Assembly: GCA_036555645.1 (NCBI GenBank)
Contig: DATBLA010000040.1
Coordinates: 3,839-67,838, forward strand
DNA from: Actinomycetota bacterium
Lineage (GTDB): Bacteria; Actinomycetota; UBA4738; HRBIN12
Direction of reading: 5' to 3'
DNA: 64,000 bases
Each line of letters starts with the position of its first letter. Positions within the stretch are counted from its first letter, which is position 1. This document shows positions 1 through 64,000 of this stretch, in pieces. The notes beneath the pieces are model-generated. The model saw nothing but the letters and a program-made list of their open reading frames with translations. It made no database searches and was not told the DNA's origin. The position numbers were made by a program, and so were the translations under genes.

Positions 1-1885
1 CCAGCTGCTCGGGCAGATGGGACAGATCCGAGTCCATCTCGACGACGAGGTCGTGCCCGTTGACCCTGGCCCAGTCGAACCCGACCGCGTACGCGCTCGC
101 CAGCCCCGACTTTCGCGGGCGCTCGACGAGCCGGACGTGCGCATCGGCGTTCGCGCGCTCCCGCACCACCTCGGCGGTCCCGTCCGGTGAGGCGTCGTCC
201 ACCACGAGGACGTCGACGAGGGCATCCGCCGATCGAACGCCCTCGATCACGGCGCCGATCGTGGCCCGCTCGTTGTAGGTCGGAAGGATCACGAGCGCCC
301 GGAGGTCGCCGCCGAGGGAGGTGGCCGGACGGAGGCGGCGGCTGCGTCCCCGAGGGATGAGCACGAGGGCGAGGACGACGACGAGGGAGGCGAGGGGGAC
401 CCAGTCCCCCAGGCGCGTGTACACCGTCCGCCGGGTCGAGACCGTGACGTCGCGCCGCATCGTCGCCGGCTCGAACAGGCCCCGCCGATCCACGACGCCG
501 CCGTCCGGATCGACGAAGGCGCTGATGCCGGAGACCGCCGCGTGGACGACCCATCGGGCGTTCTCGACCGCCCGCAGCCGGCTCATCTGCAGGTGCTGTT
601 CCGAGGCCGCCGTTCGCTCGTAGGACGCGTTGTTGATCGTCACGGCCAGGAACCCCGCCCCGAGGTCGACCATCTCCCGATTGATGGCCGGGAAGCTGTT
701 CTCGTAGCAGATCGGCGTTCCGATCGGCGGCAGGCCGGGGACCCTGATGAGGGAGACCTCATCCCCCGGGACCCGATCGACGGGGACCTGCTCCGTGGCC
801 GAGATCCATTGCAGCGCAGACCGGAACGGGACGTACTCGCCGAACGGGACGAGCTTGACCTTCACGTACGTGTCGACGAGCGTCCCGGTTCCGTCGAAGG
901 CGAGCGTCGCGGTTCGCTCGGATCCGTCCTCCCCGGTCGTCACGGCACCGGCGAGCGTCGGCGCGCCCACGGTGGCGATCGCGTCCCGGACCGCCGCCAT
1001 CGTCGCGGGGTCGTCGAGCGCGCCTGGATCGAGCGCACCCTCGCCCCAGACGACGAGATCGGGCGGGTCGTCCGCGAGCTGGAGGTGGCGCTCGACGTTC
1101 AGCATCGCGACCGCGATGTCCTCCTCGTCCCCGACGAGGTCCTGCACGGAGTCGACGTCCACCTGGATGACGGCGACCTCGAGGCCCTCTCCGTCCGGCG
1201 CCGGCACCGGGATCACGGCCGGGGCGAACGCGAGGGCCAGCACGACCACGACGAGGACGAGCGCGACCGCCGGCCGGCCGGTCAGCCAGCGCTCCAGGGC
1301 GAGCAGGATGAGGCCGGCCACCGCCAGCACGAGGAAGGACAGGCCCCACACCCCGGTCAGGGAGGCGAGCGGCAGCGCCGGCGCATCGACCTGAGCCGTC
1401 CCCAGCTGCCCCCAGGCGAACCCTCCGAGCGGCACCGCGGCGCGTGCCCACTCGATCACGGTCCACAGGCACGCGAGCCCGATCGTGCCGAGCACCGGTC
1501 GTCGGGGCCTCCAGATCGCTGGCGCGAGCAACCCGAACAGCGCCGTCCATCCCGCGGACATGAGGACCAGGGAGAGCCATCCGAGCTCGCCGAACAGCAG
1601 GATCCAGTAGAGCAGGCTGCCGAAGTAGGTGAACCCGAACACGAACCCGCACGCCGCCGCCCGCCGCGGACGCGATCCCCGCACGAGCCACAGGAGTGGA
1701 ATCGGCGCCACGAACACGAGCGGCCACGCGCCGACCGGTGGAAAGGCCAGGAACAGCGCCGCGCCCGAGGCGGCCGACAGCAGGAGCGCAGCGGGGAGCC
1801 TCAGCCCGGACGGGCTCAGGCGCAGTCCCGGCAGAGCACCTTGGCCTTGTCCTTCAGCTGGCTCCGATGCTTCACCAGAAAGCAG
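1..1885 (-). CDS. ppm1: Fused apolipoprotein N-acyltransferase (Lnt, CN-hydrolase/membrane) - polyprenol-phosphate mannose synthase (GT2), 3' partial at window edge. The Lnt part starts around 1830-1885; the start codon is uncertain and overlaps the DUF4193 tail
   Basis: Minus-strand translation gives the N-terminal TM LRLPAALLLSAASGAALFLAFPPVG, typical of Lnt. The same frame continues without a stop into VILPTYNERATIGAVIEGVRSADALVDVLVVDDASPDGTAEVVRERANADAHVRLVERPRKSGLASAYAVGFDWARVNGHDLVVEMDSDLSH, a DPM1-like GT2 domain. The listed 759..1727(-) ORF is an alternate-frame artefact. Confidence 0.75.
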   Translation of the reverse strand, partial: MLSGEASEPAEGQGQGALPGLRLSPSGLRLPAALLLSAASGAALFLAFPPVGAWPLVFVAPIPLLWLVRGSRPRRAAACGFVFGFTYFGSLLYWILLFGELGWLSLVLMSAGWTALFGLLAPAIWRPRRPVLGTIGLACLWTVIEWARAAVPLGGFAWGQLGTAQVDAPALPLASLTGVWGLSFLVLAVAGLILLALERWLTGRPAVALVLVVVVLALAFAPAVIPVPAPDGEGLEVAVIQVDVDSVQDLVGDEEDIAVAMLNVERHLQLADDPPDLVVWGEGALDPGALDDPATMAAVRDAIATVGAPTLAGAVTTGEDGSERTATLAFDGTGTLVDTYVKVKLVPFGEYVPFRSALQWISATEQVPVDRVPGDEVSLIRVPGLPPIGTPICYENSFPAINREMVDLGAGFLAVTINNASYERTAASEQHLQMSRLRAVENARWVVHAAVSGISAFVDPDGGVVDRRGLFEPATMRRDVTVSTRRTVYTRLGDWVPLASLVVVLALVLIPRGRSRRLRPATSLGGDLRALVILPTYNERATIGAVIEGVRSADALVDVLVVDDASPDGTAEVVRERANADAHVRLVERPRKSGLASAYAVGFDWARVNGHDLVVEMDSDLSHLPEQL

Positions 1886-2175
1886 TTCGAACATATGAAC
1901 TCGGTGGGCTGCGGGGGCACGACCTTGGTCGCCAGCGGCTCCAGTCGCTCCTCGCGCGAGAGGCTGAGGACGGAGTCGTCCTCCTCCTCGCCCTCCTCGG
2001 CCCTGGCCTCCTGCTTGACGAGGATGTCCTGGATCGACTCGACCTCCTCGTCGCCGGTGGAGGCCGCTCTCGGTGCCTCGTCCGATCCGTCCGCGGGGGC
2101 GGGAGCCTCTCCGTTGCCGGCCTCGGCCTCCTCGTCGGTCTCCTCGTCCTCGAGGGTGTCTTCGAGGTCTTCCAC
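1816..2175 (-). CDS. DUF4193-family small acidic protein with C-terminal Cys-rich motif
   Basis: 119 aa, acidic N-terminal half (EEDDSVLSLSREERLEPL...) and C-terminal TEFICSNCFLVKHRSQLKDKAKVLCRDCA, characteristic of actinobacterial DUF4193. Confidence 0.7.
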   Translation of the reverse strand: MEDLEDTLEDEETDEEAEAGNGEAPAPADGSDEAPRAASTGDEEVESIQDILVKQEARAEEGEEEDDSVLSLSREERLEPLATKVVPPQPTEFICSNCFLVKHRSQLKDKAKVLCRDCA

Positions 2176-2320
2176 GTGCCTCCCTTTCCTCGGCCGGGGA
2201 TTGTACTGCCGAGCATCTGGCTGGCAAGGGTTCTCCGGCGCTCAACGCATCGGCATGCGCGATTCATTCCCGGAGGTGCCGGATCCAGTCGCTCGTGGCT
2301 CGAGGGGGAAAGGATGAGGA

Positions 2321-2383
2321 CCCAAGAGACCTTTGGGGCCGCAGAGCCGGGGCTCCGCGTTCTCTACTCAGCCTCTTGGGTCC
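2321..2383. terminator. Perfect 13-nt inverted repeat GAGGACCCAAGAG / CTCTTGGGTCCTC flanking a ~37-nt GC-rich spacer. Candidate terminator or structured RNA element between the amidohydrolase and DUF4193
   Basis: Read directly in the 2175-2480 intergenic region. It lies downstream of the minus-strand RT-amidohydrolase operon and upstream of DUF4193. Confidence 0.4.
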
Positions 2384-2480
2384 TCCGTGCGCGGCCACCG
2401 AAGCGGCCGACGCAGGGCGGACGGTACACCTGCGATCCGAACGCTGTCAAACGACGGGCGTTGTTGCCGTCGCTCGGGCT

Positions 2481-3998
2481 CTATGCGGCGTAGACGTCCC
2501 GCCCGAGGCTGACCGTCAGCATCGGGCGCAGGCCGTCCAGGACGGGCGCCTCGAGGGGATCGAGGTCGTAGGCGGCGAAGTCCGCGTGCTTGCCGGGCTC
2601 CAGGCTCCCCTTCTTGTCCTCGAGGTGCGCAAGACGCGCGCTCCCGAGCGTGTACAGGCGCAGCGCCTCGTCTCGCCCGATCCGCTGGCTGGGGTCGTGA
2701 TGGGTCTCGAACGCCGCGACCCCCACGAGCGGATCGATCGTCGTGATCGGCGAGTCGGAGCCGGCCCCGAGCTCGATCCCCCGGCTCAGCAGCTCGCGGA
2801 ACCGGTTCATCGCCGCGGCGCGATCGGCGCCGAGCGCCTGCTCGTACAGGCCTCCCGGCGCGCCCCACGCCGCGTCGAAGCTCGGCTGGACGCTGATCCC
2901 GAGACCGAGCATCGCGGCCCGTTCGACCTGCTCACGGCCGGCCATCTCGAAGTGCTCCACACGGTGTCGCCGAGCCCGGAAGTGGCGGCGCTGGCGCGAG
3001 TCGAGGGCCTGGTAGACGCGCTCCCAGGTCCGGATCACCTGCTCGATCGCCGCATCGCCGATCGCGTGGATGCCCACCTGCAGGCCCGCCAGATGCCCGT
3101 CGTGGAAGAACTGAGCGAGCTCGTCGTCCTCGAAGGCGCCGCTCGGCGGCTCGTCGCGATCGGCGAACGGGTCGGAGACCCACGCGGTCCGCGCGCCGAT
3201 CGAGCCGTCGGCCGCGAGGTCCCCGCCGATCCTGCCGAGCCCGAGGTCGATCGCCGCGGAGACCTCGGTCGAGCCGAGATAGGGCACGACGTCCACCGGC
3301 ATCCGCTCCCGGTGGGCGAGCAGGATCTCCAGGTCGCGCATGCCACGCTCGGCCGGCATCGACATCTCGTGCACGCACGTGACGCCGTGGGACACGGCCA
3401 GCCCGGCCGCCGCGAGCTGATACTGCTCGACGTCGTGCGCCGACAGGTTCGATGCGAACCACGACTTGGCCGCCCGCGCCGACGCTCGTGTGAGCCTGGC
3501 CGTGGGGGCTCCATGGTCGTCGAGCTCCGGCTCCAGCGTCCGCTCCCCCGCGGCCTCCATGGCCCGAAGGGCCGCCGTGTTCACGAGGACCAGGTGTCCG
3601 TCCACACGGGCCAGGCCCAGCGGCCGCTCCGAGACGGCGTCCAGGTCCTCTAGGGACGGGACCCGCCGGTCTTCCCATCCGGACTCGTCCCAGCCGTGGA
3701 GGTAGACGGGACCCTCGTGCCGGGCGGCCACCCGCCGGGCCACCTCGAGCAGCTCGGTGGCCGACGGCGCTGCGCCGACCTCCGGCGCCTCCTGGTGGAC
3801 CCCCGTGCCGGTCAGGTGGACGTGGGTGTCGACGAAGCCCGGGACGATCGTGGCCCCCGGAAGGTCGACGACCCGGTCCGCGCCGGGCGGCTCCCCCGCG
3901 CCGACGCGTTCGATGTGGCGCCCGTCGACGAGCAACCACTCCCCCATCGGAGGAGAGGACAACGTGCGAACGCGAGAGGCTCGGTACAGGGTCCGCAT
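2481..3998 (-). CDS. Metal-dependent amidohydrolase, Amidohydro_3/YtcJ-like. The true start may be the internal Met at ~3947 (MGEWLLVDG)
   Basis: VPGFVDTHVHLTG metal-binding HxH motif and later GSDSPITT motif. Length ~490-505 aa. Paralogous to 38483..40147. The start lies only 12 nt (or 63 nt) after the RT stop on the same strand. Confidence 0.8.
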   Translation of the reverse strand: MRTLYRASRVRTLSSPPMGEWLLVDGRHIERVGAGEPPGADRVVDLPGATIVPGFVDTHVHLTGTGVHQEAPEVGAAPSATELLEVARRVAARHEGPVYLHGWDESGWEDRRVPSLEDLDAVSERPLGLARVDGHLVLVNTAALRAMEAAGERTLEPELDDHGAPTARLTRASARAAKSWFASNLSAHDVEQYQLAAAGLAVSHGVTCVHEMSMPAERGMRDLEILLAHRERMPVDVVPYLGSTEVSAAIDLGLGRIGGDLAADGSIGARTAWVSDPFADRDEPPSGAFEDDELAQFFHDGHLAGLQVGIHAIGDAAIEQVIRTWERVYQALDSRQRRHFRARRHRVEHFEMAGREQVERAAMLGLGISVQPSFDAAWGAPGGLYEQALGADRAAAMNRFRELLSRGIELGAGSDSPITTIDPLVGVAAFETHHDPSQRIGRDEALRLYTLGSARLAHLEDKKGSLEPGKHADFAAYDLDPLEAPVLDGLRPMLTVSLGRDVYAA

Positions 3999-4010
3999 CG
4001 CGCGGCGAGC

Positions 4011-4805
4011 TTAGCCCACGCGCGCTGCGGCCTCGGCACCCGAGGGCGCGAGGAGCGCACGCGCCCTCGTCCCCTCGACGACCCTCGTCTTTTGCTCGTT
4101 CGGCCGGAGGCCGAGCTCTCCCCAGACGGACCGGAGGACGTCGAGCGCCACTCGGGCTCCCCGAGGACCCTCGACGCGCATCACCACGTCGTCGACCCAG
4201 CGCAGGAAGGAGATGCGCTCGGCCTCGAGCGCCCGATCCGCGTGCGACAGGACCGCGTTCGCGAGCACCGCGGACGCATCCGGTCCGATCGGGAGCCCGC
4301 GCACGCCGGCCGATTCGAGCTCGAGCAGCAGATCCTCGATCTCGCCGGCCGCGGTGATCTCCATCCTCGACAGCGTGTGAGCGACGACCTGCGGCGAGAT
4401 CGAGGGGAAGCACCGGCGGACGTCGGCGACGGCCAGGCTCGCGTCACCTCCGACGAGGCGGGCCAGCCCTCGGGCGAACTCCCGGCGCTCGAGACGCCAG
4501 GGCCGGAGCCGCAGCTCGCCCGCCGGAGGCTGCTCGAGGTCGAGCCGGTTGGCCGCGACGCTCGGCGAGAGGGAACGCTCGATCGAGGCCGCCGCCTCAC
4601 CGACGAGCCGCGCGTACGACTGCCGGGTCGCCGGGTCGAGCGCCGTGAGGAGACGCACCCCCCTGCGATGGCGCACGGCGAACACACGGGGACGGAGGGG
4701 CGTTGCGAGCACGGGTCTCCCCTGTCTCGGGGGAGGCGCGGCGAGCTCGGAGGTTGTACCGCATCCGGCCGCCGCGGGGAATCGGCCGCCCTGAGCTCGC
4801 AACAT
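4011..4805 (-). CDS. Compact stand-alone reverse transcriptase (RT fingers/palm domain only, ~265 aa)
   Basis: All RT motifs are readable: motif 1/2 RVFAVRHRRGVRLLTALDPATRQSYARLV, motif A/3 LAVADVRRCFPSISPQVV, motif B' GLPIGPDASAVLANAVLSHADRAL, motif C FLRWVDDVVM, motif D/E GLRPNEQKTRVV. Start at ATG (MLRAQGG) at 4805. The upstream in-frame extension would overlap the divergent lrp start. Confidence 0.75.
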   Translation of the reverse strand: MLRAQGGRFPAAAGCGTTSELAAPPPRQGRPVLATPLRPRVFAVRHRRGVRLLTALDPATRQSYARLVGEAAASIERSLSPSVAANRLDLEQPPAGELRLRPWRLERREFARGLARLVGGDASLAVADVRRCFPSISPQVVAHTLSRMEITAAGEIEDLLLELESAGVRGLPIGPDASAVLANAVLSHADRALEAERISFLRWVDDVVMRVEGPRGARVALDVLRSVWGELGLRPNEQKTRVVEGTRARALLAPSGAEAAARVG

Positions 4806-4827
4806 CGGCCGGCTGCGGACCCGTACG

Positions 4828-5292
4828 ATGAACGGCGTGCCATCGACGGGACCGGACGAGCGCGATCTCGAGATCATCGCCGCGCTCCAGGAGGACGCCA
4901 GGGCGACCTATACCGACATCGGGCGGCGGGTGGGCCTGTCACCGTCATCGGTCCACGAGCGCATCCGCCGGCTCGAACGAAACGGCACGATTCGGGGATA
5001 TCGGGCGGTCGTCGAGCCCGAGGCCGTCGGGTTGTTCGTCACGGCGCTCATCGCGGCATCCCCGCTGGATCCGACCCAACCCGACGACCTGCCCGATCGC
5101 GTGCACGACTTCCCGGAGGTCGTCGACTGTCTCAGCGTGGCCGGCGAGGCCAACTACATCCTCAAGGTGAGGACGCGGACGACCGCGGAGCTCGAGGACC
5201 TCATCCGCCGGCTCCGCGAGAAGGGTGAGGTGCACACGCGCACGACCGTCGTGCTCTCGATCCCGTTCGAGAACCGCCCGCTCGTGCCCTAG
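4828..5292 (+). CDS. lrp: Lrp/AsnC-family transcriptional regulator
   Basis: 154 aa. N-terminal HTH (LEIIAALQEDARATYTDIGRRVGLSPSSVHERIRRLE) plus C-terminal RAM/AsnC_trans domain. Divergent from the RT gene with ~20 bp between the starts. Confidence 0.85.
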   Translation: MNGVPSTGPDERDLEIIAALQEDARATYTDIGRRVGLSPSSVHERIRRLERNGTIRGYRAVVEPEAVGLFVTALIAASPLDPTQPDDLPDRVHDFPEVVDCLSVAGEANYILKVRTRTTAELEDLIRRLREKGEVHTRTTVVLSIPFENRPLVP

Positions 5293-5295
5293 CGC

Positions 5296-5916
5296 TCAGG
5301 GCGCTCCCCGACCCACGAGCTCGGCCATGCGCTCGTAGCTGCCCCGGTATCGCTTCCATCGTCGCTGGAGCGAGCCGCTCGGATCCAGGCGGGCGACGGT
5401 CTGCGGCTGCACGCCGAATCGCCCGCCGCCGAGCCTCGGCCGCCCCGGCGCGAACCCGAACTCCACCAGGATCGGATCCAACGGCGTCGCCGCCGAGGCG
5501 ATCGCGATCCAGATGCGGTTGCCGGGATCGTCGAGCGCCCCCAGGCGGGGTCCGTCCTGGTCTCGGCGGCGCCCCAGCCGCGTCGCCCACTCGGGCACGA
5601 GCAGGGACCAGCCGCCCTCGTGCCGCCCGACGAGATCCGGTGCCGTGAACGGGGCGAGCCAGACCTCGGGGTCGCCGAGCCGGTCGAGCACCTGCCGGAC
5701 CCCGGCCTCGATCCCGCGGGCCGAGGCGTCCCGCAGGGCCACCTTCACCCCGGCCTCGAGCCGCTCGTACCGGGCCGCCTGGGTACGAGTCACGCGGTCG
5801 ACCCCGGCGAGCAGGCAGGCGCGAAGCGGCGGTTCCAGCTCCCGAACGAAGCTCTCGCCCTCGGCGACCACGGCGGACCTGGCCGCCTCGAGGCTCGCGA
5901 ACGCCTCCTCGGACAC
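5296..5916 (-). CDS. Hypothetical protein (206 aa), no recognisable domain
   Basis: Strong GC3 codon bias. No stop codons in a 206-aa frame tightly packed between lrp and the FtsH-like gene. Confidence 0.5.
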   Translation of the reverse strand: MSEEAFASLEAARSAVVAEGESFVRELEPPLRACLLAGVDRVTRTQAARYERLEAGVKVALRDASARGIEAGVRQVLDRLGDPEVWLAPFTAPDLVGRHEGGWSLLVPEWATRLGRRRDQDGPRLGALDDPGNRIWIAIASAATPLDPILVEFGFAPGRPRLGGGRFGVQPQTVARLDPSGSLQRRWKRYRGSYERMAELVGRGAP

Positions 5917-6033
5917 GCGGCCAGCCTAGACGCCCGAACCGATCCCCCGTTCAGTGGTGTCGGTTTCGGCCGCCTCGGGCGTAGACTCGCCAGAGCGGAG
6001 CGCCCGGCCCGCACGTGCCTGGGGGTGGAGTCG

Positions 6034-7860
6034 ATGGATCCTCAGTACCGCCGATACGGTCGCTGGTTGAAACGAGCCGCCTGGATCGTCGCGATCTACG
6101 TGTTCGCCGCGTGGCTGTTCATGGGCCTCAGCCCGTCCCAGTCGCTGAGCGATCCGGAGCTCGTGATGAGCCAGCTCCGTCCGTTCATGTTGCAGGCGAT
6201 GATCCTCGTCTTCTTCATCCTCATCCAGTTCGGCGCGATGTTCTGGTTCCTCTCGCGCGGCAACGACTACGTCATCTACCCGAACGAGTACGACACCTCG
6301 TTCGACGACGTCCGCGGCCAGCCGGCGGCCGTGGAGTCGACGAAGGAGGTCCTGCGGGTCTTCGAGGGCTTCAAGGACTTCAAGCAGATGGGCGGCTATC
6401 CCCCGCACGGCATCCTGTTCGAGGGCCCTCCGGGGACGGGCAAGACGCTCATGGCCAAGGCGATCGCCGGAGCCTCCGGGGTCCCGTTCCTGTTCGCGAC
6501 GGGGTCGGGGTTCGCGAACATGTTCATCGGCATCGGCAACCTGAAGGTCCGGCGCCTGTTCAAGAAGGCGCGCGTGATGTCGGACAAGTACGGCGGCGCC
6601 GTGATCTTCATCGACGAGATCGACGCCGTGGGCGCCCGGGGCGGCGTCACCGACCGGTCGACCACCGATCGCGCGGCCGATCGGCTCATCATGGGCGCCG
6701 GGATGGGCGGCGGGATGGGCATGGGGGTCATCAACGAGCTGCTCGTCCAGATGGACGGCTTCACCGTCCCGCGCGGGCTGTGGCGGCACGTGCGCCGGCT
6801 CGCGTTCCGCGCCAAGCCGAGGGTCCCCTTCTACAACATCCTCGTGATCGGGGCGACGAACCGCGCCGCGACGCTCGACCCGGCGCTGCTTCGCCCGGGC
6901 CGATTCGACCGCAAGATCCACGTCGGCCTGCCGGATCACGAGGGGCGGCAGGACATCCTGCGCTACTACCTGGCCAAGGTCCGGCACGAGCCGATCAACT
7001 ACGAGAAGCTCTCGCGGATGACGGTGAACTACTCGCCGGCCAGGATCAAGAACATCGTGAACGAGGCGCTCCTGTTCGCGCTCCAGGACGGGCGCGACGC
7101 CCTGCGGTGGGACGACCTGTGGCAGGCCAAGCTCACCGACGAGATCGGCCTGAAGCAGCCCGTGAAGTACAGCCCGCACGAGAAGGAGATGGTCGCGATC
7201 CACGAGGGCGCGCACGCGGTCGCCTCGTACGCGTTGGAGCGCGGCGAGCGGCTGATCCAGGTCATCACGATCCAGAAGCGCGAAGGGGCCCTCGGCCTCG
7301 TGCACGGCCAGGACGTCGAGGATCGATACCTCACGACCCAGAAGCAGATGCTCGCCCGGATCCAGGTGAGCCTGGCGGGGCTCGTGGCCGAGGAGATCTG
7401 GTTCGGGCAGACGACCGGCGGCCCCACCAGCGATCTCGCGGCGGCGACCGGAATCGCCGCGACCTACGTCGGCGTGTACGGCATGGGCAAGAGCCTCATC
7501 TCCTCGATCGTCGACGCGAACGAGCTCGAGAGCGTCGTGAGCGTGGTCCTTCGCGACGGAGAGCGTCGCAAGGAGGTCGACGCGATCCTGAACGACTGCC
7601 GCGGCCGCGTTCGAAACCTCCTCCTCAAGAAGCGACACGTCGTGGAGGGGGTTCGCGACGCGCTGCTCGAGCGGGAGGAGCTCGTCGGCGACGAGATCGA
7701 GGTCCTCATGGCCGAGCTCGGAGAGCGCGAGCCGATCGAGATCGCGGTCCCCGCCGAGGCACCGTCCCCGTTCGCTCCGGGCGGCAACGGACAATCGCCG
7801 GGCGGGAACGGTCGGCGCCCGGCGCCGCCGAGACCGGACACGACACAGGGCTCCGAGTAG
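6034..7860 (+). CDS. FtsH-like membrane AAA+ ATPase / M41 zinc metalloprotease
   Basis: N-terminal TMs. Walker A GILFEGPPGTGKT, Walker B VIFIDEIDAV, second region of homology ATNRAATLDPALLRPGRFDRKIHV, zinc site HEGAHAV. Start is the in-frame ATG (MDPQYRRYGRWLK); the ORF-track start 5620 is an upstream extension. Confidence 0.85.
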   Translation: MDPQYRRYGRWLKRAAWIVAIYVFAAWLFMGLSPSQSLSDPELVMSQLRPFMLQAMILVFFILIQFGAMFWFLSRGNDYVIYPNEYDTSFDDVRGQPAAVESTKEVLRVFEGFKDFKQMGGYPPHGILFEGPPGTGKTLMAKAIAGASGVPFLFATGSGFANMFIGIGNLKVRRLFKKARVMSDKYGGAVIFIDEIDAVGARGGVTDRSTTDRAADRLIMGAGMGGGMGMGVINELLVQMDGFTVPRGLWRHVRRLAFRAKPRVPFYNILVIGATNRAATLDPALLRPGRFDRKIHVGLPDHEGRQDILRYYLAKVRHEPINYEKLSRMTVNYSPARIKNIVNEALLFALQDGRDALRWDDLWQAKLTDEIGLKQPVKYSPHEKEMVAIHEGAHAVASYALERGERLIQVITIQKREGALGLVHGQDVEDRYLTTQKQMLARIQVSLAGLVAEEIWFGQTTGGPTSDLAAATGIAATYVGVYGMGKSLISSIVDANELESVVSVVLRDGERRKEVDAILNDCRGRVRNLLLKKRHVVEGVRDALLEREELVGDEIEVLMAELGEREPIEIAVPAEAPSPFAPGGNGQSPGGNGRRPAPPRPDTTQGSE

Positions 7861-7912
7861 TCGCACCCGTCGCCGCCGGGAACCCCCGGCGGCGACGGTA
7901 TGCTCCCTGACC

Positions 7913-9301
7913 GTGCGCCTGTACGACTCCCTGACCCGCGAGCTGCACAACGTGGAGCCGATCGACGGCGAGACCGTGACGATCTACTCGTGCGGACCGA
8001 CCGTCTATCGATACATCCACATCGGCAACATGCGCTCCTTCATGCTCGGCGACCTCATCCGGCGCGCGCTGCGGTTCGAGGGCCGGCGGGTTCGGTGGCT
8101 GATGAACATCACCGACGTCGGTCACATGACGGACGACGTCTCCGACACCGGCCGGGACAAGATGGAGCTCGCCGAGGCCGACGAGGGGCTGTCCGCGGCC
8201 GAGATCGCGCAGAAGTACACGGACGCGTTCCTCGAGGACTCCGATCTCGTTGGGATCGAGCGCGCGGACCTGTACCCGCGCGCGACCGAGCACATCGATG
8301 ACATGATCGCGATCATCCGGACCCTCATCGAGGAGGGCCACGCCTACGAGGTGGACGGGACCGTCTACTACGACGTCACGTCCTTTCCCGGCTACGGCAA
8401 GCTCTCGGGCAACACGCTGGACCGGCTGCGCGCCGGCCATCGCCAAGAGGTCGAGGTCGATCCGGCCAAGCGCCACCCCGAGGACTTCGCGCTCTGGAAG
8501 AGGGCCGGCGCCAATCGCGCCCTGCAGTGGCCGAGCCCGTGGGGAGACGGGTTCCCGGGCTGGCACATCGAGTGCTCGGCGATGTCGATGAAACATCTCG
8601 GCGAGCGCTTCGACGTCCACACCGGCGGCAACGACAACAAGTTCCCCCACCACGAGGACGAGATCGCCCAGTCCGAGGCCGCCGTCGGGCACCAGGTCGT
8701 CTCGACGTGGGTGCACGGTGGCTTCCTCAAGATGGGCAAGGCGAAGATGGCGAAGTCGGCAGGGAACGTCCTGCGGGTGACCGACCTGGCGGCCCACGGC
8801 ATCGACCCGCTCGCCTACCGCCTCCTGTGCTTCGGCACGCGGTACCGGAGCGAGATGAACTTCGACTGGGAGGCGCTCGAGGGACAGCACAGGCGCCTCG
8901 CCGAGCTCCGCCGCCGCATGGCCGAGTGGGGCGAGCCCTCCGCGACCCTGTCCGCTCCCGCCGCCGAGCTCGATCGCCGGTTCCGCGAAGCCGTCGCGGA
9001 CGATCTCGACATGCCCCGGGCCCTCGTCGTCATGAACGAGACGGTCGGCGCGCCGCTTCCCGACGGCGAGCGATCCGCGTTGCTCGCCTCGTGGGACGCG
9101 GTGCTCGGGCTCGACATCGGCCGCGACGCCCGTGAGCGATTCGAGCCCACGGAGGAGATGCTCGCGCTCGTGGCCGAGCGCGACGCCGCCCGGGCGGCGC
9201 GAGAGTACGCCCGCAGCGACGAGCTCCGCCGGCGTCTCCAGGACCTCGGTCTGGAGGTCATGGACACGGCCGAGGGCACGACGATCCGGCCCGGGATGTA
9301 G
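7913..9301 (+). CDS. cysS: Cysteine--tRNA ligase (class I aaRS). The HIGH signature reads HIGN
   Basis: SCGPTVYRYIHIGN, WPSPWGDGFPGWHIECSAM, FPHHEDEIAQS, KMAKSAGN (KMSKS). 462 aa. Confidence 0.85.
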   Translation: MRLYDSLTRELHNVEPIDGETVTIYSCGPTVYRYIHIGNMRSFMLGDLIRRALRFEGRRVRWLMNITDVGHMTDDVSDTGRDKMELAEADEGLSAAEIAQKYTDAFLEDSDLVGIERADLYPRATEHIDDMIAIIRTLIEEGHAYEVDGTVYYDVTSFPGYGKLSGNTLDRLRAGHRQEVEVDPAKRHPEDFALWKRAGANRALQWPSPWGDGFPGWHIECSAMSMKHLGERFDVHTGGNDNKFPHHEDEIAQSEAAVGHQVVSTWVHGGFLKMGKAKMAKSAGNVLRVTDLAAHGIDPLAYRLLCFGTRYRSEMNFDWEALEGQHRRLAELRRRMAEWGEPSATLSAPAAELDRRFREAVADDLDMPRALVVMNETVGAPLPDGERSALLASWDAVLGLDIGRDARERFEPTEEMLALVAERDAARAAREYARSDELRRRLQDLGLEVMDTAEGTTIRPGM

Positions 9302-9348
9302 CCCAGAGGTCGTCTCTCGCGCGCAGTCGCCCCGGCGGCAGCGCGGGG

Positions 9349-10245
9349 ATGGCTATGCTCGGCGAGATGTCCGCGGCCGCGCCCGCAGTCCCCGCGTACC
9401 GCCCGTTCCTGAACGGCCTGCGGTCGCCCGTCGTTTCGCCGCTCACCCGTTTCGCGATCGGCGTTCCCCTCGTCGTGCTCACGACCGAGACGGCCCGGTA
9501 CTTCGCGTGGACGATCGAGCCGCCGATCACCGCCGGCTTCCTGGGTGCGAACTACTGGTCGAGCGCGCTCCTGGCGATCCTGGCCGCGCGCGAGACGCTG
9601 TGGGCTCGCGGGCGCGTGTCGGTCTCGGTCGCCCTGGCGTTCGCGCCCGTCACGACGATCGCGACCTTCCTGCACCTGGACCTGTTCCACCTCGACACGT
9701 TCTACGGGTGGTTCTGGGTGGCGGCGTACACGATCTACCCGGTGCAGCTCGTCTACTTCCTGCGGCGCCAGCTGCGCGAGCCCGGAGGAGACCCGCCGCG
9801 CGAGCGCCCGCTGCCGCTGTGGGTGCGATCGATCCTTGGAGTCCACGGCGTCGTCCTCGTCCCGTTCGCGATCGCGCTGTTCCTCCTCCCGGGGACCGTC
9901 GCCGAGATCTGGCCGTGGGAGCTCCCGCCGTTGTCGGCGCAGGCCGTCGCGGCCTGGGTGCTCGCCTTCGGCGTCCTCGGCGCCCACTCCGTGATCGAGA
10001 ACGACCGGACCCGAGTCCGCGCGTCGATGCTCGGATACACGTTCCTCGGGGCGATGCAGGTGCTCATGCTCGTCCGCTTCCCCGACGACGTGCAATGGGA
10101 TCGCCCGAGCGCCTGGATCTACCTCGCGTTCCTCGCGAGCTGCTTCGTGCTCGGCGCGTACGGCCTCGTCTCGGAGTCGCAGGGCCTCTCGACTCGGGAA
10201 CGGCATCCCGGACGATCCGGCGATCCCGGCGCCCAGGGCGCCTAG
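9349..10245 (+). CDS. Polytopic membrane protein of unknown function (paralog A of 11570..12382)
   Basis: TM-rich. Shares ...ARYF(A/S)W(T/P)IEP...FLHLD...WPW(E/G)L(P/T)PL... blocks with the minus-strand paralog. Convergent with the P450 gene, with a 4-nt 3' overlap. Confidence 0.65.
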   Translation: MAMLGEMSAAAPAVPAYRPFLNGLRSPVVSPLTRFAIGVPLVVLTTETARYFAWTIEPPITAGFLGANYWSSALLAILAARETLWARGRVSVSVALAFAPVTTIATFLHLDLFHLDTFYGWFWVAAYTIYPVQLVYFLRRQLREPGGDPPRERPLPLWVRSILGVHGVVLVPFAIALFLLPGTVAEIWPWELPPLSAQAVAAWVLAFGVLGAHSVIENDRTRVRASMLGYTFLGAMQVLMLVRFPDDVQWDRPSAWIYLAFLASCFVLGAYGLVSESQGLSTRERHPGRSGDPGAQGA

Positions 10246-11573
10246 CGCAGCTCCGGAACGAGCCACACGCCGTTCGTCGGCTTCAACGTCGCCCGAGGCG
10301 CGAGGTCGGGATCGCGGCCAGGGATGGGCCGCAGGCGCACCCGCTGCGCGACCGTCGCGAGCACGAGCGGGGCCTCCATCGGCACGACGAGCTCTCGCCC
10401 CATGCAGAGCTTGTCGCCTCCCCCCTGCGGAAAGTACGCGTACCTCGGGCGCCCGGCCGTCGCCTCCTCGGTGAAGCGCTCGGGCCGGAACGCGAGCGGA
10501 TCGTCCCAGAACCGGGGATCGCGATGGGTGACCCACTCCGACACGAGGACCCGCGACCCCGGTCGGATCGTGTGCGGGCCGGCCCGATGCTCGGCCACCG
10601 CCGTGCGGGCCAGCACCCAGGCCGGCGGATACAGCCGCAGCGACTCCTGGAAGACCCGGCGCGTGTGGTCCAGACGGTCGAGGTCGGCGTAGCCGAGCGG
10701 GCGCCGGTCCAGGGCGTCGACCTCCTCCAGGAGGCGCCGCTCGACGGCCGGCTCGCCACCGAGGCGCCACCACGTGAGCGCGAGCGCGGTGCTCGTCGCC
10801 GTGTGGCCCCGATACAGCGTGACGAGCGCATCCCGGAGCTCCCGATCGTCGAGCGCCCGGCCGGCGCCGTCGTGGACGTCGATGAGCCGGGACAGCAGGT
10901 CGTCGCCTCGCTCCCGCCGGCGCTCGGCGATGACGTCCCTGAGCAGCTCGTCCAGGCGGGCCCGCTCGGTCCGGAATCGCCGTTGGACCGGTGGGATCCA
11001 TTCGGGCAGCCGGGTGGGTGGCGCCGGCAGCCGGTCCATCGCATCCACCGTCGACCGGAGCGCGTCCACGATCGCGCCCCCCTCCCCCGCCGGGTCCAGC
11101 CCCGTGAGCAGCCGCACGATGAGCTCGGTGCAGAAGGTCTCCATGGCGGCCCAGACGTCCAGTGGCTCTCCCGGCCGCAGGCTCTCGCGCCAGCGGGCCG
11201 TGAGCTCGACGACCGCGTCCGCCGAAAGCTCCGCCGCCGGGCCGTACATGACGGGCTCGAGCATCGAGCGCTCCCACGCGTGACGGGGCCCCTCGGTCGA
11301 GAACAGGGCCCTGCCGACCACACGGGCGGACACGCGACGCTCGCCGGCGACGCGCTCGAATCGGTCGGCCTCGGTCTCCAGCACCCGCTCCACGTCGTCC
11401 GGGTGGGCGAGGAGGAAGAACGTCGCGGGACCGAACCGCACCCGCACGACGTCGCCGTACCGGCGAACGAGCTCCTCGAGGACCGACCGGGCATCCCGCA
11501 ATCGGCGGGCGAGGGCGACGACCTCCACGATTCCAGGGCCGCTGGGCGGTGTGCCGTCTCGTCCGGCGCTCAC
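10242..11573 (-). CDS. Cytochrome P450 monooxygenase
   Basis: I-helix-like LYRGHTATSTALAL, ExxR (ESLRLYP), PERF-like region, heme loop FPQGGGDKLCMG. GTG start at 11573 overlaps the upstream stop in a GTGA junction. The listed 10242..12290 ORF is over-extended. Confidence 0.8.
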   Translation of the reverse strand: MSAGRDGTPPSGPGIVEVVALARRLRDARSVLEELVRRYGDVVRVRFGPATFFLLAHPDDVERVLETEADRFERVAGERRVSARVVGRALFSTEGPRHAWERSMLEPVMYGPAAELSADAVVELTARWRESLRPGEPLDVWAAMETFCTELIVRLLTGLDPAGEGGAIVDALRSTVDAMDRLPAPPTRLPEWIPPVQRRFRTERARLDELLRDVIAERRRERGDDLLSRLIDVHDGAGRALDDRELRDALVTLYRGHTATSTALALTWWRLGGEPAVERRLLEEVDALDRRPLGYADLDRLDHTRRVFQESLRLYPPAWVLARTAVAEHRAGPHTIRPGSRVLVSEWVTHRDPRFWDDPLAFRPERFTEEATAGRPRYAYFPQGGGDKLCMGRELVVPMEAPLVLATVAQRVRLRPIPGRDPDLAPRATLKPTNGVWLVPELR

Positions 11574-12382
11574 GAGTCGATCACACCCCCGCGCGCGGGG
11601 TCGGCCGACCAGACCTGTCCGATGCCCGCCGCGCCCACGGCGCCGATGGCCGCGAGCGCCGTGACCCACACGCCGAGGGCCACCCCATCGGCGTCGGAGC
11701 CGTTGCGCGCAAGCGCCAGACCCTGGAGCGCCGCGAACACCACGAGCCCGACCACCGGCGCCCGCATTCGCATCCGGTCCCGCGAGCGGCCACCGAGGGC
11801 GAACACGAGGCCCAGACCGAGCGCCCAGGCTCCGAGCACCCGTCCGGTCAGCGGTGTGAGCCCCCACGGCCACACCTCGGCGACCCGATCGGGGACGAGG
11901 TACAGACCCAGGCCGGTCGCGAGGAACACGGCCCCGATCGCGAGCACGGCCGACGTCAGCCATCGGGCGGGAGGGACGGGGGCGGGATCCTCGCCCGGCG
12001 CCCGGATCTGGGCCGGCCAGAACGCCACGAGCAGCGGGGGCAGGATGAGGTAGGCGACGAGCCACACCCACGCGATCACTCCGGCGAACGCTTCCTCGCT
12101 CCCGAAGGAGAACTTGTCCAGGTGCAGGAACGTGGCCAGGGTGACCAGGGCCGAGAACGCGATGCCGCCGGGCAGCACGACCCTGACCGGCGCCCACACC
12201 CACCCGCGCACGGCGAGCACGAGGATCACGATGGCGGTGGCGTAGTTGGCGGCCATGACCGAGGCGGTCAGGGCAGGTTCGATCGGCCACGAGAAGTATC
12301 GAGCGGTGTCGCCGGGGGCCAGGATGAGGTTCACGCCGAGGACGAACAGGACGGCGACGGAGGCGATGAGGGCTCGTCGCAT
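11570..12382 (-). CDS. Polytopic membrane protein of unknown function (paralog B)
   Basis: 270 aa from MRRALIASVAVLFVLGV... Paralogous to 9349..10245. Translationally coupled (GTGA) to the downstream P450. Confidence 0.65.
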   Translation of the reverse strand: MRRALIASVAVLFVLGVNLILAPGDTARYFSWPIEPALTASVMAANYATAIVILVLAVRGWVWAPVRVVLPGGIAFSALVTLATFLHLDKFSFGSEEAFAGVIAWVWLVAYLILPPLLVAFWPAQIRAPGEDPAPVPPARWLTSAVLAIGAVFLATGLGLYLVPDRVAEVWPWGLTPLTGRVLGAWALGLGLVFALGGRSRDRMRMRAPVVGLVVFAALQGLALARNGSDADGVALGVWVTALAAIGAVGAAGIGQVWSADPARGGVIDS

Positions 12383-12417
12383 CTGGGGCGTGAGGCGCCG
12401 AACTCCTGGCGCGTCGC

Positions 12418-13362
12418 TCACGCCGGCACGGACCTCCACATCCCCGGTGTCCGAGCCGGAACCCTTCGAGCGCGGGCGCCGGCCTCGGCGAGCGCGCGAC
12501 GGAAGATCGTGCATCCGGCCATGCCGGGCAGCTCGCCCATCGTGCGGTCCATCTCCACCGCGGCCGCCGCCCCGTCGATGCCGCCGAACAGATGCCGGAC
12601 GACGAAGTCGGTCTCTTCCTGCGGCCGCACGCCGGTGCCGACGATCGCCCACAGGTGATCCATCGCCCACCGCGTCATTCGCCGGGAGCGGGGGCTCCGG
12701 GCCAGCCGGAGGCGGGCCTGCGAACGGTAGAACCCGAAATGGCGGCGCTCGTCCTTGATGATCGCGTTCAGGAGGTTGACGAGCTCGGGGTGTTCGGTCA
12801 TCGCGATGAGCCGGTGGTACGAGGTCAGCGTCGACAGCTCGTTCGCGGCGCCCCACGTCATGTGCAGGGCCACGAAGTCGTCCACCATCGCGGATCCGAC
12901 GAGCGTGCCGAGATGCTTCAGGACGCCTCGTCCGCCGAGGTGGCGCCGGATCCACAGCGTCCGCGCGAACCGTGAGGGGTAGGACGAGCGCTCCCGAACG
13001 CGCTCCCGGTCGGGGGCGAGCTCCCACCCCGCCTCGCCGAGGAACCGGCTGAAGGCCTCGCCGTGCCACAGCTCCTCGTACACCCAGCAGGACAGGAACG
13101 CCGTCACGTCCGGCTCGAGTGCCGCCCGCGTCGCCAGGAGATCCCGAAGGAAGATCACCGTGTGCGTCTCGATGTCCATCATGTAGGCGAGGCATCTCGC
13201 CTCCGCCTGCGTGAGCGGCGTGCTGCCGACCCGCTCCCACTCGACCCCGGACAGGTCGACACGCTTGGACGCGCGCAGGTAGCGGTCGAGATCGAAGCCC
13301 TCCATCGACTCGAGATTCGCGCTCACCGGTAGAGAGGATGACCGAATCTTCGGCCCTGGCAC
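12418..13362 (-). CDS. Di-iron carboxylate protein, acyl-ACP desaturase-like (ferritin-like fold)
   Basis: Paired E-x-x-H motifs WVYEELWHGEAF and IIKDERRHFGFY, matching the EENRHG/DE..H pattern of soluble acyl-ACP desaturases. 314 aa. Confidence 0.55.
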   Translation of the reverse strand: MPGPKIRSSSLPVSANLESMEGFDLDRYLRASKRVDLSGVEWERVGSTPLTQAEARCLAYMMDIETHTVIFLRDLLATRAALEPDVTAFLSCWVYEELWHGEAFSRFLGEAGWELAPDRERVRERSSYPSRFARTLWIRRHLGGRGVLKHLGTLVGSAMVDDFVALHMTWGAANELSTLTSYHRLIAMTEHPELVNLLNAIIKDERRHFGFYRSQARLRLARSPRSRRMTRWAMDHLWAIVGTGVRPQEETDFVVRHLFGGIDGAAAAVEMDRTMGELPGMAGCTIFRRALAEAGARARRVPARTPGMWRSVPA

Positions 13363-13395
13363 AACCAGGAGGCGACCGGGGGACGCGATCTGGGC

Positions 13396-14493
13396 TCAGG
13401 CCACGACGACGAGGTCTCGGCTCGCCAGGTTCAGCCGGTCCCCGCCGTCGTCGGTCACGACCACCTGGTCCTCGATCCGGACGCCGAACCGGCCGGGCAG
13501 GTAGATCCCCGGCTCGTCCGAGAAGGTCATCCCGGGTCGCAGGAGCGTCTCGTTGCCCTCGACGATGTACGGATGCTCGTGCACCTCCAGGCCGATCCCG
13601 TGCCCCGTCCGATGGATGAACCGGTCGCCGAACCCGGCCTCGGCGATCACCGACCTCGCGGCCCGGTCCACCTCGTGGGCCGCCACGTCCGGCCGGACTG
13701 CCTCGAACGCCGCCTGCTGCGCCGCCCGGACGATCTCGTAGACGCGGCGCTGCTCCTCGTCGGGCTCGCCGACGAACACGGTGCGAGTGATGTCCGAGCA
13801 GTACTGGTTCCGCACGCCGCCGAAGTCGAGCACGACCGCGTCTCCGGCTTCGATCTCGCGGTCGCCGGCTCCGTGGTGCGGCGAGGCCGCGTTCGGGCCC
13901 GAGCCGACGATCGTGAAGTCGACGCGCTCGTGGCCACGCTCGCGGAGCAGCCGGTCCAGGTCCGCCGCGACGTCGACCTCCTTCCGTCCGGCGAACGGCA
14001 GGCCGACGATCTCGGCGAATGCGGCATCGGCCGCCGTCGCGGCCGCGCGGAGACGCTCGATCTCGTCGGCGTCCTTCACGGCGCGAAGCAGCGGCAGGAT
14101 GCGGCCCGACGCCACGAACATGCAATCGGCCGTCGCGTGCTCGAGCGCGAGGAGATGGCTCGCCCACGTCTGGTCGCTGATCGCGTAGCGCCCCGCTCGC
14201 AGGATCCTGGCCACGACCTCGTACGGGTCGTTCCCGTCCTCCCACGACTCGAGGGCGAGGCCGGCGACCCCGGCCGCCGCCTCCGCCGCGGGACGCTCGA
14301 GGGCAGGCACCACGAGGACGTCGCGTCCGCTCGCCGGCAGGAGGAGGACCGTGAGTCGCTCGAGCGGGGGCGGCGCGTGCCCGGTGAGGTAGACGAGATC
14401 GGCGCCGGGAGTGACGAGGATCCCGGTCAGCCCGGCATCGGCCACGGCGGCGCGCGTCCGTTCCCGCCGATCCTCGAACGAGGTCGCGCTCAC
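13396..14493 (-). CDS. M24-family Xaa-Pro aminopeptidase/dipeptidase
   Basis: Creatinase/prolidase N-terminal domain plus pita-bread metal ligands (HGAGDREIEAGD, VLDFGG, HRTGHGIGLEVHE, GMTFSDEPGIY, IEDQVVVT). GTG start overlaps the upstream stop as GTGA. Confidence 0.8.
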   Translation of the reverse strand: MSATSFEDRRERTRAAVADAGLTGILVTPGADLVYLTGHAPPPLERLTVLLLPASGRDVLVVPALERPAAEAAAGVAGLALESWEDGNDPYEVVARILRAGRYAISDQTWASHLLALEHATADCMFVASGRILPLLRAVKDADEIERLRAAATAADAAFAEIVGLPFAGRKEVDVAADLDRLLRERGHERVDFTIVGSGPNAASPHHGAGDREIEAGDAVVLDFGGVRNQYCSDITRTVFVGEPDEEQRRVYEIVRAAQQAAFEAVRPDVAAHEVDRAARSVIAEAGFGDRFIHRTGHGIGLEVHEHPYIVEGNETLLRPGMTFSDEPGIYLPGRFGVRIEDQVVVTDDGGDRLNLASRDLVVVA

Positions 14494-15422
14494 AGCTTCA
14501 TCCGGATCGGCTGCGCGAGGACCTGGAAGGTCGCCGGGGTCGTCCCGAGCACCTCGCCGTCGGACTCGATCGGGAGCGGACGATCGGCCTCGATCACCAG
14601 CTCGCGCTTCACGCGGAACTCCTCGATGTGGTCGTGCGGGACGTGCTCCCCACGATAGACCTTCGGGATCATCGTGAACGAGTCCGACTTCGGGCCCTTG
14701 AACACGAGGACGTCGAGGACGCCGTCTCCCGGATAGGAGCGGGGCGAGACCTTCATGCCGCCCCCGTTGTACTGGGCGTTGCCGACGACGACGAGGTAGG
14801 CGGGACCCTCGTACCTGCGGCGGTCGGCCTGCACCCGCACGGTCGTGAGCTTGAAGCGCGGGAGGGTCAGCCAGAAGCCGAGGAAGTACTTCGACTGCCC
14901 GAGCCGATGCGGCAGACGTTCCGCTCGCGCCGCCACGGCCGCGCCCAGCCCGGCCTCGGCGACGTTGACGAACAAGCGCGTCCCCGTCCGGCCGTTCCCC
15001 GCGACCGTGTACGTCACCTTCCCGACGTCCAGCGGATACGTGTTCTCCCCGGTCAGGTGATGACACGCTCGCGTGGCGTCGCCGGGTAGACCGAAGGTCC
15101 GGATGAAGTCGCAGCCGCTGCCGGCCGCGACGACGCCGAGCACCGAATCCTCCGCCAGAGGGCTCCCGTCGGGCGCGAACATCCCGTTCACGACCTCGTG
15201 CACGGTCCCGTCGCCGCCGACCGCGACGACGAACCTGCCGCCGCGCTCGAGCGACTCCCGCGCCAAGCGGGTCGCATCGCCGGGCCCCTCCGTCCGCAGG
15301 AGCCGGTAGTCAAGACCGCGCGCCCGCAGCGTGCGCTCGAGCTCGGGGATCTCCTCGCCGACGTGTCGCTTGCCGGCGTGGGGGTTCACGATCACGCTGA
15401 GCTCGCCGAAGGGGCTGGGCAT
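14490..15422 (-). CDS. Diacylglycerol-kinase catalytic-domain lipid kinase (YegS/BmrU-like)
   Basis: LSVIVNPHAGKRH, VVAVGGDGTVHEVVNG, GVVAAGSGCDFIRTFG; DAGK_cat signature. 310 aa. Confidence 0.8.
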   Translation of the reverse strand: MPSPFGELSVIVNPHAGKRHVGEEIPELERTLRARGLDYRLLRTEGPGDATRLARESLERGGRFVVAVGGDGTVHEVVNGMFAPDGSPLAEDSVLGVVAAGSGCDFIRTFGLPGDATRACHHLTGENTYPLDVGKVTYTVAGNGRTGTRLFVNVAEAGLGAAVAARAERLPHRLGQSKYFLGFWLTLPRFKLTTVRVQADRRRYEGPAYLVVVGNAQYNGGGMKVSPRSYPGDGVLDVLVFKGPKSDSFTMIPKVYRGEHVPHDHIEEFRVKRELVIEADRPLPIESDGEVLGTTPATFQVLAQPIRMKL

Positions 15423-15481
15423 GCGCGCATCCTACCGGCGGCGATCCCGGCACGCGCTCGACGTGGAGGGGCCGGGGAAGC

Positions 15482-18136
15482 TCAGACACCCGAGTACGCG
15501 ACGACGCCCCGGTTCACCGCCGCGACCGCGGCGCGAGCCACCTCCGACACCCCGGAGGGAGCCACGGCCTCGACCTGCCGGAGCAGATCGAGGAGCTGCT
15601 TGCAGTTGCGGACGAAGTCTCCGGGCGAGGTGCCGGTGTCGAGCATGACCTCCTCCAGCGGCTCCCCGAGCGCCCACCGGTGCACGGTCGTCGCGAAGCC
15701 GACGTCGAGCTCGCGGCACAGCTCCACGTGGTGCCGGTCCTCGACGGCTCGGATGCGCTTCCAGATCCGTTGGAGGGCTCGGTGGCGCTCGGCGGTCACC
15801 TCGGTGGGCATCTCGGCCGGGACCGGCACCCGCTCCCGGGACTCGTAGACGATCGTCGAGACGACCGCGGCCACCTCGGCCGGGTCCAGGCCGGCGAACA
15901 GCCCCTCCCCCAGCGCTTCCGCCACGAGGATGTCGCCCTCGCCGTACAGGCGCGCCAGCATCCGTCCCTTCGGGAGGATCGCGAAGTCCTCGACGTAGCC
16001 GAGCTCCTCGAGAACCCCCAGGACGCGATCGAACTGCCGTCCGAGCGTCTCGGTCCGGGTTCGGATCCTCCGCTCGACGCCCTCGATCTGCCGGCCGAGC
16101 TGCGACGCCCGGGCGGCCCAGCGCTCGTGGTCGGCGCGATCGGGGCAGTCGTGACACGGATGCTCCTTCGCCGACGCCTCGAGCCGGGTCGCCTCGCGCT
16201 CCACCTCCGCGTCGACGGCCGGCCGCGGCGCCCGCGCCGGTCGAACGTCGAGGGCGACGAGCCGCGCCGCCACGTCGCGCCGGTACCGCGCGCTCCGGAC
16301 GCTGCCGGACCGCGGCAGCGGGATCCTCGTCACCGCCGCCGGCGCGTCGTCGAAGTCGCGAGTGGACAGCCGGAAGAACCGCCGGTCCTGGGCGAGCACC
16401 GTCGGCCGGCCGTCGCGGTTCGTCACGACCACGGCCAGCCCCCGCCGTCTCGCGCGCGGCACGAAGATCACGTCGCCGGGCCGCAGGGAGGTGAGCGACG
16501 TCCGGACGGCGTCGGCCCGCGCCCGTTCGCCGCCCAGTCGCGCGTTCCGGCGAACATCCTCCGCGCCCTCCCGGAGCGCCCAGTACTCGGCGAAATCGCC
16601 CCGGTCGCATGTCATCTGCTTCCGGTAGCCGGCCAGGAAGGCCTTGTCTCGCTCGAGCTGCCGCTCGAGGGCCACGACGCCGCGGTCGGCCAGGAACTGC
16701 GCGAACGAGGAGTTCAGCAGGTGATGCGCCTCCTCGCGCGAGTAGTTCCGTACGAGGTTCACGGCCATGTTGTACGAGGGGCGGAACGACGAGGAGAGCT
16801 CGTACGTGCGCGTCGAGGCGAGCGAGGCCACCCGCTCGAACGGCACCTGACGCTGGAACACCACCACCGCGTGGCCGAGCTCGTCGATCCCGCGCCGTCC
16901 CGCGCGGCCGGTGAGCTGCGTGTACTCACCCGGCGTGAGGAGCTCGTGGCGCTCGCCCTGGAACTTCCACAGGTCCTCGAGCACGACCGATCGCGCCGGC
17001 ATGTTGATCCCGAGCGAGAGGGTCTCGGTCGCGAACACGACCTTCACGAGGCCCGCCTCGAACAGCTCCTCCACGGTCTCCTTGAAGGCCGGGAGCATGC
17101 CGGCGTGGTGCGCCGCCACGCCGGCGGCGAGCGCCTCCTGGAACTCGTAGAAGCCCAGCGTCTTCAGGTCGGCGTCGTCCATCCACGCCGCCCGCATCTC
17201 GGCGAACGCGCGGATCCGGCCGGCCTCCTCCGGCGTCGTGAGCCGCAGGCCGGCCTCCATCATCCAGGCGACGCTGCGGTCACAACCAGCCCGGCTGAAC
17301 ACGAAGTAGATGGCCGGCAGCAGGTCCGCCCGCGAGAGCGTCTCGACGACCTCCTCGCGGCGGGGCACGTAGACGCGACGGTGCCCTTCGCGTGGTCTCG
17401 GGATCCGCTGATGCTGCGCCGTCCCGGACCCGCGCCGGTGGTACGTCTTGTAGCGGACCTCCTCCCGGTCGAGCGAGACGATGTAGGGGTTCGGGATGAG
17501 CAGGCCGCGCTCCTCGACGTGCATCGGGTGCAGGTCCCGCCCGACCAGGTAGTGATGCTCGAGCGGGACCGGTCGCCGCTCCTCGATGACGACGCGGGTC
17601 GCTCCACGCAGCGTCCCGATCCACTCTCCGAACTCCTCCGCGTTCGAGATGGTCGCCGACAGGCACACGACCGACACGGAGAGCGGCAGGTGGATGAGCA
17701 CCTCCTCCCAGACCGCTCCGCGGTACGGATCCTGGAGGTAGTGGACCTCGTCCATGACGACCGAGACGAGCCCCGCGAGCGCGTCGCTGCGCTCGTAGAG
17801 CATGTTGCGGAGCACCTCGGTCGTCATGACCACGACGGGCGCGTCTCCGTTGATCGAGTTGTCGCCCGTGAGCAGGCCCACCTTCGCCGCGCCGAGCCTG
17901 GCGACGAGATCGCCGAACTTCTGGTTCGACAGGGCCTTCAGCGGGGTCGTGTAGAAGCACTTGCCGCCGATCTCGATCGCGCGATCGACGGCGTACTCGG
18001 CGACCACGGTCTTCCCGGATCCGGTGGGGGCCGCGACGAGCACCGACTCTCCCGCCGCAACGGCGTCGATCGCCCGCATCTGGAACGCGTCCAGGGCGAA
18101 CGGGTACCGCGAGGCGAACACGGTCGGGTCGGTCAC
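15482..18136 (-). CDS. helY: Ski2-like DEAD/DEAH-box RNA helicase HelY
   Basis: Walker A AAPTGSGKT, DEVH box, SAT, helicase C motifs, long C-terminal DSHCT-like region. 884 aa. Sits next to tatC as in the mycobacterial helY-tatCA-pafABC synteny. Confidence 0.85.
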   Translation of the reverse strand: MTDPTVFASRYPFALDAFQMRAIDAVAAGESVLVAAPTGSGKTVVAEYAVDRAIEIGGKCFYTTPLKALSNQKFGDLVARLGAAKVGLLTGDNSINGDAPVVVMTTEVLRNMLYERSDALAGLVSVVMDEVHYLQDPYRGAVWEEVLIHLPLSVSVVCLSATISNAEEFGEWIGTLRGATRVVIEERRPVPLEHHYLVGRDLHPMHVEERGLLIPNPYIVSLDREEVRYKTYHRRGSGTAQHQRIPRPREGHRRVYVPRREEVVETLSRADLLPAIYFVFSRAGCDRSVAWMMEAGLRLTTPEEAGRIRAFAEMRAAWMDDADLKTLGFYEFQEALAAGVAAHHAGMLPAFKETVEELFEAGLVKVVFATETLSLGINMPARSVVLEDLWKFQGERHELLTPGEYTQLTGRAGRRGIDELGHAVVVFQRQVPFERVASLASTRTYELSSSFRPSYNMAVNLVRNYSREEAHHLLNSSFAQFLADRGVVALERQLERDKAFLAGYRKQMTCDRGDFAEYWALREGAEDVRRNARLGGERARADAVRTSLTSLRPGDVIFVPRARRRGLAVVVTNRDGRPTVLAQDRRFFRLSTRDFDDAPAAVTRIPLPRSGSVRSARYRRDVAARLVALDVRPARAPRPAVDAEVEREATRLEASAKEHPCHDCPDRADHERWAARASQLGRQIEGVERRIRTRTETLGRQFDRVLGVLEELGYVEDFAILPKGRMLARLYGEGDILVAEALGEGLFAGLDPAEVAAVVSTIVYESRERVPVPAEMPTEVTAERHRALQRIWKRIRAVEDRHHVELCRELDVGFATTVHRWALGEPLEEVMLDTGTSPGDFVRNCKQLLDLLRQVEAVAPSGVSEVARAAVAAVNRGVVAYSGV

Positions 18137-18181
18137 GTGGACGAGTGTACGGGCGACCCGAAGGCCGGCCGGGGCGCCGAC

Positions 18182-18916
18182 TCAGCCGAGCCCGCAGGCC
18201 TCCAGGTGCCCCAGCAGGGCGGCGTTGAACGCCTCGGCCGCCTCGAGGTTCGACAGATGGCCGGCCCCCTCGATGACCTCCACGCCCGCGCCCGGGATGT
18301 GTGACGCCATCTCGACCGAGATCTCCGGAGCGATGAGGCCGTCCTGCGAGGAGGTGACGACGAGCGTCGGGACGTCGATCGTCGGCAGGTCGGGGCTGGA
18401 GTCGGGCCGCTCGGCCATCCCGCGCAGCGCCGCCGCGATCGAAGCCGGCGGCTGGTCGGCGATCCACCCGCTCACGCGCTCGCGCACGTCCGCCGGCGCG
18501 TCCGGGGACAGGAGCGGAGGAGGCTCGGCCGCCACGACGTTGCCCTCCCGCAGGAGGCGCTCGGCGAGCGCGCGGCGCCCGCTCGCGGCCTCCTCCGAGT
18601 CCGCCACCGCCCGCGTGTTCGCCAGGACGAGACCTCGCACCCGCTCACGCGCCCGGCGCCACACCTCGAAGGCGACGTATCCCCCGATCGACAGCCCGCA
18701 TACCACCGCGCCCTCGATCGCGGCGTCGTCCAGCGCGGCGAGGGCTCGGTCGGCCGCGGCGCCCATCGTCATGACCTCTCCCGCGGACTCGGAGCCGCCG
18801 AACCCCGGCAGATCCGGCGCCGCCACGGGCACGCCCTGCGGGATCGCAGCCCGCTGCGGCTCCCACATGCGCGCATCGAGCGGCCACGCGTGCAGGAGCA
18901 GGAGGCCGTCGGCCAT
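18182..18916 (-). CDS. Alpha/beta hydrolase fold protein
   Basis: LLLLHAWPLDARMW, nucleophile elbow GLSIGG, C-terminal EGAGHLSNLEAAEAF (catalytic His region). The ORF-track entry 18182..20224 is over-extended through tatC on another frame. Confidence 0.7.
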   Translation of the reverse strand: MADGLLLLHAWPLDARMWEPQRAAIPQGVPVAAPDLPGFGGSESAGEVMTMGAAADRALAALDDAAIEGAVVCGLSIGGYVAFEVWRRARERVRGLVLANTRAVADSEEAASGRRALAERLLREGNVVAAEPPPLLSPDAPADVRERVSGWIADQPPASIAAALRGMAERPDSSPDLPTIDVPTLVVTSSQDGLIAPEISVEMASHIPGAGVEVIEGAGHLSNLEAAEAFNAALLGHLEACGLG

Positions 18917-19665
18917 CAGGAGCCCGTCGGGATCGGGAGCTGACCTTCGGCGGGATCCACGGGCTGGAAGACGCCGGCCTTCGTCTGCGCGTTGAGGTAG
19001 TCGCTGTAGCCGCGGGCGAAGACCTCGTCGGCCGAGCTCAGCAGGTTCGACGTGATCTCCAGGAGGTCGGCCCGCTGGCTCCCCTCCGCCTGCGCCGCCT
19101 GGCTCAGGAGCGTCGCCGTCTGCTCGTAGAGCTGCACGCCGCGGAGCATGTTGCCCTTCGCATCGATCACGTTGAGGACGAACGCTTCGGAGAAGCCCTG
19201 GCCCCGGACGATCTCGGCCTCGTCGATGTCGCCGAGCGCCTCGGCGGCCTCGACGGCCGAGGCGGAGGCGTCGTCGGCCGTCGAGATGATCTCGTCCACG
19301 TCGACCGGGTTGCCCTCCCCCTCGTTCTGCAGATCGGTGACGGCGGTCGCGAGCTCCGGGAACGCCTGGAACGCCGCCGGCGGCACCGGCTGGCCGATCG
19401 CGCCGAGGATCGGCTCCACCTGGCCCTGCAGCTCCGTGACGGCCGTCCGCATGCGCTGTTCGAGCTCGTCCTGCTCGTCGGCGTTTCGCTGGAGCACGAA
19501 CCCGACGACGAGACCGGCGACGAGGAGCACGCCGAGCGCGCACGCGACGCCGATCCAGAACCCCCTGCGAGCCAGGAGCGGCGTGCGGACGGGCACGTAC
19601 GCGGGCTTTGGCCCGCGCGTGACGGGTTTCGTGCTCCGGGTCTTGCTCTTGCCCTTGATCGCCAT
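18916..19665 (-). CDS. N-terminally membrane-anchored hypothetical protein (249 aa)
   Basis: Basic N-terminus, single TM (GFWIGVACALGVLLVAGLVVGFVL), then an acidic coiled region. Good GC3 bias. 1-nt stop/start overlap with the downstream hydrolase. Confidence 0.5.
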   Translation of the reverse strand: MAIKGKSKTRSTKPVTRGPKPAYVPVRTPLLARRGFWIGVACALGVLLVAGLVVGFVLQRNADEQDELEQRMRTAVTELQGQVEPILGAIGQPVPPAAFQAFPELATAVTDLQNEGEGNPVDVDEIISTADDASASAVEAAEALGDIDEAEIVRGQGFSEAFVLNVIDAKGNMLRGVQLYEQTATLLSQAAQAEGSQRADLLEITSNLLSSADEVFARGYSDYLNAQTKAGVFQPVDPAEGQLPIPTGS

Positions 19666-19674
19666 GACGAAGCC

Positions 19675-20454
19675 CTATCGGTCCATGAGACGGCCAACGA
19701 TGATAGCGGCTTCGTAGAACAGCACGAGGGGGATCGTCATCGCGAGCATCGTGTACGGATCGGCGCTCGGCGTGATGATCGCCGCGAAGATGCAGATCGC
19801 CAGGATCGCCGGCCGGCGCCAGTCCCGCAGCTGGCGGGTGCTCACGACCCCCGCCATCGTGAGGAAGATGAGGCCGATCGGGAACTCGAAGGCCAGGCCG
19901 AACGACAGCGCCACCAGCATGACGAAGGACAGGAACTTGTCCCCCGTGAGCAGCGGGACGAACTGCTCCCCGGCGAACCCGAGGAGGAACTGCAGGCCCT
20001 TCGGGAGGGTCCAGTAGGCGAACGCGGCGCCGAGCGCGAACAGGAACACGGAGCAGACCACGAACGGGATCGCGAGCCGGCGCTCTCGCTGCGTCAGCCC
20101 GGGCACGATGAACGCCCACAGCTGGTACAGGATGACCGGGAGTGCGATGAACAGGCCGATGAACACCACGAGCTTGAACTTGATCAGGACCGAGTCGATG
20201 GCCCCCACGAAGAACAGGGCGCACTCCTGCGTCGGTCGCACGGTCGGAGGGACGGTCTCCCAGTAGTCGCAGTAGGGACCGAGCAGGAGATCGACGACCG
20301 GCTCGTACAGCACCCAGCCGACCAGCGCCCCGGCGGTCAGGGCCGCGAGACAGATGATGAGCCGCGACCGCAGCTCGGTGAGATGCTCGACGAGGGACAT
20401 CGTCCCTTCGTCTTCCTTCTTGGAGCGGCGGAGCCGGTCCGGGATGAGCTTCAT
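19675..20454 (-). CDS. tatC: Sec-independent protein translocase TatC (start may be the internal MSLVEHLTELRSRL at ~20400)
   Basis: MSLVEHLTELRSRL..., six predicted TMs, conserved PxGLxFxxG-like FPIGLIFLTMAGVV. Confidence 0.9.
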   Translation of the reverse strand: MKLIPDRLRRSKKEDEGTMSLVEHLTELRSRLIICLAALTAGALVGWVLYEPVVDLLLGPYCDYWETVPPTVRPTQECALFFVGAIDSVLIKFKLVVFIGLFIALPVILYQLWAFIVPGLTQRERRLAIPFVVCSVFLFALGAAFAYWTLPKGLQFLLGFAGEQFVPLLTGDKFLSFVMLVALSFGLAFEFPIGLIFLTMAGVVSTRQLRDWRRPAILAICIFAAIITPSADPYTMLAMTIPLVLFYEAAIIVGRLMDR

Positions 20455-20469
20455 CGCGCGCCCGCGGCC

Positions 20470-20967
20470 TCAGCCGCCCACGGGCTCCGACCCCGGGCTC
20501 GCATCCGCGGACGGGGCCGGTTCGGGGGGGCGGGGTGCGGCGGGGCGGTCGCGCTCGGGGGTGCTTCGCGCCGGATCCGGGAGATCGACGCGGAACGAAC
20601 GCTGCACCTCCTGCTTGGCTCGCTTCAGCTCGGCGAGGCTCGCCCCGAGCGTCCGGGAGATCTCCCTCACGTCGCTCGCCGGCACCGGCTCGGAGGCCGT
20701 GGGAACAGGGTCGCCGACCGGCGCGCCGTCGCCGGCGGCGGCCGCCGGCTCGGACCGCGTCACCCCACGCGTGCCGCGAGCGCCGTTGTCCGCGGGCGGC
20801 TCGTCCAGGCCATCCTTGACGGTCTGCTTCACCTCGTCCTGGACGCGGCGGATCTCACGCAGCCCTTTCCCGATCGAGCGCCCGATCTCCGGGAGGCGGC
20901 GAGGGCCCACCACGATCAGGGCCACGACCAGGATGAGCAGGAGCTCCTGAGGACCGATGTTGAGCAT
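20470..20967 (-). CDS. tatA: Sec-independent translocase TatA/E with unusually long Pro/Ala/Glu-rich C-terminal tail
   Basis: MLNIGPQELLLILVVALIVVGPRRLPEIGRSIGKGLREIRRV is the canonical TatA TM plus amphipathic helix. ~165 aa from the MLNIG start. Confidence 0.85.
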   Translation of the reverse strand: MLNIGPQELLLILVVALIVVGPRRLPEIGRSIGKGLREIRRVQDEVKQTVKDGLDEPPADNGARGTRGVTRSEPAAAAGDGAPVGDPVPTASEPVPASDVREISRTLGASLAELKRAKQEVQRSFRVDLPDPARSTPERDRPAAPRPPEPAPSADASPGSEPVGG

Positions 20968-21058
20968 CGCTACCGTCCCGCCGTCCGAGGCCACGGGCCG
21001 CAGGCGCCCGCCCGTCCGGAACCTCCGTGCCAGGGAGGCTCATGGTACCGCCGGACCT

Positions 21059-21283
21059 TCACGATCGGTCGAAGGGTCGCTCGTGCGCCAGATCCTGCGA
21101 TCGGGCCGAGGCGCGGTCGGTCTCGAGGTTGATCTCTTCCGAGAGGGCCCCGACCTCGTCCTGGAACCGGCCGATCGCCCGCCACAGGACGAACAGGTGC
21201 CGGATCAGCGCGATGAGCACGGCCCCGACGGCCGCGATCGTCAACAGTCCGATCACGAGCCACACGACCGATGGGGTGGACAT
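21059..21283 (-). CDS. Small single-TM membrane protein (74 aa), hypothetical
   Basis: VVWLVIGLLTIAAVGAVLIALI TM. Strong GC3 bias. Confidence 0.45.
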   Translation of the reverse strand: MSTPSVVWLVIGLLTIAAVGAVLIALIRHLFVLWRAIGRFQDEVGALSEEINLETDRASARSQDLAHERPFDRS

Positions 21284-21336
21284 GGTCCGATGCTAGACCA
21301 CGGGCTCGGAGCGGGGTGGGTCCGGGGCCGGCCACG

Positions 21337-21696
21337 CTACTGCTTGGCCAGGAACTCCTGGATGTAGCGGTCGTCCTCGAGCTTGAAGTGGAAGTCGATG
21401 ACGTCGTCGATCGTGAACGCCGGTCCCGGCGGGAGCGGACCGCGAGGGTCCTCGAGCTCGGGCTCGACCTCGAACAGCTCTGTCGGGTGGCCGCCTCGGC
21501 CGGCGACATCGACCCCGGCGGACACGAGCAGGGCGACGATCTTGCGGTCCGCGCGCTTCTCGACCGGCTCCATGCAGGTCGGGCAGTCGAAGCGGTAGGT
21601 CCCCTCACGCCCGCCCCTCACGACCTGCAGGAGGATGGACTCGGGGCCCATGTCGACCTCTCCGCAGCGGGGGCATGTGGTCCGGATCGTGGTCAT
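21337..21696 (-). CDS. Zinc-ribbon protein, DUF3039-like
   Basis: CPRCGE...CPTCMEP paired CxxC. 119 aa, acidic C-terminus. Position between tatA and pafC matches conserved actinobacterial neighbourhoods. Confidence 0.55.
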   Translation of the reverse strand: MTTIRTTCPRCGEVDMGPESILLQVVRGGREGTYRFDCPTCMEPVEKRADRKIVALLVSAGVDVAGRGGHPTELFEVEPELEDPRGPLPPGPAFTIDDVIDFHFKLEDDRYIQEFLAKQ

Positions 21697-21714
21697 GACT
21701 CCCGCTGTATCGGA

Positions 21715-21742
21715 ACCGGCTCAACCACGCTTGAGCCCGTGA
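21715..21742. terminator. Short hairpin GGCTCAA-CCACGC-TTGAGCC downstream of pafC
   Basis: 7-bp inverted repeat read directly in the 21697-21760 intergenic region. Confidence 0.25.
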
Positions 21743-21760
21743 GGCCACGAGGGGACTACC

Positions 21761-22720
21761 CTATCCGTACCGTTTCCGAGTCCGGCCGGCGAGCTCGCGA
21801 ACCCGGTCTTTCAGGTCCTCCGGCCCGACGATCCGTGCCTCCGGACCCAGTCGGAGGAGCAGCCGCTCGAGCCACTCCAGGCGCCCCGCCGGAAGCTCGA
21901 TCTCGAGGCCACCGTCGTCGAGCTCGACCTCCCGGACGGTCTCGTAGTACTCCGCGACCCATCGCGCCGCAGGGCTCAGGCGAAGCGTGACGGACACGTC
22001 GTCGACGCCGGGCGTGTACAGGGGTCGCCCCGCGCCCTCGAGGCCCCGGGGCTCGAACCGAGCACCGGTCGGCTCGGCGGAGCGGATCCGGTCGGCGCGG
22101 AACAACCGCTCGCCGCCGGACCGGTGGTCCCACGCCGCCACGTACCAGTTCCCGATCGCGGAGAAGACCTCCTCCGGGTCGACCTCGCGCTCGGTGGTCT
22201 CGGCGCCGGACGCCGCGTAGTAGGCGATCCGAAGGCGCTCGTGGTCGGTCGCCGCGCGCCGCAGGATCCCGAGGGTCTCCACGATCCGCCCGCCCGCCGA
22301 TCCGACCCGCGCGGGCAGCTCGCCGAGGGCGTCGGGTCCGAGGCCCGCTTCGAGCTTGGCCAGCGCCGACGACAGCGCGGACGCCTCCTCGAGGCCTGGC
22401 TCGTCGGCGAGGGCGGCGCCGCGGACGTAGATCGCCAGCGCCTCGCTGCGCGTGAGCCGCACCGGCCGCCCGAAGTAATCCGCCATCGCGATCCAGATCC
22501 GGCCGTCCTGGATGTCGACGTCGATGAGGTCGCCGGGGCCGTACGGCGGGAGCCCCGAGACGAACAGGAGGTCCAGATCGGACAGGAGATCGGCCTCGGT
22601 CACGCCGAACAGCTCCGACGCCTCCTCGACCGAGGTCCCCGGATGCTGGACGAGGAACGGGACGACCGACAGGAGCCGGCGCAGGCGATCCGATGCCCTG
22701 CCCGGCTGCCGCCGGGTCAC
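21761..22720 (-). CDS. pafC: Proteasome accessory factor PafC (HTH + WYL domain). Start GTG ~22720 or TTG ~22768
   Basis: RLRRLLSVVPFLVQHPGTSVEEASELFGVTEADLLSDL (wHTH), WYL-like region GNWYVAAWDHRSGGERLFRADRI. The ORF-track 21761..23341 is over-extended. Confidence 0.85.
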   Translation of the reverse strand: MTRRQPGRASDRLRRLLSVVPFLVQHPGTSVEEASELFGVTEADLLSDLDLLFVSGLPPYGPGDLIDVDIQDGRIWIAMADYFGRPVRLTRSEALAIYVRGAALADEPGLEEASALSSALAKLEAGLGPDALGELPARVGSAGGRIVETLGILRRAATDHERLRIAYYAASGAETTEREVDPEEVFSAIGNWYVAAWDHRSGGERLFRADRIRSAEPTGARFEPRGLEGAGRPLYTPGVDDVSVTLRLSPAARWVAEYYETVREVELDDGGLEIELPAGRLEWLERLLLRLGPEARIVGPEDLKDRVRELAGRTRKRYG

Positions 22721-22757
22721 CGGCGCGGCCGCGCCTGCCGAGGACTCGCGATCGCCC

Positions 22758-23714
22758 TCAGGAGGCAAGGATCGCCTCGAGCCTGGCGACGACGTCCGCG
22801 CGGAGCGCCTCGGGCTCCACCGCCTCGGCGTCCGGGCCGAAGGACAGCACCCAGCCGGCCAGCGTCTCGTCCGCGTGCCACGGCATCCGAACCTCCAGCC
22901 ATCCGTCCCCGCGCTGGCCGAGCACCTCGACGCCGGCGATGCCCTGGGTCGCCCACCACGAGACCTCCGGCGAGAACGCCACCGTTGCCGTCGTCCTGGG
23001 CTCGCCCGGTCCCCACGGCCCGCCCTGCACGTGGTCCGCCGCACGGAACCCGTCCGGGGGCGGGCTCCCGTCTCCGGCCGCCTGCACCTCGCCCTCCATG
23101 CGCGACAGCCGGAAGGAACGGATCTCGCCCCGGTCCTGGTCGAGGCCGACGAGATACCAGCGCCCCGCCCGCAGCGCGAGCCCGAACGCGTCCACGGATC
23201 GCTCCGAGCGCTCCCCCCGCGAGGTCCGGTAGCCGAACCGGACCCGGCGCTGCGCCGCGACGGCCTCGGCGGCATCGACAAGATTGGGGTCCCGGGGACC
23301 GCCGAGCCCCGATCCGGCCAGGCCGGCCAGGACGCCTCCATCGGCGCCGGCCAGCAGCTTTCGAACCGCGTCCTCGGCCGGAGGGTCGCCCGCCGAGCGG
23401 ACCGCGACGAGCAGCGCCGAGATCTCCTCCCCCGTGAACGCGATGTCCGGCAGGTAGTAGCGATCCTTGTCGATCGCGTAGCCCTGCTCGACGTCCCAGG
23501 CGTCGGTCGCCACGACCTCGATCGGGACGCCGATGTCGCGCAGGACGTCCTTGTCCCGCTCGAACATGCGCTTGGCCGATGCGACGTCCTGGTGCCCGTA
23601 CCCCTCCGAGAGCTTGTCGCGGATCTGCTCGAAGGTGAGCGGGGTCCGGGACTCGAGCAGCAGGGCGACGAGGTTGACCAGGCGCTCGAGCGGGTGCATC
23701 GCGCGCGGCATCAT
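22758..23714 (-). CDS. pafB: Proteasome accessory factor PafB (HTH + WYL)
   Basis: MMPRAMHPLERLVNLVALLLESRTPLTFEQIRDKL, WYL region GRWYLVGLDQDRGEIRSFRLSRM. 318 aa. Confidence 0.85.
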   Translation of the reverse strand: MMPRAMHPLERLVNLVALLLESRTPLTFEQIRDKLSEGYGHQDVASAKRMFERDKDVLRDIGVPIEVVATDAWDVEQGYAIDKDRYYLPDIAFTGEEISALLVAVRSAGDPPAEDAVRKLLAGADGGVLAGLAGSGLGGPRDPNLVDAAEAVAAQRRVRFGYRTSRGERSERSVDAFGLALRAGRWYLVGLDQDRGEIRSFRLSRMEGEVQAAGDGSPPPDGFRAADHVQGGPWGPGEPRTTATVAFSPEVSWWATQGIAGVEVLGQRGDGWLEVRMPWHADETLAGWVLSFGPDAEAVEPEALRADVVARLEAILAS

Positions 23715-23723
23715 ACTTCCGCC

Positions 23724-24821
23724 ATGTCGCCCGACCGGCCCGACGTGCGCCTGCGCTACGGGAGGATCCTGCGGGTCGGCGAGCGGCGACCCGGGGCGGT
23801 GGAGCTCGAGGTGGAGGTGGAGGGCGCGACGGCCCCGGCGCTCGCCTACCCCGACCTCGTCGGACCCGTCTCCGAAGGCGACACCGTCGTCCTCAACACG
23901 ACCGCCGTGGCCCTGGGCCTCGGGACGGGCGGGATGCACCTCGTCGTCGCCGTCGCCGGGGCCTGGACGGATCTCGCCCACACCGGACGGACGATGAAGG
24001 CCCGGTACACGCCGGCCCAGGTCGCGGTCGTCTCGGTCGAGGAGTCCGAACGCGACACGCTCGAGGGTTCGCCAGGACTGCGAGGGGTCCCCGTCGTCTG
24101 CGCCCCCCTGCATTCGATGGTCGCGCCGGTCGCCGCCGGGGCCCGGGCGGCGGGTGCCGAGCGGATCGTCTACGTGATGACCGACGGCGCCTGCCTGCCC
24201 GGAGCGTTCTCGCGCCTGGTCCCCCGCCTTCGGGCAGCCGGCCTGCTCGACGCCTGGCTGACGGCCGGGCAGGCGTTCGGCGGCGAGCTCGAGGCCGTCA
24301 CGATCTGGAGCGCGCTCGTGGCCGCGGTCGAGGTCGCACGGGCCGACGTCGTGGTCGTCGCCGACGGGCCCGGGAACCTGGGCACCGACACGACGTGGGG
24401 CGTGAGCGCGCTCGGATCCGGCACCGCGATCAACGCGGCCCACACGCTCGGTGGCCGGCCCGTTGCGGCGCTCCGGATCTCGTTCGCCGACCCTCGTCCG
24501 CGTCATGCCGGCGTCTCGCACCACTCCCTCACGATCCTCGAGCGCGTGTGTCTCGTGCCGGCCACCGTCGTCGTCCCGGCGCTCGAGGGCGCCGAGCGGG
24601 ACCGCGTGTGGGACGCCCTGCGCGCCCGGGCCCTCGAGGATCGCCACCAGCTCGTGGAGGCGGACGGCCGTCCCGCCATGGACGCGCTCGAGCGCGCCGG
24701 CGTCGAGGTCGACTCGATGGGCCGCACGCCGGCGGAGGACCCCGTCTTCTTCCTCGCCGCCGGAGCCGCGGGCGTGGTGGCGGGGCGCATGGCGGCGGCG
24801 TCGAGGACCTGGCGCGCGTAG
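23724..24821 (+). CDS. DUF3866-like hypothetical protein, encoded antisense to the paf operon direction
   Basis: 365 aa with strong GC3 bias (MSPDRPDVRLRYGRILRVGE...VVLNTTAVALGLGTGGMHLVV...). Fills the 1.1-kb gap between pafB and pafA, where the minus strand has no clean frame. Confidence 0.6.
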   Translation: MSPDRPDVRLRYGRILRVGERRPGAVELEVEVEGATAPALAYPDLVGPVSEGDTVVLNTTAVALGLGTGGMHLVVAVAGAWTDLAHTGRTMKARYTPAQVAVVSVEESERDTLEGSPGLRGVPVVCAPLHSMVAPVAAGARAAGAERIVYVMTDGACLPGAFSRLVPRLRAAGLLDAWLTAGQAFGGELEAVTIWSALVAAVEVARADVVVVADGPGNLGTDTTWGVSALGSGTAINAAHTLGGRPVAALRISFADPRPRHAGVSHHSLTILERVCLVPATVVVPALEGAERDRVWDALRARALEDRHQLVEADGRPAMDALERAGVEVDSMGRTPAEDPVFFLAAGAAGVVAGRMAAASRTWRA

Positions 24822-24834
24822 CGCTCGCGCGCGC

Positions 24835-26193
24835 TCACATGTGGGCGATGAGCTGCTCCACGCGCTCGTCGACGCTGCGGAACGGGTCCTTGCAGAGCAC
24901 GGTCCGCTGCGCCTGATCGTTGAGCTTGAGGTGGACCCAGTCCACGGTGTAGTCGCGCCGCTTCTGCTTCGCGTGGCGGATGAAGTCTCCGCGGAGCTTC
25001 GCCCTCGTCGTCTGCGGCGGCTCGCGCATCGCGCGCTGGATCTCCTTCTCGCCCACGGTCCGGTCCATCTTGCCGGCACGCTCGAGCACGTAGTACAGGC
25101 CGCGGGCCCGGTTCACGTCGTGGTAGGCGAGATCGAGCAACGCGAGGCGGGGGTGCGACAGCGGCAGCTGATGACGCTCCCGGAACCGCTCGATGAGCAT
25201 CTGCTTGGCCACCCAGTCGACCTTGCGGACGAGGCGGCCGGGCTCCTGGACGATGAGCGCGTCGAGCGCGTCACGCCACTCGCGGAGCAGCTGCTTCGAC
25301 TGGGGGTCGGCCCCCCGGCGCTCGAGGAACCGCTCCGTCCGCTCGTAGTACTCCTCCTGCACCTCGATCGCCGACAGCTCGCGGCCGTTGGCGAGGCGAA
25401 CCTTCTTCCGGCACGTCACGTCGTGGCTGATCTCGCGGATCGCCCGGATCGGGTTCTCGAGCGAGAGATCGCGCATGACCGTGTTCGCCTCGACCATCCG
25501 CAGGACGAGGTCGGTCACGCCGACCTTCATCCACGTCGTGAACTCGGACATGTTCGAGTCGCCCACGATCACGTGCAGGCGGCGGAAGCGCTCGGCGTCC
25601 GCGTGCGGCTCGTCGCGGGTGTTGATGATCGGCCTCGAGCGGGTGGTCGCCGAGGAGACGCCTTCCCAGATGTGCTCGGCGCGCTGCGCGATGCAGTAGA
25701 CCGCTCCGCGGGGACCGTGCAGGACCTTCCCGGCGCCGCACCAGATCTGCCGCGTCACGAAGAACGGGATGAGCATGTCCGCCATGCGGGCGAACTCGCC
25801 CTGGCGCGCGACGAGGTAGTTCTCGTGGCAGCCGTAGGAGTTGCCGGCGGAGTCGGTGTTGTTCTTGAACAGGTAGACCTGGCCGCTGATCCCCTCCTCG
25901 TGCAGCCGGACCTCGGCCGCGGCCAGGAGCGCCTCGAGGATGCGCTCGCCCGCCTTGTCGTGGGCGACGAGATCGGTGATGCCGTCGCACTCGGGCGTCG
26001 CGTACTCGGGATGCGAGCCCACGTCGAGGTAGAGCCGTGCCCCGTTCTCCAGGAAGACGTTGGACGAGCGCCCCCAGTGCACGACCCGGCGGAACAGGTA
26101 GCGAGCGACCTCGTCCGGAGACAGGCGGCGCTGACCGCGGAACGTGCAGGTGACCCCGTACTCGTTCTCGAGCCCGAAGATGCGTCGGTCCAC
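24835..26193 (-). CDS. pafA: Pup--protein ligase PafA
   Basis: [16 protein letters not shown]..., [19 protein letters not shown], carboxylate-amine ligase fold. 452 aa from the GTG start. The ORF-track start 26409 is an Arg/Gly-rich extension. Confidence 0.9.
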
Positions 26194-26237
26194 GACCCGA
26201 GTGTAGGCCCGCGACCCCGCAGGGGCGGGAGCGCGGG

Positions 26238-26924
26238 TCAGCCGGCCAGGATGCCGGCGACCTCCTCCTCGCTCACCCGGCGGAAGGTTCGCCGCCCGGC
26301 CTGCGTGCGGTCGAGCACGCCCGCCTCGATCGAGTCCGCCTCCACGGTGTGCCCCTCCGCGGTCGAGAGCGCCCCGACCGCCTCGCGCACGGCCGTGGTG
26401 AGGTCCCACCCCGCCGCGTACGCCGACGTGAGCGCGCCGGTGAGCTCGTCCGCGTGCCCGCCGATCGCGACGAACCCGTGCTCGTCGGTCACCGTCCCGT
26501 CGAAGAGCACGTGATAGATCTCGTCCCGCCCGCCGTCGACGGCGACCTCCCCCACGAGGATCTCCACCTCGTACGGCTTCATCTGCTGGGTGAAGATCGT
26601 CGACAGGGCCTGCGAGTACGCGTTCGCGAGGTCTCTCGCCCGAACGTCCTCGCGGCCGTACGAGTAGCCGCGAAGGTCGGCCAGCCGCACCCCGCTGATC
26701 CGCAGGTCCTCGAACTCGCTGTACTTGCCGACCCCCGCGAACGCGATGCGGTCGTAGATCTCGCTGATCTTGTGGAGCGTCGCGCTCGGGTTCTCCGCGA
26801 GGAACAGAAGGCCGTCCGCGTACTCGAGTCCGATGACCGACTTCCCGCGGGCGATCCCCTTGTGGGCGAACTCCGAGCGGTCCTTCATGAGCTGCTCGGG
26901 GGGCACGTACGGCATGAAGCTCAC
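26238..26924 (-). CDS. prcA: 20S proteasome alpha subunit PrcA
   Basis: (M)[32 protein letters not shown]... closely parallels M. tuberculosis PrcA. GTG start overlaps the prcB stop as GTGA. Confidence 0.9.
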
Positions 26925-27742
26925 GACGGACCCCCGGACGCTTCGGCCGCGTCGCGTGCGACGATGGCCTCGTAGGCGCCGCGAACGTCGCCCTCGGGCG
27001 CGTGCTCGGCTCCGCCGGAGGTCACGACGACCACCGTCGGGAAGATCCCGCGAGCGAGATCGACGCCTCCGGTCGCCACGTCCTCCTGCGAGGCGTCGAC
27101 GAGGGCCTCGACCGCCACGCGGAGCGCGTCGTCGCGGCCGAGGTCGGGGCGCCAGCGCTTCTTCAGCGAGCTCGTGGCGGCCCGGCCTCCCGACCCCGTG
27201 GCGTGGAAGTCGTCCTCCTCCCATCGCCCGCCCGTCGCGTCGTAGTAGAAGATCCGGCCCAGTCCCCGCCGCTCGTCGAAACCTCCGAACAGCGGCACGA
27301 CGACGAGGCCCTGGACGGCGAGCGGGAAGTTCGATCGGATCATCTGACCGAGCCGGTTCGCCTTGCCCTCCAGCGAGAGCCGGTCGCCGGTGATCTTCTC
27401 GTAGTGCTCGAGCTCGAGCTGGAAGAGCTTGACGATCTCGACGGCCTGCCCGGCGGCGCCGGCGATCGCGATCGCCGAGAACTCGTCGGCGGGGAACACC
27501 TTCTCCATCCGGTCGTCGGCGATCGCGTACCCCTCGGTCGCGCGACGGTCGCCGGCGAACACGACGCCGTCGGCGAACTTCACGCCGACGACCGTGGTCC
27601 CGTGCGGCGACAGCGCCTCCGCCGAAGCCGTGGGGACAGGCAGGGCCTCTGGCCGGGATCCGCGGATCAGATCGAAGAAGCTGGGGTTCGCGCCGATGGG
27701 GCCACCCGGCAGCCCGGGCGGCGGGGCCGGAACCTGCGTCAT
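26921..27742 (-). CDS. prcB: 20S proteasome beta subunit PrcB (propeptide plus catalytic Thr, TTVVGV)
   Basis: [23 protein letters not shown]. Confidence 0.9.
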
Positions 27743-27939
27743 TCCCCGCCCTTTTGCACGTACGACTTCACGAACTCCTCGGCGTTCTCCTCCAGCACGG
27801 AGTCGATCTCGTCGAGGATGTCGTCCATCTCCTCACGAAGCTTCTCGCTCTTCGAGGAGGACGTGACCTGGCCGCCGGCAGAGTCCGAACCACCACCGGA
27901 CCGCTTCTGGACCTTCTTCTGCTCCTGCTCCTGCGGCAC
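27739..27939 (-). CDS. pup: Prokaryotic ubiquitin-like protein Pup (C-terminal GGE)
   Basis: 66 aa, disordered N-terminus, C-terminal [22 protein letters not shown] overlap with prcB. Confidence 0.9.
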   Translation of the reverse strand: MPQEQEQKKVQKRSGGGSDSAGGQVTSSSKSEKLREEMDDILDEIDSVLEENAEEFVKSYVQKGGE

Positions 27940-27990
27940 GATCGATCTCCCTGGCTCGGATGGGAGGACATTCTACGGCCGGGGACCGAC

Positions 27991-29475
27991 CTAGGAGCGG
28001 AGCATCTCGACGAGCGCCGCCGCGTCGGCGGCCTGCTCGAGGAGGTCCTCGACGTGCGCCTTCGTTCCCCGCAACGGCTCGCGCATCGGCACCCGCTGCA
28101 GCGCCTCGGCGCCGGTGTCGAAGATCATCGAGTCCCACGAGGCGGCGGCGATCGCGTCCGGATACCGGTCGATGCACCGCCCCCGGAAGTACGCCCGCGT
28201 GTCCTCCGGCGGTTCCATGATCGCCCGCTCGATCTCGTCGTCGCCGACGAGCCGCTCGACCTTCCCGGTCGCCGCGAGCCGGTGATACAGGCCACGGTCG
28301 CGACGGACGTCGTGGTACTGGAGATCGATGAGCCGCAGCTTGGGATCGGACCAGTCGAGGCCGTCGCGCTCGCGGAAGCCCGCGAGGAGGCGATACTTCG
28401 CCACCCAGTCGAGCTCGCGCGCCAGCTGCATCGGGTCGTCCTCCAGGGCCGTCAGGACGGCCTCCCACCGCTCGACCACCTCGAGGCCCTCGGCGGAGGT
28501 GTCCTCCTGCTCCACGTACTTCTTCGCGCGCTCCAGGTACTCCCACTGGACCTGCACCGCGCTCAGCTTGCGGCCGTCCGCCAACCGGATGAGCGCGGCA
28601 CACGTCAGGTCCCTGGACACCTCGTGGAGGGCCGAGACCGGGGTGGCGAGCTGGAGGTCGGGCAGGTAGTCGTCCTCGATCATCTTCAGCACGATCGCCG
28701 TCGTTCCCACCTTGAGGAACGTCGCGACCTCGCACATCGTCGCGTCGCCCACGATGACGTGGAGCCGCCGGTACTTCTCCGGATCGGCGTGCGGCTCGTC
28801 GCGCGTGTTGATGATCGGGCGCTTCAGGGTCGTCTCGAGCCCCACCTCGGCCTCGAAGAAGTCGGCCCGCTGCGTGAGCTGGAACCGCTGCCTGCCCCGC
28901 TCGTCCCAGGGGGCCTCGGCACCGAGCTTGCCCGCCCCGCAGAAGATCTGCCGGCTCACGAAGAACGGCGTCAGGCCCGTCACGAGGTTCCCGAACGGGA
29001 CCGCGCGGTCCACGAGGTAGTTCTCGTGCGTCCCGTAGCTGTTGCCCTTGCCGTCGCTGTTGTTCTTGTAGACGGCGAGGCGCTGGCCGGTGGCCAGGGT
29101 GCGCTCCACCTCGTCGAGCGAGCGCTCGAGGACGCGCTCCCCCGCCTTGTCGTGGATCACGAGCTCGCGGGGCGACGCGCACTCGGGCGTGGAGTACTCG
29201 GGGTGGGCGTGATCGACGTAGTAGCGAGCGCCGTTCGGCAGGATGACGTTCGCCAGGCCCAGGTCCTCCTCCGACGGCTCGCGGAGCTGGACCGGCTCGA
29301 ACCCGCGAGCGTCGCGCAGCGGCGACTCCTGCTCGTAGTCCCAACGGATCCGGCGAAGCGCGCCCGCGTACGTGCTGATGAGCAACGAGGACGAGATGAC
29401 CGGGTTGAACTCGGGAGATCCGACCGCCGAGATGCCGTACTCGGTCTCGGTCCCGATGACCTTGGGGATGGCCAT
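27991..29475 (-). CDS. dop: Depupylase/deamidase Dop
   Basis: MAIPKVIGTETEYGISAV..., PafA/Dop family. 494 aa with the Dop-specific insertion. Confidence 0.9.
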   Translation of the reverse strand: MAIPKVIGTETEYGISAVGSPEFNPVISSSLLISTYAGALRRIRWDYEQESPLRDARGFEPVQLREPSEEDLGLANVILPNGARYYVDHAHPEYSTPECASPRELVIHDKAGERVLERSLDEVERTLATGQRLAVYKNNSDGKGNSYGTHENYLVDRAVPFGNLVTGLTPFFVSRQIFCGAGKLGAEAPWDERGRQRFQLTQRADFFEAEVGLETTLKRPIINTRDEPHADPEKYRRLHVIVGDATMCEVATFLKVGTTAIVLKMIEDDYLPDLQLATPVSALHEVSRDLTCAALIRLADGRKLSAVQVQWEYLERAKKYVEQEDTSAEGLEVVERWEAVLTALEDDPMQLARELDWVAKYRLLAGFRERDGLDWSDPKLRLIDLQYHDVRRDRGLYHRLAATGKVERLVGDDEIERAIMEPPEDTRAYFRGRCIDRYPDAIAAASWDSMIFDTGAEALQRVPMREPLRGTKAHVEDLLEQAADAAALVEMLRS

Positions 29476-29484
29476 CCGTGGACC

Positions 29485-31236
29485 TTACAGGTACTGCCCG
29501 GCGCTGACCCGCTCGACCTGCCGTCCCTCTCCTTCCGCGTCGCCGAGCAGGGTACGGACGTAGACGATGCGCTCGCCCTTCTTGCCCGAGATCCGCGCCC
29601 AGTCGTCGGGGTTCGTCGTGTTCGGCAGGTCCTCGTTCTCCTTGAACTCGTCGCGGATCGCGCGGGACAGGTCGTCCGACGTGATCCCCTTCTCTCCCGT
29701 CTGGAGGAACCGCTTGATCGCTTCCTTCTTCGCGCGGCGGACGATGTTCTCGATCATCGCCCCCGAGTTGAAGTCCTTGAAGTACAGGACCTCCTTGTCG
29801 CCGCTCGCGTACGTCACCTCGAGGAAGCGGTTCTCCTCCGCCGTCTCGTACATCCGATCCACGGTCTGCTGGATCATCCGGGCGATCGTCGCCTTCACGT
29901 CACCGTTCGAGCGGGCGAGGTCCGTCGGGTGGATCGGGACCCGGGCGTTCAGGTACTTGCTCATGATGTCCGCGGCCTGCGCGGCGCTGGGTCGCTCGAT
30001 CTTGATCTTCACGTCGAGGCGGCCGGGACGCAGGATCGCCGGATCGATCAGGTCCTCGCGATTCGAGGCGCCGATCACGATGACGTTCTTCAGCGTCTCG
30101 ACGCCGTCGAGCTCGGAGAGCAGCTGCGGCACGATCGTCGACTCGACGTCGCTCGAGATCCCCGTTCCACGGGTCCGGAAGATCGAGTCCATCTCGTCGA
30201 AGAACACGATGACCGGCAACCCCTCCTCGCTGCGCTCCTTCGCGCGCTGGAAGATCTGACGGATCTGTCGCTCGGTCTCGCCGACGTACTTGTTCAGCAG
30301 CTCGGGGCCCTTGATGTTCAGGAAGTAGGAGTGGGCGTCCTGGCGGCCGGTCCGCTCGCGAACCTTGTCGGCGAGCGAGCGGGCCACGGCCTTGGCGATG
30401 AGCGTCTTGCCGCACCCCGGGGGTCCGTAGAGCAGGACACCTTTCGGCGCCTCGAGCTGGTGCTCGGCGAACAGCTCCGCGTACAGGAACGGGAGCTCGA
30501 CGGCGTCGCGGATCGCCTCGATCTGCCCCTCGAGCCCGCCGATGTCCTCGTACGAGATGTCGGGGATCTCCTCGAGGACGAGCTCCTCGACCTCCTCCTT
30601 CGGCAGCCGCTCGAGCGCGACGTTGGAGCGCGTGTCGATGAGCAGCGGATCGCCCGCCCGGATCTGCTCGGAGAGCAGCCCGACCGACAGCGTGGCCACG
30701 ATCTCCTCGTCGCCGCGGCCGACCACGACGACCCGGTCCTCGCCGAGGCGGTCCTTGACCTTCATGACCTCGCCGGCCCGGTCGGGCGCGAGGACCTCCA
30801 CGACGTTCAGCGCCTCGTTGAGGATCACCTCGGCACCACGGCGGAGCCCGTCGGCGTCGAGGTCGGGCGAGACGTTCACGCGCATCTTCCGGCCCGCCGT
30901 GAACACGTCGGCCGACCCGTCGTCGTTCGTGCCGAGGTACACGCCGAACGACGCCGGCGGCTGGCTGAGCTTCTCGACCTCCTCGCGGAGCCCCTCGATC
31001 CGCTCCTTCTCGGACTCGAGCGCGCCGGCGAGCTTCTCGTTCTGCGAGATCGCCCGCGCGAGGTCCGACCGCGTTTCGAGCAGCTTCTCCTCCAGGAGCT
31101 TCACCTGGCGGGGGGCGTTCGTGAGCCGGCGTCGCAGGAGCGAGATCTCGTCCTCGAGGAACCGGACCTGCGTCTGGAGCTCGTGGATCTGCTTCTCGTA
31201 GCGCTCCTGCTGCTCGCGTGGGTCGGGCTCGGGCAC
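29485..31236 (-). CDS. mpa: Proteasome-associated AAA ATPase ARC/Mpa
   Basis: N-terminal coiled coil, OB domains, Walker A GPPGCGKT, Walker [12 protein letters not shown]-terminal GQYL proteasome-docking motif. Confidence 0.92.
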
Positions 31237-31350
31237 TCCTCACCTCCGCGTGGACGGCACAGCATACCGCCGGTCCCTCTCCCGACCGAGCAGGCCGGGG
31301 GAGGTCGTCCGGCCTATGAGATACGGTTTCGGCACCCGGTCCGGTTCACC

Positions 31351-32139
31351 TTAGGACGGGTCGGCGACACGGCGCGCCACCGTCACGAACCCGGTGTGGG
31401 CGACCATCCGGTGATCCGGCCGGACGCTCGTCTCCGTCACGTGCCACGAGCGACGGAGGATCTCGAACGTCTCCAGGTGCTCGCATCCGGCGGCGCCGAG
31501 CGCGAGCACGAGCCGCTGCACCTGGATCGTCGTCGGGAGGTACGCGCAGACGATGCCCCCCGGAGGGAGCGCGTCGCCGAGGGCCGCGATCGCCTCCCAT
31601 GGCTCGGGCAGATCGAGGACGACGCGGTCGAAGGTCTCGCCCGTGCCCGCCACCTCGCGCACGTCGCCCACGCGCAGGTCGAGCCAGTCCGGCATCTTGC
31701 CGAAGAACGCCTCGATGTTCTGCGCGGCCGTGGTCTGGAACTCGGCGCGGAGGTCGTAGGAGACCACCCGACCGTCCGGTCCGGTCGCCCGACACAGCGC
31801 CAGCGTGAGCGAGCCCGACCCGGTCCCGGCCTCGAGCACCCGGGCGCCCGGGTGGATGTCGGCCTCCACGAGGATGGGGCCGACGTCCTTCGGGTACACG
31901 ACCTGCGCTCCCCGCGGCATCTTCAGGACGAAGTCCGCCATCCGCGGCCGGAACGCGCGAAAGCTCATCCCGGTCGCGGATCTCGCGACCGTGCCCTCGC
32001 GCTCGCCGATGAGGAGGTCGTGCGCCACGCCGCCGCCGTGCGAGTGCCACACCTCGCCCGACCGGAGCGTGACGAGGTACCGGCGCCCACGCTGGTCCAC
32101 GAGCAGGATGCGCTCGCCGGGCTCGAACGGGGCGCTCAC
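31351..32139 (-). CDS. trmI: tRNA (adenine58-N1)-methyltransferase TrmI
   Basis: ILLVDQRGRRYLVTLRSGE...VLEAGTGSGSLTLAL...DRVVLDLPEPWEA (Gcd14/TrmI SAM-MTase). GTG start overlaps the upstream stop as GTGA. Confidence 0.85.
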   Translation of the reverse strand: MSAPFEPGERILLVDQRGRRYLVTLRSGEVWHSHGGGVAHDLLIGEREGTVARSATGMSFRAFRPRMADFVLKMPRGAQVVYPKDVGPILVEADIHPGARVLEAGTGSGSLTLALCRATGPDGRVVSYDLRAEFQTTAAQNIEAFFGKMPDWLDLRVGDVREVAGTGETFDRVVLDLPEPWEAIAALGDALPPGGIVCAYLPTTIQVQRLVLALGAAGCEHLETFEILRRSWHVTETSVRPDHRMVAHTGFVTVARRVADPS

Positions 32140-33347
32140 GTCGCGGCCGAGCCGTAGACCTCGGCCGGCATGACCTCCTCCGACAGGCTCGCGGCCAGCT
32201 CGCGCTCGGTGAGCGCCTGGCCCTCCTCGCCGGTCCCGGCGTCCAGGCGCTCGCCCAGGATCTGGGCGCGGGCCCGGCAGAACGCGCAGAACCGCCCGGT
32301 CGTCGGCTGCGCGCACCGCTCGCAGGCGTGGAGCTCGGCATCGTCCTGGGTGGCGAACAGCGGAGCCGCACGGTCGAGGTAGCTGAGGAAGAACTGCGCC
32401 TTCGTGCCGGGCGAGCCCGCCTCGAGCTGGTTCATCGCGTCCTTGTACCGAAGCTGCGTGTTCCCCCCCACGAGCGGACACTCCTCGACGACGTAGTCGA
32501 TGCCGCGAAGGAACGCGTACGCGGCGGTCTCGAGCTCGGACAGCCGGTACAGCGGCTTCACCTTGCGCGCGAGCCCCTCCTCGGCGGGGAGCACCGGGAA
32601 CTGCCGCGCGATGTAGTCGGTCTGCCAGCGCAGGGTGTTCCCGAGCAGGGTCGCCGCCTCGTCGTCGAGGTTGTGGCCCGTCGCGACGACGTCGTAGCCG
32701 CGCTCCCGGGCCGTTCGGTTGAAGACATAGCGCTTCGACAGGCCGCACACGGCACAGGTCGACCTCGATCCCTTTGCGCCGGCCGTCGGCACGTCGAACC
32801 CGTAGTCGTCCCGAAGGTCGACCTCGATGAGGCGCGTGTCACGGCCGGCGGCGAAGGTCCGCACGGTCCGAGCCGACCCCTCCGAGTACTCCCCGATCCC
32901 CAGGCCCAGGTACAGCCCGTCCGCCCGATATCCCAGGTCGAGCAGCACGTCCCACAGCGCGAGCGAGTCCTTGCCGCCCGAGACCGCGACGAGGATCCGA
33001 TCCTGCGCGCCGAACATGTCGAACGCCTCGATCGCGCGCTTGACCTGCTCGCGCACGTGACGCACGAAGCAGTCCCGGCAGAAGGCCGCGTTGTGGCGGC
33101 GCACCTCGACGACCGCCGGCGCCTTGCAGCGCCGGCACTTCATCCGGTTCGCGGCACCGCCGCTGATCACCGGCCGGATCTCGATCTCGTCCGCTTCGCC
33201 GACGCGATCCTCGCGCGTGAGGAGCTCGCGGTCGCGGATCACGAGCACCGTGTCCGGGTTGATGCCGAGCTCGCCGAGGACGGCGTGGACCTTCCGACCG
33301 CCCGCGACCTCGACGTCCCGGTCGGGGTTCCGGAGCCTGACCTTCAC
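32136..33347 (-). CDS. In-frame fusion: N-terminal ThiS/MoaD/TtuB-like ubiquitin-fold sulfur carrier domain (aa 1-66, ends ...RPVISGG) joined to a TtuA/Ncs6-family PP-loop tRNA thiolase
   Basis: Residues 1-66 (MKVRLRNPDRDVEVAGGRKVHAVLGELGINPDTVLVIRDRELLTREDRVGEADEIEIRPVISGG) align with ThiS and end in Gly-Gly. Continues AANRM into ZnF1 CRRCK...CRDC, PP-loop SGGKDS, Fe-S/active-site CAVCGLSKRY, GHNLDDEA, C-terminal ZnF CERC...CAFC. Confidence 0.75.
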   Translation of the reverse strand: MKVRLRNPDRDVEVAGGRKVHAVLGELGINPDTVLVIRDRELLTREDRVGEADEIEIRPVISGGAANRMKCRRCKAPAVVEVRRHNAAFCRDCFVRHVREQVKRAIEAFDMFGAQDRILVAVSGGKDSLALWDVLLDLGYRADGLYLGLGIGEYSEGSARTVRTFAAGRDTRLIEVDLRDDYGFDVPTAGAKGSRSTCAVCGLSKRYVFNRTARERGYDVVATGHNLDDEAATLLGNTLRWQTDYIARQFPVLPAEEGLARKVKPLYRLSELETAAYAFLRGIDYVVEECPLVGGNTQLRYKDAMNQLEAGSPGTKAQFFLSYLDRAAPLFATQDDAELHACERCAQPTTGRFCAFCRARAQILGERLDAGTGEEGQALTERELAASLSEEVMPAEVYGSAAT

Positions 33348-33389
33348 GCGGTCAGGCTATCGCAGCGCCGACCCCCGTCCCCGGTCCCC

Positions 33390-34466
33390 TCAGGGCGTCG
33401 AGACGGGGTTCACGCCCAGCGTGACGGTGAGCGTCTCGGGCGATCCGTCGGGGTGGACGACGTCGACCTCGACCGTGTCGCCGGGCCGCTTCGACCGGAT
33501 CAGCTCGCCGAGGCCGTCGGCGGTCGTCACGTCCTGCCCGTCGAAGCCCACGACCACGTCGCCGGGCTGGATGCCCGCGTCGTCGGCCGGCCCGCCGGGG
33601 ACGACGCTCACGATGGCGGCCCCCTCGCTCACCGGCGGGTCGAGCTCGAACTGGATCTGCGGGTCCGAGGCGTCGCCCGAGCTGATCCCCATGAAGGCCA
33701 CGGGCGCCGACGGGTTCTCGGCGGCCTGGAAGATGTCGGACTTGGCGGAATCGATCTGGATCGCGAAGCCGATGTTCTCCGCTTCGTTCGCGCCGGCGGT
33801 GTTGATCCCGACCACGCGGCCGGACAGGTCGACGAGCGGCCCGCCGGAGTTCCCGGGGTTGATCGCGGCGTCGGTCTGGATGACCTCGGTGTACACGCGC
33901 TGGCCTCCCTCGCACTCGGCGCAGTTGGCGTCGGGCACGGTGATGTTCCTCGTGAGCGAGGACACGACGCCCGTGGTGACCGAGGGCCCGCCGGCGAGCC
34001 CGAGCGCGTACCCGATCGCCACGACCGGCTGCCCCAGCCGGAGGTCGGCGGAGTCCCCGAGCGGGACCGTCGGAAGGTCGGTGGCCTCGACGTCGAGCAC
34101 CGCGAGGTCGTCCTGGATATCGCCCCCGATGACCCTCGCGTCGTACTCGACGGGATCCGAGTCGGAGGTCACGACGGTGACCCTCGAGGCGCCCTCCACG
34201 ACGTGGAAGTTCGTCACGATGATGCCGTCCGAGCGGACGATGAACCCGGTCCCCTCGCCCTGTCCCTGTCCGGACTCGGCGACGACGTTGACCACGGCCG
34301 GCAGCACCTGATCGACGACGTCCACCACGCCGTTGCGCCCCCCCACCGGCGCCTCGGCGCCCGAGGGGAACACGGCCTGGGGCTCGGCGCTGTTGTTCGT
34401 CCGTTGCATCGTGCACGCCGAGAGCCCGAGTGCGGCAACCAACAGGATGAGGATCGTTCGCTTCAT
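33390..34466 (-). CDS. HtrA/DegP-family trypsin-like serine protease with PDZ domain, lipoprotein signal
   Basis: Signal/lipobox MKRTILILLVAALGLSAC. Catalytic His VTNFHVV, Asp DLAVLDV, Ser GNSGGPLVD. C-terminal PDZ. Confidence 0.85.
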   Translation of the reverse strand: MKRTILILLVAALGLSACTMQRTNNSAEPQAVFPSGAEAPVGGRNGVVDVVDQVLPAVVNVVAESGQGQGEGTGFIVRSDGIIVTNFHVVEGASRVTVVTSDSDPVEYDARVIGGDIQDDLAVLDVEATDLPTVPLGDSADLRLGQPVVAIGYALGLAGGPSVTTGVVSSLTRNITVPDANCAECEGGQRVYTEVIQTDAAINPGNSGGPLVDLSGRVVGINTAGANEAENIGFAIQIDSAKSDIFQAAENPSAPVAFMGISSGDASDPQIQFELDPPVSEGAAIVSVVPGGPADDAGIQPGDVVVGFDGQDVTTADGLGELIRSKRPGDTVEVDVVHPDGSPETLTVTLGVNPVSTP

Positions 34467-34521
34467 CGTCTCACTCCAGTGTGTCGATTCAGGGGCCATT
34501 CGACACCCGGAGGCCGAACGT

Positions 34522-35469
34522 TCACCCGACCGAGGTCGATCCGGGAGCGGGCCTCGGCAGGAGGCCGGCCGCCTCGACGACCCGGGGAATCGCCTCCTCG
34601 TGGTTGATCGTCATGAGGTGGACGCCCCGGATCCCCGGGATCCCGCGCACCTGCTCCACGAGCTCGACGGCGATGCGGATGCCCTCCTCACGCTGTCGCG
34701 CCGCCTCCACGCCGCCCATCCGCTCGATCACCCAGTCGGGGACGTCGACCCCGGGCACCTGGTCCCGGAGGTAGCGAGCGCCGCGCTCGGAGCTCGGGAC
34801 GAAGATCCCGGCGAGCACCCACACGCGATCGAGCAATCCGAGCTCGCCCGACCGGGCCATGAACAATCGCAACTTCTCCACGTTGAAGCAGATCTGCGTC
34901 TGGATGAACTCGGCTCCCGCCTCGATCTTCATCCCCAGGCGCATCGGGCGGAACTCCAGCGGCGGCGCGAACGGGTTCTCGACCGCCCCGATGAGGTACC
35001 GCGGCGCGTCGTCGAGCTGTCGGCCGGACAGGTAGGTGCCCTGATCCCGCATGATCTTCGCGATCCGAAGCAGGTGGACGGCGTCGATGTCGTAGATCGG
35101 CTTGGCCTCCGGGTGGTCGCCGACCGACACGTCGTCTCCGGTCATGCACACGACGTTGCGTACCCCCAGGGCGGCGGCGCCGAGGAGGTCGGCCTGGAGC
35201 GCGAGCCGGTTCCGATCCCGGCACGCGAGCTGCATGATGGGCTCGAGGCCGTCCTCGAGCAGGAGCCGGGCGGCCGCGAGCGGCGCGATGTGGGTGTGAG
35301 CAGCGCTGTTGTCCGTGCAGTTGACCGCGTCGACGCTCCCGCGCAGCGTCTCCGCCAGTCCGGCGATCGAGCCGGGATCGGCCGAGTCGCTCGTCTGGAG
35401 CTCCGCGGTGACGACGAAGGCGCCGTCGAGCAAGCGCCGGTGGAGCTCGCTCCAGGGCGCCGGACTCAC
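34522..35469 (-). CDS. metF: 5,10-methylenetetrahydrofolate reductase (MetF family)
   Basis: MTHFR TIM-barrel motifs (VDAVNCTDNSAAHTHIAPLAAA, VRNVVCMTGDD, TQICFNVEKL). 315 aa. Confidence 0.8.
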   Translation of the reverse strand: MSPAPWSELHRRLLDGAFVVTAELQTSDSADPGSIAGLAETLRGSVDAVNCTDNSAAHTHIAPLAAARLLLEDGLEPIMQLACRDRNRLALQADLLGAAALGVRNVVCMTGDDVSVGDHPEAKPIYDIDAVHLLRIAKIMRDQGTYLSGRQLDDAPRYLIGAVENPFAPPLEFRPMRLGMKIEAGAEFIQTQICFNVEKLRLFMARSGELGLLDRVWVLAGIFVPSSERGARYLRDQVPGVDVPDWVIERMGGVEAARQREEGIRIAVELVEQVRGIPGIRGVHLMTINHEEAIPRVVEAAGLLPRPAPGSTSVG

Positions 35470-35494
35470 GCCCGCGCCGAGTCTCGCGGATCGC

Positions 35495-35923
35495 TCACGC
35501 GCGCGGGGAGGGCTCGGCGCCTGCCCAGCCGCCTGGCACCCACCGGTCGCGGCCCGTCACCAGGTTCTCCCACGATCCGGTGCCCTGGAGCCGCCAGTCC
35601 GTCGGGGGCTCGACGTGCTCCATGTGATCGCGCCACAGCGGGAGCCGGCGCGATCCCTCCCACGCCTGCACCCAGACGCAGCGCATCTCCGGCACCACCT
35701 CGCAGCTCCCGTCCTGGAGCGTGCCACCGCACGGACCGTTGCGGAGGTTCTTCGGGCAGCGCATCGGGCAGGTCAGCCCCGTCGAGTGCAGGATGCACTG
35801 GCCGCACATCCGGCAGTCCCAGATCGCCTCCTTCGTCCGGCGCTCGAGGACGACGAGCGCCTTGCGCACACCCCTCGGCGCCGGCGCCGTCGTCGGCGGT
35901 CTCCGGTCGAGCGTGCGAGCCAT
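35495..35923 (-). CDS. MetV-like Cys-rich protein (MTHFR C-terminal-domain family)
   Basis: CRMCGQCILHSTGLTCPMRCPKNLRNGPCGG...C matches the zinc-ribbon-like MTHFR_C/MetV pattern. Immediately upstream of metF, as in the acetogen metV-metF arrangement. Confidence 0.6.
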   Translation of the reverse strand: MARTLDRRPPTTAPAPRGVRKALVVLERRTKEAIWDCRMCGQCILHSTGLTCPMRCPKNLRNGPCGGTLQDGSCEVVPEMRCVWVQAWEGSRRLPLWRDHMEHVEPPTDWRLQGTGSWENLVTGRDRWVPGGWAGAEPSPRA

Positions 35924-35947
35924 GGCTCCGGCGGCCGTGCGGCGGCC

Positions 35948-37129
35948 TCAGCCCTGCCGCAGGTCCTGCGCCGGAACCTCCTTCCGGGGATCGAGGAACG
36001 GGATCGTCGCCGTCGTGACCGACAACGGGCCGTTCTCCGACTCCACGTCCAGCGGCGTGCCGGGGGCGGCGAGCTCGATCGGGACCCACGCGTACCCGAT
36101 GTTCCGCTCGAGACGGGGCGACCAGACGGCGTCGGTCACCTTGCCGATCTGCCGGCCACCCTGCACCACGGGCCAGAACCACGTGAGCTCGGCCCTGAGC
36201 TCGTCTCCCGGCCACTCGATGCCGACGAGCTTGCGGTCGACGCCGCGAGCCCGCAGCGCCTCGAGCGCCGCCTTGCCGATGTAGTCCTGCGGCTGGTCCT
36301 CGACGAGGTGCTCGAGGCCGGTGATGTGCAATGCCGTGTCCTCGTGGGTCATGTCGGAGTTGTAGTTCATGATCCCGGCCTCGATGCGGCGCGCCTCGAT
36401 CGGCGCGACCGGCCGGATCGCGTGCTCCTCGCCGGCCTCGAAGATCGCGTTCCACAGATCGTCGCCACGGGTGGGGTCGAGGAGGTTCACCTCGAACCCC
36501 TGGACGGCGGTCCATCCGGTCCGGCTGATGAGGACCGGGATGTCCTTGATGTCGAACCAGTCGCACCAGTAGTACTTCAGGTCGTAGATCGCCGCGCCGA
36601 CGAGCTTCTCGAGCGTTGCGGCCGCCTTCGCGCCCTGCACCTGCATCGGGTACGCGTCCGGGTAGGAGACCTCGACGTCCATCCCCGCCTGCGTGGCGAC
36701 GCCGAGCGCGTACAGGCCGGCGTCCGAGTCCGCCAGCTGCATCCACCAGCGGTTCTCGTCGACGTGGAGCAGGACCGGGTCGTTGAGGATCCCACCGTCG
36801 GGCGCCGTCACGATCATGTACTTGCCCTGCTTGACCTGGCACGTCGTCAGGTCACGACACGTGATCATGTCGACGAGCCGGTCGGCGTCGGCCCCGGAGA
36901 TCTCCACCGTGCGCTCGACCGCCACGTCCCACACCGTGACGTCGTTCAGCAGGGCCCAGTACTCCGTGATCGGGTCGTCGTAATAGGCAGGCAGGAACAT
37001 GTGGTTGTAGACGTCGTACGCCGTGCAGCCCGAGCGGCGCGTCGCGTCGAAGAACGGCGACCGCCGGTACCAGGGACCGAAATAGATCGTCGCGCTCTGC
37101 TCGAGCATCTCCTGTCGCTCGTTCACCAT
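35948..37129 (-). CDS. GcvT-family aminomethyltransferase paralog 1 (THF-dependent demethylase-like)
   Basis: GcvT fold blocks: VWDVAVERTVEISGADADRLVDMITCRDL, GKYMIVTAPDGGILNDPVLL, ISRTGWTAVQGFEV, C-terminal barrel. 393 aa. Confidence 0.75.
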   Translation of the reverse strand: MVNERQEMLEQSATIYFGPWYRRSPFFDATRRSGCTAYDVYNHMFLPAYYDDPITEYWALLNDVTVWDVAVERTVEISGADADRLVDMITCRDLTTCQVKQGKYMIVTAPDGGILNDPVLLHVDENRWWMQLADSDAGLYALGVATQAGMDVEVSYPDAYPMQVQGAKAAATLEKLVGAAIYDLKYYWCDWFDIKDIPVLISRTGWTAVQGFEVNLLDPTRGDDLWNAIFEAGEEHAIRPVAPIEARRIEAGIMNYNSDMTHEDTALHITGLEHLVEDQPQDYIGKAALEALRARGVDRKLVGIEWPGDELRAELTWFWPVVQGGRQIGKVTDAVWSPRLERNIGYAWVPIELAAPGTPLDVESENGPLSVTTATIPFLDPRKEVPAQDLRQG

Positions 37130-37216
37130 GTCGTGACGACACCCCCCCGGGCCGGCGGTCCGGCCCGCAGGATTGAATCATCGTTCAACGTCGGGAGCGG
37201 CGACAACTCGCGACGC

Positions 37217-38368
37217 TCAGGCGACCGGGATCTCCTTGTTGGGATCGACGAAGGGCATCTCGACCACGGTGGCGGTTCGGGATCCCCACTCCGTCTCGAC
37301 GTCCACGGTCTGGCCCGGCTCGGAGCGATCGCTCGGCAGCCACGCGAACCCGATGTTGCGCGCCAGGCGCGGCGAGTAGATCGCCGACGTCACCGACCCG
37401 ATCCGCGAGCCGTCCTGGACGACCGGCCACTTCGTCGCGTTCAGCTCCGGGAACGGGTCGCCGTCGAGCTCGACCCCGTTGATCCTGCGGGAGACGCCCC
37501 GGCCCCGGATCTCGCGCAGCGCCCCGAGCGAGATGCTCGCCTCGTCCGGCAGCGACCAGTCGATGAGACGCTCGAGACCCATCTCGAGCGGGTTGTTCTC
37601 ATAGGTCATGTCGGCGCCCCAGTTGAAGATCGCGCCCTCGATCCGGCGGATGTCGCTCGGCCCCGTCGGCTTGATGTCGAACTCGCGGCCGGCCTCCATG
37701 ATGGCCTCGTAGACCTCGGTGCCCTTCGTCGTGTCGGTGAGGTAGACCTCGTACCCGATCTCCGACGTCCATCCGGTGCGCGTGACCACGACGGGCGCTC
37801 CGGCGATCGTCGTCTCGGTCCAGTGGTAGTAGCGCAGGTCCAGGATCGAATCGCCGAGCAGCTTGACCATGAGCGGCTTCGACTTCGGGCCCTGCACCTG
37901 GAGCGGCGCGACGTCGGCCTCCCGGATCGTCACGTCGAGGTCGGGGTAGGCGTTGCGGAGGCCCCGGGCGAACAGGAGCGCGTCCGAGGAGGCGAGCGCG
38001 AACCAGAACGTGTTCTCGTCCATCCGCGTGAGGACCGGGTCGTTGAGGATCCCACCGTCGCGGTCGCAGATGAGGACGTACTTCGCCTGCCCGACCGCGC
38101 AGGCCGAGAGATCGCGCGGGGTCATGAGCTGCGCGAATCGCAGGCCGTCCGGACCGCCGATCTCCAGGCACCGCTCGACCGAGACGTCCCACAGGGTGAC
38201 GCCGTTCAGGAGCGCGTCGAACTCGGCCTCGAACGTGTCGAACCGGATCGGGAAGTACATGTGGTTGTAGACGGTGAAGCCCTTCGGCCCATACTTCTGT
38301 GTGGCCTCGAAGTACGGCGTGCGGCGATTGCGCGCGCCGCGCTGCACCAGGCTCATGTCGAACGACAT
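37217..38368 (-). CDS. GcvT-family aminomethyltransferase paralog 2. Start taken at MSFDMSLVQ; the ORF-track start is 38440
   Basis: LWDVSVERCLEIGGPDGLRFAQLMTPRDL, AKYVLICDRDGGILNDPVL, VTRTGWTSEIGYEVYL. Clearly paralogous to 35948..37129. Confidence 0.75.
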   Translation of the reverse strand: MSFDMSLVQRGARNRRTPYFEATQKYGPKGFTVYNHMYFPIRFDTFEAEFDALLNGVTLWDVSVERCLEIGGPDGLRFAQLMTPRDLSACAVGQAKYVLICDRDGGILNDPVLTRMDENTFWFALASSDALLFARGLRNAYPDLDVTIREADVAPLQVQGPKSKPLMVKLLGDSILDLRYYHWTETTIAGAPVVVTRTGWTSEIGYEVYLTDTTKGTEVYEAIMEAGREFDIKPTGPSDIRRIEGAIFNWGADMTYENNPLEMGLERLIDWSLPDEASISLGALREIRGRGVSRRINGVELDGDPFPELNATKWPVVQDGSRIGSVTSAIYSPRLARNIGFAWLPSDRSEPGQTVDVETEWGSRTATVVEMPFVDPNKEIPVA

Positions 38369-38482
38369 CGGAGGTCCTCCTCGCCGGTCCAGGGATTCGG
38401 CATCGATCCGGACGGATCGCCGTATGGTGTCGCCGGCCACGACGCCGAGACAAGGAGCCCTCCTGACCGATGGTCAGGAGCG

Positions 38483-40147
38483 CTACCCGAACACCCGCTC
38501 GCCCTCGACGTACGTCTGGTCGACGCGCGCGCGATGGATCTCCTCGGCCGGATGGGCGAACAGGTTCCGGTCGATGACCGCGAGATCGGCCATCTTGCCG
38601 GGCTCGATCGTCCCGGTCATGTCGTCGAGATGGTTCACGAAGGCGGCGTTGATCGTGAACGCCGCCAGGGCCGTGGCGAGGTCGACGCGTTCGGCCGGCA
38701 GGAACGGCTCGTTGGTCCCGCCCCCGTAGAGATACGAGTCGGGTGCCATCCGGTTCACGGCGACGTGCATCTCCTGGATCGGATCGGGACTCGAGACCGA
38801 CCAGTCGCTGCCGAACGCCAGCACGGCCCCGGCCCGCACGAGGCTGCCGAACGGGTACTGCCACTCCGTCCGCTCGGGACCGAGGAACGGGATCGTGAGG
38901 TGCTGCATCTGCCCCTCGTTCACGGCCCACAGGGGCTGTCCGTTGGCGACGACGCCGAGCGCACGAAAGCGCGGGACGTCGTCGGGGTGCACGACCTGGA
39001 TGTGCGCGATGTGGTGGCGCAGGTCGTTCATCCCGTTCGCCCTGCGCGCCGCCTCGAACGCGTCGAGGGCCTCGCGGATGCCCCGATCCCCGATCGCGTG
39101 GACGTGCACCTGAAAGCCCTCGGCGTCCAGGCGTGTGACGTACGCCTTCAGGCGCTCGGGATCGACGAACGACGTCCCGCGGTTGTCGGTGGCCTCACCG
39201 CTCGCGTCGAGATAGGGCTCGAGCATGGCGGCGGTGAAGTTCTCCACGACGCCGTCCTGCATGATCTTCACGCTCGGGGCGGCGAATCGCCCGACCCTCC
39301 CTCGCTCGCGCAGCCGCAGAAGCTGATCGATCTGCTCGTCGCCGCGACCCCGGTCCCACCACAGCGCGGCCACGACGCGCGCGGTGAGCGCTCCGCTGCC
39401 GGCGAACCGGACGTAGGCCTCGAACGTCGGGTCCCCAGCGTCCTCCCCCACATTCGCGTCCTGCCATGCGGTGATGCCGAACCCGTGCAGATGCTCCTGC
39501 GCGACTCGCAATCCCTCGATGAAGTCCTCGGTCGAGTCGCCGGGCATGTGGCGCTCGACGAGGTCAGCCGCCCCCTCGTGGAGCGTCCCCGCCGGCTCGC
39601 CGTCGGACGTGCGGACGATCCACCCGTCGTCCGGATCGGGCGTCGAGGTGCTCACCCCCGCGAGCTCGAGCGCCCTCGTGTTCACCCAGACGCTGTGCCC
39701 GTCCCGGCTCTCCAGGTAGACCGGCCGGTCGGGCACGAGGTCGTCGAGGATCTCCTTCGGCGGGTTGCCTCCCGGGAAGACGTCCATCGACCAGCCCCCG
39801 CCGGCGATCCACGTGGCATCGGGATGATCGGCGGCGTACGCGGCGACGATCCTCCGGTAGTCGTCGACCGAATATGCCTCGGACAGACTGCAGCGCAACA
39901 TCTCCAGGCCGCTCGAGGGAGGATGCGCGTGGGCGTCCTGGAACCCGGGCACGAGCATGCGACCGGCGAGGTCGACCACGTCGGACGAGGGCCCGACCAG
40001 CGAGCGCACCTCCTCGTCGGTCCCCACCTGCACGATCCGGCCGTCCCGAACGGCGACGGCCTCTGCCCAGGGCATCTCCGTCCGTACCGTGTACACGGCG
40101 CCGTTCACGAAGGCGAGGTCGGCGGTCTCGGTCATGGCGCTCGTCAT
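38483..40147 (-). CDS. Metal-dependent amidohydrolase, Amidohydro_3/YtcJ-like (paralog of 2481..3998)
   Basis: VPGFQDAHAHP, HVHAIGDRGI, AFGSDWSV, EPGKMADLAVIDRNLF. ~554 aa from MTSAMTETADLAFVNGAVY. The ORF-track start 40492 is an extension. Confidence 0.8.
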   Translation of the reverse strand: MTSAMTETADLAFVNGAVYTVRTEMPWAEAVAVRDGRIVQVGTDEEVRSLVGPSSDVVDLAGRMLVPGFQDAHAHPPSSGLEMLRCSLSEAYSVDDYRRIVAAYAADHPDATWIAGGGWSMDVFPGGNPPKEILDDLVPDRPVYLESRDGHSVWVNTRALELAGVSTSTPDPDDGWIVRTSDGEPAGTLHEGAADLVERHMPGDSTEDFIEGLRVAQEHLHGFGITAWQDANVGEDAGDPTFEAYVRFAGSGALTARVVAALWWDRGRGDEQIDQLLRLRERGRVGRFAAPSVKIMQDGVVENFTAAMLEPYLDASGEATDNRGTSFVDPERLKAYVTRLDAEGFQVHVHAIGDRGIREALDAFEAARRANGMNDLRHHIAHIQVVHPDDVPRFRALGVVANGQPLWAVNEGQMQHLTIPFLGPERTEWQYPFGSLVRAGAVLAFGSDWSVSSPDPIQEMHVAVNRMAPDSYLYGGGTNEPFLPAERVDLATALAAFTINAAFVNHLDDMTGTIEPGKMADLAVIDRNLFAHPAEEIHRARVDQTYVEGERVFG

Positions 40148-40157
40148 CGGCTCCCGG

Positions 40158-41702
40158 GTGGAGCGCCGAGCATATCGAGGCCCCACCCGACTATGCTCCC
40201 CCGACCACCCTCGATCGGAGGACCTCGTCCGGCGCATCATCGCTCTCTTCGGCATCACGGTCGCGGCCGCGACGCTGGCCACGCCCGTCGAGCGAGCGAC
40301 GGCGGGTGCTGGGCCCGTCCAGCTCACGGTGATGACGTTCAACATCTGGTACGGCGCGTCGCAGACCCACGGGCTGGACGAGGTCGTCGAGGCGATCGAG
40401 CGGGCGGGCGCCGACGTCGTCGGGATGCAGGAGCCGTACACGCGGCTGCGGCGGATCGCGAACGCGCTCGGGTTCCACGCCTCGCCGCGCATGCACGTGA
40501 TCTCGCGATTCCCGATCCTCGAGCCGTCCGGGTCCGATGGGGACTGGGCGCTCCTGCTGCTCGCTCCCGGTCAGGTGGCGGCGATCATGAACACGCATCT
40601 GTCGGCCACCCCGTACACGCCGTACCGCATCGTGAACCGGGGGTTCGACCGGCCGACGATCCTCGAGCAGGAACGTCGGGCCCGGATGCGCCGCATCACG
40701 AAGGAGCTCGAGCGCCTGCGGCCGATCCTCGACGCGGGCATCCCGACGTTCTTCACCGGCGACTTCAACTCGCCCTCGTACCGTGACTGGACGCGACCGG
40801 CCGTGCAGGCCCGAGGGCTCCCCTACCCGGTTCGCTGGCCGGCGTCGCTCGCGATGGAGGAGGCCGGCTTCGTTGACTCCTACCGAGCCGCGCATCCGGA
40901 CCCCGTGGCCGATCCCGGCTTCACGTGGTCTCCCGGCTACCCGGCGCCGTTCGTGTACCCGTGGGACGTCTTCGACCGGATCGACTTCGTGTGGGCGGCC
41001 GGTCCCGTCGAGGTGATCTCGAGCTCGGTCGTCGGTGAGTCGCGCGCGAACGCCGACATCGTCGTCCGCCCCTACCCGACCGATCACCGGGGCGTGGCCT
41101 CGACGTTCGAACTGACGCCCGCGCCGGCCCCCGTGTTCGCCGTCGCCGAGGACGAGCGCGCGCGGCTGGGGAACCCCCTCAACGTGCGGTTCCACGCGCC
41201 CGGAGGTGCGGGCGAGCGCGTCTCGCTCCTCGACGACGCGGGCGCCCTCGTCTCCGACCGGCCGACCGGCGCCCAGGACGGGACGGTCACGTTCGACACC
41301 GCGGGTCTGGAGCAGGGTGACTACGAGGTCGTGCTCGAGGACGGGACGGGCGCGGACCTCGCCCGCGACGGCGTCGTCCTCGTCGACGGGGATCAGCCCC
41401 CGACCCTCACGCTCGGTGATCGCACGCTCCGCGACGATCAGCCGCTCGAGGTGACCTGGTCCTACGGGCCGGGGAACCGGTACGACTGGCTCGCGATCTT
41501 CCGGGCGGGCGAGCCCACCAGGGGCGGGACGATCCTGCACTGGCGGTACGTCGACGGTGCCGTCTCCGGCGTCTCCAGGTTCGGAGGGACCACGCGCGGC
41601 GAAGGCGACTGGCCGCTCGAGCCGGGACGCTACGAGCTCAGGCTGTGCCTGGACGACAGCTACCGCTGTCGGGTGGAACAGGCCTTCCGGGTGGTCGCCT
41701 AG
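40158..41702 (+). CDS. Secreted endonuclease/exonuclease/phosphatase (EEP) family protein with Tat-like signal and C-terminal beta-rich domain
   Basis: GTG start gives MERRAYRGPTRLCSPDHPRSEDLVRRIIALFGITVAAATLATPVERATA (RR plus hydrophobic h-region). EEP motifs LTVMTFNIWYG, VVGMQE, FFTGDFNS, DRIDFVW. Confidence 0.7.
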   Translation: MERRAYRGPTRLCSPDHPRSEDLVRRIIALFGITVAAATLATPVERATAGAGPVQLTVMTFNIWYGASQTHGLDEVVEAIERAGADVVGMQEPYTRLRRIANALGFHASPRMHVISRFPILEPSGSDGDWALLLLAPGQVAAIMNTHLSATPYTPYRIVNRGFDRPTILEQERRARMRRITKELERLRPILDAGIPTFFTGDFNSPSYRDWTRPAVQARGLPYPVRWPASLAMEEAGFVDSYRAAHPDPVADPGFTWSPGYPAPFVYPWDVFDRIDFVWAAGPVEVISSSVVGESRANADIVVRPYPTDHRGVASTFELTPAPAPVFAVAEDERARLGNPLNVRFHAPGGAGERVSLLDDAGALVSDRPTGAQDGTVTFDTAGLEQGDYEVVLEDGTGADLARDGVVLVDGDQPPTLTLGDRTLRDDQPLEVTWSYGPGNRYDWLAIFRAGEPTRGGTILHWRYVDGAVSGVSRFGGTTRGEGDWPLEPGRYELRLCLDDSYRCRVEQAFRVVA

Positions 41703-41719
41703 GTCGCGTCCGCGTCGGC

Positions 41720-42499
41720 TCAGGCCCCGGTCGGGGGCTTGCGCGCGACGAGGATCATGCTGTTCGAGTCGTTGTCCGTGGTCAGCGGAGCGCCGTCGAA
41801 CCCGCCGTAGGCCGCCACCTCGTCGAATCCTGCGCGCTCCAGGAGCTCGACCATGTCGGTGAGCGAGTACACGCGGTAGGACAGATCCGCCGTCTCGCTC
41901 CCATCCGGGGACACGATCGTCAGGTGAGTCTTGATGCGACCCCGGAGGAGATCGAACTCCTTCTCGTTGGCGACGACCGTTCCGTCGTCGTGGCGATTGA
42001 CGAACGTGGACTTCCAGTGCCGCATGGCGAGATCGCGATTGATGAGATGCATGAACACGACGCCTCCCGGCCGCACGCACCCCCACATCCCCCTCAGCAC
42101 GAGCGCGTCCTCCTCCTTCGTGTCGAGGAACCCGAAGGACGTCGTCATGCTGATGACCAGGTCGAACTCGTCACCGAACGGGATCTCGCGGACGTCCGCC
42201 CGGGTGAACGTCACGCTCACCCCCTGCCTTCGGGCGTTCTCGTCCGCGATCCGGAGCAGCGGCTCGCTGAGATCGAGCCCGGCGACGTGGTGACCCCGCG
42301 ACGCCAGGAGGATCGCGTGGCGTCCCTGCCCGCAGCACAGATCGAGGATCCGGCTTCGGGCCCCGATCGCCGTCAGGCGCTCGATCCCGTCGACCTCGAT
42401 GCGGTCGTGCTCGGGCGTGAAGTACATCCCGTAGGCCCGGAGGTAGCGTTCGTCGAACGCATCCACGAACCACGGTCCCTGCGCCTCGTGCTGGGTCAC
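41720..42499 (-). CDS. Class I SAM-dependent methyltransferase
   Basis: Motif I ILDLCCGQGRHAILLASRGHHVAGLDLS, motif II DEFDLVIS, motif III PGGVVFM. GTG start preceded by GGAAGAGGA. 259 aa. Confidence 0.75.
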   Translation of the reverse strand: MTQHEAQGPWFVDAFDERYLRAYGMYFTPEHDRIEVDGIERLTAIGARSRILDLCCGQGRHAILLASRGHHVAGLDLSEPLLRIADENARRQGVSVTFTRADVREIPFGDEFDLVISMTTSFGFLDTKEEDALVLRGMWGCVRPGGVVFMHLINRDLAMRHWKSTFVNRHDDGTVVANEKEFDLLRGRIKTHLTIVSPDGSETADLSYRVYSLTDMVELLERAGFDEVAAYGGFDGAPLTTDNDSNSMILVARKPPTGA

Positions 42500-42572
42500 G
42501 CTCGTCCTCTTCCCGCTCGGGCGTGCGTCCCCGGAACGGCTCAGCCGGTCCCCCGACACGCGCCGGAACCGC

Positions 42573-43349
42573 TCACCACACGACCCACGGAGGCTTGCCG
42601 CTCGCCCACATGTCCTCGAGCTGCTCCTTCTCCTTGAAGGTGTCCATCCCCATCCAGAACCCGTCGTACTTGTGGGCGAACAGCTCCTTGCGCGCGATGA
42701 GCCGATCGAAGGGAGGTCCCACGAGGTCCTCTCCCTCGCGCAGGAACTCGAAGATCTCCTGTCGGAAGACGTACCACCCCGCGTTGATCCGCACGTCCGC
42801 CTCGCTGACCGGATCGATCCGGGACACGATGCCTTCCTCGCCGGCATCGACGACGTGGAACGTGAGCGACGGCCGAACGGAGACGAAGTTGGCGATCGTG
42901 CCCCTGTCGACGACCTCGGCGATGTACCGGCTGAGATCGAGGTCGGTCAGGCCGTCGGTGTAGTTCGCGAGGAACACCTCGTCGTCGGCGACGTACGGCT
43001 GCACGGCCCGGAGCCGCTCGCCGACGCTCGAGGTCACCCCCGAGTCGACGAAGCTGATCCTCCAGTCGTGGATGTCGCTGCCGAGGAGCTCCACCTGGCC
43101 CTCGCCGCTCAACACGAAGTCGTTGGACACGGCCTCGTTGTACCGAAGGAAGTACTCCTTGATGACGTCGGCCCGGTAGCCGAGGCACAGGATGAAGTCC
43201 TTGTGCCCGAAGGAGGCGTAGTACTTCATCACGTGCCACAGGATCGGCCGGTAGCCGATGTGGACCATCGGCTTGGGGACGTTCTCCGAGAAGTCGCGGA
43301 GCCTGGCCCCCGTGCCACCGCAGAACAGAACGACCTTGATCGCAGCCAC
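42573..43349 (-). CDS. rfbF: Glucose-1-phosphate cytidylyltransferase (CDP-glucose pyrophosphorylase)
   Basis: KVVLFCGGTGARLRDFSENVPKPMVHIGYRPILWHVMKYYASFGHKDFILCLGY; the RfbF/DdhA signature throughout. 258 aa. Confidence 0.85.
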   Translation of the reverse strand: MAAIKVVLFCGGTGARLRDFSENVPKPMVHIGYRPILWHVMKYYASFGHKDFILCLGYRADVIKEYFLRYNEAVSNDFVLSGEGQVELLGSDIHDWRISFVDSGVTSSVGERLRAVQPYVADDEVFLANYTDGLTDLDLSRYIAEVVDRGTIANFVSVRPSLTFHVVDAGEEGIVSRIDPVSEADVRINAGWYVFRQEIFEFLREGEDLVGPPFDRLIARKELFAHKYDGFWMGMDTFKEKEQLEDMWASGKPPWVVW

Positions 43350-43448
43350 CTCCGTGCGGGATCCCGGCGGGATCCGGGAACAGAGTCAGGCACACGCCGA
43401 GCGGCCGCGTCAAGCGGCACCCGGGCTCGAGCGCCGCCGTCGGCCGCG

Positions 43449-45047
43449 TCAGGCCAGGGCGACCAGGTCCAGCAGGTCGTCGTCCCAGTACGCCAGCTCG
43501 CCCTCGGGCATCATGAGGACCCGGTGGGGCGCGAGCGCCCGGACGAACCCGACGTCGTGGCTGACGAGGACCATCGACCCGGTCCAGCCCGACAGCGCCT
43601 GGGCGACCGCCGTGCGGGAGGGCGGGTCGAGGTTGTTCGTCGGCTCGTCGAGCAGGAGCAGGTTCCGCCTGCCCGCGACGAGCTGGGCGAGAGCGAGCTT
43701 GGTCTTCTCGCCTCCCGACAGCGTCCCCGCGTCCTGGAAGGCCACCGCCCCGATGAGACCGAACATGCCCAGGAGCGACCGGAGGTCCTGATCCGAGGCA
43801 TCCTCGGACTCGGCGCGGACGTGCGCGAGCACGGTCGTCCCCGTGCGGATGCCCTCGTGCTCCTGCGCGTAGTAGCCGACCGAGACCCCGTGGCCCGGCC
43901 GGACCTCACCCGCGTCGGCGTTCGCGACGCCAGCGATGATCCGGAGCAGGCTCGTCTTGCCGGCCCCGTTCAGACCCATGACGAGCAGGCGCTCCTGCCG
44001 TGCCACGTCGAACGCGAGGTCCTCGAACACCGGCGGTCCGCCGTATCCCTTCGCGAGGCCCTCGACCTCGAGCACGACCTTGCCGGCGCGCGGCGGATCC
44101 GGGAAGCGGTATCGGATCGACCGCTCGGCCGACGGCGCCCGCACGGCCGAGGCCTCGAGCCTGGCGACCCGCGTGTCGAGGGTCTTGGCCTTGCGGGCCC
44201 GCTTGGCCGTCTGGCCCCGCATCGAGTCCGCCAGCGTGGTCAGCCGCTTGATCTCGGCTCGCTGCCGGGACGCGAGGGCGGCGCGGCTCGCCTCGTCCTG
44301 CGTTCGGGCCCGGCGGTACTCGGAGTAGGTCCCCCGGTACTGCACGATCCCGTCGCGGTCCAGGTGCAGGATCCTCGTGATCGAGCCGTCGAGCAGACCG
44401 AGGTCGTGGCTGACGACGATCAGGGCGCCCTTCGTGCCGGCGAGGTAGCGCATGAGCCAGTGCTTCGCGTCCGAGTCGAGGTGGTTCGTCGGCTCGTCCA
44501 GCAGGACCACGTCTGAGCCCGCGAACAGGATCCTGGTCAGCTCGAGCCGGCGACGTTCTCCACCGGACAGCGCGGACACCGGCAGATCCATCCGGTCGGC
44601 GGCCAGCCCGAGACCGGCCGCGATCCGTCGGGCCTCCGCCTCCCCCGAGTACCCGCCGGCGGCGCGATACCGCTCCTCCAGGCGGGTGAACCGCCGGATG
44701 TTCGCCTCGTTCGGCCGTTCCTCCACGGACAGCCGCGCCTTCTCCATCCGCTCGGCCATCTCCTGGAGGCCACGCGCCTGCAGGACGTGCGCGAGGGCCC
44801 CGTGCTCATCGGCTCCGCGCTGCGTCCGGGGGTCCTGGCGGAGGTAGCCCAGCCGGCCTCGAACGACGACGCGACCGTCCAGCGCCGGCCGGTGGCCCGC
44901 GATGACCTCGAGCAGGCTCGTCTTCCCGGCGCCGTTGCGACCCACGACACCGACCTTGTCGCCCGGTCGCAGCGAGAGCGTGAGGCCGCTCAGGATCGGC
45001 ATCCCGGCGACCTCGACGGCGAGGTCCTTCAGCTCGAGCGTGCTCAT
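43449..45047 (-). CDS. ABC-F family ATPase (tandem ABC domains, no TMD)
   Basis: Two Walker A sites (GRNGAGKTSLL, GLNGAGKTSLL), two signature LSGGE motifs, an inter-domain linker and a charged arm. 532 aa. Confidence 0.85.
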   Translation of the reverse strand: MSTLELKDLAVEVAGMPILSGLTLSLRPGDKVGVVGRNGAGKTSLLEVIAGHRPALDGRVVVRGRLGYLRQDPRTQRGADEHGALAHVLQARGLQEMAERMEKARLSVEERPNEANIRRFTRLEERYRAAGGYSGEAEARRIAAGLGLAADRMDLPVSALSGGERRRLELTRILFAGSDVVLLDEPTNHLDSDAKHWLMRYLAGTKGALIVVSHDLGLLDGSITRILHLDRDGIVQYRGTYSEYRRARTQDEASRAALASRQRAEIKRLTTLADSMRGQTAKRARKAKTLDTRVARLEASAVRAPSAERSIRYRFPDPPRAGKVVLEVEGLAKGYGGPPVFEDLAFDVARQERLLVMGLNGAGKTSLLRIIAGVANADAGEVRPGHGVSVGYYAQEHEGIRTGTTVLAHVRAESEDASDQDLRSLLGMFGLIGAVAFQDAGTLSGGEKTKLALAQLVAGRRNLLLLDEPTNNLDPPSRTAVAQALSGWTGSMVLVSHDVGFVRALAPHRVLMMPEGELAYWDDDLLDLVALA

Positions 45048-45215
45048 GGATCTCCTCGGCGACGGGCGGTACAGGTGGAGATCGGAGGTGGATGGCGCGA
45101 CGTGCGTTCGGTTGGCTGCGAGCGGATCGCGCGCCCGACGAGCGCTCGAAGTGTAGCAACGGCTCCGGCCCGGATCGGTACCGGTGATGCGATGGGACGG
45201 GAGTCCGGACCGGAC

Positions 45216-46298
45216 TCAGCTCGGGCGCTCGCCCTCCGCCGGAGCGCCGAGCGGCGGGAGCGCCCGGGATCGCCTGGAGAACCGGTGCGTGACGAACCAC
45301 TTCAGCTCCGCCCAGAGCCGACCCGGCTGCGCGCGGATCGTTCGCACGATCGCCTCCGGGACGAGCACGGCCTTGACGTGGAACGGAGCCGGCGACCGTG
45401 CGACGGCGCCGGCGAGCTCGCCCATGTAGCGCCACACCCACATCGGCGTTCGCTCGGCGTTGCGCGGATCGGCCAGCGACGTTCGCGCCGCGGACACGAG
45501 CCCGCCCCGTCCATGGGAGCGGGCACTCGCGCCGTCGCCGTTCGCGTTGACCGCGAACGTGTCTCCGCCGCGTCGATTCACGAAGCAGAAGAGCAGCGGC
45601 TCGCGGATGCGCCGCCACGGCCCGATCAGGATCAGCTCCGTCCACAGGACCCGGCTCGCGCTCAGCCCGGACGAGCAGAGCCGGGTCGTTCGAAGCGCGC
45701 TGGCGCGGATCAGCCCGAAGGCCGGCGGCGTGCCGTGGAACGTCCGCAGCCAGCGGTGGCCACGCCGCAGGGCCGAGGACGATCCGTAGTCGGGCATCGT
45801 CGCCTCGGCCACCGGAGCCCCGTCCGCGTCGACGAAGACCGTGTCGGCGTAGGCGATGACGGCATCCGGATCCGCATCGAGCTCGGCGATGCAGCGTTCG
45901 AGGAACGTCGGCGCGCACCAGTCGTCATGCGCCGCCCACTTGAAGTACTCGGCCGACGAGAGCTCGAAGGCCTGATTGAAGTTCCTGGAGATGCCGATGT
46001 TCACCGGGTTGCGGACGTAGCGGATCCTGGAGTCGCGTTCCGCGTACGCCCGGCAGATCTCCCCCGTCGCGTCCTCGGAGGCGTTGTCGCTGATGACGAT
46101 CTCAATGTCCTGGACGGTCTGGGCGAGGAAGGAATCGAGCGCGCGAGCCACGGTGTCCTCGGCGTTGTAGACCGGCATCCCGATGCTCACCCGAGGGGCG
46201 CGGCGCTGGGTGGCCGCCGACCCATCCGGCGATGGCTCGACGGACGGCGCGCCCCGGGAGGGCGACATCGGCTCCTCGGCCTCGAGCTCGCTCTTCAT
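45216..46298 (-). CDS. Family 2 glycosyltransferase. Start at MKSELEA or at MSPSRG, 30 nt downstream
   Basis: VSIGMPVYNAEDTVARALDSFLAQTVQDIEIVISDNASEDATGEI, DxD-like AAHDD. The ORF-track start 46682 is an Arg-rich extension. Confidence 0.75.
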   Translation of the reverse strand: MKSELEAEEPMSPSRGAPSVEPSPDGSAATQRRAPRVSIGMPVYNAEDTVARALDSFLAQTVQDIEIVISDNASEDATGEICRAYAERDSRIRYVRNPVNIGISRNFNQAFELSSAEYFKWAAHDDWCAPTFLERCIAELDADPDAVIAYADTVFVDADGAPVAEATMPDYGSSSALRRGHRWLRTFHGTPPAFGLIRASALRTTRLCSSGLSASRVLWTELILIGPWRRIREPLLFCFVNRRGGDTFAVNANGDGASARSHGRGGLVSAARTSLADPRNAERTPMWVWRYMGELAGAVARSPAPFHVKAVLVPEAIVRTIRAQPGRLWAELKWFVTHRFSRRSRALPPLGAPAEGERPS

Positions 46299-46513
46299 GC
46301 AGCCATCCAATGCGCGAGGAGGGCGCCAACGAGACCCCCGATCGCCCGAGCCGGCCCGTACCGCCGTTGGCCTACAGCGCGGCCCATGTTCCGCCCACCC
46401 ACCAGAGGTGTCATACGGAATCCTACGTATCTTGGCTACCCCAGGGCCATCGGCCGTTCCCCGGCGATTCATCCCCCGGGCCGCCGGAACGGGCGGACCG
46501 TAGCATCTGATCC

Positions 46514-47182
46514 GTGGACCGCGCTCGGGCCTTCCTCTTCGACCTGGACGGGACGCTGGTCGATAGCGTCTACCAGCACGTTCTCGCCTGGCAGGAGGCG
46601 TTGGACCGGTGCGGGATCGAGCTGTCCGTCTGGCGGATCCACCGCAAGGTCGGGATGAGCGGGGGCCTGTTCGCGAACGCACTCCTCCGCGAGACCGGAC
46701 GCGAGGTGAGCCAGACCCAGGCCTCCGAGCTCCGGCGGCTCCACGCCGAGGCCTACGCCCAGCGGACCGACCGCGTCCGGCTCCTGCCGGGGGCGCGCGA
46801 GCTCCTGGACCATCTCTCCCGGATCGGCGAGCCCTGGGCGATCGCGACCAGCGGCTACCGCGAGTCGGCCGAACCCGTGCTCGCCCTCCTGGAGATCTCG
46901 CCGACCGTGCCCGTCATCACCCGCGATCTCGTCGAGCGCGCCAAGCCCGACCCCGACCTGTTCCTCGCGGCGGCCGAGGCGCTCGGGATCGCGATCGAGG
47001 ACTGCGTCGTCGTCGGGGACAGCGTCTGGGACCTGCTCGCGGCCCGCAGGGCTCGCGCCCTCGGGGTCGGAGTCCTCTCGGGCGGGTACGGGCAGGAGGA
47101 GCTCGAGCGTGCCGGCGCCTACCGCGTGTACGCCGACCCGGCCGACCTCCTCCGGCACCTCGACGAGGTCGGCATCCGCTAG
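46514..47182 (+). CDS. HAD-superfamily hydrolase (beta-PGM/phosphatase-like subfamily IA)
   Basis: Motif I FLFDLDGTLVDS, motif II ATSG, motifs III/IV K...VVGDSVWDL. 222 aa. Confidence 0.8.
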   Translation: MDRARAFLFDLDGTLVDSVYQHVLAWQEALDRCGIELSVWRIHRKVGMSGGLFANALLRETGREVSQTQASELRRLHAEAYAQRTDRVRLLPGARELLDHLSRIGEPWAIATSGYRESAEPVLALLEISPTVPVITRDLVERAKPDPDLFLAAAEALGIAIEDCVVVGDSVWDLLAARRARALGVGVLSGGYGQEELERAGAYRVYADPADLLRHLDEVGIR

Positions 47183-47201
47183 CCGCGGTGAGAGGCGCCT
47201 C

Positions 47202-49235
47202 CTAGGCGGCCCGGCCCAGGTACCGGCGCCCGCTGAGGAACGCGAGCCCGTACAGCGCCGCCACGACCACGAGCAGGGATCGGTACCCGGACACGAGGGA
47301 GGCGTACTCGAGGGTGCCGCCGACCATGGCGCCGAGGAGGTTCGCGCCGAACGCCACCGTCGGGCGCTCGACGATCTGGAAGCGCTCGGCGAACACGAGG
47401 TTCGCGCAGAAGACCGGGGCGAACGCGAGCGCCACCGCGGCCGCGAACCTCGGCCCGACGGAGAGCTCGAGCAGCGCGCTCGCCGGGATCGCGTACGCGA
47501 CCGCGAGCGCCCCGGCGAGGATCGCGTACAGCGCCACGGGGTTCGGCCGAGCGCGCTTGGCCACCTCGATCGCGAGCAGGACCGACAGGAGGATGCCGGC
47601 GAACACGAGGGCGTTCACGAACCAGGTCGTCCCGAACAGGAGCGCGAACTGCACGACGCTCTTCGTCTCGAGCAGCAGGAAGGCCGCCCCCATGAAGAAC
47701 AGATCGAGGCAGGAGCGCATCGCCCGGAACGGGCCCGACACGATCCGAACCGCGACGGCCGACGCCGCGAGGATGAGGGCGACCGTGAGCAGATACAGCG
47801 ACGGCACCGCGGCCTCGCGCAGGTACACGAACGGGCGGTCGTCGGTCGCCGGCTCGACGGGGGTGCCGGACGCGGAGGTCCACAGGCTCGGGCACGCGAT
47901 TCCGTCCGGCTCGAGGCCGATCGTGATGAGGGCGAGGAAGCCGACCTGGCGCGTGGAGTCGAAGCACGGACGGTGCCCGTAGACCTCGTCGACCGTGTTC
48001 GCGAGGCGATCGGCGAGCCACGGGTAGCGGTAGTAGTTGTACATCGCGAAGACGCCGCCCGGCGCCAGGTGCTCGCGCGCCTCCTCCATCGCCTCGCGCG
48101 TGAAGAGATAGCTCTCGAGCCGAACCGAGGACTGTCCGGACACGAGCGTGAGCGAGTCGGTGAGGGCGAAGACGATGAGGTCGTATCGCGCATCGGTTCG
48201 GTGCAGGAACGCCCGGCCGTCGTCCACGACGACGCGGACCCGCGGATCGTCGTACGGACGCTCGGGATGCAGATCGCGTCCCAGCTCGGCCAGGCGCGGG
48301 TCGATCTCGACGGCGTCCACGTGCGAGGCCCCCGCCGCGAGCGCGATCGCCACGTCCGTCCCGGTGCCGGCGCCGACGACGAGCACGCGCTCGGGTGGCA
48401 CGACCATCCGTTCGTACGGGACGAAGTACGTCGGCTCCGCTTCGCGTCGCGCCTCGAGCGTCGTGATCGTCTGATGCGGGATGCCGTTCACGTTCACGAG
48501 CACGCCCGCGTCGTCGGCCTGCCACGTGATCCGGTAGTACGGCGACCAGGCGGCTTCGCCGAACGCGTCGCCTGCGAACGTGAAGGCGAACAGCCCGAGG
48601 GCGATCGCGTGGACGAGGGAGAACCTCGGCCACAGCAGCGTCGCGAAGGCTCCGACGATGACGATGCCCCACACGGCCGGAGGCGCCCCCAGGAGGGAGA
48701 GCGCTCCGAACGTGGCGACGCCGGTCACGCTCCCGAGGATGTCGAGGCGATAGGCCTCGAGCGCCGGGAACCGCTCGAACAGGCTCGCGACGCCCTGGGC
48801 CACGGCGGCCATCGTCGCCGCGACCGCCGCGAACACGACCGGCATCGAGACCCAGATCGGGAGCCCGCTCGCCCGGTAGCTCCCGAAGAAGATCACGTCG
48901 CTCCCCGTCCGGTCGATCGTCACGGGGAAGAACGCGGACAGCGCCATGACGCCGGCGAGCAGGAGGGGCGACCAGCGGAACCAGCCCGAGCGGCCGCCCC
49001 GCAGGAAGCCGATCCCGATGCCGAGGAAGGAGCCGAGCAGGACGAAGTTCGAGAAGAACGAGAGGTAGGCGACGTTCGCGCCGAGCCAGCGGATGAGGAC
49101 GAGCTCGACGAAGAGCATGAGGAAGCTGGCCAGGAACAGCCGCCGCCGGTCGCCCGCCCGGCCGGCTTCGATCCCCGGTTCGGGGACCGCCCCCCCGGCG
49201 GTGTCCTCGGCGCGCGCGAGATCGCTCAGTCGCAT
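47202..49235 (-). CDS. Polytopic membrane protein with embedded spermidine-synthase-like (polyamine aminopropyltransferase fold) domain
   Basis: Many TMs at both ends. Central VLVVGAGTGTDVAIALAAGASHVDAVEIDPRLAELGR...YDLIVFALTD class I MTase / spermidine-synthase-like block. 677 aa from MRLSDLARAE. The ORF-track entry runs to 50099. Confidence 0.7.
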   Translation of the reverse strand: MRLSDLARAEDTAGGAVPEPGIEAGRAGDRRRLFLASFLMLFVELVLIRWLGANVAYLSFFSNFVLLGSFLGIGIGFLRGGRSGWFRWSPLLLAGVMALSAFFPVTIDRTGSDVIFFGSYRASGLPIWVSMPVVFAAVAATMAAVAQGVASLFERFPALEAYRLDILGSVTGVATFGALSLLGAPPAVWGIVIVGAFATLLWPRFSLVHAIALGLFAFTFAGDAFGEAAWSPYYRITWQADDAGVLVNVNGIPHQTITTLEARREAEPTYFVPYERMVVPPERVLVVGAGTGTDVAIALAAGASHVDAVEIDPRLAELGRDLHPERPYDDPRVRVVVDDGRAFLHRTDARYDLIVFALTDSLTLVSGQSSVRLESYLFTREAMEEAREHLAPGGVFAMYNYYRYPWLADRLANTVDEVYGHRPCFDSTRQVGFLALITIGLEPDGIACPSLWTSASGTPVEPATDDRPFVYLREAAVPSLYLLTVALILAASAVAVRIVSGPFRAMRSCLDLFFMGAAFLLLETKSVVQFALLFGTTWFVNALVFAGILLSVLLAIEVAKRARPNPVALYAILAGALAVAYAIPASALLELSVGPRFAAAVALAFAPVFCANLVFAERFQIVERPTVAFGANLLGAMVGGTLEYASLVSGYRSLLVVVAALYGLAFLSGRRYLGRAA

Positions 49236-49328
49236 CGCCAGGAAGACCAACGACGCCCGGCCGGCGATCCTTGAGCCCGGATCGAACGCAGGGGCTAATT
49301 TGGGGCTCCCAAAGCAGAGGAGCGCCCC

Positions 49329-49910
49329 GTGGGCAACGTCGTCATGTACGGCTCGGTATCGGTGGACGGCTTTATCGCGGACGAGAACGACCAGCCCGGC
49401 CCATTGTTCGACTGGTTGTCCAACGGTGACGTCCCGTTGGACGAGACCGGGCAGATCAAGGTGTCGCAGGTGTCCTACGAGTACACGCGGGCGTACTGGG
49501 ACCAGATCGGAGTGACGATCGTCGGCCGCCGCGTCTTCGACATGACGGACGGCTGGGGCGGCACGCCGCCGAGCGGGATCGACCACGTCGTCGTCGTGTC
49601 GCACCGGCCGGCGCCCGAGGGCTGGCGCCGCGAGGCGCCGTTTCAGTTCGTCGATGGCGTCGAGGCGGCCGTGGCCAAAGCGCAGGAGCTTGCGGGTGAC
49701 CGCGTGGTCGAGGTCGCCGCCGGCGACGTCGGTGGCCAGGTGCTCGCCGCGGGCCTGATCGACGAGGTGCGCATGGACGTCGCACCCGTCGTGTTCGGGT
49801 CCGGCACGCGCTACTTCGGGTCGGTCCACGCGCAACACCTGCTGGAGGATCCTGACGAGGTGATTCAGGGCGACCGGGTGCTTCACCTGCGCTACCGGGT
49901 GCGCCGTTGA
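49329..49910 (+). CDS. RibD C-terminal-domain / dihydrofolate-reductase-like reductase
   Basis: MGNVVMYGSVSVDGFIADEN...GRRVFD...VVVVSH...VVEVAAGDVGGQVLAAGLIDEVRMDVAPVVFGSG; the RibD_C pattern. 193 aa. Confidence 0.75.
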   Translation: MGNVVMYGSVSVDGFIADENDQPGPLFDWLSNGDVPLDETGQIKVSQVSYEYTRAYWDQIGVTIVGRRVFDMTDGWGGTPPSGIDHVVVVSHRPAPEGWRREAPFQFVDGVEAAVAKAQELAGDRVVEVAAGDVGGQVLAAGLIDEVRMDVAPVVFGSGTRYFGSVHAQHLLEDPDEVIQGDRVLHLRYRVRR

Positions 49911-50056
49911 TCGATCCAAGCGGGTACGCGAAGAACATCCACTGCGACCGGGAGACGAGATCGTCTTCCCGGTGGTTGGGAACGCTGAGGGGATTTCGCC
50001 TGCCGGGACGACCGCTCGACTCGACAAGGGTCGGGTGTTGGCGCTCGTCGTTGGTT

Positions 50057-50115
50057 GTGTCGGAGGGGGGATGTGAACCCCCACGGCCCATAAGGCCACT
50101 AGGCCCTCAACCTAG
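50057..50115 (-). repeat. 59-bp duplicate of the 3' half of tRNA-Leu(GAG) (anticodon stem to acceptor end). Putative attachment-site scar
   Basis: gtgtcggaggggggatGtgaacccccacggcccataaggccactaggccctcaacctag is identical except for one base to 52074..52132. Lacks the 5' acceptor/D-arm half, so it is not a functional tRNA. Confidence 0.7.
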
Positions 50116-50345
50116 GAACCGCGTTCGATCCCGTTCCGTCTAGTGTGTGCCCGCAGGTCACGTGGGCTCCGAGTTCGGTCTCGTGTGTCGGGTTCGGTCC
50201 GGATTGGCAGAACGGATGGCAGAACACGAGGAACCGAATTGCGACAAGGACAGCGAAGAACGTGGCGATGGGCGCCTGCCCACACGGCCACGACACTCAA
50301 GCAACGAGACCAGCCATCATCAGATCGAAGGACCGCGCGAAACAC

Positions 50346-51773
<1,428 letters not shown>

Positions 51774-52074
51774 CTATGAGCCTGATGTGCCCATCGTGAC
51801 GCGTTGATCGCCCCAATCTGCTTGCCCGAGGGTTCGTCTACCTTGGCACCCGAGCTTCGGCGCGACGGCCGGCACCGTGGCAGGGTTGTCGCACTCGACG
51901 GGCCCGTCACGCACACGCGTTGCCCATGGCTGGGAGCTCGGAGGTGTGGCACCGTCCATCTCGCCCGCCCGGTTGGTTTGCCTGGCGGAGACAAGCTAGT
52001 CCTCGAGCCCCGAGTGGACAAACCCACGAGGACGCGTGGGCACATCCGGCCACTGCCCCGACATATCTCGCTCG

Positions 52075-52160
52075 TGTCGGAGGGGGGATTTGAACCCCCA
52101 CGGCCCATAAGGCCACTAGGCCCTCAACCTAGCGCGTCTACCAAGTTCCGCCACTCCGAC
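52075..52160 (-). tRNA. tRNA-Leu (anticodon GAG), class II with long variable arm
   Basis: Reverse complement folds as acceptor GTCGGAG/CTCCGAC, D-arm, anticodon stem CTAGG-loop TTGAGGG-CCTAG (anticodon GAG), long variable arm, T-arm GGGGGTTCAAATCCCCC. CCA is not encoded. Coordinates are hand-indexed, +/-2. Confidence 0.8.
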
Positions 52161-52200
52161 GAACGCGGGGGATTCTACCCAACGGAGGCTGGCGCTCCGG

Positions 52201-52425
52201 TCAGCTCCACTTCCAGGAGAGCCAGAAGGTCGACAGCCCGAAGACGACGGCCGTGACCACGGTGATCTTGTCGAGGCGGCGTTCGAGCGCCGTGCCTCCG
52301 GACAACGTGGAGGTGCCCCCGAACATGTCCGACAGGCCGCTCCCCTTTCCGGAGTGCAGCAGGATGAACACGATGAGGAACAGGCTCGAGAGCACGTTGA
52401 GGACGAGCGCGATCACGTTGGCCAT
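52201..52425 (-). CDS. secG: Preprotein translocase subunit SecG
   Basis: 74 aa, two TMs, conserved LLHSGKGSGLSDMFGG loop. Confidence 0.8.
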   Translation of the reverse strand: MANVIALVLNVLSSLFLIVFILLHSGKGSGLSDMFGGTSTLSGGTALERRLDKITVVTAVVFGLSTFWLSWKWS

Positions 52426-52435
52426 GGCGCCGAGT

Positions 52436-53503
52436 CTACCGGCTGCCGGCCGGTTCGGCCTCGATGATGGCCCGGTCCTCCAGGGGGAAGTGACAGGCCG
52501 CCACCTGGCCCGGGTGGTGGGGCTCGAGGGGTGGGTCCTCCTCGCTGCATCGTGGGAACTGCGCGTTCGGACACCTCGGGTGGAATCGGCACCCCGAAGG
52601 GGGGTCGATCGGGCTCGGGACGTCGCCCTCCAGGATGATCCGCCTCTTGCTGGCCGCCAGGTCGGGGTCCGGGATCGGCACCGCCGACAGCAGCGCGCCC
52701 GTGTACGGGTGCTTCGGGTTGCGGTAGAGCGTCTGGCCCGTGGCCATCTCGACGATCTTGCCGAGGTACATGACCGCCACGCGGTCCGAGACGTGTTTCA
52801 CGACCGACAGGTCGTGGGCGATGAACAGGTACGTGAGCCCGAGCTCCTCCTGGAGATCCTCGAGGAGGTTCAGGACCTGGGCCTGGATCGACACGTCGAG
52901 CGCGGAAACCGGCTCGTCGCAGACGATGACCTTCGGCTTCAGGGCGAGCGAGCGTGCCACTCCGATCCGCTGACGCTGCCCGCCGGAGAACTCGTGCGGG
53001 TAGCGGTTGTAGTGCTCGGGGTTCAGCCCGACGAGCTCCATGACGTTCTGGACCTCGCTCTTGATCTTGTTCCGTGGCACGACGTTGTGGAGCCGGAACG
53101 GCGTGCCGATGATCGCGCCGACGGTCTTCCTCGGGTTCAGCGACGCGAAGGGATCCTGGAAGATCATCTGCATCTCGCGGCGGAAGTCTCGGAGCTCGCG
53201 GCCGGTCGAGTGCGTGATGTCCCGCCCCTCGAACTCGATCGACCCCTCGGTCGGCTCGTACAGCCGCATGATGACGCGCGCGAGCGTGGACTTGCCGCAC
53301 CCGGTCTCGCCGACGAGTCCGAGGGTCTCGCCCTTGTAGATGTCCAGGTCGACGCCGTCGACGGCGTGGACGTTGCCGACGCGCTTTTGGAACAGGATCC
53401 CGCGTGTGATCGGGAACAGCTTGCGCAGGCCCCGGATGCGGATGAGAGGGGTCTCTTCGGGCTCGGGCTTCGGCTCCGCGCGCTCGGTGACCTCGACGCT
53501 CAT
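52436..53503 (-). CDS. Peptide ABC transporter ATP-binding protein (OppF/DppF-like)
   Basis: Walker [10 protein letters not shown], signature FSGGQRQR, Walker [14 protein letters not shown]-terminal oligopeptide-transporter CxxC/His extension. ATGA overlap with the upstream ATPase gene. Confidence 0.85.
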
Positions 53504-54519
53504 GTCCGCGCCATCACCTCCTCGTGGAAGATGCGCTCCTTGTCCGCCAGCGAGAGGTGACATCGGGAGGCATGGTGCCCGTCGGCGGGCAGGAGCTCGG
53601 GCACCTCGGTCCGGCAGCGCTCGAACACGTGCGGGCACCGCGGGTTGAACGCGCACCCCTGGGGCACGAAGATCAGGCTCGGCGGCAGGCCCTGGATCGG
53701 CACGAGCCGCTCCTTGTCGACCGCCGCCTCGTCCAGGCGCGGGATCGAACGCAGCAGCCCCCACGTGTACGGGTGGTGCGCGTTGTAGTAGATGTCCCGG
53801 CGATCGCCGGCCTCGACGATCTTGCCGGCGTACATGACCTGGATGTGGTCGCAGTGCTCGGCGACGACGCCGAGGTCGTGCGTGATGATGATGACCGCCG
53901 CGTTGAACTCCTCCTTCAAGCGGTCGAGCAGGTCGAGGATCTGGGCCTGCACCGTCACGTCGAGGGCCGTCGTGGGCTCGTCGGCGATGAGGAGATCGGG
54001 GTTCAGCGACAGGGCCATCGCGATCATCGCCCGCTGGCGCATCCCGCCGGAGAACTCGTGCGGGTACTGGTCGGCGCGGTCGTCCGGCCGGGGGATGCCG
54101 ACACGGCGCAGCATCTCGACCGCCTGCTCGTGGGCCTCTCGCTTCGAGACCTTCTGGTGGGTTCGAACCGCCTCGGCGATCTGGTCCCCGACCTTGTAGT
54201 ACGGATGGAGCGAGGTCATGGGGTCCTGGAAGATCATCGAGATCTTCTCGCCGCGCACCGTGCGCATCTCGTCGCCGGGCATCGTCACGAGGTCCTGCCC
54301 CTGGAAGAGGATCTCGCCCTCGATCTGGGCCTGCTGCCGGGTGATGAGCCCCATGACCGTGAGGAACCCGACGCTCTTGCCCGACCCGGACTCGCCCACC
54401 ACGCCGAGCGTCTCGCCCGGCTGCACGGTGAACGAGATGCCGTCGACGGCCTTCACGATGCCGTCGTCGGTGGGGAAGTGCACCTTGAGGTCCTTGACCT
54501 CGAGGAGCGGTTCCGCCAC
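53500..54519 (-). CDS. Peptide ABC transporter ATP-binding protein (OppD/DppD-like)
   Basis: [30 protein letters not shown]-terminal Cys/His-rich Opp tail. GTG start 1 nt into the upstream stop. The ORF-track entry is extended to 55266. Confidence 0.85.
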
Positions 54520-55490
54520 TACGTGTACCTCACGCGCGGATCGAGGAACGCGTAGGCCACATCCACGAGGAGGTTCGCGAGCGCGATGAAGAACGCGCCG
54601 AAGATCGTCACCCCCATGACGGAGGGGAAGTCCTGGTTGAAGATCGCGTTCACCGCGTACTGGCCGACCCCCGGGAGGTTGAACACGGTCTCGGTGATGA
54701 ACGCCCCGCCGAGCAGTCCGGCGAGGTCGAGCCCGAACATCGTCACGACCGGGGTCAACGCGGCGCGAAGCCCGTGGCGGTAGATCACCCGCTTCTCGGA
54801 CAGGCCCTTGGCTCGCGCCGTGCGGATGTAGTCCTCCCCCATCGTCTCGATGAGGTTGCCTCGGACCATCCGCGCGTAGAACGCGGCGAACGTGAGCGAC
54901 AGCACCATCCACGGCAGGATGAACCGACCCTGGAGCACGGCCTCCATGACCGAGGTGCCGATCGGGATCCCCGACGGCGGCGCCCACTCTAACTTGAACC
55001 AGAAGATGTACAGGAACAGGTACGCGAGCCAGAACACCGGCGCCGAGACGCCGATCAGGGCGAAGATCATCGCGCCCCGGTCCCAGATGCTGCGCCTTCG
55101 AACCGCCGAGATGATGCCGATCGGGATCCCGATGAGCAGCCACAGCGTGGCCGCGCCGATCGCGAGCGCCAGCGTCACCGGAAGGCGCCCGAAGATCTCC
55201 TCCTTCACGGGGACGAAGTTCGCGTACGAGAAGTACACGTCCTCGTTGAGGAACAGCCCGGGCCACGGCACGAGGCCCTTGGCGAACCGGGCGTACTGGA
55301 CGTACAGCGGCCGGTCGAGCCCGAACGCGTGCCTGGCGGCCTCGACGTTCTCGGGACTCGTGGCCCGGCCCACCGCGCGGCGGGCGGGATCGGCCGCCGG
55401 GAGCTTCACGAAGATGATGAACGTGATGAGCGAGACGATGAACAGCACCAGGATCATGAACAGCGTCCGCCGGATCAGGTATCTGCCCAT
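54519..55490 (-). CDS. Peptide ABC transporter permease (DppB/OppB-type)
   Basis: [27 protein letters not shown]..., binding-protein-dependent transport EAA-like loop. 323 aa. Confidence 0.85.
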
Positions 55491-55579
55491 CGCGCCCCTC
55501 GGAGTCTACTCCTGTTGCGGATGGGGGCCGCTCGAGTGAGCGGCCCCCATCCTGCGTCCTGCCTCGTCCTTCCTCGCTC

Positions 55580-57469
55580 CTACTGCGCTTCCGGAGCGAT
55601 CGCCACGTGGTCCCAGGCCGCGAGGCCCGCGAACTGGTCGAACGAGTAGTTCACGATCCGCTGCGACGACACGTCGACGTTGTTGTCGAAGACGTACGGC
55701 GCCCACGGAACGATCTCCTCCATCAGGAGCACATCGAGGTCGGCCCACGCCTGGAACCTCGCATCACCGGTCTGCTGGTTGGCGGCGGTGATCTCCTCGT
55801 CCGCCGTCGGAACCTCGGTGATCTCGTAGCCGTTCTCCTCGAGCAGCTCGGGGCTGGCCCCCAGGAGCTGGTAGTTGCAGCAGCTCGGGAAGATCGCGGC
55901 CGAACCGAATAGCGGGTCCGCGAACGTGTACCCATCCGGGAAGTCCTTGCCCCACGCCGGAGCCAGGCAGATCGGCACCTGGTCGCTGGGCTGGTTGCAC
56001 TTCGCGTACATGGTCGTGCGCTCGAAGGACCTCACGTTGAACGTCAGGCCCAGCGGCTCCATGTTCTGCTGGATGAGCGCCGACTGGTCCGGGTACGGGT
56101 CCGCCTCGTCGGTCACGGCCAGGATGTTCGAGCACTCGGGCGCGTCGCACACCCCGTCCCCGTCGGTGTCGTACACCGACTGCGCCATCTCCGCCTGGGC
56201 GGCGGTCAGGTCACCGGCCGAGTTCGGCGTCTCGTACGGGTCGTAGTCGGCCAGGATGTTGTCCTGGAGCGAGTTCACCATGATGTGACCGGCGATCTCA
56301 CCGACCGACTCACCGCCTCGCAACGTCCGCATGCCGGCCTTGTCCAACGCGAGGTTGAAGGCCTTGCGCACGTGGATGTCGTCGAACGGCGGCATCGCGA
56401 GGTTGAACGACACGTACCGGACCGCGTCCGACGGGTTGATGTGCAGCAGCGGTGTCAGCGTCGGGTCGGTCGAGTACGTGCGAAGGACCGGCGGCGGCAC
56501 GATGCCGTCCACCACGAAGTCCAGCTCGCCCGCCTGGATCTTGTTGTACAGGTCGTTGTTGTCTCCGCCGATCGCGATGTTCATGCCGTCCACGTAGGCG
56601 GGACGCAACCCGTCGGTTGCCGGGTCGTAGTTCGGGTTCCGGACGAGCGTGATCGCCCGACCGGGGTCGTACCCGGCGACCGGGGTCTGCTCGTCGGCGG
56701 GAACCGAGAAGTCGAGGTTCTCCGCACCGGCGAACTGGTACGGGCCCGTGGCCACGAGGAACCGGCCGTAGTCCTCGGTGTGCCCTTCGGCGGCGCCGAG
56801 CCGAGCGTCACCGTTCGGCGGGATCGGAGCCGTCGCGGCCATCGCGAACAGGTACGGCAGGTATCCGGAGGCCGACGACAACGTGATGATGAGCGTGCTG
56901 TCGTCGGGCGTCTCGAGGCCGGAGATCGTGTCGGCGTCACCGGCGCCGAAGTCCTCGAAGCCCTCGATGATGTTGTAGTAGAAGTTGTAGCCACCCACCG
57001 AAGCGTCCGGATCGGCCGTGCGCTCGAGCGCGCGGACGATGTCCCCCGACGTCACCGACACGTCGCCGAACGGGTCTCCGTAGTTGACCCCGCTCTTCAG
57101 CGTGAACGTGTACGTCAGGCCGTCCGAGGAAACCTCGGGCAGGTCGGTCGCGATGTCGGGCTGCAGGTCGGCTCCGCCCTCAGCGGTCGGCGTCCCCGTG
57201 TACGACAGGAGCGTCCGGAGCAGGCAGCACCGGTAGTACTCCCACGTCACGGAGTAGTACTCCTTCTGCGGGTCGAACGCCGCGCTCACGTCGCCGAGCA
57301 TCGCCATCTCGAGCGTTCCGCCCGGCTGGATCTCGGCTCCCGTGGCGCCGGTGCCACTCGCACCCGTGCCGGTGGCACCCGTCTCCTCCCCGCCCTCGTC
57401 CCCGCCGCAAGCGGCGGCCACAAGCCCGAGGATGGCGACGAGCGCCAGTACCTTGAGATATCGCCTCAC
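55580..57469 (-). CDS. ABC transporter substrate-binding lipoprotein, family 5 (peptide/nickel type)
   Basis: GTG start preceded by GGAGAGGGGGG. Lipobox LVAAAC. ~630 aa SBP_bac_5-like. The ORF-track start 57559 adds 30 aa. Confidence 0.8.
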   Translation of the reverse strand: MRRYLKVLALVAILGLVAAACGGDEGGEETGATGTGASGTGATGAEIQPGGTLEMAMLGDVSAAFDPQKEYYSVTWEYYRCCLLRTLLSYTGTPTAEGGADLQPDIATDLPEVSSDGLTYTFTLKSGVNYGDPFGDVSVTSGDIVRALERTADPDASVGGYNFYYNIIEGFEDFGAGDADTISGLETPDDSTLIITLSSASGYLPYLFAMAATAPIPPNGDARLGAAEGHTEDYGRFLVATGPYQFAGAENLDFSVPADEQTPVAGYDPGRAITLVRNPNYDPATDGLRPAYVDGMNIAIGGDNNDLYNKIQAGELDFVVDGIVPPPVLRTYSTDPTLTPLLHINPSDAVRYVSFNLAMPPFDDIHVRKAFNLALDKAGMRTLRGGESVGEIAGHIMVNSLQDNILADYDPYETPNSAGDLTAAQAEMAQSVYDTDGDGVCDAPECSNILAVTDEADPYPDQSALIQQNMEPLGLTFNVRSFERTTMYAKCNQPSDQVPICLAPAWGKDFPDGYTFADPLFGSAAIFPSCCNYQLLGASPELLEENGYEITEVPTADEEITAANQQTGDARFQAWADLDVLLMEEIVPWAPYVFDNNVDVSSQRIVNYSFDQFAGLAAWDHVAIAPEAQ

Positions 57470-57577
57470 GTAACCCCCCTCTCCTCTGTACCGATCTTCT
57501 CCATGCCCGGGCTGAGCCCAGGCTCCATGACGGTTCCGCCCCCTCCTTTCCGGGACCAACCTCCTGACTAGATACGG

Positions 57578-58558
57578 TCAGCCACCCGTTCTGGGATCGA
57601 GGGCGTCCCGCAACCCGTCCCCGACCAGGTTGAACGCCAGCGTGGTCAGGAACAGGAAGAACCCGGGGAACAGCATCATCCACCAGGCCACGGTGAAGAT
57701 CGTCCCCGCGTCCGAGAGCTGCTGCCCCCACGAGGGGGTGTCGGGAGGGACCCCGATCCCCAGGAAGGACAGCGCCGCCTCGAACAGGATGTTGCTCGGG
57801 ATGATGAGCGTCGTGTAGACGATGATCGGGGCGGCCACGTTCGGCAGGATCTCCCGGAACATGATCCGCCGGTTGGAGGACCCCATCGACCGGGCGGCCT
57901 CGATGAACTCCTTCTCGCGCAGGGACAGCACCTGCCCGCGCACGATCCTGGCGATGTACGGCCACGTGAACAGACCGATCACGTAGCTCACGAGCAGCAG
58001 CCCCGGCTTGATCAGCCCGCCCAGGCAGCCGTCGGCCTGGAGCCCGCAGGCGGAGACGAGCCCGAGCGAGAGCAGCAGGATCGGCAGCGACAGGACCACG
58101 TCGATCGTCCGAGAGATGATCGTGTCGGTCCGGCCCCGGTAGAACCCCGCGATCATCCCGAGGGTCACGCCGATCAGCGTGGCCAGGCCCGTGGCGAAGA
58201 ACGCGATGAACAGCGAGGTCCGCGCGCCGTAGGCCACGCGAACCATGAGATCGCGGCCGGCCGTGTCGACGCCGAACCAGAAGTCGCTCTGGGGACCCGT
58301 CGGGATGCCGAACGAGTCGAGCCGGTCCAGGAACACGGCGTTCGGGCCGTGGAACACGCTGGCGATCACCGGGGCGAGCAGCGCGATCGTGATCATCAGC
58401 GCCACGATGACCAGGCCCATGAGCGCGAACTTGTCCTTGCGGAACCTGCGCCAGAACAGTTCCCAGGGCGAGCGCCCGACGACCTGCTGTGGGACCTCGA
58501 CGCTCAACTCCGGCTCGGTCGGGATCCCGGCAGCCGGCTCGGAGGTCACCTGGGCCAT
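57578..58558 (-). CDS. Peptide ABC transporter permease (DppC/OppC-type with N-terminal extension)
   Basis: N-terminal extension plus TM (FALMGLVIVALMITIALLAPVIA), then the conserved permease core. 326 aa. Confidence 0.85.
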   Translation of the reverse strand: MAQVTSEPAAGIPTEPELSVEVPQQVVGRSPWELFWRRFRKDKFALMGLVIVALMITIALLAPVIASVFHGPNAVFLDRLDSFGIPTGPQSDFWFGVDTAGRDLMVRVAYGARTSLFIAFFATGLATLIGVTLGMIAGFYRGRTDTIISRTIDVVLSLPILLLSLGLVSACGLQADGCLGGLIKPGLLLVSYVIGLFTWPYIARIVRGQVLSLREKEFIEAARSMGSSNRRIMFREILPNVAAPIIVYTTLIIPSNILFEAALSFLGIGVPPDTPSWGQQLSDAGTIFTVAWWMMLFPGFFLFLTTLAFNLVGDGLRDALDPRTGG

Positions 58559-58723
58559 ATGAGCGTGGTCTCCTGCTCCCGGATGGGACGGCGCATCTTA
58601 GCCCCGGAGCGCGAAACGCACAACGCGCTCGATCCCCACTCTACGCTGCTCGTTTCCTCCGGGACTTTCGGGATCCTGCCCTTTCGCGTTCCCCTCGATC
58701 GCCGCCCGGACGTCGAGGCCGGA

Positions 58724-59494
58724 TCAGCGGTACTTCACGATGAGGGCGAACTCCTCCGGATCCAGGCTCGCGCCCCCGACGAGGGCCCCGTCGATCTCCG
58801 GATGCGCCATGAAGTCGCGGATGTTCCCCGGCTTCACGCTCCCCCCGTACTGGATCCTGACCGCATCGGCCACCGGCCGGCCGAACGACTCCGCGATCGT
58901 CTCCCGGATGAGGCCGATCACCTGGCCTGCGTCGGCCGGCTCGGCCGTGCGGCCGGTCCCGATGGCCCAGATCGGCTCGTACGCGATCACGAGGCGCGCC
59001 ACGTCGGTCGCGTCGACCCCTGCGAGGTCGGCCCCGACCTGAGACGGCACGACGTCCTCGGTCGCGCCCACGTCGCGCTGCGCGAGGGTCTCTCCGACGC
59101 ACAGGATCGGCGTCATCCCGTGCCCGAGGACCGCGCGCACCTTGCGGTTCACGTCCTCGTCGGTCTCGCCGGCATGCTCCCGGCGCTCCGAATGCCCGAC
59201 GATCACGTGGCCGACGCGCAGGGCCTGGAGCATCGGAGGCGAGATCGCTCCGGTGAACGCGCCCTGCTCCTGCCAGTGGACGTCCTGGGCGCCGAGCCCG
59301 AACGGCAGCCGGTCGCTCTGGATCAGCGTCTCGACCGAGCGAAGGGCGGTGAACGCGGGGCAGATGACGACCTCGACCTTGTCCGTGTCGGCCTCGTCGA
59401 CGAGGTACGAGAGCTTCTGGACCGCCTGGATCGCCTCGAGGTGCGTCAGGTGCATCTTCCAGTTCGCGGCGATGATGGGTTTGCGGGCGGTCAT
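58724..59494 (-). CDS. tpiA: Triosephosphate isomerase
   Basis: IIAANWKMH, catalytic HSERR-like VIVGHSERREH, AYEPIWAIGTG, GGASL. Confidence 0.95.
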   Translation of the reverse strand: MTARKPIIAANWKMHLTHLEAIQAVQKLSYLVDEADTDKVEVVICPAFTALRSVETLIQSDRLPFGLGAQDVHWQEQGAFTGAISPPMLQALRVGHVIVGHSERREHAGETDEDVNRKVRAVLGHGMTPILCVGETLAQRDVGATEDVVPSQVGADLAGVDATDVARLVIAYEPIWAIGTGRTAEPADAGQVIGLIRETIAESFGRPVADAVRIQYGGSVKPGNIRDFMAHPEIDGALVGGASLDPEEFALIVKYR

Positions 59495-60690
59495 CGGGCC
59501 TCCAGCACGGACAGGCCCGGGAGCTCGCGCCCCTCGAGGAACTCGAGCGAGGCGCCTCCCCCCGTCGACAGGTGATCGAACGACGCGCCCAGGCCGAAGC
59601 GCTTCACGGCCGCCAGGCTATCGCCGCCCCCGGCCACGGTGTAGGCGGTCGCGTTCGCGATCGCCTCGGCGACGCCGCGAGTGCCCGCCTGGAACGGCTC
59701 CAGCTCCACCACGCCCATCGGGCCGTTCCATAGGACCGTGCGGGCGCCGGCGATCACCTCGGCAAACGCCTCGACGGTGCGCGGACCGATGTCGAGCCCG
59801 AGGAGCCCCTCGGGAATCTCCGTGGCGGCCACCGTCGTCGTCGGCGCCTCCGCCGAGATCTCGGGAGCGGCGACGACGTCCTCCGGCAGCACGATCGCGA
59901 CCCCGCGCTCGGAAGCTCGCTCCCGCGCGGCGCGGACGTCGTCGAACCGCTCGGCCTCGAGGATGCTGCTTCCCACGTCGCCGCCCTCGGAGGCGAGGAA
60001 CGTGAAGGCCATCGCCCCGCCGATGAGGAGCGCGTCGACCCGTTCGACGAGGGCCCCGATCGTCGACAGCTTGTCCGAGACCTTCACGCCCCCCAGGACG
60101 GCCACGTACGGGCGCGCCGGGTCCTCGAGGAGCCGGTCGAGCGCCGAGACCTCACGCTCGACGAGCCGGCCTGCGACGGCCGGACGTCCCTGGTCGAGGA
60201 AGCGCTCCGGCAGGGCGGCCACGGACGCGTGCGCTCGGTGCGCGGCGCCGAAGGCGTCCCCGACGTAGACGTCGGCGAGCTCGCCGAGCTCCGCCGCGAG
60301 CGCGGGATCGTTCGCCTCCTCCCGCGGGTCGAACCGCAGGTTCTCCAGCACCACGACCTCGCCGGGCTCGACGTGGTCGCACACGGCTCGGGCGTCCGGG
60401 CCGGTGGACGCGTCGAGCGCGAGCACGTCGCGTTCGAGCAGCGAGCTCAGCCGATCCGCCACCGGCGCGAGCCGCAGCTCCTCGACGACGTGGCCCTTGG
60501 GCCTGCCGAGGTGCGAGGCGGCCACGACCGAGCACCCGAGGCCGAGGAGCTCGTTCACCGTCGGGATCGCCGCCCGGATCCGCGTGTCGTCGAGCACGTC
60601 GCCGCCCTCGAGCGGGACGTTCAGGTCGAGCCGGACGAACGCGCGCGACCCCGCGACCGCGCCGAGGTCCTCGAGCGTTCGCAGCGGCAC
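59491..60690 (-). CDS. pgk: Phosphoglycerate kinase
   Basis: FVRLDLNVPL, RPKG, LENLRF, GGGAS motifs. 399 aa. ATGA overlap with tpiA. Confidence 0.95.
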   Translation of the reverse strand: MPLRTLEDLGAVAGSRAFVRLDLNVPLEGGDVLDDTRIRAAIPTVNELLGLGCSVVAASHLGRPKGHVVEELRLAPVADRLSSLLERDVLALDASTGPDARAVCDHVEPGEVVVLENLRFDPREEANDPALAAELGELADVYVGDAFGAAHRAHASVAALPERFLDQGRPAVAGRLVEREVSALDRLLEDPARPYVAVLGGVKVSDKLSTIGALVERVDALLIGGAMAFTFLASEGGDVGSSILEAERFDDVRAARERASERGVAIVLPEDVVAAPEISAEAPTTTVAATEIPEGLLGLDIGPRTVEAFAEVIAGARTVLWNGPMGVVELEPFQAGTRGVAEAIANATAYTVAGGGDSLAAVKRFGLGASFDHLSTGGGASLEFLEGRELPGLSVLEAR

Positions 60691-60697
60691 GCGGAGC

Positions 60698-61738
<1,041 letters not shown>

Positions 61739-61800
61739 CTAGCCAAACGGGTTGCGTGCGCCGGATGCGGCGCGGCGGTCGCGGTGCGGCGGTCTCGGAC

Positions 61801-62892
61801 TCAGCGGTCGAGGTCGCGGTGATCCACGGAGGCCGGCAGCCCCGAGTCGCGGAAGAACCGCGCGAGGTCCTCGACGACGACGACCGACCGATGTCGCCCG
61901 CCGGTGCAGCCTACGGCGACCGTGAGGTAGGACTTCCCCTCCGCGACGAACCCGGGAACCATGAACTCCAGCAGCGAGCGCAGCTTGCGGAGGAACTCGC
62001 GGTACGACTGCTGCCCCTTCACGTAGCTCACGACCCGATCGTCCGTGCCGGGCAGCGGGCGGAGCTCGTCGACCCAGTGCGGGTTCGGGAGGAACCGGCA
62101 GTCGATCACGAGGTCGGCGTCGCGCGGCGCCCCGTACTTGTAGCCGAACGAGATGAGGCTCACCTGGAGGCTCTCCTCGGGCGGCGAATCGGCGAACGCG
62201 TCCCGGATCCGGTCGCGGAGCTCGTGCGGGGTGAGGCCCGACGTGTCGATGATGAGGTCCGCGTCCCCGCGCAGCCCCTCCATCATGAGTCGCTCCTTGC
62301 GGATCCCCTCGACGACCCGGTCGGCGGGCGCGAGGGGATGACGGCGCCGCGTGGACTCGTACCGGTTCACGAGGTCCTGGTCGGAGGCCTCGAGGAACAG
62401 GATCGCGTACGGGATCGAGAGCTCCTCGAGCTCCTCGAGCGCGCGGGAGAGCTCGCCGAAGAACACGCCTCCGCGCACGTCGAGGACGATCGCGACCCTC
62501 CCGGGACCGCCCGGACGCGAGGCCAGCTCGGCCATCTTCGGCAGCAGGGCCGGCGGGAGGTTGTCGACGACGAAGTAGCCGAGGTCCTCGAGGCAGTCGG
62601 AGGCCTCCGAGCGCCCGGCACCCGAGAGCCCGGTGATGATCGTGAAGCCCGGACCGGCCGGCCGCCGCCGGGTCCGCCCGGAGGGGCCGGACGGGCGCCG
62701 GTCCTGGAGCCGCCGAGGCGGATCCGCCGTCGCCTTGCGCTGCTTCGATGCTCCGCGCGCGGGCTCCGAGGGTGCCGGCGGCTCGGCGGGGGCGGGCGTC
62801 GCCGCCTCGATCGATGTGACGACCTCGGTGGGCTCGGCCACGACCGACGGCTCCGTCACGTCCTGCCTCCGCCGGCCCGCCGAGGTGCTCAC
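61801..62892 (-). CDS. rapZ: RNase adapter / nucleotide-binding protein RapZ (YvcJ) with ~80-aa Pro/Ala-rich N-terminal extension
   Basis: P-loop ITGLSGAGRS, VVDNLPP, C-terminal GCTGGRHRSV. GTG start overlaps the uvrC stop as GTGA. The ORF-track entry is extended to 63771. Confidence 0.8.
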   Translation of the reverse strand: MSTSAGRRRQDVTEPSVVAEPTEVVTSIEAATPAPAEPPAPSEPARGASKQRKATADPPRRLQDRRPSGPSGRTRRRPAGPGFTIITGLSGAGRSEASDCLEDLGYFVVDNLPPALLPKMAELASRPGGPGRVAIVLDVRGGVFFGELSRALEELEELSIPYAILFLEASDQDLVNRYESTRRRHPLAPADRVVEGIRKERLMMEGLRGDADLIIDTSGLTPHELRDRIRDAFADSPPEESLQVSLISFGYKYGAPRDADLVIDCRFLPNPHWVDELRPLPGTDDRVVSYVKGQQSYREFLRKLRSLLEFMVPGFVAEGKSYLTVAVGCTGGRHRSVVVVEDLARFFRDSGLPASVDHRDLDR

Positions 62893-64000
62893 GCGCTCTG
62901 CCTCCGGTCGGCCGGCGCGGCCCGCGTGAGGCGCTCGTGCACCGCGCGGGCGAGCTCGGGCCCGATCCCCGGCGTGTCCGCGATCTCGTCTTCGCTCGCG
63001 CGGGCGATCCGCGCGAGGGAGCCGAACCGCTTCAGGAGCGCCTTCTTGCGCGACGGACCCACCCCCGCGACGTCGTCGAGCGGCGATGCGAGCGCGCGCT
63101 TCGCCCGCTTCTCCCGGTGATACGTGATCGCGAAGCGGTGAGCCTCGTCGCGGATGTGCTGGAGGACGAACAGGGCCTCCGAGCCGCGCGGGATGAGCAG
63201 CGGGTCGGGACGATCGGGGAAGTAGACCTCCTCGAGCCGCTTCGCCAGCCCGATCGCCGGGACGTGCACGTCGAACTCGGCCAGCGCCTTCGTGGCGGCC
63301 GACAGCTGGCCGCGCCCGCCGTCGACGACGATGAGCGCGGGCGGGTAGGCGAACCGTCTCCGCTCCCCCGGCTCGCGATCGCGCACGAGCCTGGCGAGGC
63401 GGCGCCGGAGCATCTCTTCCATGCTTGCGAAATCGTCCTGTCCGGGGACGCCCTTGATCTCGAACCGCCGGTAGTCGCTCCGCTTGGGCAGCCCGTCCTC
63501 GAACACGACCATCGATCCGACCGTGTCGGTCGCGCCGAGGTTCGACACGTCGAAGCACTCGATCCGCAGCGGCGCCTGCTCGAGCTCGAGCACGGCGCCG
63601 AGCTCGGACAGCGCTCGGGACCGTGCTCCGAAATCCGATGCCCGGCGCAGCTTGTGGCGCTGGAAGTGCTCGCGGGCGTTCTGCGTCACGGTCTCCATGA
63701 GCTTCCGCTTCGTCCCGCGCTCGGGGACGGCGAAGCGCACGGGGCGCCCGTCGCGACGGAGCGTGAGCCACTCGGACAGGACGTCGGCGTCCGCCGGGAT
63801 CTCCGGGACGAGGACGCGAGGGGGCACGTCACCTCGCTGCATGTACATCTCGCGCAGGAACGAGCCGATGAGGCCGGGGCGGTCGAGGTCCTCCACGCGG
63901 TCGACGACCCACCCCCGGCGCCCCGTCACGCGGCCCCGCCGCACGAAGAAGACCTGGAACGCTGCCTCGAGGTCGTCCTCGGCCATGCCGACGATGTCGA
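62889..64000 (-). CDS. uvrC: Excinuclease ABC subunit C, C-terminal portion (5' end beyond the window)
   Basis: UvrC endonuclease domain plus C-terminal HhH2 (GIGPELARAVHERL); IECFDVSNLGATDTVGSMVVF. Confidence 0.85.
   Translation of the reverse strand, partial: DIVGMAEDDLEAAFQVFFVRRGRVTGRRGWVVDRVEDLDRPGLIGSFLREMYMQRGDVPPRVLVPEIPADADVLSEWLTLRRDGRPVRFAVPERGTKRKLMETVTQNAREHFQRHKLRRASDFGARSRALSELGAVLELEQAPLRIECFDVSNLGATDTVGSMVVFEDGLPKRSDYRRFEIKGVPGQDDFASMEEMLRRRLARLVRDREPGERRRFAYPPALIVVDGGRGQLSAATKALAEFDVHVPAIGLAKRLEEVYFPDRPDPLLIPRGSEALFVLQHIRDEAHRFAITYHREKRAKRALASPLDDVAGVGPSRKKALLKRFGSLARIARASEDEIADTPGIGPELARAVHERLTRAAPADRRQSA

Follow-up and report, generated by a model that had tools for sequence, protein, structure and literature searches.

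The window (the whole 64,000-nucleotide stretch of Actinomycetota DNA analyzed here) carries on its reverse strand a single open reading frame (32136..33347, complement), which starts with GTG, contains no internal stop and encodes a protein of 403 aa. The sequence-only reading of this DNA had described a sulfur-carrier domain whose frame continues without a stop into a tRNA thiolase, and the frame does hold, in this order, a TtuB-type carrier (residues 1-64), an AANR linker of four residues and a TtuA module. At the level of sequence, the gene product is confirmed as the sulfur carrier TtuB joined in frame, in a single polypeptide, to TtuA, the tRNA thiolase that it serves. The same 403-aa protein is also present, identical, on contigs of two independent JGI metagenome samples.

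Next to the fusion gene lies trmI (31351..32139, complement), which, according to Pfam and PDB matches, encodes a tRNA (m1A58) methyltransferase of 262 aa. The Pfam scores are 110 bits for GCD14 and 61.5 bits for TrmI-like_N, and the PDB matches include M. tuberculosis Rv2118c (1I9G, E = 4.5e-69) as well as T. thermophilus TrmI (2PWY and 5C0O, E ~1e-44). In the sequence, ttuA ends and trmI begins within one GTGA junction (32136..32139, complement), TGA being the stop of the former and GTG the start of the latter, and the same 4-nt (A/G)TGA overlap recurs in 39 of 55 related loci, which bears out the translational coupling proposed for the two genes. Directly 3' of trmI, a gene for the proteasome ATPase Mpa/ARC (29485..31236, complement) shows AAA+ ATPase motifs in its translation and is followed by dop (27991-29475, complement) and pup (27739-27939, complement), both read from ORF translations, the latter encoding 66 aa with the C-terminus ...QKGGE. 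Further genes of the set are prcB (26921-27742) and pafA (within 24835-26409), and matches to the Proteasome and Pup_ligase families were found in the window; mpa and dop were recognized by synteny together with ortholog domains, namely Prot_ATP_ID_OB and AAA in the mpa orthologs of L059 and L060 and an assignment to the Pup_ligase family for those of dop. The Pup-proteasome locus adjoins trmI, as had been noted from the sequence.

Residues 1-64 (33156..33347, complement) make up the carrier domain, which ends in ...RPVISGG. It scores above the Pfam ThiS cut-off of 22.5 bits both within the whole protein (26.0 bits) and alone (30.3 bits), and it matches T. thermophilus TtuB in the PDB (5ZTB_E) with E = 2.3e-13, the alignment stopping at the C-terminal GG of that chain; the identity to this working carrier is ~50%. 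The AF2 model has the element order β-β-α-β-β-β with block-mean pLDDT values of 73-91, and Foldseek aligns it with TtuB chains at a TM-score of 0.89-0.90 (target-normalised) and an rmsd of 1.7 Å. By both homology and predicted structure, residues 1-64 are orthologous to Thermus thermophilus TtuB and have the β-grasp fold. The GG-ended ThiS/MoaD identity proposed for the first 66 residues is upheld by these profile and PDB matches, which lie far above chance, but the proposed end at residue 66 is not, as the domain ends at Gly63-Gly64.

This diglycine (33156..33161, complement), which is the predicted site of cleavage and thiocarboxylation, corresponds in the alignment to the GG that ends T. 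thermophilus TtuB and is invariant in 47 aligned fused homologs, in 120/120 of the closest ones and in ~118 members of a second clade; in relatives with separate genes, the ttuB ORF ends here or later. The whole RPVISGG tail is invariant in >230 fused sequences, while the neighbouring linker varies. In the window, the linker comprises A65-A66-N67-R68 (33144..33155, complement), and across fused homologs it ranges from 1 to 12 aa with variable sequence, being nearly fixed as AGPA in Nitriliruptoria. Its 'NR' is a leftover of the ancestral TtuA N-terminus V-N-R-M-K-C, which is found in split relatives. Residues 61-66 have AF2 pLDDT values below 50, and the linker is predicted to be disordered. 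A linker as short as four residues counts against cleavage, in that it may hinder a protease or mean a fixed interdomain geometry.

The TtuA module (residues 69-403 plus stop; 32136..33143, complement) was assigned by alignment with T. thermophilus TtuA (5GHA_A), residues 1-291 of which align end to end with residues 69-359 (E = 3.4e-87), M69 being aligned to Met1. Among the Foldseek matches are chains of TtuA as well as of TtuB from 5ZTB/5GHA, with E = 7e-28 for the TtuA module against 5ZTB_A, and the Pfam PP-loop family ATP_bind_3 scores 32.9 bits. All motifs listed by the earlier reading are present, and invariance was scored for the TtuA and TtuB parts over the 47 aligned fused homologs. 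The N-terminal zinc finger C71-x2-C74...C90-x2-C93 (33069..33137, complement), with invariant cysteines, matches Pfam TtuA_LIM_N at 40.9 bits (cut-off 27). The ATP pyrophosphatase motif of the PP-loop, S123-G-G-K-D-S128 (32964..32981, complement), is invariant and aligns with SGGKDS 55-60 of T. thermophilus TtuA, in which S55 and D59 are required for adenylation (PMC7138817). The segment C198-A-V-C201-G-L-S-K205 (32733..32756, complement) supplies two of the three predicted [4Fe-4S] ligands and the catalytic lysine; these residues are invariant and correspond to C130, C133 and K137 of Thermus TtuA, the last of which is essential to TtuB desulfurization (PMC7138817). The third ligand, C290 (32478..32480, complement), is likewise invariant and equals C222 in the EECP of T. 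thermophilus TtuA. As well, the module possesses G224-HNLDD and a C-terminal zinc finger, C342-x2-C345...C354-x2-C357 (32277..32324, complement), which is invariant and aligned with that of T. thermophilus TtuA. The remainder of the protein is a PP-loop enzyme of TtuA type with zinc fingers, as had been read from its motifs, and, judged by alignment, the module is complete, with all catalytic and metal-binding residues of the [4Fe-4S]/PP-loop tRNA 2-thiolase kept.

The position thiolated is presumably U54 of the T-loop, as suggested by this homology together with the trmI linkage. Specificity is not revealed by sequence alone, and the score for the NCBIfam TtuA family NF049949 (Pyrococcus-type), 264 bits, lies below its curated equivalog cut-off of 450 bits, so that the enzyme might instead act elsewhere on the tRNA and make s2U34, as NcsA/Ncs6 does, or s2C32, as TtcA does, with the adjacency of trmI being incidental. 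This is quite improbable, however, since NF049949 is nevertheless the best NCBIfam family, ahead of NcsA (111 bits) and TtcA (78 bits), since the characterised U54 enzymes T. thermophilus TtuA (296 bits) and P. horikoshii TtuA (231 bits) score far above NcsA (77 bits), and since three classes keep the 4-nt overlap that couples the gene to trmI, which encodes a T-loop enzyme.

The fused form is widespread among relatives of the window. All 120 of the closest cluster representatives are fused, with lengths of 378-424 aa and with RPVISGG and a linker, and the fusion occurs in 27 of 52 classified loci (the window and 26 species-representative genomes, the remaining 25 loci being split). The second fused clade is that of Nitriliruptoria and includes Euzebyales and the cultured Egibacter rhizosphaerae, whose fusion lies in a complete isolate genome. 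In close relatives and in Acidimicrobiia, the same two genes are split and joined by a GTGA/ATGA overlap, with ttuB stopping 0-24 codons past the GG and overlapping the ttuA start; the TtuB of 20 of the 25 split loci has 1-24 additional residues after the GG. Between the GG and the first Cys, most split loci have 11, 20, 23 or 26 nt, whereas the spacing in the fused ones is 12-24 nt and always a multiple of 3, and a neighbour-joining tree places at least two to three switches between the two states. Comparison of these junctions indicates that the fusion arose from an overlapping ttuB/ttuA gene pair. Moreover, among the regex-matched members of the second clade, 93 of 96 have Ala, Pro, Leu, Arg or Gly in place of TtuA Met1, and some proteins of the first clade have Thr, Ile or Ser there; the internal Met has been lost in many members, and these proteins have therefore evolved for long as one ORF.

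A frameshift in sequencing or assembly that merged two genes could in principle mimic such a fusion, as split and fused junctions differ by just 1-2 nt and some relatives' assemblies have contigs with frameshifted genes. An artefact of this kind is hardly credible here, because the 120 closest homologs, which come from JGI, ENA, NCBI and Logan assemblies, are all fused through in-frame linkers of diverse length, because the identical protein was recovered from two samples, and because the fusion stands in the complete genome of the Egibacter isolate. The frameshift that had been named as a refutation is practically ruled out by the homologs and the two samples, and, on the comparative evidence, the fusion is a genuine conserved feature, which is common in some soil actinobacteria.

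In the primary product, Gly64 is peptide-bonded to Ala65 and the next stop follows residue 403, leaving no free Gly carboxylate, so that only proteolysis could provide Gly64 with a free C-terminal carboxylate. There is no translational route to separate products, because no stop follows the GG and TtuA Met1 is often replaced. Previous study showed that the C-terminal (thio)carboxylate of TtuB directly binds the unique Fe of the TtuA cluster (PMC7138817), which a peptide-bonded Gly64 cannot do. In fused lineages, dN/dS is 0.18 for the TtuB domain and 0.19 for TtuA, i.e., the carrier domain and its GG are, by this estimate, under purifying selection equal to that on TtuA. Because its dN/dS matches that of the enzyme and its GG is invariant beside a variable linker, the carrier is taken to be still functional. 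On balance, we consider it probable that the TtuB-TtuA precursor is cut after Gly64, which would free the carrier for m1A58-coupled synthesis of s2U54. The invariant GG, the variable linker of predicted disorder and the post-GG tails of split TtuBs speak indirectly for such a cut.

For this maturation, we infer the following steps, including the cut, the peptidase and E1 involved and the tRNA position modified. A peptidase whose gene lies elsewhere, most likely a JAMM/MPN+ enzyme like those acting on MoaD-MoaE fusions, would cut the 403-aa precursor behind Gly64 to yield a ~7 kDa TtuB with a free Gly-Gly carboxylate and TtuA in a 1:1 ratio. TtuB might then be adenylated and thiocarboxylated by a shared E1-like enzyme (TtuC/MoeZ type) together with a cysteine desulfurase and a rhodanese, and its -COSH tail would enter TtuA and bind the unique Fe of its cluster, with C198, C201 and C290 as the cluster ligands. 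TtuA would adenylate U54, after which K205 would promote sulfur release to give s2U54 or m5s2U54, while TrmI from the same message would provide m1A58 and favour thiolation. Processing would be needed even without the fusion, because most of the split TtuB ORFs run beyond the GG. The genes scanned across the 64-kb window include none for a JAMM/MPN+, E1-like (ThiF/MoeB), rhodanese or cysteine desulfurase protein, and neither a JAMM motif nor a corresponding Pfam hit turned up in the window or at 56 related loci, whose flanks were covered to at most 10 kb; the genes upstream of ttuB in other lineages gave no JAMM motif either. The E1 of Thermus is likewise encoded elsewhere and shared.

It could be argued that the fusion is never cut and that the TtuB domain has given up its carrier role to become a permanent structural or regulatory part, e.g., gating the channel to the active site. 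The failure to find peptidase and E1 genes nearby, the short and nearly fixed linker of Nitriliruptoria and the existence of TtuA-bearing organisms without TtuB (PMC7138817) all speak for such a role. T. thermophilus TtuA uses free sulfide in vitro without TtuB (PMC11323500; PMC6225789), so that the carrier is not chemically indispensable. We nevertheless regard a permanently uncut fusion as unlikely, and equally so that TtuA draws on free sulfide or another donor. The GG and the whole RPVISGG tail are invariant beside a freely varying linker, about half of the residues of a working carrier are retained, the carrier evolves under the same constraint as the enzyme, and the group that binds the cluster is the carboxylate of the terminal Gly itself (PMC7138817). 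Fused and split states also interconvert inside one clade, which suggests that they give equivalent products.

A peptidase would be dispensable if the GG-linker bond were threaded into a TtuA active site, either that of the same chain or that of the dimer partner, where an Fe-bound hydroxide activated by Lys205 might hydrolyse the Gly64-Ala65 bond. In Thermus, Lys137 activates a hydroxide, which at the unique Fe attacks TtuB on the carbonyl carbon of its final Gly (PMC7138817), and a dedicated peptidase is absent from all neighbourhoods examined. Both such threading and such chemistry seem very doubtful, though, as self-processing is without precedent, amides are much harder to hydrolyse than thiocarboxylates, fused and split TtuA are alike at the active site by sequence, and the short-tailed split TtuBs would require the identical reaction. 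If true, an Fe-S tRNA sulfurtransferase would double as a self-processing 'deubiquitinase' for its own ubiquitin-like carrier. An uncut fusion that acts in cis by carrier chemistry without a free carboxylate is a weaker alternative to this reading.

The closest known counterpart of the processed pair favoured here is TtuA/TtuB of Thermus thermophilus (5GHA, 5ZTB, 5B4E), which works with TtuC, TtuD and IscS/SufS in the s2T54 relay; both proteins are orthologous to those encoded here and have the same predicted fold. The two systems have in common the PP-loop, the three-Cys [4Fe-4S] site, K137, the two zinc fingers and the GG tail, as well as the functional link to TrmI, since efficient thiolation of position 54 in Thermus needs m1A58 (PMC7912444), a link that the sequence-only reading had also drawn. 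Unlike in Thermus, carrier and enzyme are here one polypeptide, so that the carrier lacks a free C-terminus until processed, and the gene is coupled to trmI beside Pup-proteasome genes. The MoaD-MoaE protein MoaX of M. tuberculosis, to which the fusion had aptly been likened, shares the layout of an actinobacterial carrier placed N-terminal to a thiocarboxylate-using enzyme, with a GG junction followed by a small residue, and is active only once cut between Gly82 and Ser83 by a protease not yet named (PMC4326299). However, MoaX belongs to the molybdopterin pathway and has another partner enzyme, and its cleavage is demonstrated, whereas here it is proposed.

JAMM/MPN+ enzymes are known to free β-grasp carriers with a C-terminal Gly from linear fusions, such as MoaD-MoaE of Deinococcus radiodurans, which is cut by DRJAMM (PMC8832034), and SAMP fusions, which are cut by the archaeal HvJAMM1 and PfJAMM1, although these substrates are carriers other than TtuB. 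The fusion of a ThiS/MoaD-type domain to a functional partner in prokaryotes is also a theme of the catalogue of Iyer, Burroughs and Aravind (2006), which contains ThiS-ThiG, ThiS-ThiF and ThiS-sulfite reductase fusions and in which a ThiS fusion to TtuA or a PP-loop tRNA thiolase is absent, while Makarova and Koonin (2010) linked ThiS to PP-loop ATPases in archaea by gene neighbourhood only. A carrier-enzyme fusion cut after the GG is a principle already established, and the present finding extends known biology without overturning it. In eukaryotes, ubiquitin-ribosomal protein fusions and polyubiquitin are N-terminal ubiquitin-fold fusions that are released by a cut after the GG, and Urm1 is the counterpart of TtuB in tRNA thiolation (Urm1/Ncs6). 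To our knowledge, the eukaryotic fusion partner is never the enzyme served by the ubiquitin-like protein, and Urm1 itself is not a fusion product.

On the favoured reading, the fusion represents a ubiquitin-like precursor that occurs naturally in bacteria and whose carrier works only after the cut at Gly-Gly. Because most unfused TtuBs carry tails after the GG as well, these bacteria should possess an activity that processes proteins specifically at the GG. Thermus TtuB also conjugates to proteins (PMC11323500), and, together with such conjugation, the cultivable Egibacter rhizosphaerae would offer a tractable system for the processing of bacterial ubiquitin-like precursors, which possibly leads to the identity of the MoaX-type protease.

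The order ttuB/ttuA-trmI-mpa-dop is kept at this position in the clade of the window, in Acidimicrobiia and in Nitriliruptoria. The module had been called unexpected in a Pup-encoding actinobacterium, and its presence in three actinobacterial lineages contradicts this. In the literature, TtuA/TtuB-dependent thiolation at T-loop position 54 counts as an adaptation of thermophiles (PMC7912444), and a thermophilic host had been suggested. This suggestion finds no support, as most relatives are MAGs with labels of temperate-soil surveys (Microflora Danica and SMAG, as read from the isolate names) and the amino-acid composition of the window is no different from theirs; unlike the thermophile Thermus, most hosts here are uncultured Actinomycetota. 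Since the machinery for s2U54 is kept in three actinobacterial lineages, mostly soil-labelled MAGs, s2U54 may be more widespread than thought, and the overlap with trmI kept in these lineages suggests that its dependence on m1A58 is old enough for fixation in an operon.

Finally, we also identified an element at the start of the fusion gene (33334..33359, complement), where the GTG start codon lacks an evident Shine-Dalgarno sequence. A TAGCCT hexamer (33354-33359), located 6 nt 5' of the GTG, is invariant in 28/28 loci of the clade, and an inverted repeat, AGCCUGACC/GGUCAGGCU (33334-33358), puts the start codon of the fusion gene in a loop, with ~-18 kcal/mol and z ~-3 by RNAfold. RNAalifold on a MAFFT alignment found no compensatory pairs in the repeat. 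When its arms were swapped, the native pairs were more stable than the swapped ones, and 10 of 2000 permutations reached the native mean.

The gene at 32136..33347 on the minus strand starts with GTG and encodes a 403-aa protein without an internal stop, whose Pfam and PDB matches bear out the in-frame fusion of a ThiS/TtuB-like carrier to a TtuA-type tRNA thiolase that the sequence-only reading had claimed. The Pfam ThiS domain, a beta-grasp carrier profile, covers residues 9-64, with 26.0 bits for the full-length protein and 30.3 bits for a search with the domain alone (cut-off 22.5). Among all PDB sequences, the best match of residues 1-64 is T. thermophilus TtuB (5ZTB_E, E = 2.3e-13), the alignment reaching the final residue of that chain (...ISGG), followed by SAMP2-type carriers of Pyrococcus and Thermococcus. 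All features described from the sequence are present, with one correction: the carrier and its Gly-Gly end stop at Gly63-Gly64 and not at residue 66. A linker, AANR (residues 65-68), separates Gly64 from the TtuA module, in which residues 70-95 match the Pfam TtuA N-terminal LIM/zinc-finger domain at 40.9 bits and residues 118-289 a PP-loop domain.

Residues 69-359 align without gaps, and from Met1, with residues 1-291 of T. thermophilus TtuA (E = 3.4e-87), the second PDB match of the module being P. horikoshii TtuA (E = 2e-67), while the U34 enzyme NcsA is matched at only E = 1e-20. The best NCBIfam family is the TtuA equivalog model, yet the score of 264 lies below the cut-off of 450 of this model, which is named for the Pyrococcus type. 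A thiolation target other than position 54 seems to us improbable. By alignment with T. thermophilus TtuA, the PP-loop S123-S128, both CxxC...CxxC zinc fingers, the [4Fe-4S] ligands C198, C201 and C290 (T. thermophilus C130, C133 and C222) and K205 (T. thermophilus K137, which is essential for removing sulfur from TtuB; PMC7138817) are all in place, and they are invariant across 47 aligned homologs. An AlphaFold2 model built on the alignment of 47 homologs, only moderately confident overall (mean pLDDT 69), arranges residues 1-60 in the beta-grasp order of elements (block-mean pLDDT 73-91) and falls below pLDDT 50 at residues 61-66, which comprise the GG tail and the first linker residues. Foldseek matched this model to the TtuA chains of 5ZTB/5GHA at E = 7e-28 and to their TtuB chains with a target-normalised TM-score of 0.89-0.90 (rmsd 1.7 A).

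The best 120 database homologs (72-100% identity), drawn from JGI, ENA, NCBI and Logan, are all fused proteins of 378-424 aa that carry RPVISGG, with 1-12 small linker residues between it and the first zinc-finger Cys; in addition, an identical 403-aa protein was called on contigs of two JGI samples. With all 120 closest homologs fused through varied in-frame linkers and the same protein recovered from two samples, a frameshift or assembly artefact is ruled out, and we give an artefactual fusion almost no credence. Searching with a distant fused match recovered a second fused clade, which holds the cultured Egibacter rhizosphaerae (class Nitriliruptoria) and Euzebyales MAGs. Its linker is almost always AGPA, and the position of TtuA Met1 is occupied by Ala in 76 and by Met in only 3 of 96 regex-matched sequences. 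Of the TtuA homologs among the best 150 representatives at 50% identity, nearly all begin at query residue ~69, and only about five possess the N-terminal carrier domain. Scanning GTDB with one genome for each species yielded 56 loci; 27 of the 52 classified loci (51 from the scan plus the window) are fused and 25 are split, i.e. with ttuB and ttuA in two ORFs. The core of the earlier interpretation is right.

Public annotations of the fused proteins, such as 'ATP-binding protein', 'tRNA-5-methyluridine54 2-sulfurtransferase', 'MoaD/ThiS family protein' and 'TilS/MesJ/sulfur carrier protein ThiS', make the TtuB-TtuA architecture visible in databases. Full-text literature searches turned up no description of it, and it is absent from the classic surveys of ThiS/MoaD-domain fusions, which report ThiS-ThiG, MoaD-MoaE, ThiS-ThiF and ThiS-sulfite reductase fusions as well as ThiS/PP-loop gene neighbourhoods. 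The fusion combines the TtuA/TtuB sulfur relay with a carrier-enzyme fusion of the MoaX type.

In the split relatives, ttuB runs on for 0-24 codons beyond the GG, and its end overlaps the start of ttuA, as is usual for coupled genes. At one such locus (L027), the junction ...GGA CGG TGA reads G-R-stop and the embedded GTG begins V-N-R-M-K-C, while the window junction reads ...GGT GCC GCG AAC CGG ATG AAG TGC; from this comparison, the 'NR' of the window linker is a former TtuA N-terminus. Between the GG and the first Cys codon lie 12, 15, 18, 21 or 24 nt in fused loci and 11, 20, 23 or 26 nt in most split loci, a difference that reads as the signature of a 1-2-nt indel taking the stop codon out of frame. 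In a neighbour-joining tree made from the TtuA parts, the Acidimicrobiia are all split, and the window falls in a large fused clade with one nested split subclade (L027, L029 and L030), next to which are L023, a basal fused lineage, and a further, separate subclade of split loci. This tree requires at least two or three changes between the fused and split states.

Several observations speak for a fused carrier domain that still works as a carrier. According to ungapped Nei-Gojobori estimates, which are approximate, fused lineages have a median dN/dS of 0.18 over the 62 carrier codons and 0.19 over the first 150 codons of TtuA; in split lineages the carrier has 0.26-0.37. The GG is invariant while the adjoining linker varies freely. 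It is chemically possible that the fusion stays uncleaved and that its TtuB domain has no carrier role; however, this gives a poor account of why the GG never varies and why fused and split states interchange freely, and we hold it to be rather unlikely. Only 5 of the 25 split TtuB ORFs (loci L025-L056) end exactly at the GG, and in the remaining 20 the ORF runs on for 1-24 residues (GGR, AT, MR, AA and others, with a 24-residue tail in a Rokubacteria MAG). Trimming of the carrier back to the GG thus appears to occur independently of fusion, and these tails imply that its C-terminus would be routinely processed apart from any fusion. On this view, the TtuA fusion would simply be a longer 'tail' on TtuB.

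In Thermus, the terminal (thio)carboxylate of TtuB directly binds the unique Fe of the cluster (PMC7138817), and a peptide-bonded Gly64 can neither bind Fe nor be adenylated by an E1. Internal initiation yielding a separate TtuA was rejected as a general mechanism, because many fused homologs have another residue in place of Met69 and TtuB-GG could not arise through a stop codon; there is hence no translational route to separate TtuB and TtuA products. We infer instead that the precursor would be cut after Gly64 to give TtuB-GG and TtuA in equal amounts, that a shared E1-like enzyme would thiocarboxylate TtuB, and that TtuB-COSH would hand its sulfur to the TtuA cluster for thiolation of adenylated U54. 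TrmI from the same message would supply m1A58, without which 2-thiolation is inefficient in Thermus (PMC7912444). This relay as a whole is the account we favour, with some reserve; its cleavage step is far less secure than the assignment of the two domains and the T-loop module.

Precedents for such a cleavage are found in M. tuberculosis MoaX, which is active only once cut between Gly82 and Ser83 by a protease that has not been identified (PMC4326299), in the Deinococcus MoaD-MoaE fusion, which is cut by the JAMM enzyme DRJAMM (PMC8832034), and in linear SAMP fusions, which are cut by archaeal JAMMs (PMC8832034). Self-processing by the TtuA active site, where a hydroxide activated by Lys normally attacks the last Gly at its carbonyl (PMC7138817), is speculative, and we regard it as a long shot.

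Pfam scans of ~50 window ORFs revealed no JAMM peptidase, E1, rhodanese, desulfurase or m5U54 methyltransferase, and those of the genes upstream of ttuB in other lineages revealed no JAMM, E1, rhodanese or desulfurase. A JAMM motif regex applied to the window and the flanks of 56 related loci returned only chance matches in Dop. The absence of a nearby JAMM, E1, rhodanese or desulfurase counts against the cleaved-precursor relay, though it is not expected to be decisive, since the Thermus E1 is encoded elsewhere and shared. Immediately upstream of ttuBA lies a gene for an HtrA-like serine protease (Trypsin_2 + PDZ; 33390-34499, minus strand), which was considered as the processing enzyme and rejected. 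Its N-terminal lipoprotein-type signal sequence (…LLVAALGLSAC) should place its activity outside the cytoplasm, and its Acidimicrobiia matches (31-39% identity, partial) occur only downstream of trmI, with none upstream of ttuB. This protease is probably extracytoplasmic and unrelated to fusion processing.

Directly downstream of the fusion, trmI (31351..32139) encodes a protein with TrmI N-terminal and GCD14 domains (Pfam), which matches M. tuberculosis Rv2118c at E = 4.5e-69 and T. thermophilus TrmI at E ~1e-44. The overlap of the TtuA stop codon with the trmI start codon that had been noted was confirmed in the GTGA tetranucleotide at 32136-32139, and a 4-nt ttuA/trmI overlap occurs in 39 of 55 loci. 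Beyond trmI follow mpa, dop, Pup, prcB and pafA, the Pup-proteasome neighbourhood that had been recognized from the sequence. Such a module had been thought unexpected in a Pup-encoding actinobacterium; nevertheless, the order ttuB/ttuA-trmI-mpa-dop is kept in the window's clade, Acidimicrobiia and Nitriliruptoria, which, together with the frequent overlap, makes the ttuBA-trmI module a regular feature of these three actinobacterial lineages and not the oddity of one genome. It points to an operon-level link of m1A58 with s2U54, and the fusion points to a tractable bacterial ubiquitin-like precursor that needs processing after the GG.

The suggestion that the organism is a thermophile was not upheld. 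The IVYWREL fraction of 23 window proteins, which are rich in Glu, Arg, Val and Leu (charged minus polar 10.7), is 0.430 and corresponds to 68 C by a published linear formula, so that published formulas would class the organism as a thermophile. Over four shared proteins, however, the window value (0.453) lies inside the range of MAGs labelled MFD (0.451-0.461) and below that of the hot-spring bin HR12 (0.469). IVYWREL therefore speaks of the clade, not of the window organism in particular, and it seems to be biased for this high-GC clade. Apart from HR12, the relatives are mostly MAGs with MFD or SMAG labels, which we take to denote the Microflora Danica (Danish) and soil-MAG surveys, and E. 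rhizosphaerae is a mesophilic halophile. The ttuBA-trmI module points to s2U54 machinery outside thermophiles.

A TAGCCT hexamer and an inverted repeat (33334-33359, minus strand) surround the start of the fusion gene and occupy the equivalent position in the related loci L001-L060. Placed 6-9 nt ahead of the ttuB start and unchanged in 28 of 28 clade loci, the hexamer would fit the actinobacterial TANNNT -10 element of a leaderless mRNA; the ttuB start has no evident Shine-Dalgarno sequence. The hexamer overlaps the 5' arm of the inverted repeat AGCCUGACC / GGUCAGGCU (~ -18 kcal/mol), which holds the start codon in its loop. Compensatory changes between the upstream arm and codons 2-4 are apparent, and native stability was reached by only 10 of 2000 permutations in a swap test, which lends the hairpin modest support; RNAalifold on a MAFFT alignment found no compensatory pairs or covariation in it. 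The element may serve as promoter or operator, or form an RNA hairpin.

Several minor features were also noted in the window. The Pup protein (27739-27939, minus strand, 66 aa) ends in ...QKGGE instead of GGQ and, judged by this terminus, would need no deamidation by Dop before ligation; dop nevertheless adjoins pup. Directly upstream of the HtrA-like gene, a one-carbon cluster (34522-38440, minus strand) encodes an MTHFR-like protein, a small protein with the MTHFR C-terminal domain (DUF5981) and a pair of GcvT-type aminomethyltransferase paralogs; throughout the window's clade, but not in Acidimicrobiia or Nitriliruptoria, this cluster keeps its synteny with ttuBA. At 22512-25079, two long ORFs overlap on opposite strands with Pfam matches in different parts, namely WYL and WCX (PafB/PafC-like; ~22758-23280) in the 3' part of the minus-strand ORF and DUF3866 (~23838-24774) in the 3' part of the plus-strand ORF, and a DUF3866 gene appears to lie between pafA and a pafBC-like gene in the opposite orientation. 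Finally, a 288-aa reverse-transcriptase ORF (4011-4877, minus strand; Pfam RVT_1 35.7 bits, cut-off 29.6) is flanked by genes for an amidohydrolase and an AsnC/Lrp regulator, and could belong to a retron, a group II intron or a defence-type reverse transcriptase, or be a fragment of one.

Follow-up and report, generated by a model that had tools for sequence, protein, structure and literature searches.

Two paralogous proteins of the GcvT fold, GcvT1 and GcvT2, are encoded next to a MetV-MetF pair in the 64,000-nucleotide stretch of Actinomycetota DNA that we analysed (the window). DmdA is their nearest characterised relative by sequence and by predicted fold, and both proteins are distinct from glycine-cleavage T proteins and from aryl demethylases of the LigM/DesA type. 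They seem, from their sequences, to belong to an uncharacterised sister clade of DmdA, so far met almost exclusively in uncultured Actinomycetota and Gemmatimonadota. The explanation we favour, to which we would give not quite an even chance, is DmdA-style direct methyl transfer from an onium or N-methyl donor to tetrahydrofolate (THF), with MetVF handling the 5-methyl-THF. The module is probably one of a known kind in a new enzyme combination, a DmdA-like pair with MetVF.

Organization of the locus

Five minus-strand genes at positions 34522-40147 are confirmed by Pfam search, and an EEP gene lies beyond them on the plus strand:

34522-35469, minus strand: metF, 315 aa (PF02219 MTHFR, 106 bits)
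35495-35923, minus strand: metV-like gene, 142 aa (PF12225 'MTHFR C-terminal/DUF5981', 90.5 bits)
35948-37129, minus strand: GcvT1, 393 aa (GCV_T and GCV_T_C)
37217-38368, minus strand: GcvT2, 383 aa (GCV_T and GCV_T_C)
38483-40147, minus strand: Amidohydro_3 (YtcJ-like) metal hydrolase, 554 aa (PF07969, 329 bits)
about 40236-41702, plus strand: EEP gene (PF03372, 69 bits), divergent from the amidohydrolase gene

The sequence-only reading had placed six consecutive minus-strand genes in this interval; the strand was correct, the number is five. Its two paralogous GcvT-fold proteins are borne out by the presence of GCV_T and GCV_T_C in both, and both are stand-alone. The sizes it gave, 393 and about 384 aa, were nearly right, but its remark that both are longer than true GcvT has no clear basis, as solved GcvTs have 358-401 aa. 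The open reading frame of GcvT2 extends to 38440, and the 383-aa start (MSFDMS) was chosen on the support of 383-aa homologs. That of the amidohydrolase extends to 40492, and the 554-aa start agrees with its orthologs of 554-559 aa. The intergenic gaps in the block are 25, 24, 87 and 114 nt, and 22 nt separate it from the downstream htrA.

GcvT1 and GcvT2 are closest to DmdA

The NCBIfam model of DmdA (NF009133) has a curated equivalog cut-off of 410 bits. GcvT2 reaches 338.6 bits and GcvT1 302.3 bits, both under this cut-off, while a metagenomic protein used as a control (L160) passes it with 436.8 bits. The best PDB sequence match of both is DmdA 3tfh (1.6e-70 for GcvT2, 2.1e-63 for GcvT1). 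The two paralogs are 46% identical to each other and 32-34% identical to DmdA, with GcvT1 at 32% to P. ubique DmdA. The AF2 model of GcvT2 (pLDDT 95.2) has 3tfh as its top Foldseek match, with a TM of 0.91 and an rmsd of 1.8 Å, followed by GcvTs with a TM of about 0.85 and LigM with a TM of 0.70 and an rmsd of about 5 Å. Among the candidate relatives named beforehand from the sequence, DmdA is thus the best match of both paralogs by profile, sequence and predicted structure.

Aryl O-demethylation of the LigM/DesA type, one of the chemistries first considered, is very unlikely. Against the models NF047885 and NF047633 the paralogs score 43-59 bits (47 for GcvT1 with LigM), where the cut-offs are 580 and 800; with 383 and 393 aa they are also shorter than these enzymes (roughly 450-470 aa), and the TM of 0.70 agrees.

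Automated annotation names the two proteins aminomethyltransferase or GcvT, and the fold similarity to GcvTs would fit one or both being true glycine-cleavage T proteins with gcvH and gcvP encoded elsewhere. We regard this as highly improbable. The GcvT models give GcvT2 and GcvT1 138.9 and 126.9 bits (TIGR00528, cut-off 235.85) and 172.5 and 152.1 bits (PRK00389, cut-off 300), and the DmdA model outscores GcvT about twofold. The Tyr in the GYTGE motif of GcvT is Trp in the paralogs. The sequence-only reading had set its proposal against T proteins with gcvH and gcvP nearby; besides the failure of the GcvT models, the annotated ORFs of the 64-kb window and the 20-kb neighbourhoods in related genomes include neither partner. 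Oxidases and oxygenases are likewise missing from the window's annotated ORFs.

Rough NJ trees, without support values, put both paralogs in a clade separate from DmdA, together with proteins of other uncultured Actinomycetota and Gemmatimonadota. The phylogenetic question raised by the sequence-only reading is thus answered in part: the paralogs stand apart from DmdA in the trees and outside GcvT by model scores. More than 7,900 of the 8,000 candidate proteins scored match GcvT2 at E<=1e-20, and among the matches listed the source is uncultured Actinomycetota.

In DmdA, W171, E178 and Y180 are the substrate-contact Trp and the Glu and Tyr of the folate motif (numbering of PMC7487153), and Hernandez et al. 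describe the Trp of the 'GW(S/T)' motif as a DMSP-specific contact (PMC7487153). GcvT2 retains W, E and Y in its motif 'RTGWTSEIGYEVY' ('GWTSEIGYEVY'). In GcvT1 the corresponding motif is 'RTGWTAVQGFEVN', in which the DmdA-type Trp and the Glu are kept and the folate-motif Tyr is changed to Asn. At least 90% of the GcvT1 orthologs have this Asn; the replacement counts against a DmdA-style reading. Where the paralogs carry Trp, GcvT and DMGDH carry Tyr or Phe.

With the DmdA of P. ubique (SAR11_0246, 3TFH) and R. pomeroyi (SPO1913) the paralogs share a GcvT fold of three domains in a free-standing protein of about 370-390 aa, and the motifs 'NDP' and 'GW(S/T)...G(Y/F)E', including the Trp described as a DMSP contact in DmdA. 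They differ from DmdA in their low identity, their sub-cut-off scores and their separate clade. They also occur as a tandem pair in soil Actinomycetota, whereas DmdA is from marine Alphaproteobacteria, and their neighbours are not dmdB, dmdC, dmdD or acuI but MetVF and, in relatives, a GbcA-like oxygenase.

The MetV-MetF pair

Judged by its sequence, MetF is the catalytic subunit of an MTHFR of the MetV-associated (type 3, acetogen-like) kind. Among NCBIfam models it matches the MTHFR half of PRK08645 best (199.6 bits), and its similarity to solved canonical MTHFRs is weak (E about 3e-9). Both parts of a MetVF-type enzyme are present: the MetF catalytic domain and an adjacent Cys-rich PF12225 subunit. 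A type 4 identity of the S6MTHFR kind was considered and rejected, as MetF finds no match to S6MTHFR 7xg9 at E<=1e-5.

The MetV-like Cys-rich protein of 142 aa that had been proposed beside metF is upheld by its PF12225 match and its eight Cys residues (C37, C40, C43, C52, C56, C65, C74 and C82), invariant in 39 orthologs. As a sequence pattern, these cysteines are compatible with two [4Fe-4S] clusters. No solved relative of the protein was found by sequence search, and among the matches listed all its homologs are from uncultured Actinomycetota. The 25-nt gap between metV and metF in the window is replaced by a 4-nt overlap in two related loci (L002 and L172).

The acetogens C. ljungdahlii, T. 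kivui and A. woodii likewise have MetF and a small Cys-rich PF12225 MetV side by side. Acetogen MetV has roughly 200 aa, and acetogen-type MetVF works in the methyl-oxidising direction when the cells grow on methyl substrates. The MetV of the window is shorter (142 aa), no Hdr, Mvh or Rnf is encoded nearby, and the partner is a GcvT-fold protein, not a corrinoid methyltransferase. In addition, the host lineage is probably aerobic, because it encodes Rieske oxygenases. The metVF genes are required for growth on C1 compounds (PMC10472528).

Conservation of the block in related genomes

The gene order amidohydrolase-GcvT2-GcvT1 recurs in at least 60 species-level MAG loci; MetV-MetF follows the paralog pair in 33 of 64 related loci and is absent from the site in 31. 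Because the order recurs so widely, 33 times with MetV-MetF, the arrangement is not a chance one. The expected clustering of metF with GcvT-family genes therefore stands as a tight MetVF linkage (33/64 loci) but not as an obligatory partnership (absent in 31/64). Of the proteins in the block, GcvT2 is conserved best: its median identity in related MAGs is 82%, compared with 68% for ABC-F and 52% for HtrA.

The block is flanked by ABC-F on one side and by htrA-ttuA-trmI-mpa-dop-pup-proteasome genes on the other, in an order conserved across the lineage. Because it sits in this housekeeping backbone, the synteny may in good part be lineage inertia. MetVF could then be a housekeeping biosynthetic MTHFR whose adjacency comes from frozen gene order, and the GcvT-like proteins may still be C1 transferases. 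This would fit the absence of MetVF from the site in almost half of the loci and the lack of any other MTHFR seen in the window; searches for promoters, terminators and riboswitches gave no signal delimiting an operon at the block. Several observations make such a coincidence improbable. In two rearranged loci (L012 and L168) the order is GcvT2-MetV-MetF-GcvT1-like, and MetVF still adjoins a GcvT paralog. Gaps as short as 24-25 nt hint at co-transcription. Rieske, NmrA-like and EEP genes are gained or lost elsewhere in the block and never between GcvT2, GcvT1 and MetVF.

Furthermore, the adjacency arose independently with another type of MTHFR. In an unrelated lineage (L152, L157, L170 and L164) a clade member abuts a different, S6MTHFR-like MTHFR; that of L152 has S6MTHFR 7xg9, an enzyme that oxidises 5-methyl-THF, as by far its best solved relative (5e-32 vs 7e-10). 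This reductase keeps three of seven checked residues (P49, F215 and F269), with L48, R78, C219 and P268 altered, and accompanies only a distant Tyr-type subclade, not the Trp-type to which the window proteins belong. Co-oriented adjacency of a THF C1-transferase gene and an MTHFR gene is thus found in the 33 loci, in the rearranged ones and in this independent recurrence.

Oxidative neighbours and a possible capture of C1 units

In about 18 related loci, about a quarter, the gene immediately upstream of GcvT2 encodes a GbcA-like Rieske oxygenase (183 bits with the GbcA model); such a gene also precedes GcvT2 in a translocated locus (L070) and in two distant loci (L138 and L161). In the window a tblastn search for this gene was negative. 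Distant clade members adjoin amine-catabolic flavoproteins, including DAO, DMGDH/Sox and PF01593 proteins, and importers. In L085, L088, L152 and L174 the clade member has a gene for an FAD enzyme overlapping or directly adjoining its own, and the Tyr-type subclade has a DAO and clade-member pair beside soxBDAG and opuA. The clade-wide context points to the metabolism of N-methyl amines or onium compounds.

These neighbours bring in the chief rival reading, in which the paralogs capture an iminium, carbinolamine or formaldehyde, released from an N-methyl amine by a separate oxygenase or flavoprotein, to give 5,10-methylene-THF, as do the GcvT domains of dimethylglycine oxidase, SoxA and the TMAO demethylase. 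The GbcA-like Rieske enzyme of related genomes, or one encoded elsewhere in this genome, would serve as the partner, and MetVF would run in its ordinary reductive direction, towards methionine. We consider this possible, if rather unlikely. The Rieske and FAD enzyme genes speak for it, and the Tyr-type pair resembles a split dimethylglycine oxidase; the 'NDP' motif, moreover, keeps its catalytic Asp, as in GcvT and DMGO.

On the other hand, the window and about three quarters of the related loci have no oxygenase or oxidase adjoining the pair, and GcvT2 is strongly constrained (still about 82% identical) with or without one. The paralogs have the fold and the THF site in common with the known traps (dimethylglycine oxidase/DMGDH, SoxA and Tdm), and genes of the DAO, Sox, DMGDH and Rieske N-demethylase types adjoin those of clade relatives. 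In the known traps, however, an oxidising module is fused or held in a complex and the product is methylene-THF, whereas the window proteins are free-standing. Both paralogs resemble DmdA more than any GcvT domain that traps C1 units, with lower profile scores (about 173 bits for Tdm, 69-106 bits for SoxA) and the DmdA-type Trp in place of Tyr or Phe. The DMGDH of L088 bears its own GcvT domain, and L091-type loci have, beside a W-type clade member and two flavoproteins, a separate Tdm/GcvT-like (Tyr-type) protein. The L091 arrangement suggests a division of labour, with a task other than C1 trapping for the W-type protein. Finally, a dedicated MTHFR is unnecessary for methylene-THF.

A proposed model of direct methyl transfer

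In the reading we favour, GcvT1 and GcvT2 would be self-sufficient THF-dependent methyltransferases that move the methyl group of an onium-type or N-methylated small molecule to N5 of tetrahydrofolate, giving 5-methyl-THF. The donor would be a quaternary ammonium or sulfonium compound resembling an osmolyte. MetV-MetF, as the predicted iron-sulfur-type MTHFR, would link 5-methyl-THF to 5,10-methylene-THF, from which the C1 unit could be oxidised or assimilated. Alternatively, methionine synthase could use the 5-methyl-THF directly, and relatives without MetVF at the site would need no more than this. The two paralogs may act on two different donors or form a heteromer. Gene content, family placement, fold, conservation and neighbourhoods are what the analysis shows; the reaction, the way in which MetVF runs and the class of substrate we infer. 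Direct methyl transfer is proven for DmdA (PMC5395565). In favour of the model are the closeness of both paralogs to DmdA, their DmdA-type Trp, their stand-alone state with GcvT2 constrained whether or not an oxygenase gene adjoins, the recurrent linkage to MTHFR genes, and the L091-type loci.

Against this model count the sub-cut-off DmdA scores, the low identity to DmdA, the separate clade, the Asn in GcvT1, the absence of MetVF in 31 of 64 loci and the possibility of inherited gene order, as well as the altered residues of the S6MTHFR-like reductase and its association with the Tyr-type. The oxidative C1-releasing neighbours (Rieske, DAO, DMGDH/Sox and PF01593) fit a C1-trapping role equally well, and type 3 MTHFRs are generally regarded as reductive.

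The amidohydrolase sits upstream of GcvT2 in essentially all related loci, and its best solved relatives are the uncharacterised hydrolases 3igh and 3icj. Its suggested membership in the pathway has this conserved position in its favour, but the association recurs independently only once, in the rearranged locus L138, where a clade member and a Rieske gene have a homolog of 56% identity in their vicinity; the link is weak and the membership uncertain. A role of the EEP protein in the same pathway, also suggested earlier, is unsupported: its gene is on the opposite strand, and only about 8 related loci carry one.

Comparison with known demethylation modules

Established modules of a demethylase and an MTHFR are those of LigM, Dmt and CmuAB, namely ligM-metF-ligH of Sphingobium SYK-6 with S6MTHFR (type 4), dmt-metF of Rhizorhabdus and cmuAB-metF of Methylorubrum (Yu et al. 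2025, PMC11868366). In them, as would hold for the window, the product of a THF methyltransferase, of the GcvT fold or another, is recycled by an MTHFR encoded beside it; the sequence-only reading had argued along these lines. The window differs in that its putative methyltransferases are DmdA-like, not LigM/DesA-like, and its MTHFR is of type 3, not type 4.

In SAR11, SAR11_1265 is next to metF, and SAR11_1303 is next to opuA and sarcosine oxidase (Sun et al. 2011, PMC3160333); a role of these DmdA/GcvT-like paralogs in methyl-group oxidation via THF was proposed (PMC3160333). By their description they are alike in being GcvT-like genes of unassigned substrate beside metF or betaine transport and oxidation genes; they belong to another phylum, and the SAR11 metF has no MetV partner. 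Our literature search found no later study of the function of SAR11_1265 or SAR11_1303.

Significance

A bolder form of the model is doubtful: the Trp-type clade would be a new family of O2- and corrinoid-independent THF-dependent N- (or sulfonium) demethylases, with MetVF working in the methyl-oxidising direction. If true, the substrates would be osmolytes of the quaternary ammonium type or further N-methylated amines, many uncultured Actinomycetota and Gemmatimonadota of soils would carry the family, and it would add a fourth route for such demethylations beside BHMT, the Rieske GbcAB-type and the corrinoid MttB-type. Should the C1-trapping alternative be true, these would be free-standing GcvT-fold proteins serving Rieske N-demethylases, which is likewise undescribed but less far-reaching.

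If the favoured reading of direct methyl transfer is right, soil metagenomes contain a big, strongly conserved set of proteins wrongly annotated as 'GcvT', and these proteins mark a folate-linked harvest of methyl groups from N-methylated or onium compounds. The 'demethylase + MTHFR' concept would extend from type 4 to the Fe-S MetVF, beyond strict anaerobes. It would also bear on osmolyte turnover and on the supply of C1 units and methionine in abundant uncultured soil bacteria.

Gene content and genomic setting

Pfam searches confirm the content of the cluster described by the sequence-only reading, namely two GcvT-fold paralogs (GcvT1 and GcvT2), metF, a MetV-like protein and an amidohydrolase on the minus strand. 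Five genes are found in 34522-40147, rather than the six consecutive minus-strand genes claimed.

34522-35469, minus strand: metF (PF02219, 106 bits, 315 aa)
35495-35923, minus strand: MetV-like, PF12225 'MTHFR C-terminal' protein (90.5 bits, 142 aa)
35948-37129, minus strand: GcvT1 (GCV_T and GCV_T_C, 393 aa)
37217-38368, minus strand: GcvT2 (GCV_T and GCV_T_C, 383 aa from the homolog-supported start)
38483-40147, minus strand: Amidohydro_3 hydrolase (329 bits, 554 aa)
about 40236-41702, plus strand: EEP protein (PF03372, 69 bits), divergent from the amidohydrolase
41720-43349, minus strand: SAM-dependent methyltransferase and NTP-transferase, between EEP and ABC-F

The intergenic gaps within the cluster are 25, 24, 87 and 114 nt. 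A 6.7-kb JGI soil-metagenome contig, identical to the window, spans GcvT1 to TrmI. According to the annotated ORFs of the window, whose G+C content is about 70%, the cluster is embedded in a housekeeping backbone. One flank carries Lnt, FtsH, CysS, a HelY-like helicase, PafBC-like WYL proteins, the proteasome, Dop/PafA, Mpa, TrmI, TtuA and HtrA, and the other carries EEP, the SAM methyltransferase, the NTP-transferase, ABC-F, HAD, a GH1 enzyme, a peptide ABC system, TIM and GAPDH. An upstream riboswitch or other RNA regulator is not supported by Rfam, which at the gathering threshold reports only a tRNA in the window. The promoter scan of the window gave no site and the terminator scan a single terminator-like one, inside GcvT2 and on the wrong strand; both scans are uninformative in DNA of 70% GC.

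Several other ORFs of the window are recorded here. A reverse-transcriptase ORF (4011-4877, minus strand, 288 aa; RVT_1, 1e-8) has its best PADLOC matches among defence-associated reverse transcriptases (Drt8 at 7.6e-22, RT_UG33 and RT_UG23), spanning only the N-terminal half of those profiles of about 490 positions. It is neighboured by a divergent small ORF (4828-5292) and by a second Amidohydro_3 gene (2481-3998, minus strand, 505 aa, 257 bits), which lies 34 kb from that of the cluster. The C-terminal third of a 969-aa ORF (47202-50111, minus strand) contains a methyltransferase domain of the spermidine-synthase-like kind.

Family assignment of GcvT1 and GcvT2

Both paralogs score best with the DmdA model NF009133 (338.6 bits for GcvT2 and 302.3 for GcvT1), below its cut-off of 410. 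For GcvT2 and GcvT1, respectively, the other models give 173.7 and 172.4 bits (Tdm, cut-off 1100), 172.5 and 152.1 (GcvT model PRK00389, 300), 138.9 and 126.9 (GcvT model TIGR00528, 235.85), 106.4 and 68.9 (SoxA, 1164), and at most 59 and 47 (DesA/LigM, 800/580). The top solved relative of both is DmdA of P. ubique (3tfh; 1.6e-70 for GcvT2 and 2.1e-63 for GcvT1); GcvTs come next, with E-values no better than 1e-44, and LigM reaches about 1e-6 to 1e-8. The AlphaFold model of GcvT2 (pLDDT 95.2) superposes best on DmdA (TM 0.91, rmsd 1.8 Å), with TM values of about 0.85 for GcvTs and 0.70 for LigM. GcvT1 and GcvT2 share 46% identity, and each is 32-34% identical to DmdA. In neighbor-joining trees that took in 50%-identity cluster representatives and metagenomic relatives, and that are rough and without support values, they fall in a clade of their own beside and outside the DmdA clade. 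Every named protein in the nearest clusters derives from an uncultured member of the Actinomycetota or Gemmatimonadota and bears a generic aminomethyltransferase annotation.

The poor curated scores together with the tree placement thus indicate that the pair is not GcvT, LigM/DesA or DmdA by curated criteria, and on sequence grounds we assign it to an uncharacterised sister group of DmdA. A LigM/DesA-type aryl O-demethylase is very unlikely in view of profile scores, protein length and fold. The demethylation-type proposal of the sequence-only reading is partly supported and sharpened, the paralogs being putative THF-dependent C1 transferases that are DmdA-like and not LigM-like. That they are not glycine-cleavage T proteins is indicated by the missed GcvT cut-offs and by the annotated ORFs of the 64-kb window, among which there is no gcvH, gcvP, oxidase or oxygenase; a true GcvT function is accordingly very improbable.

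Both paralogs retain the Asp motif 'NDP' as well as the tryptophan in 'RTGW(T/S)...G(Y/F)E'. In DmdA this Trp is a DMSP-specific contact, while the Glu and Tyr are folate contacts (Hernandez et al., PMC7487153). GcvT2 orthologs read 'GWTSEvGYEVY' and GcvT1 orthologs 'GWTAvpGFEvN', with Asn in place of the folate-motif Tyr in at least 90% of 69 sequences. Judged from the motif, this replacement might change how GcvT1 handles its cofactor, or mark it as a partner that is not catalytic. A basal part of the clade (loci L152, L164 and L088, and by homology L174) has a GcvT-like 'GYTGE' instead; we refer to Trp-type and Tyr-type members by this residue.

Conservation of the locus

A scan of a genome collection gave 333 matches and from these 80 species-level MAG loci, all from uncultured soil Actinomycetota. 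The conserved order is ABC-F, amidohydrolase, GcvT2, GcvT1, [MetV, MetF], HtrA, TtuA and TrmI. MetV-MetF is present at this site in 33 loci and absent from the position in 31, where htrA directly follows GcvT1. MetVF, a predicted Fe-S-type MTHFR, is therefore an optional partner of the pair. Two loci (L012 and L168) have the order GcvT2, MetV, MetF and GcvT1-like gene, which implies that the GcvT-MetVF adjacency outlasts rearrangement. That the neighbourhood is merely inherited, with MetVF serving in housekeeping, would agree with the backbone around it, and is held to be rather improbable. MetVF-like Fe-S enzymes form 'type 3' of the MTHFRs, which is viewed as reductive (PMC11868366). All eight cysteines of MetV are invariant. 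In the metagenomic protein P0429 (216 aa), GCV_T_C and PF12225 are joined in one gene call, through either a fusion of GcvT1 with MetV or an artefactual frameshift.

Within the block GcvT2 evolves most slowly: in one subclade its median identity is about 82%, compared with 68% for ABC-F, 70% for TtuA, 66% for TrmI and 52% for HtrA. For an enzyme taken to be catabolic and accessory, this is unusual. The EEP gene, suggested earlier as a pathway member, lies on the plus strand and has been retrieved from no more than about 8 of the 80 loci, and its membership is unsupported. No counterparts of the methyltransferase and NTP-transferase occur in any of the 80, so these genes look like a window-specific insertion. 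The methyltransferase (41720-42502, about 260 aa) matches glycine/sarcosine N-methyltransferase weakly (45 bits), and shows no similarity at E<=1e-5 to the one that adjoins a clade member in locus L085.

A Rieske (Ring_hydroxyl_A) oxygenase of about 400 aa lies between the amidohydrolase and GcvT2 in about 18 loci, i.e. about one quarter of the related genomes, and is not found in the window.

L003:8406-9614, Rieske oxygenase directly upstream of GcvT2
L172:3466-4671, the same
L070:6579-7916, the same
about 15 further loci, the same

Among NCBIfam models it fits that of glycine betaine monooxygenase GbcA best (183 bits, cut-off 670), and a DUF7144 protein sometimes accompanies it. In L070 the same oxygenase and a GcvT2-like gene have a translocated position beside ileS, and relatives with a MetV of just 68% identity (L172) carry it as well.

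Neighbourhoods of distant clade members

In loci of the L091 type (Gemmatimonadota and others) a Tdm/GcvT-like Tyr-type protein (Tdm model 290.7 bits, GcvT model 227.9 bits) is followed by two PF01593 flavoproteins, after which comes a Trp-type clade member; an amino-acid permease and a DDAH-like gene are often present too. The PF01593 neighbours, considered as amine oxidases, proved to be CrtI/CrtO-like flavoproteins. L085 has three MFS transporters and then a PF01593 flavoprotein whose gene overlaps that of a clade member; DUF179 and another clade member come next. In L138 one strand encodes a class-III aminotransferase, a GbcA-like Rieske oxygenase (59% identical) and an ABC ATPase of the PotA-like kind. 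The locus also has a clade member 61% identical to GcvT2, with an M20 peptidase and an amidohydrolase 56% identical to that of the window nearby. As this is the sole independent recurrence of the amidohydrolase association, the proposed place of the amidohydrolase in the pathway is plausible but weakly supported.

In L088 the order is permease, Fe-ADH, aldehyde dehydrogenase, a 333-aa protein, a Tyr-type clade member overlapping a DMGDH-like gene, and ETF beta/alpha. The 333-aa protein (L088:8963-9964) belongs to no Pfam family; it has homologs in L120, L122, L123, L126 and L127, and two separate lineages (39-40% identity) show it together with a clade member and a permease of the APC type.

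Four metagenomic loci (L152, L157, L170 and L164) and the cultured Phytoactinopolyspora mesophila (GCA_010122465.1, L174) combine soxBDA(G), DAO, a Tyr-type clade member and a true OpuA (ProV 346.7 bits, cut-off 326.6; OpuAC binding protein 192.7 bits).

L152:2381-16163, betaine-type catabolic island (opuA, soxBDA(G), DAO, Tyr-type clade member)
L174:1-11188 (WLZY01000002.1), the same

In the four metagenomic loci an MTHFR adjoins the clade member. Its best solved relative is S6MTHFR, the 5-methyl-THF-oxidising enzyme of Sphingobium SYK-6 (7xg9/7xlf, 5e-32; next match 7e-10), and among the residues that Yu et al. emphasise it keeps only P49, F215 and F269, with L48, R78, C219 and P268 changed. 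A true OpuA/ProV system is a neighbour solely of Tyr-type members and of L160, a bona fide DmdA (436.8 bits with the DmdA model) next to a CBS-type ATPase. The ABC ATPases of the Trp-type loci L138, L161 and L165 were rejected as ProV-like betaine importers, having PotA/TOBE-like C-termini without CBS domains.

By analogy, the DAO and clade-member pairs may represent a split dimethylglycine oxidase. This resemblance and the recurrent oxygenase and oxidase neighbours speak for a C1-trapping role, in which units freed by a Rieske oxygenase or flavoprotein would be captured as methylene-THF. Such trapping suits the Tyr-type subclade best; for the Trp-type paralogs of the window we regard it as possible but doubtful.

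Proposed function

For these Trp-type paralogs we tentatively put forward direct methyl transfer of the DmdA type, which would yield 5-methyl-THF, at a confidence just short of calling it probable. Direct transfer would account for the kinship with DmdA and the retained Trp, and for a pair that is self-sufficient and strongly constrained at sites with no neighbouring oxygenase. It would also account for the recurrence of an MTHFR next to clade members and for the presence of a separate Tdm/GcvT-like protein in the same locus. The combination of a THF-dependent demethylase with a 5-methyl-THF-oxidising MTHFR is established for LigM/DesA, Dmt and CmuAB, and defines the 'type 4' MTHFRs (PMC11868366). 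In SAR11, DmdA/GcvT-like paralogs lie beside metF, and beside opuA and sarcosine oxidase, and methyl-oxidation roles have been proposed for them (Sun et al., PMC3160333). Our literature search found no later functional study of those paralogs and no report of a GcvT-fold betaine:THF methyltransferase.

The host lineage of uncultured soil Actinomycetota is probably aerobic. The comparative picture consistently assigns the clade a putative role in supplying folate with C1 units removed from onium compounds or N-methylated amines. A THF-dependent C1 transferase with an MTHFR is of a known kind; what is new is a DmdA-sister tandem pair coupled to MetVF, a predicted Fe-S enzyme.
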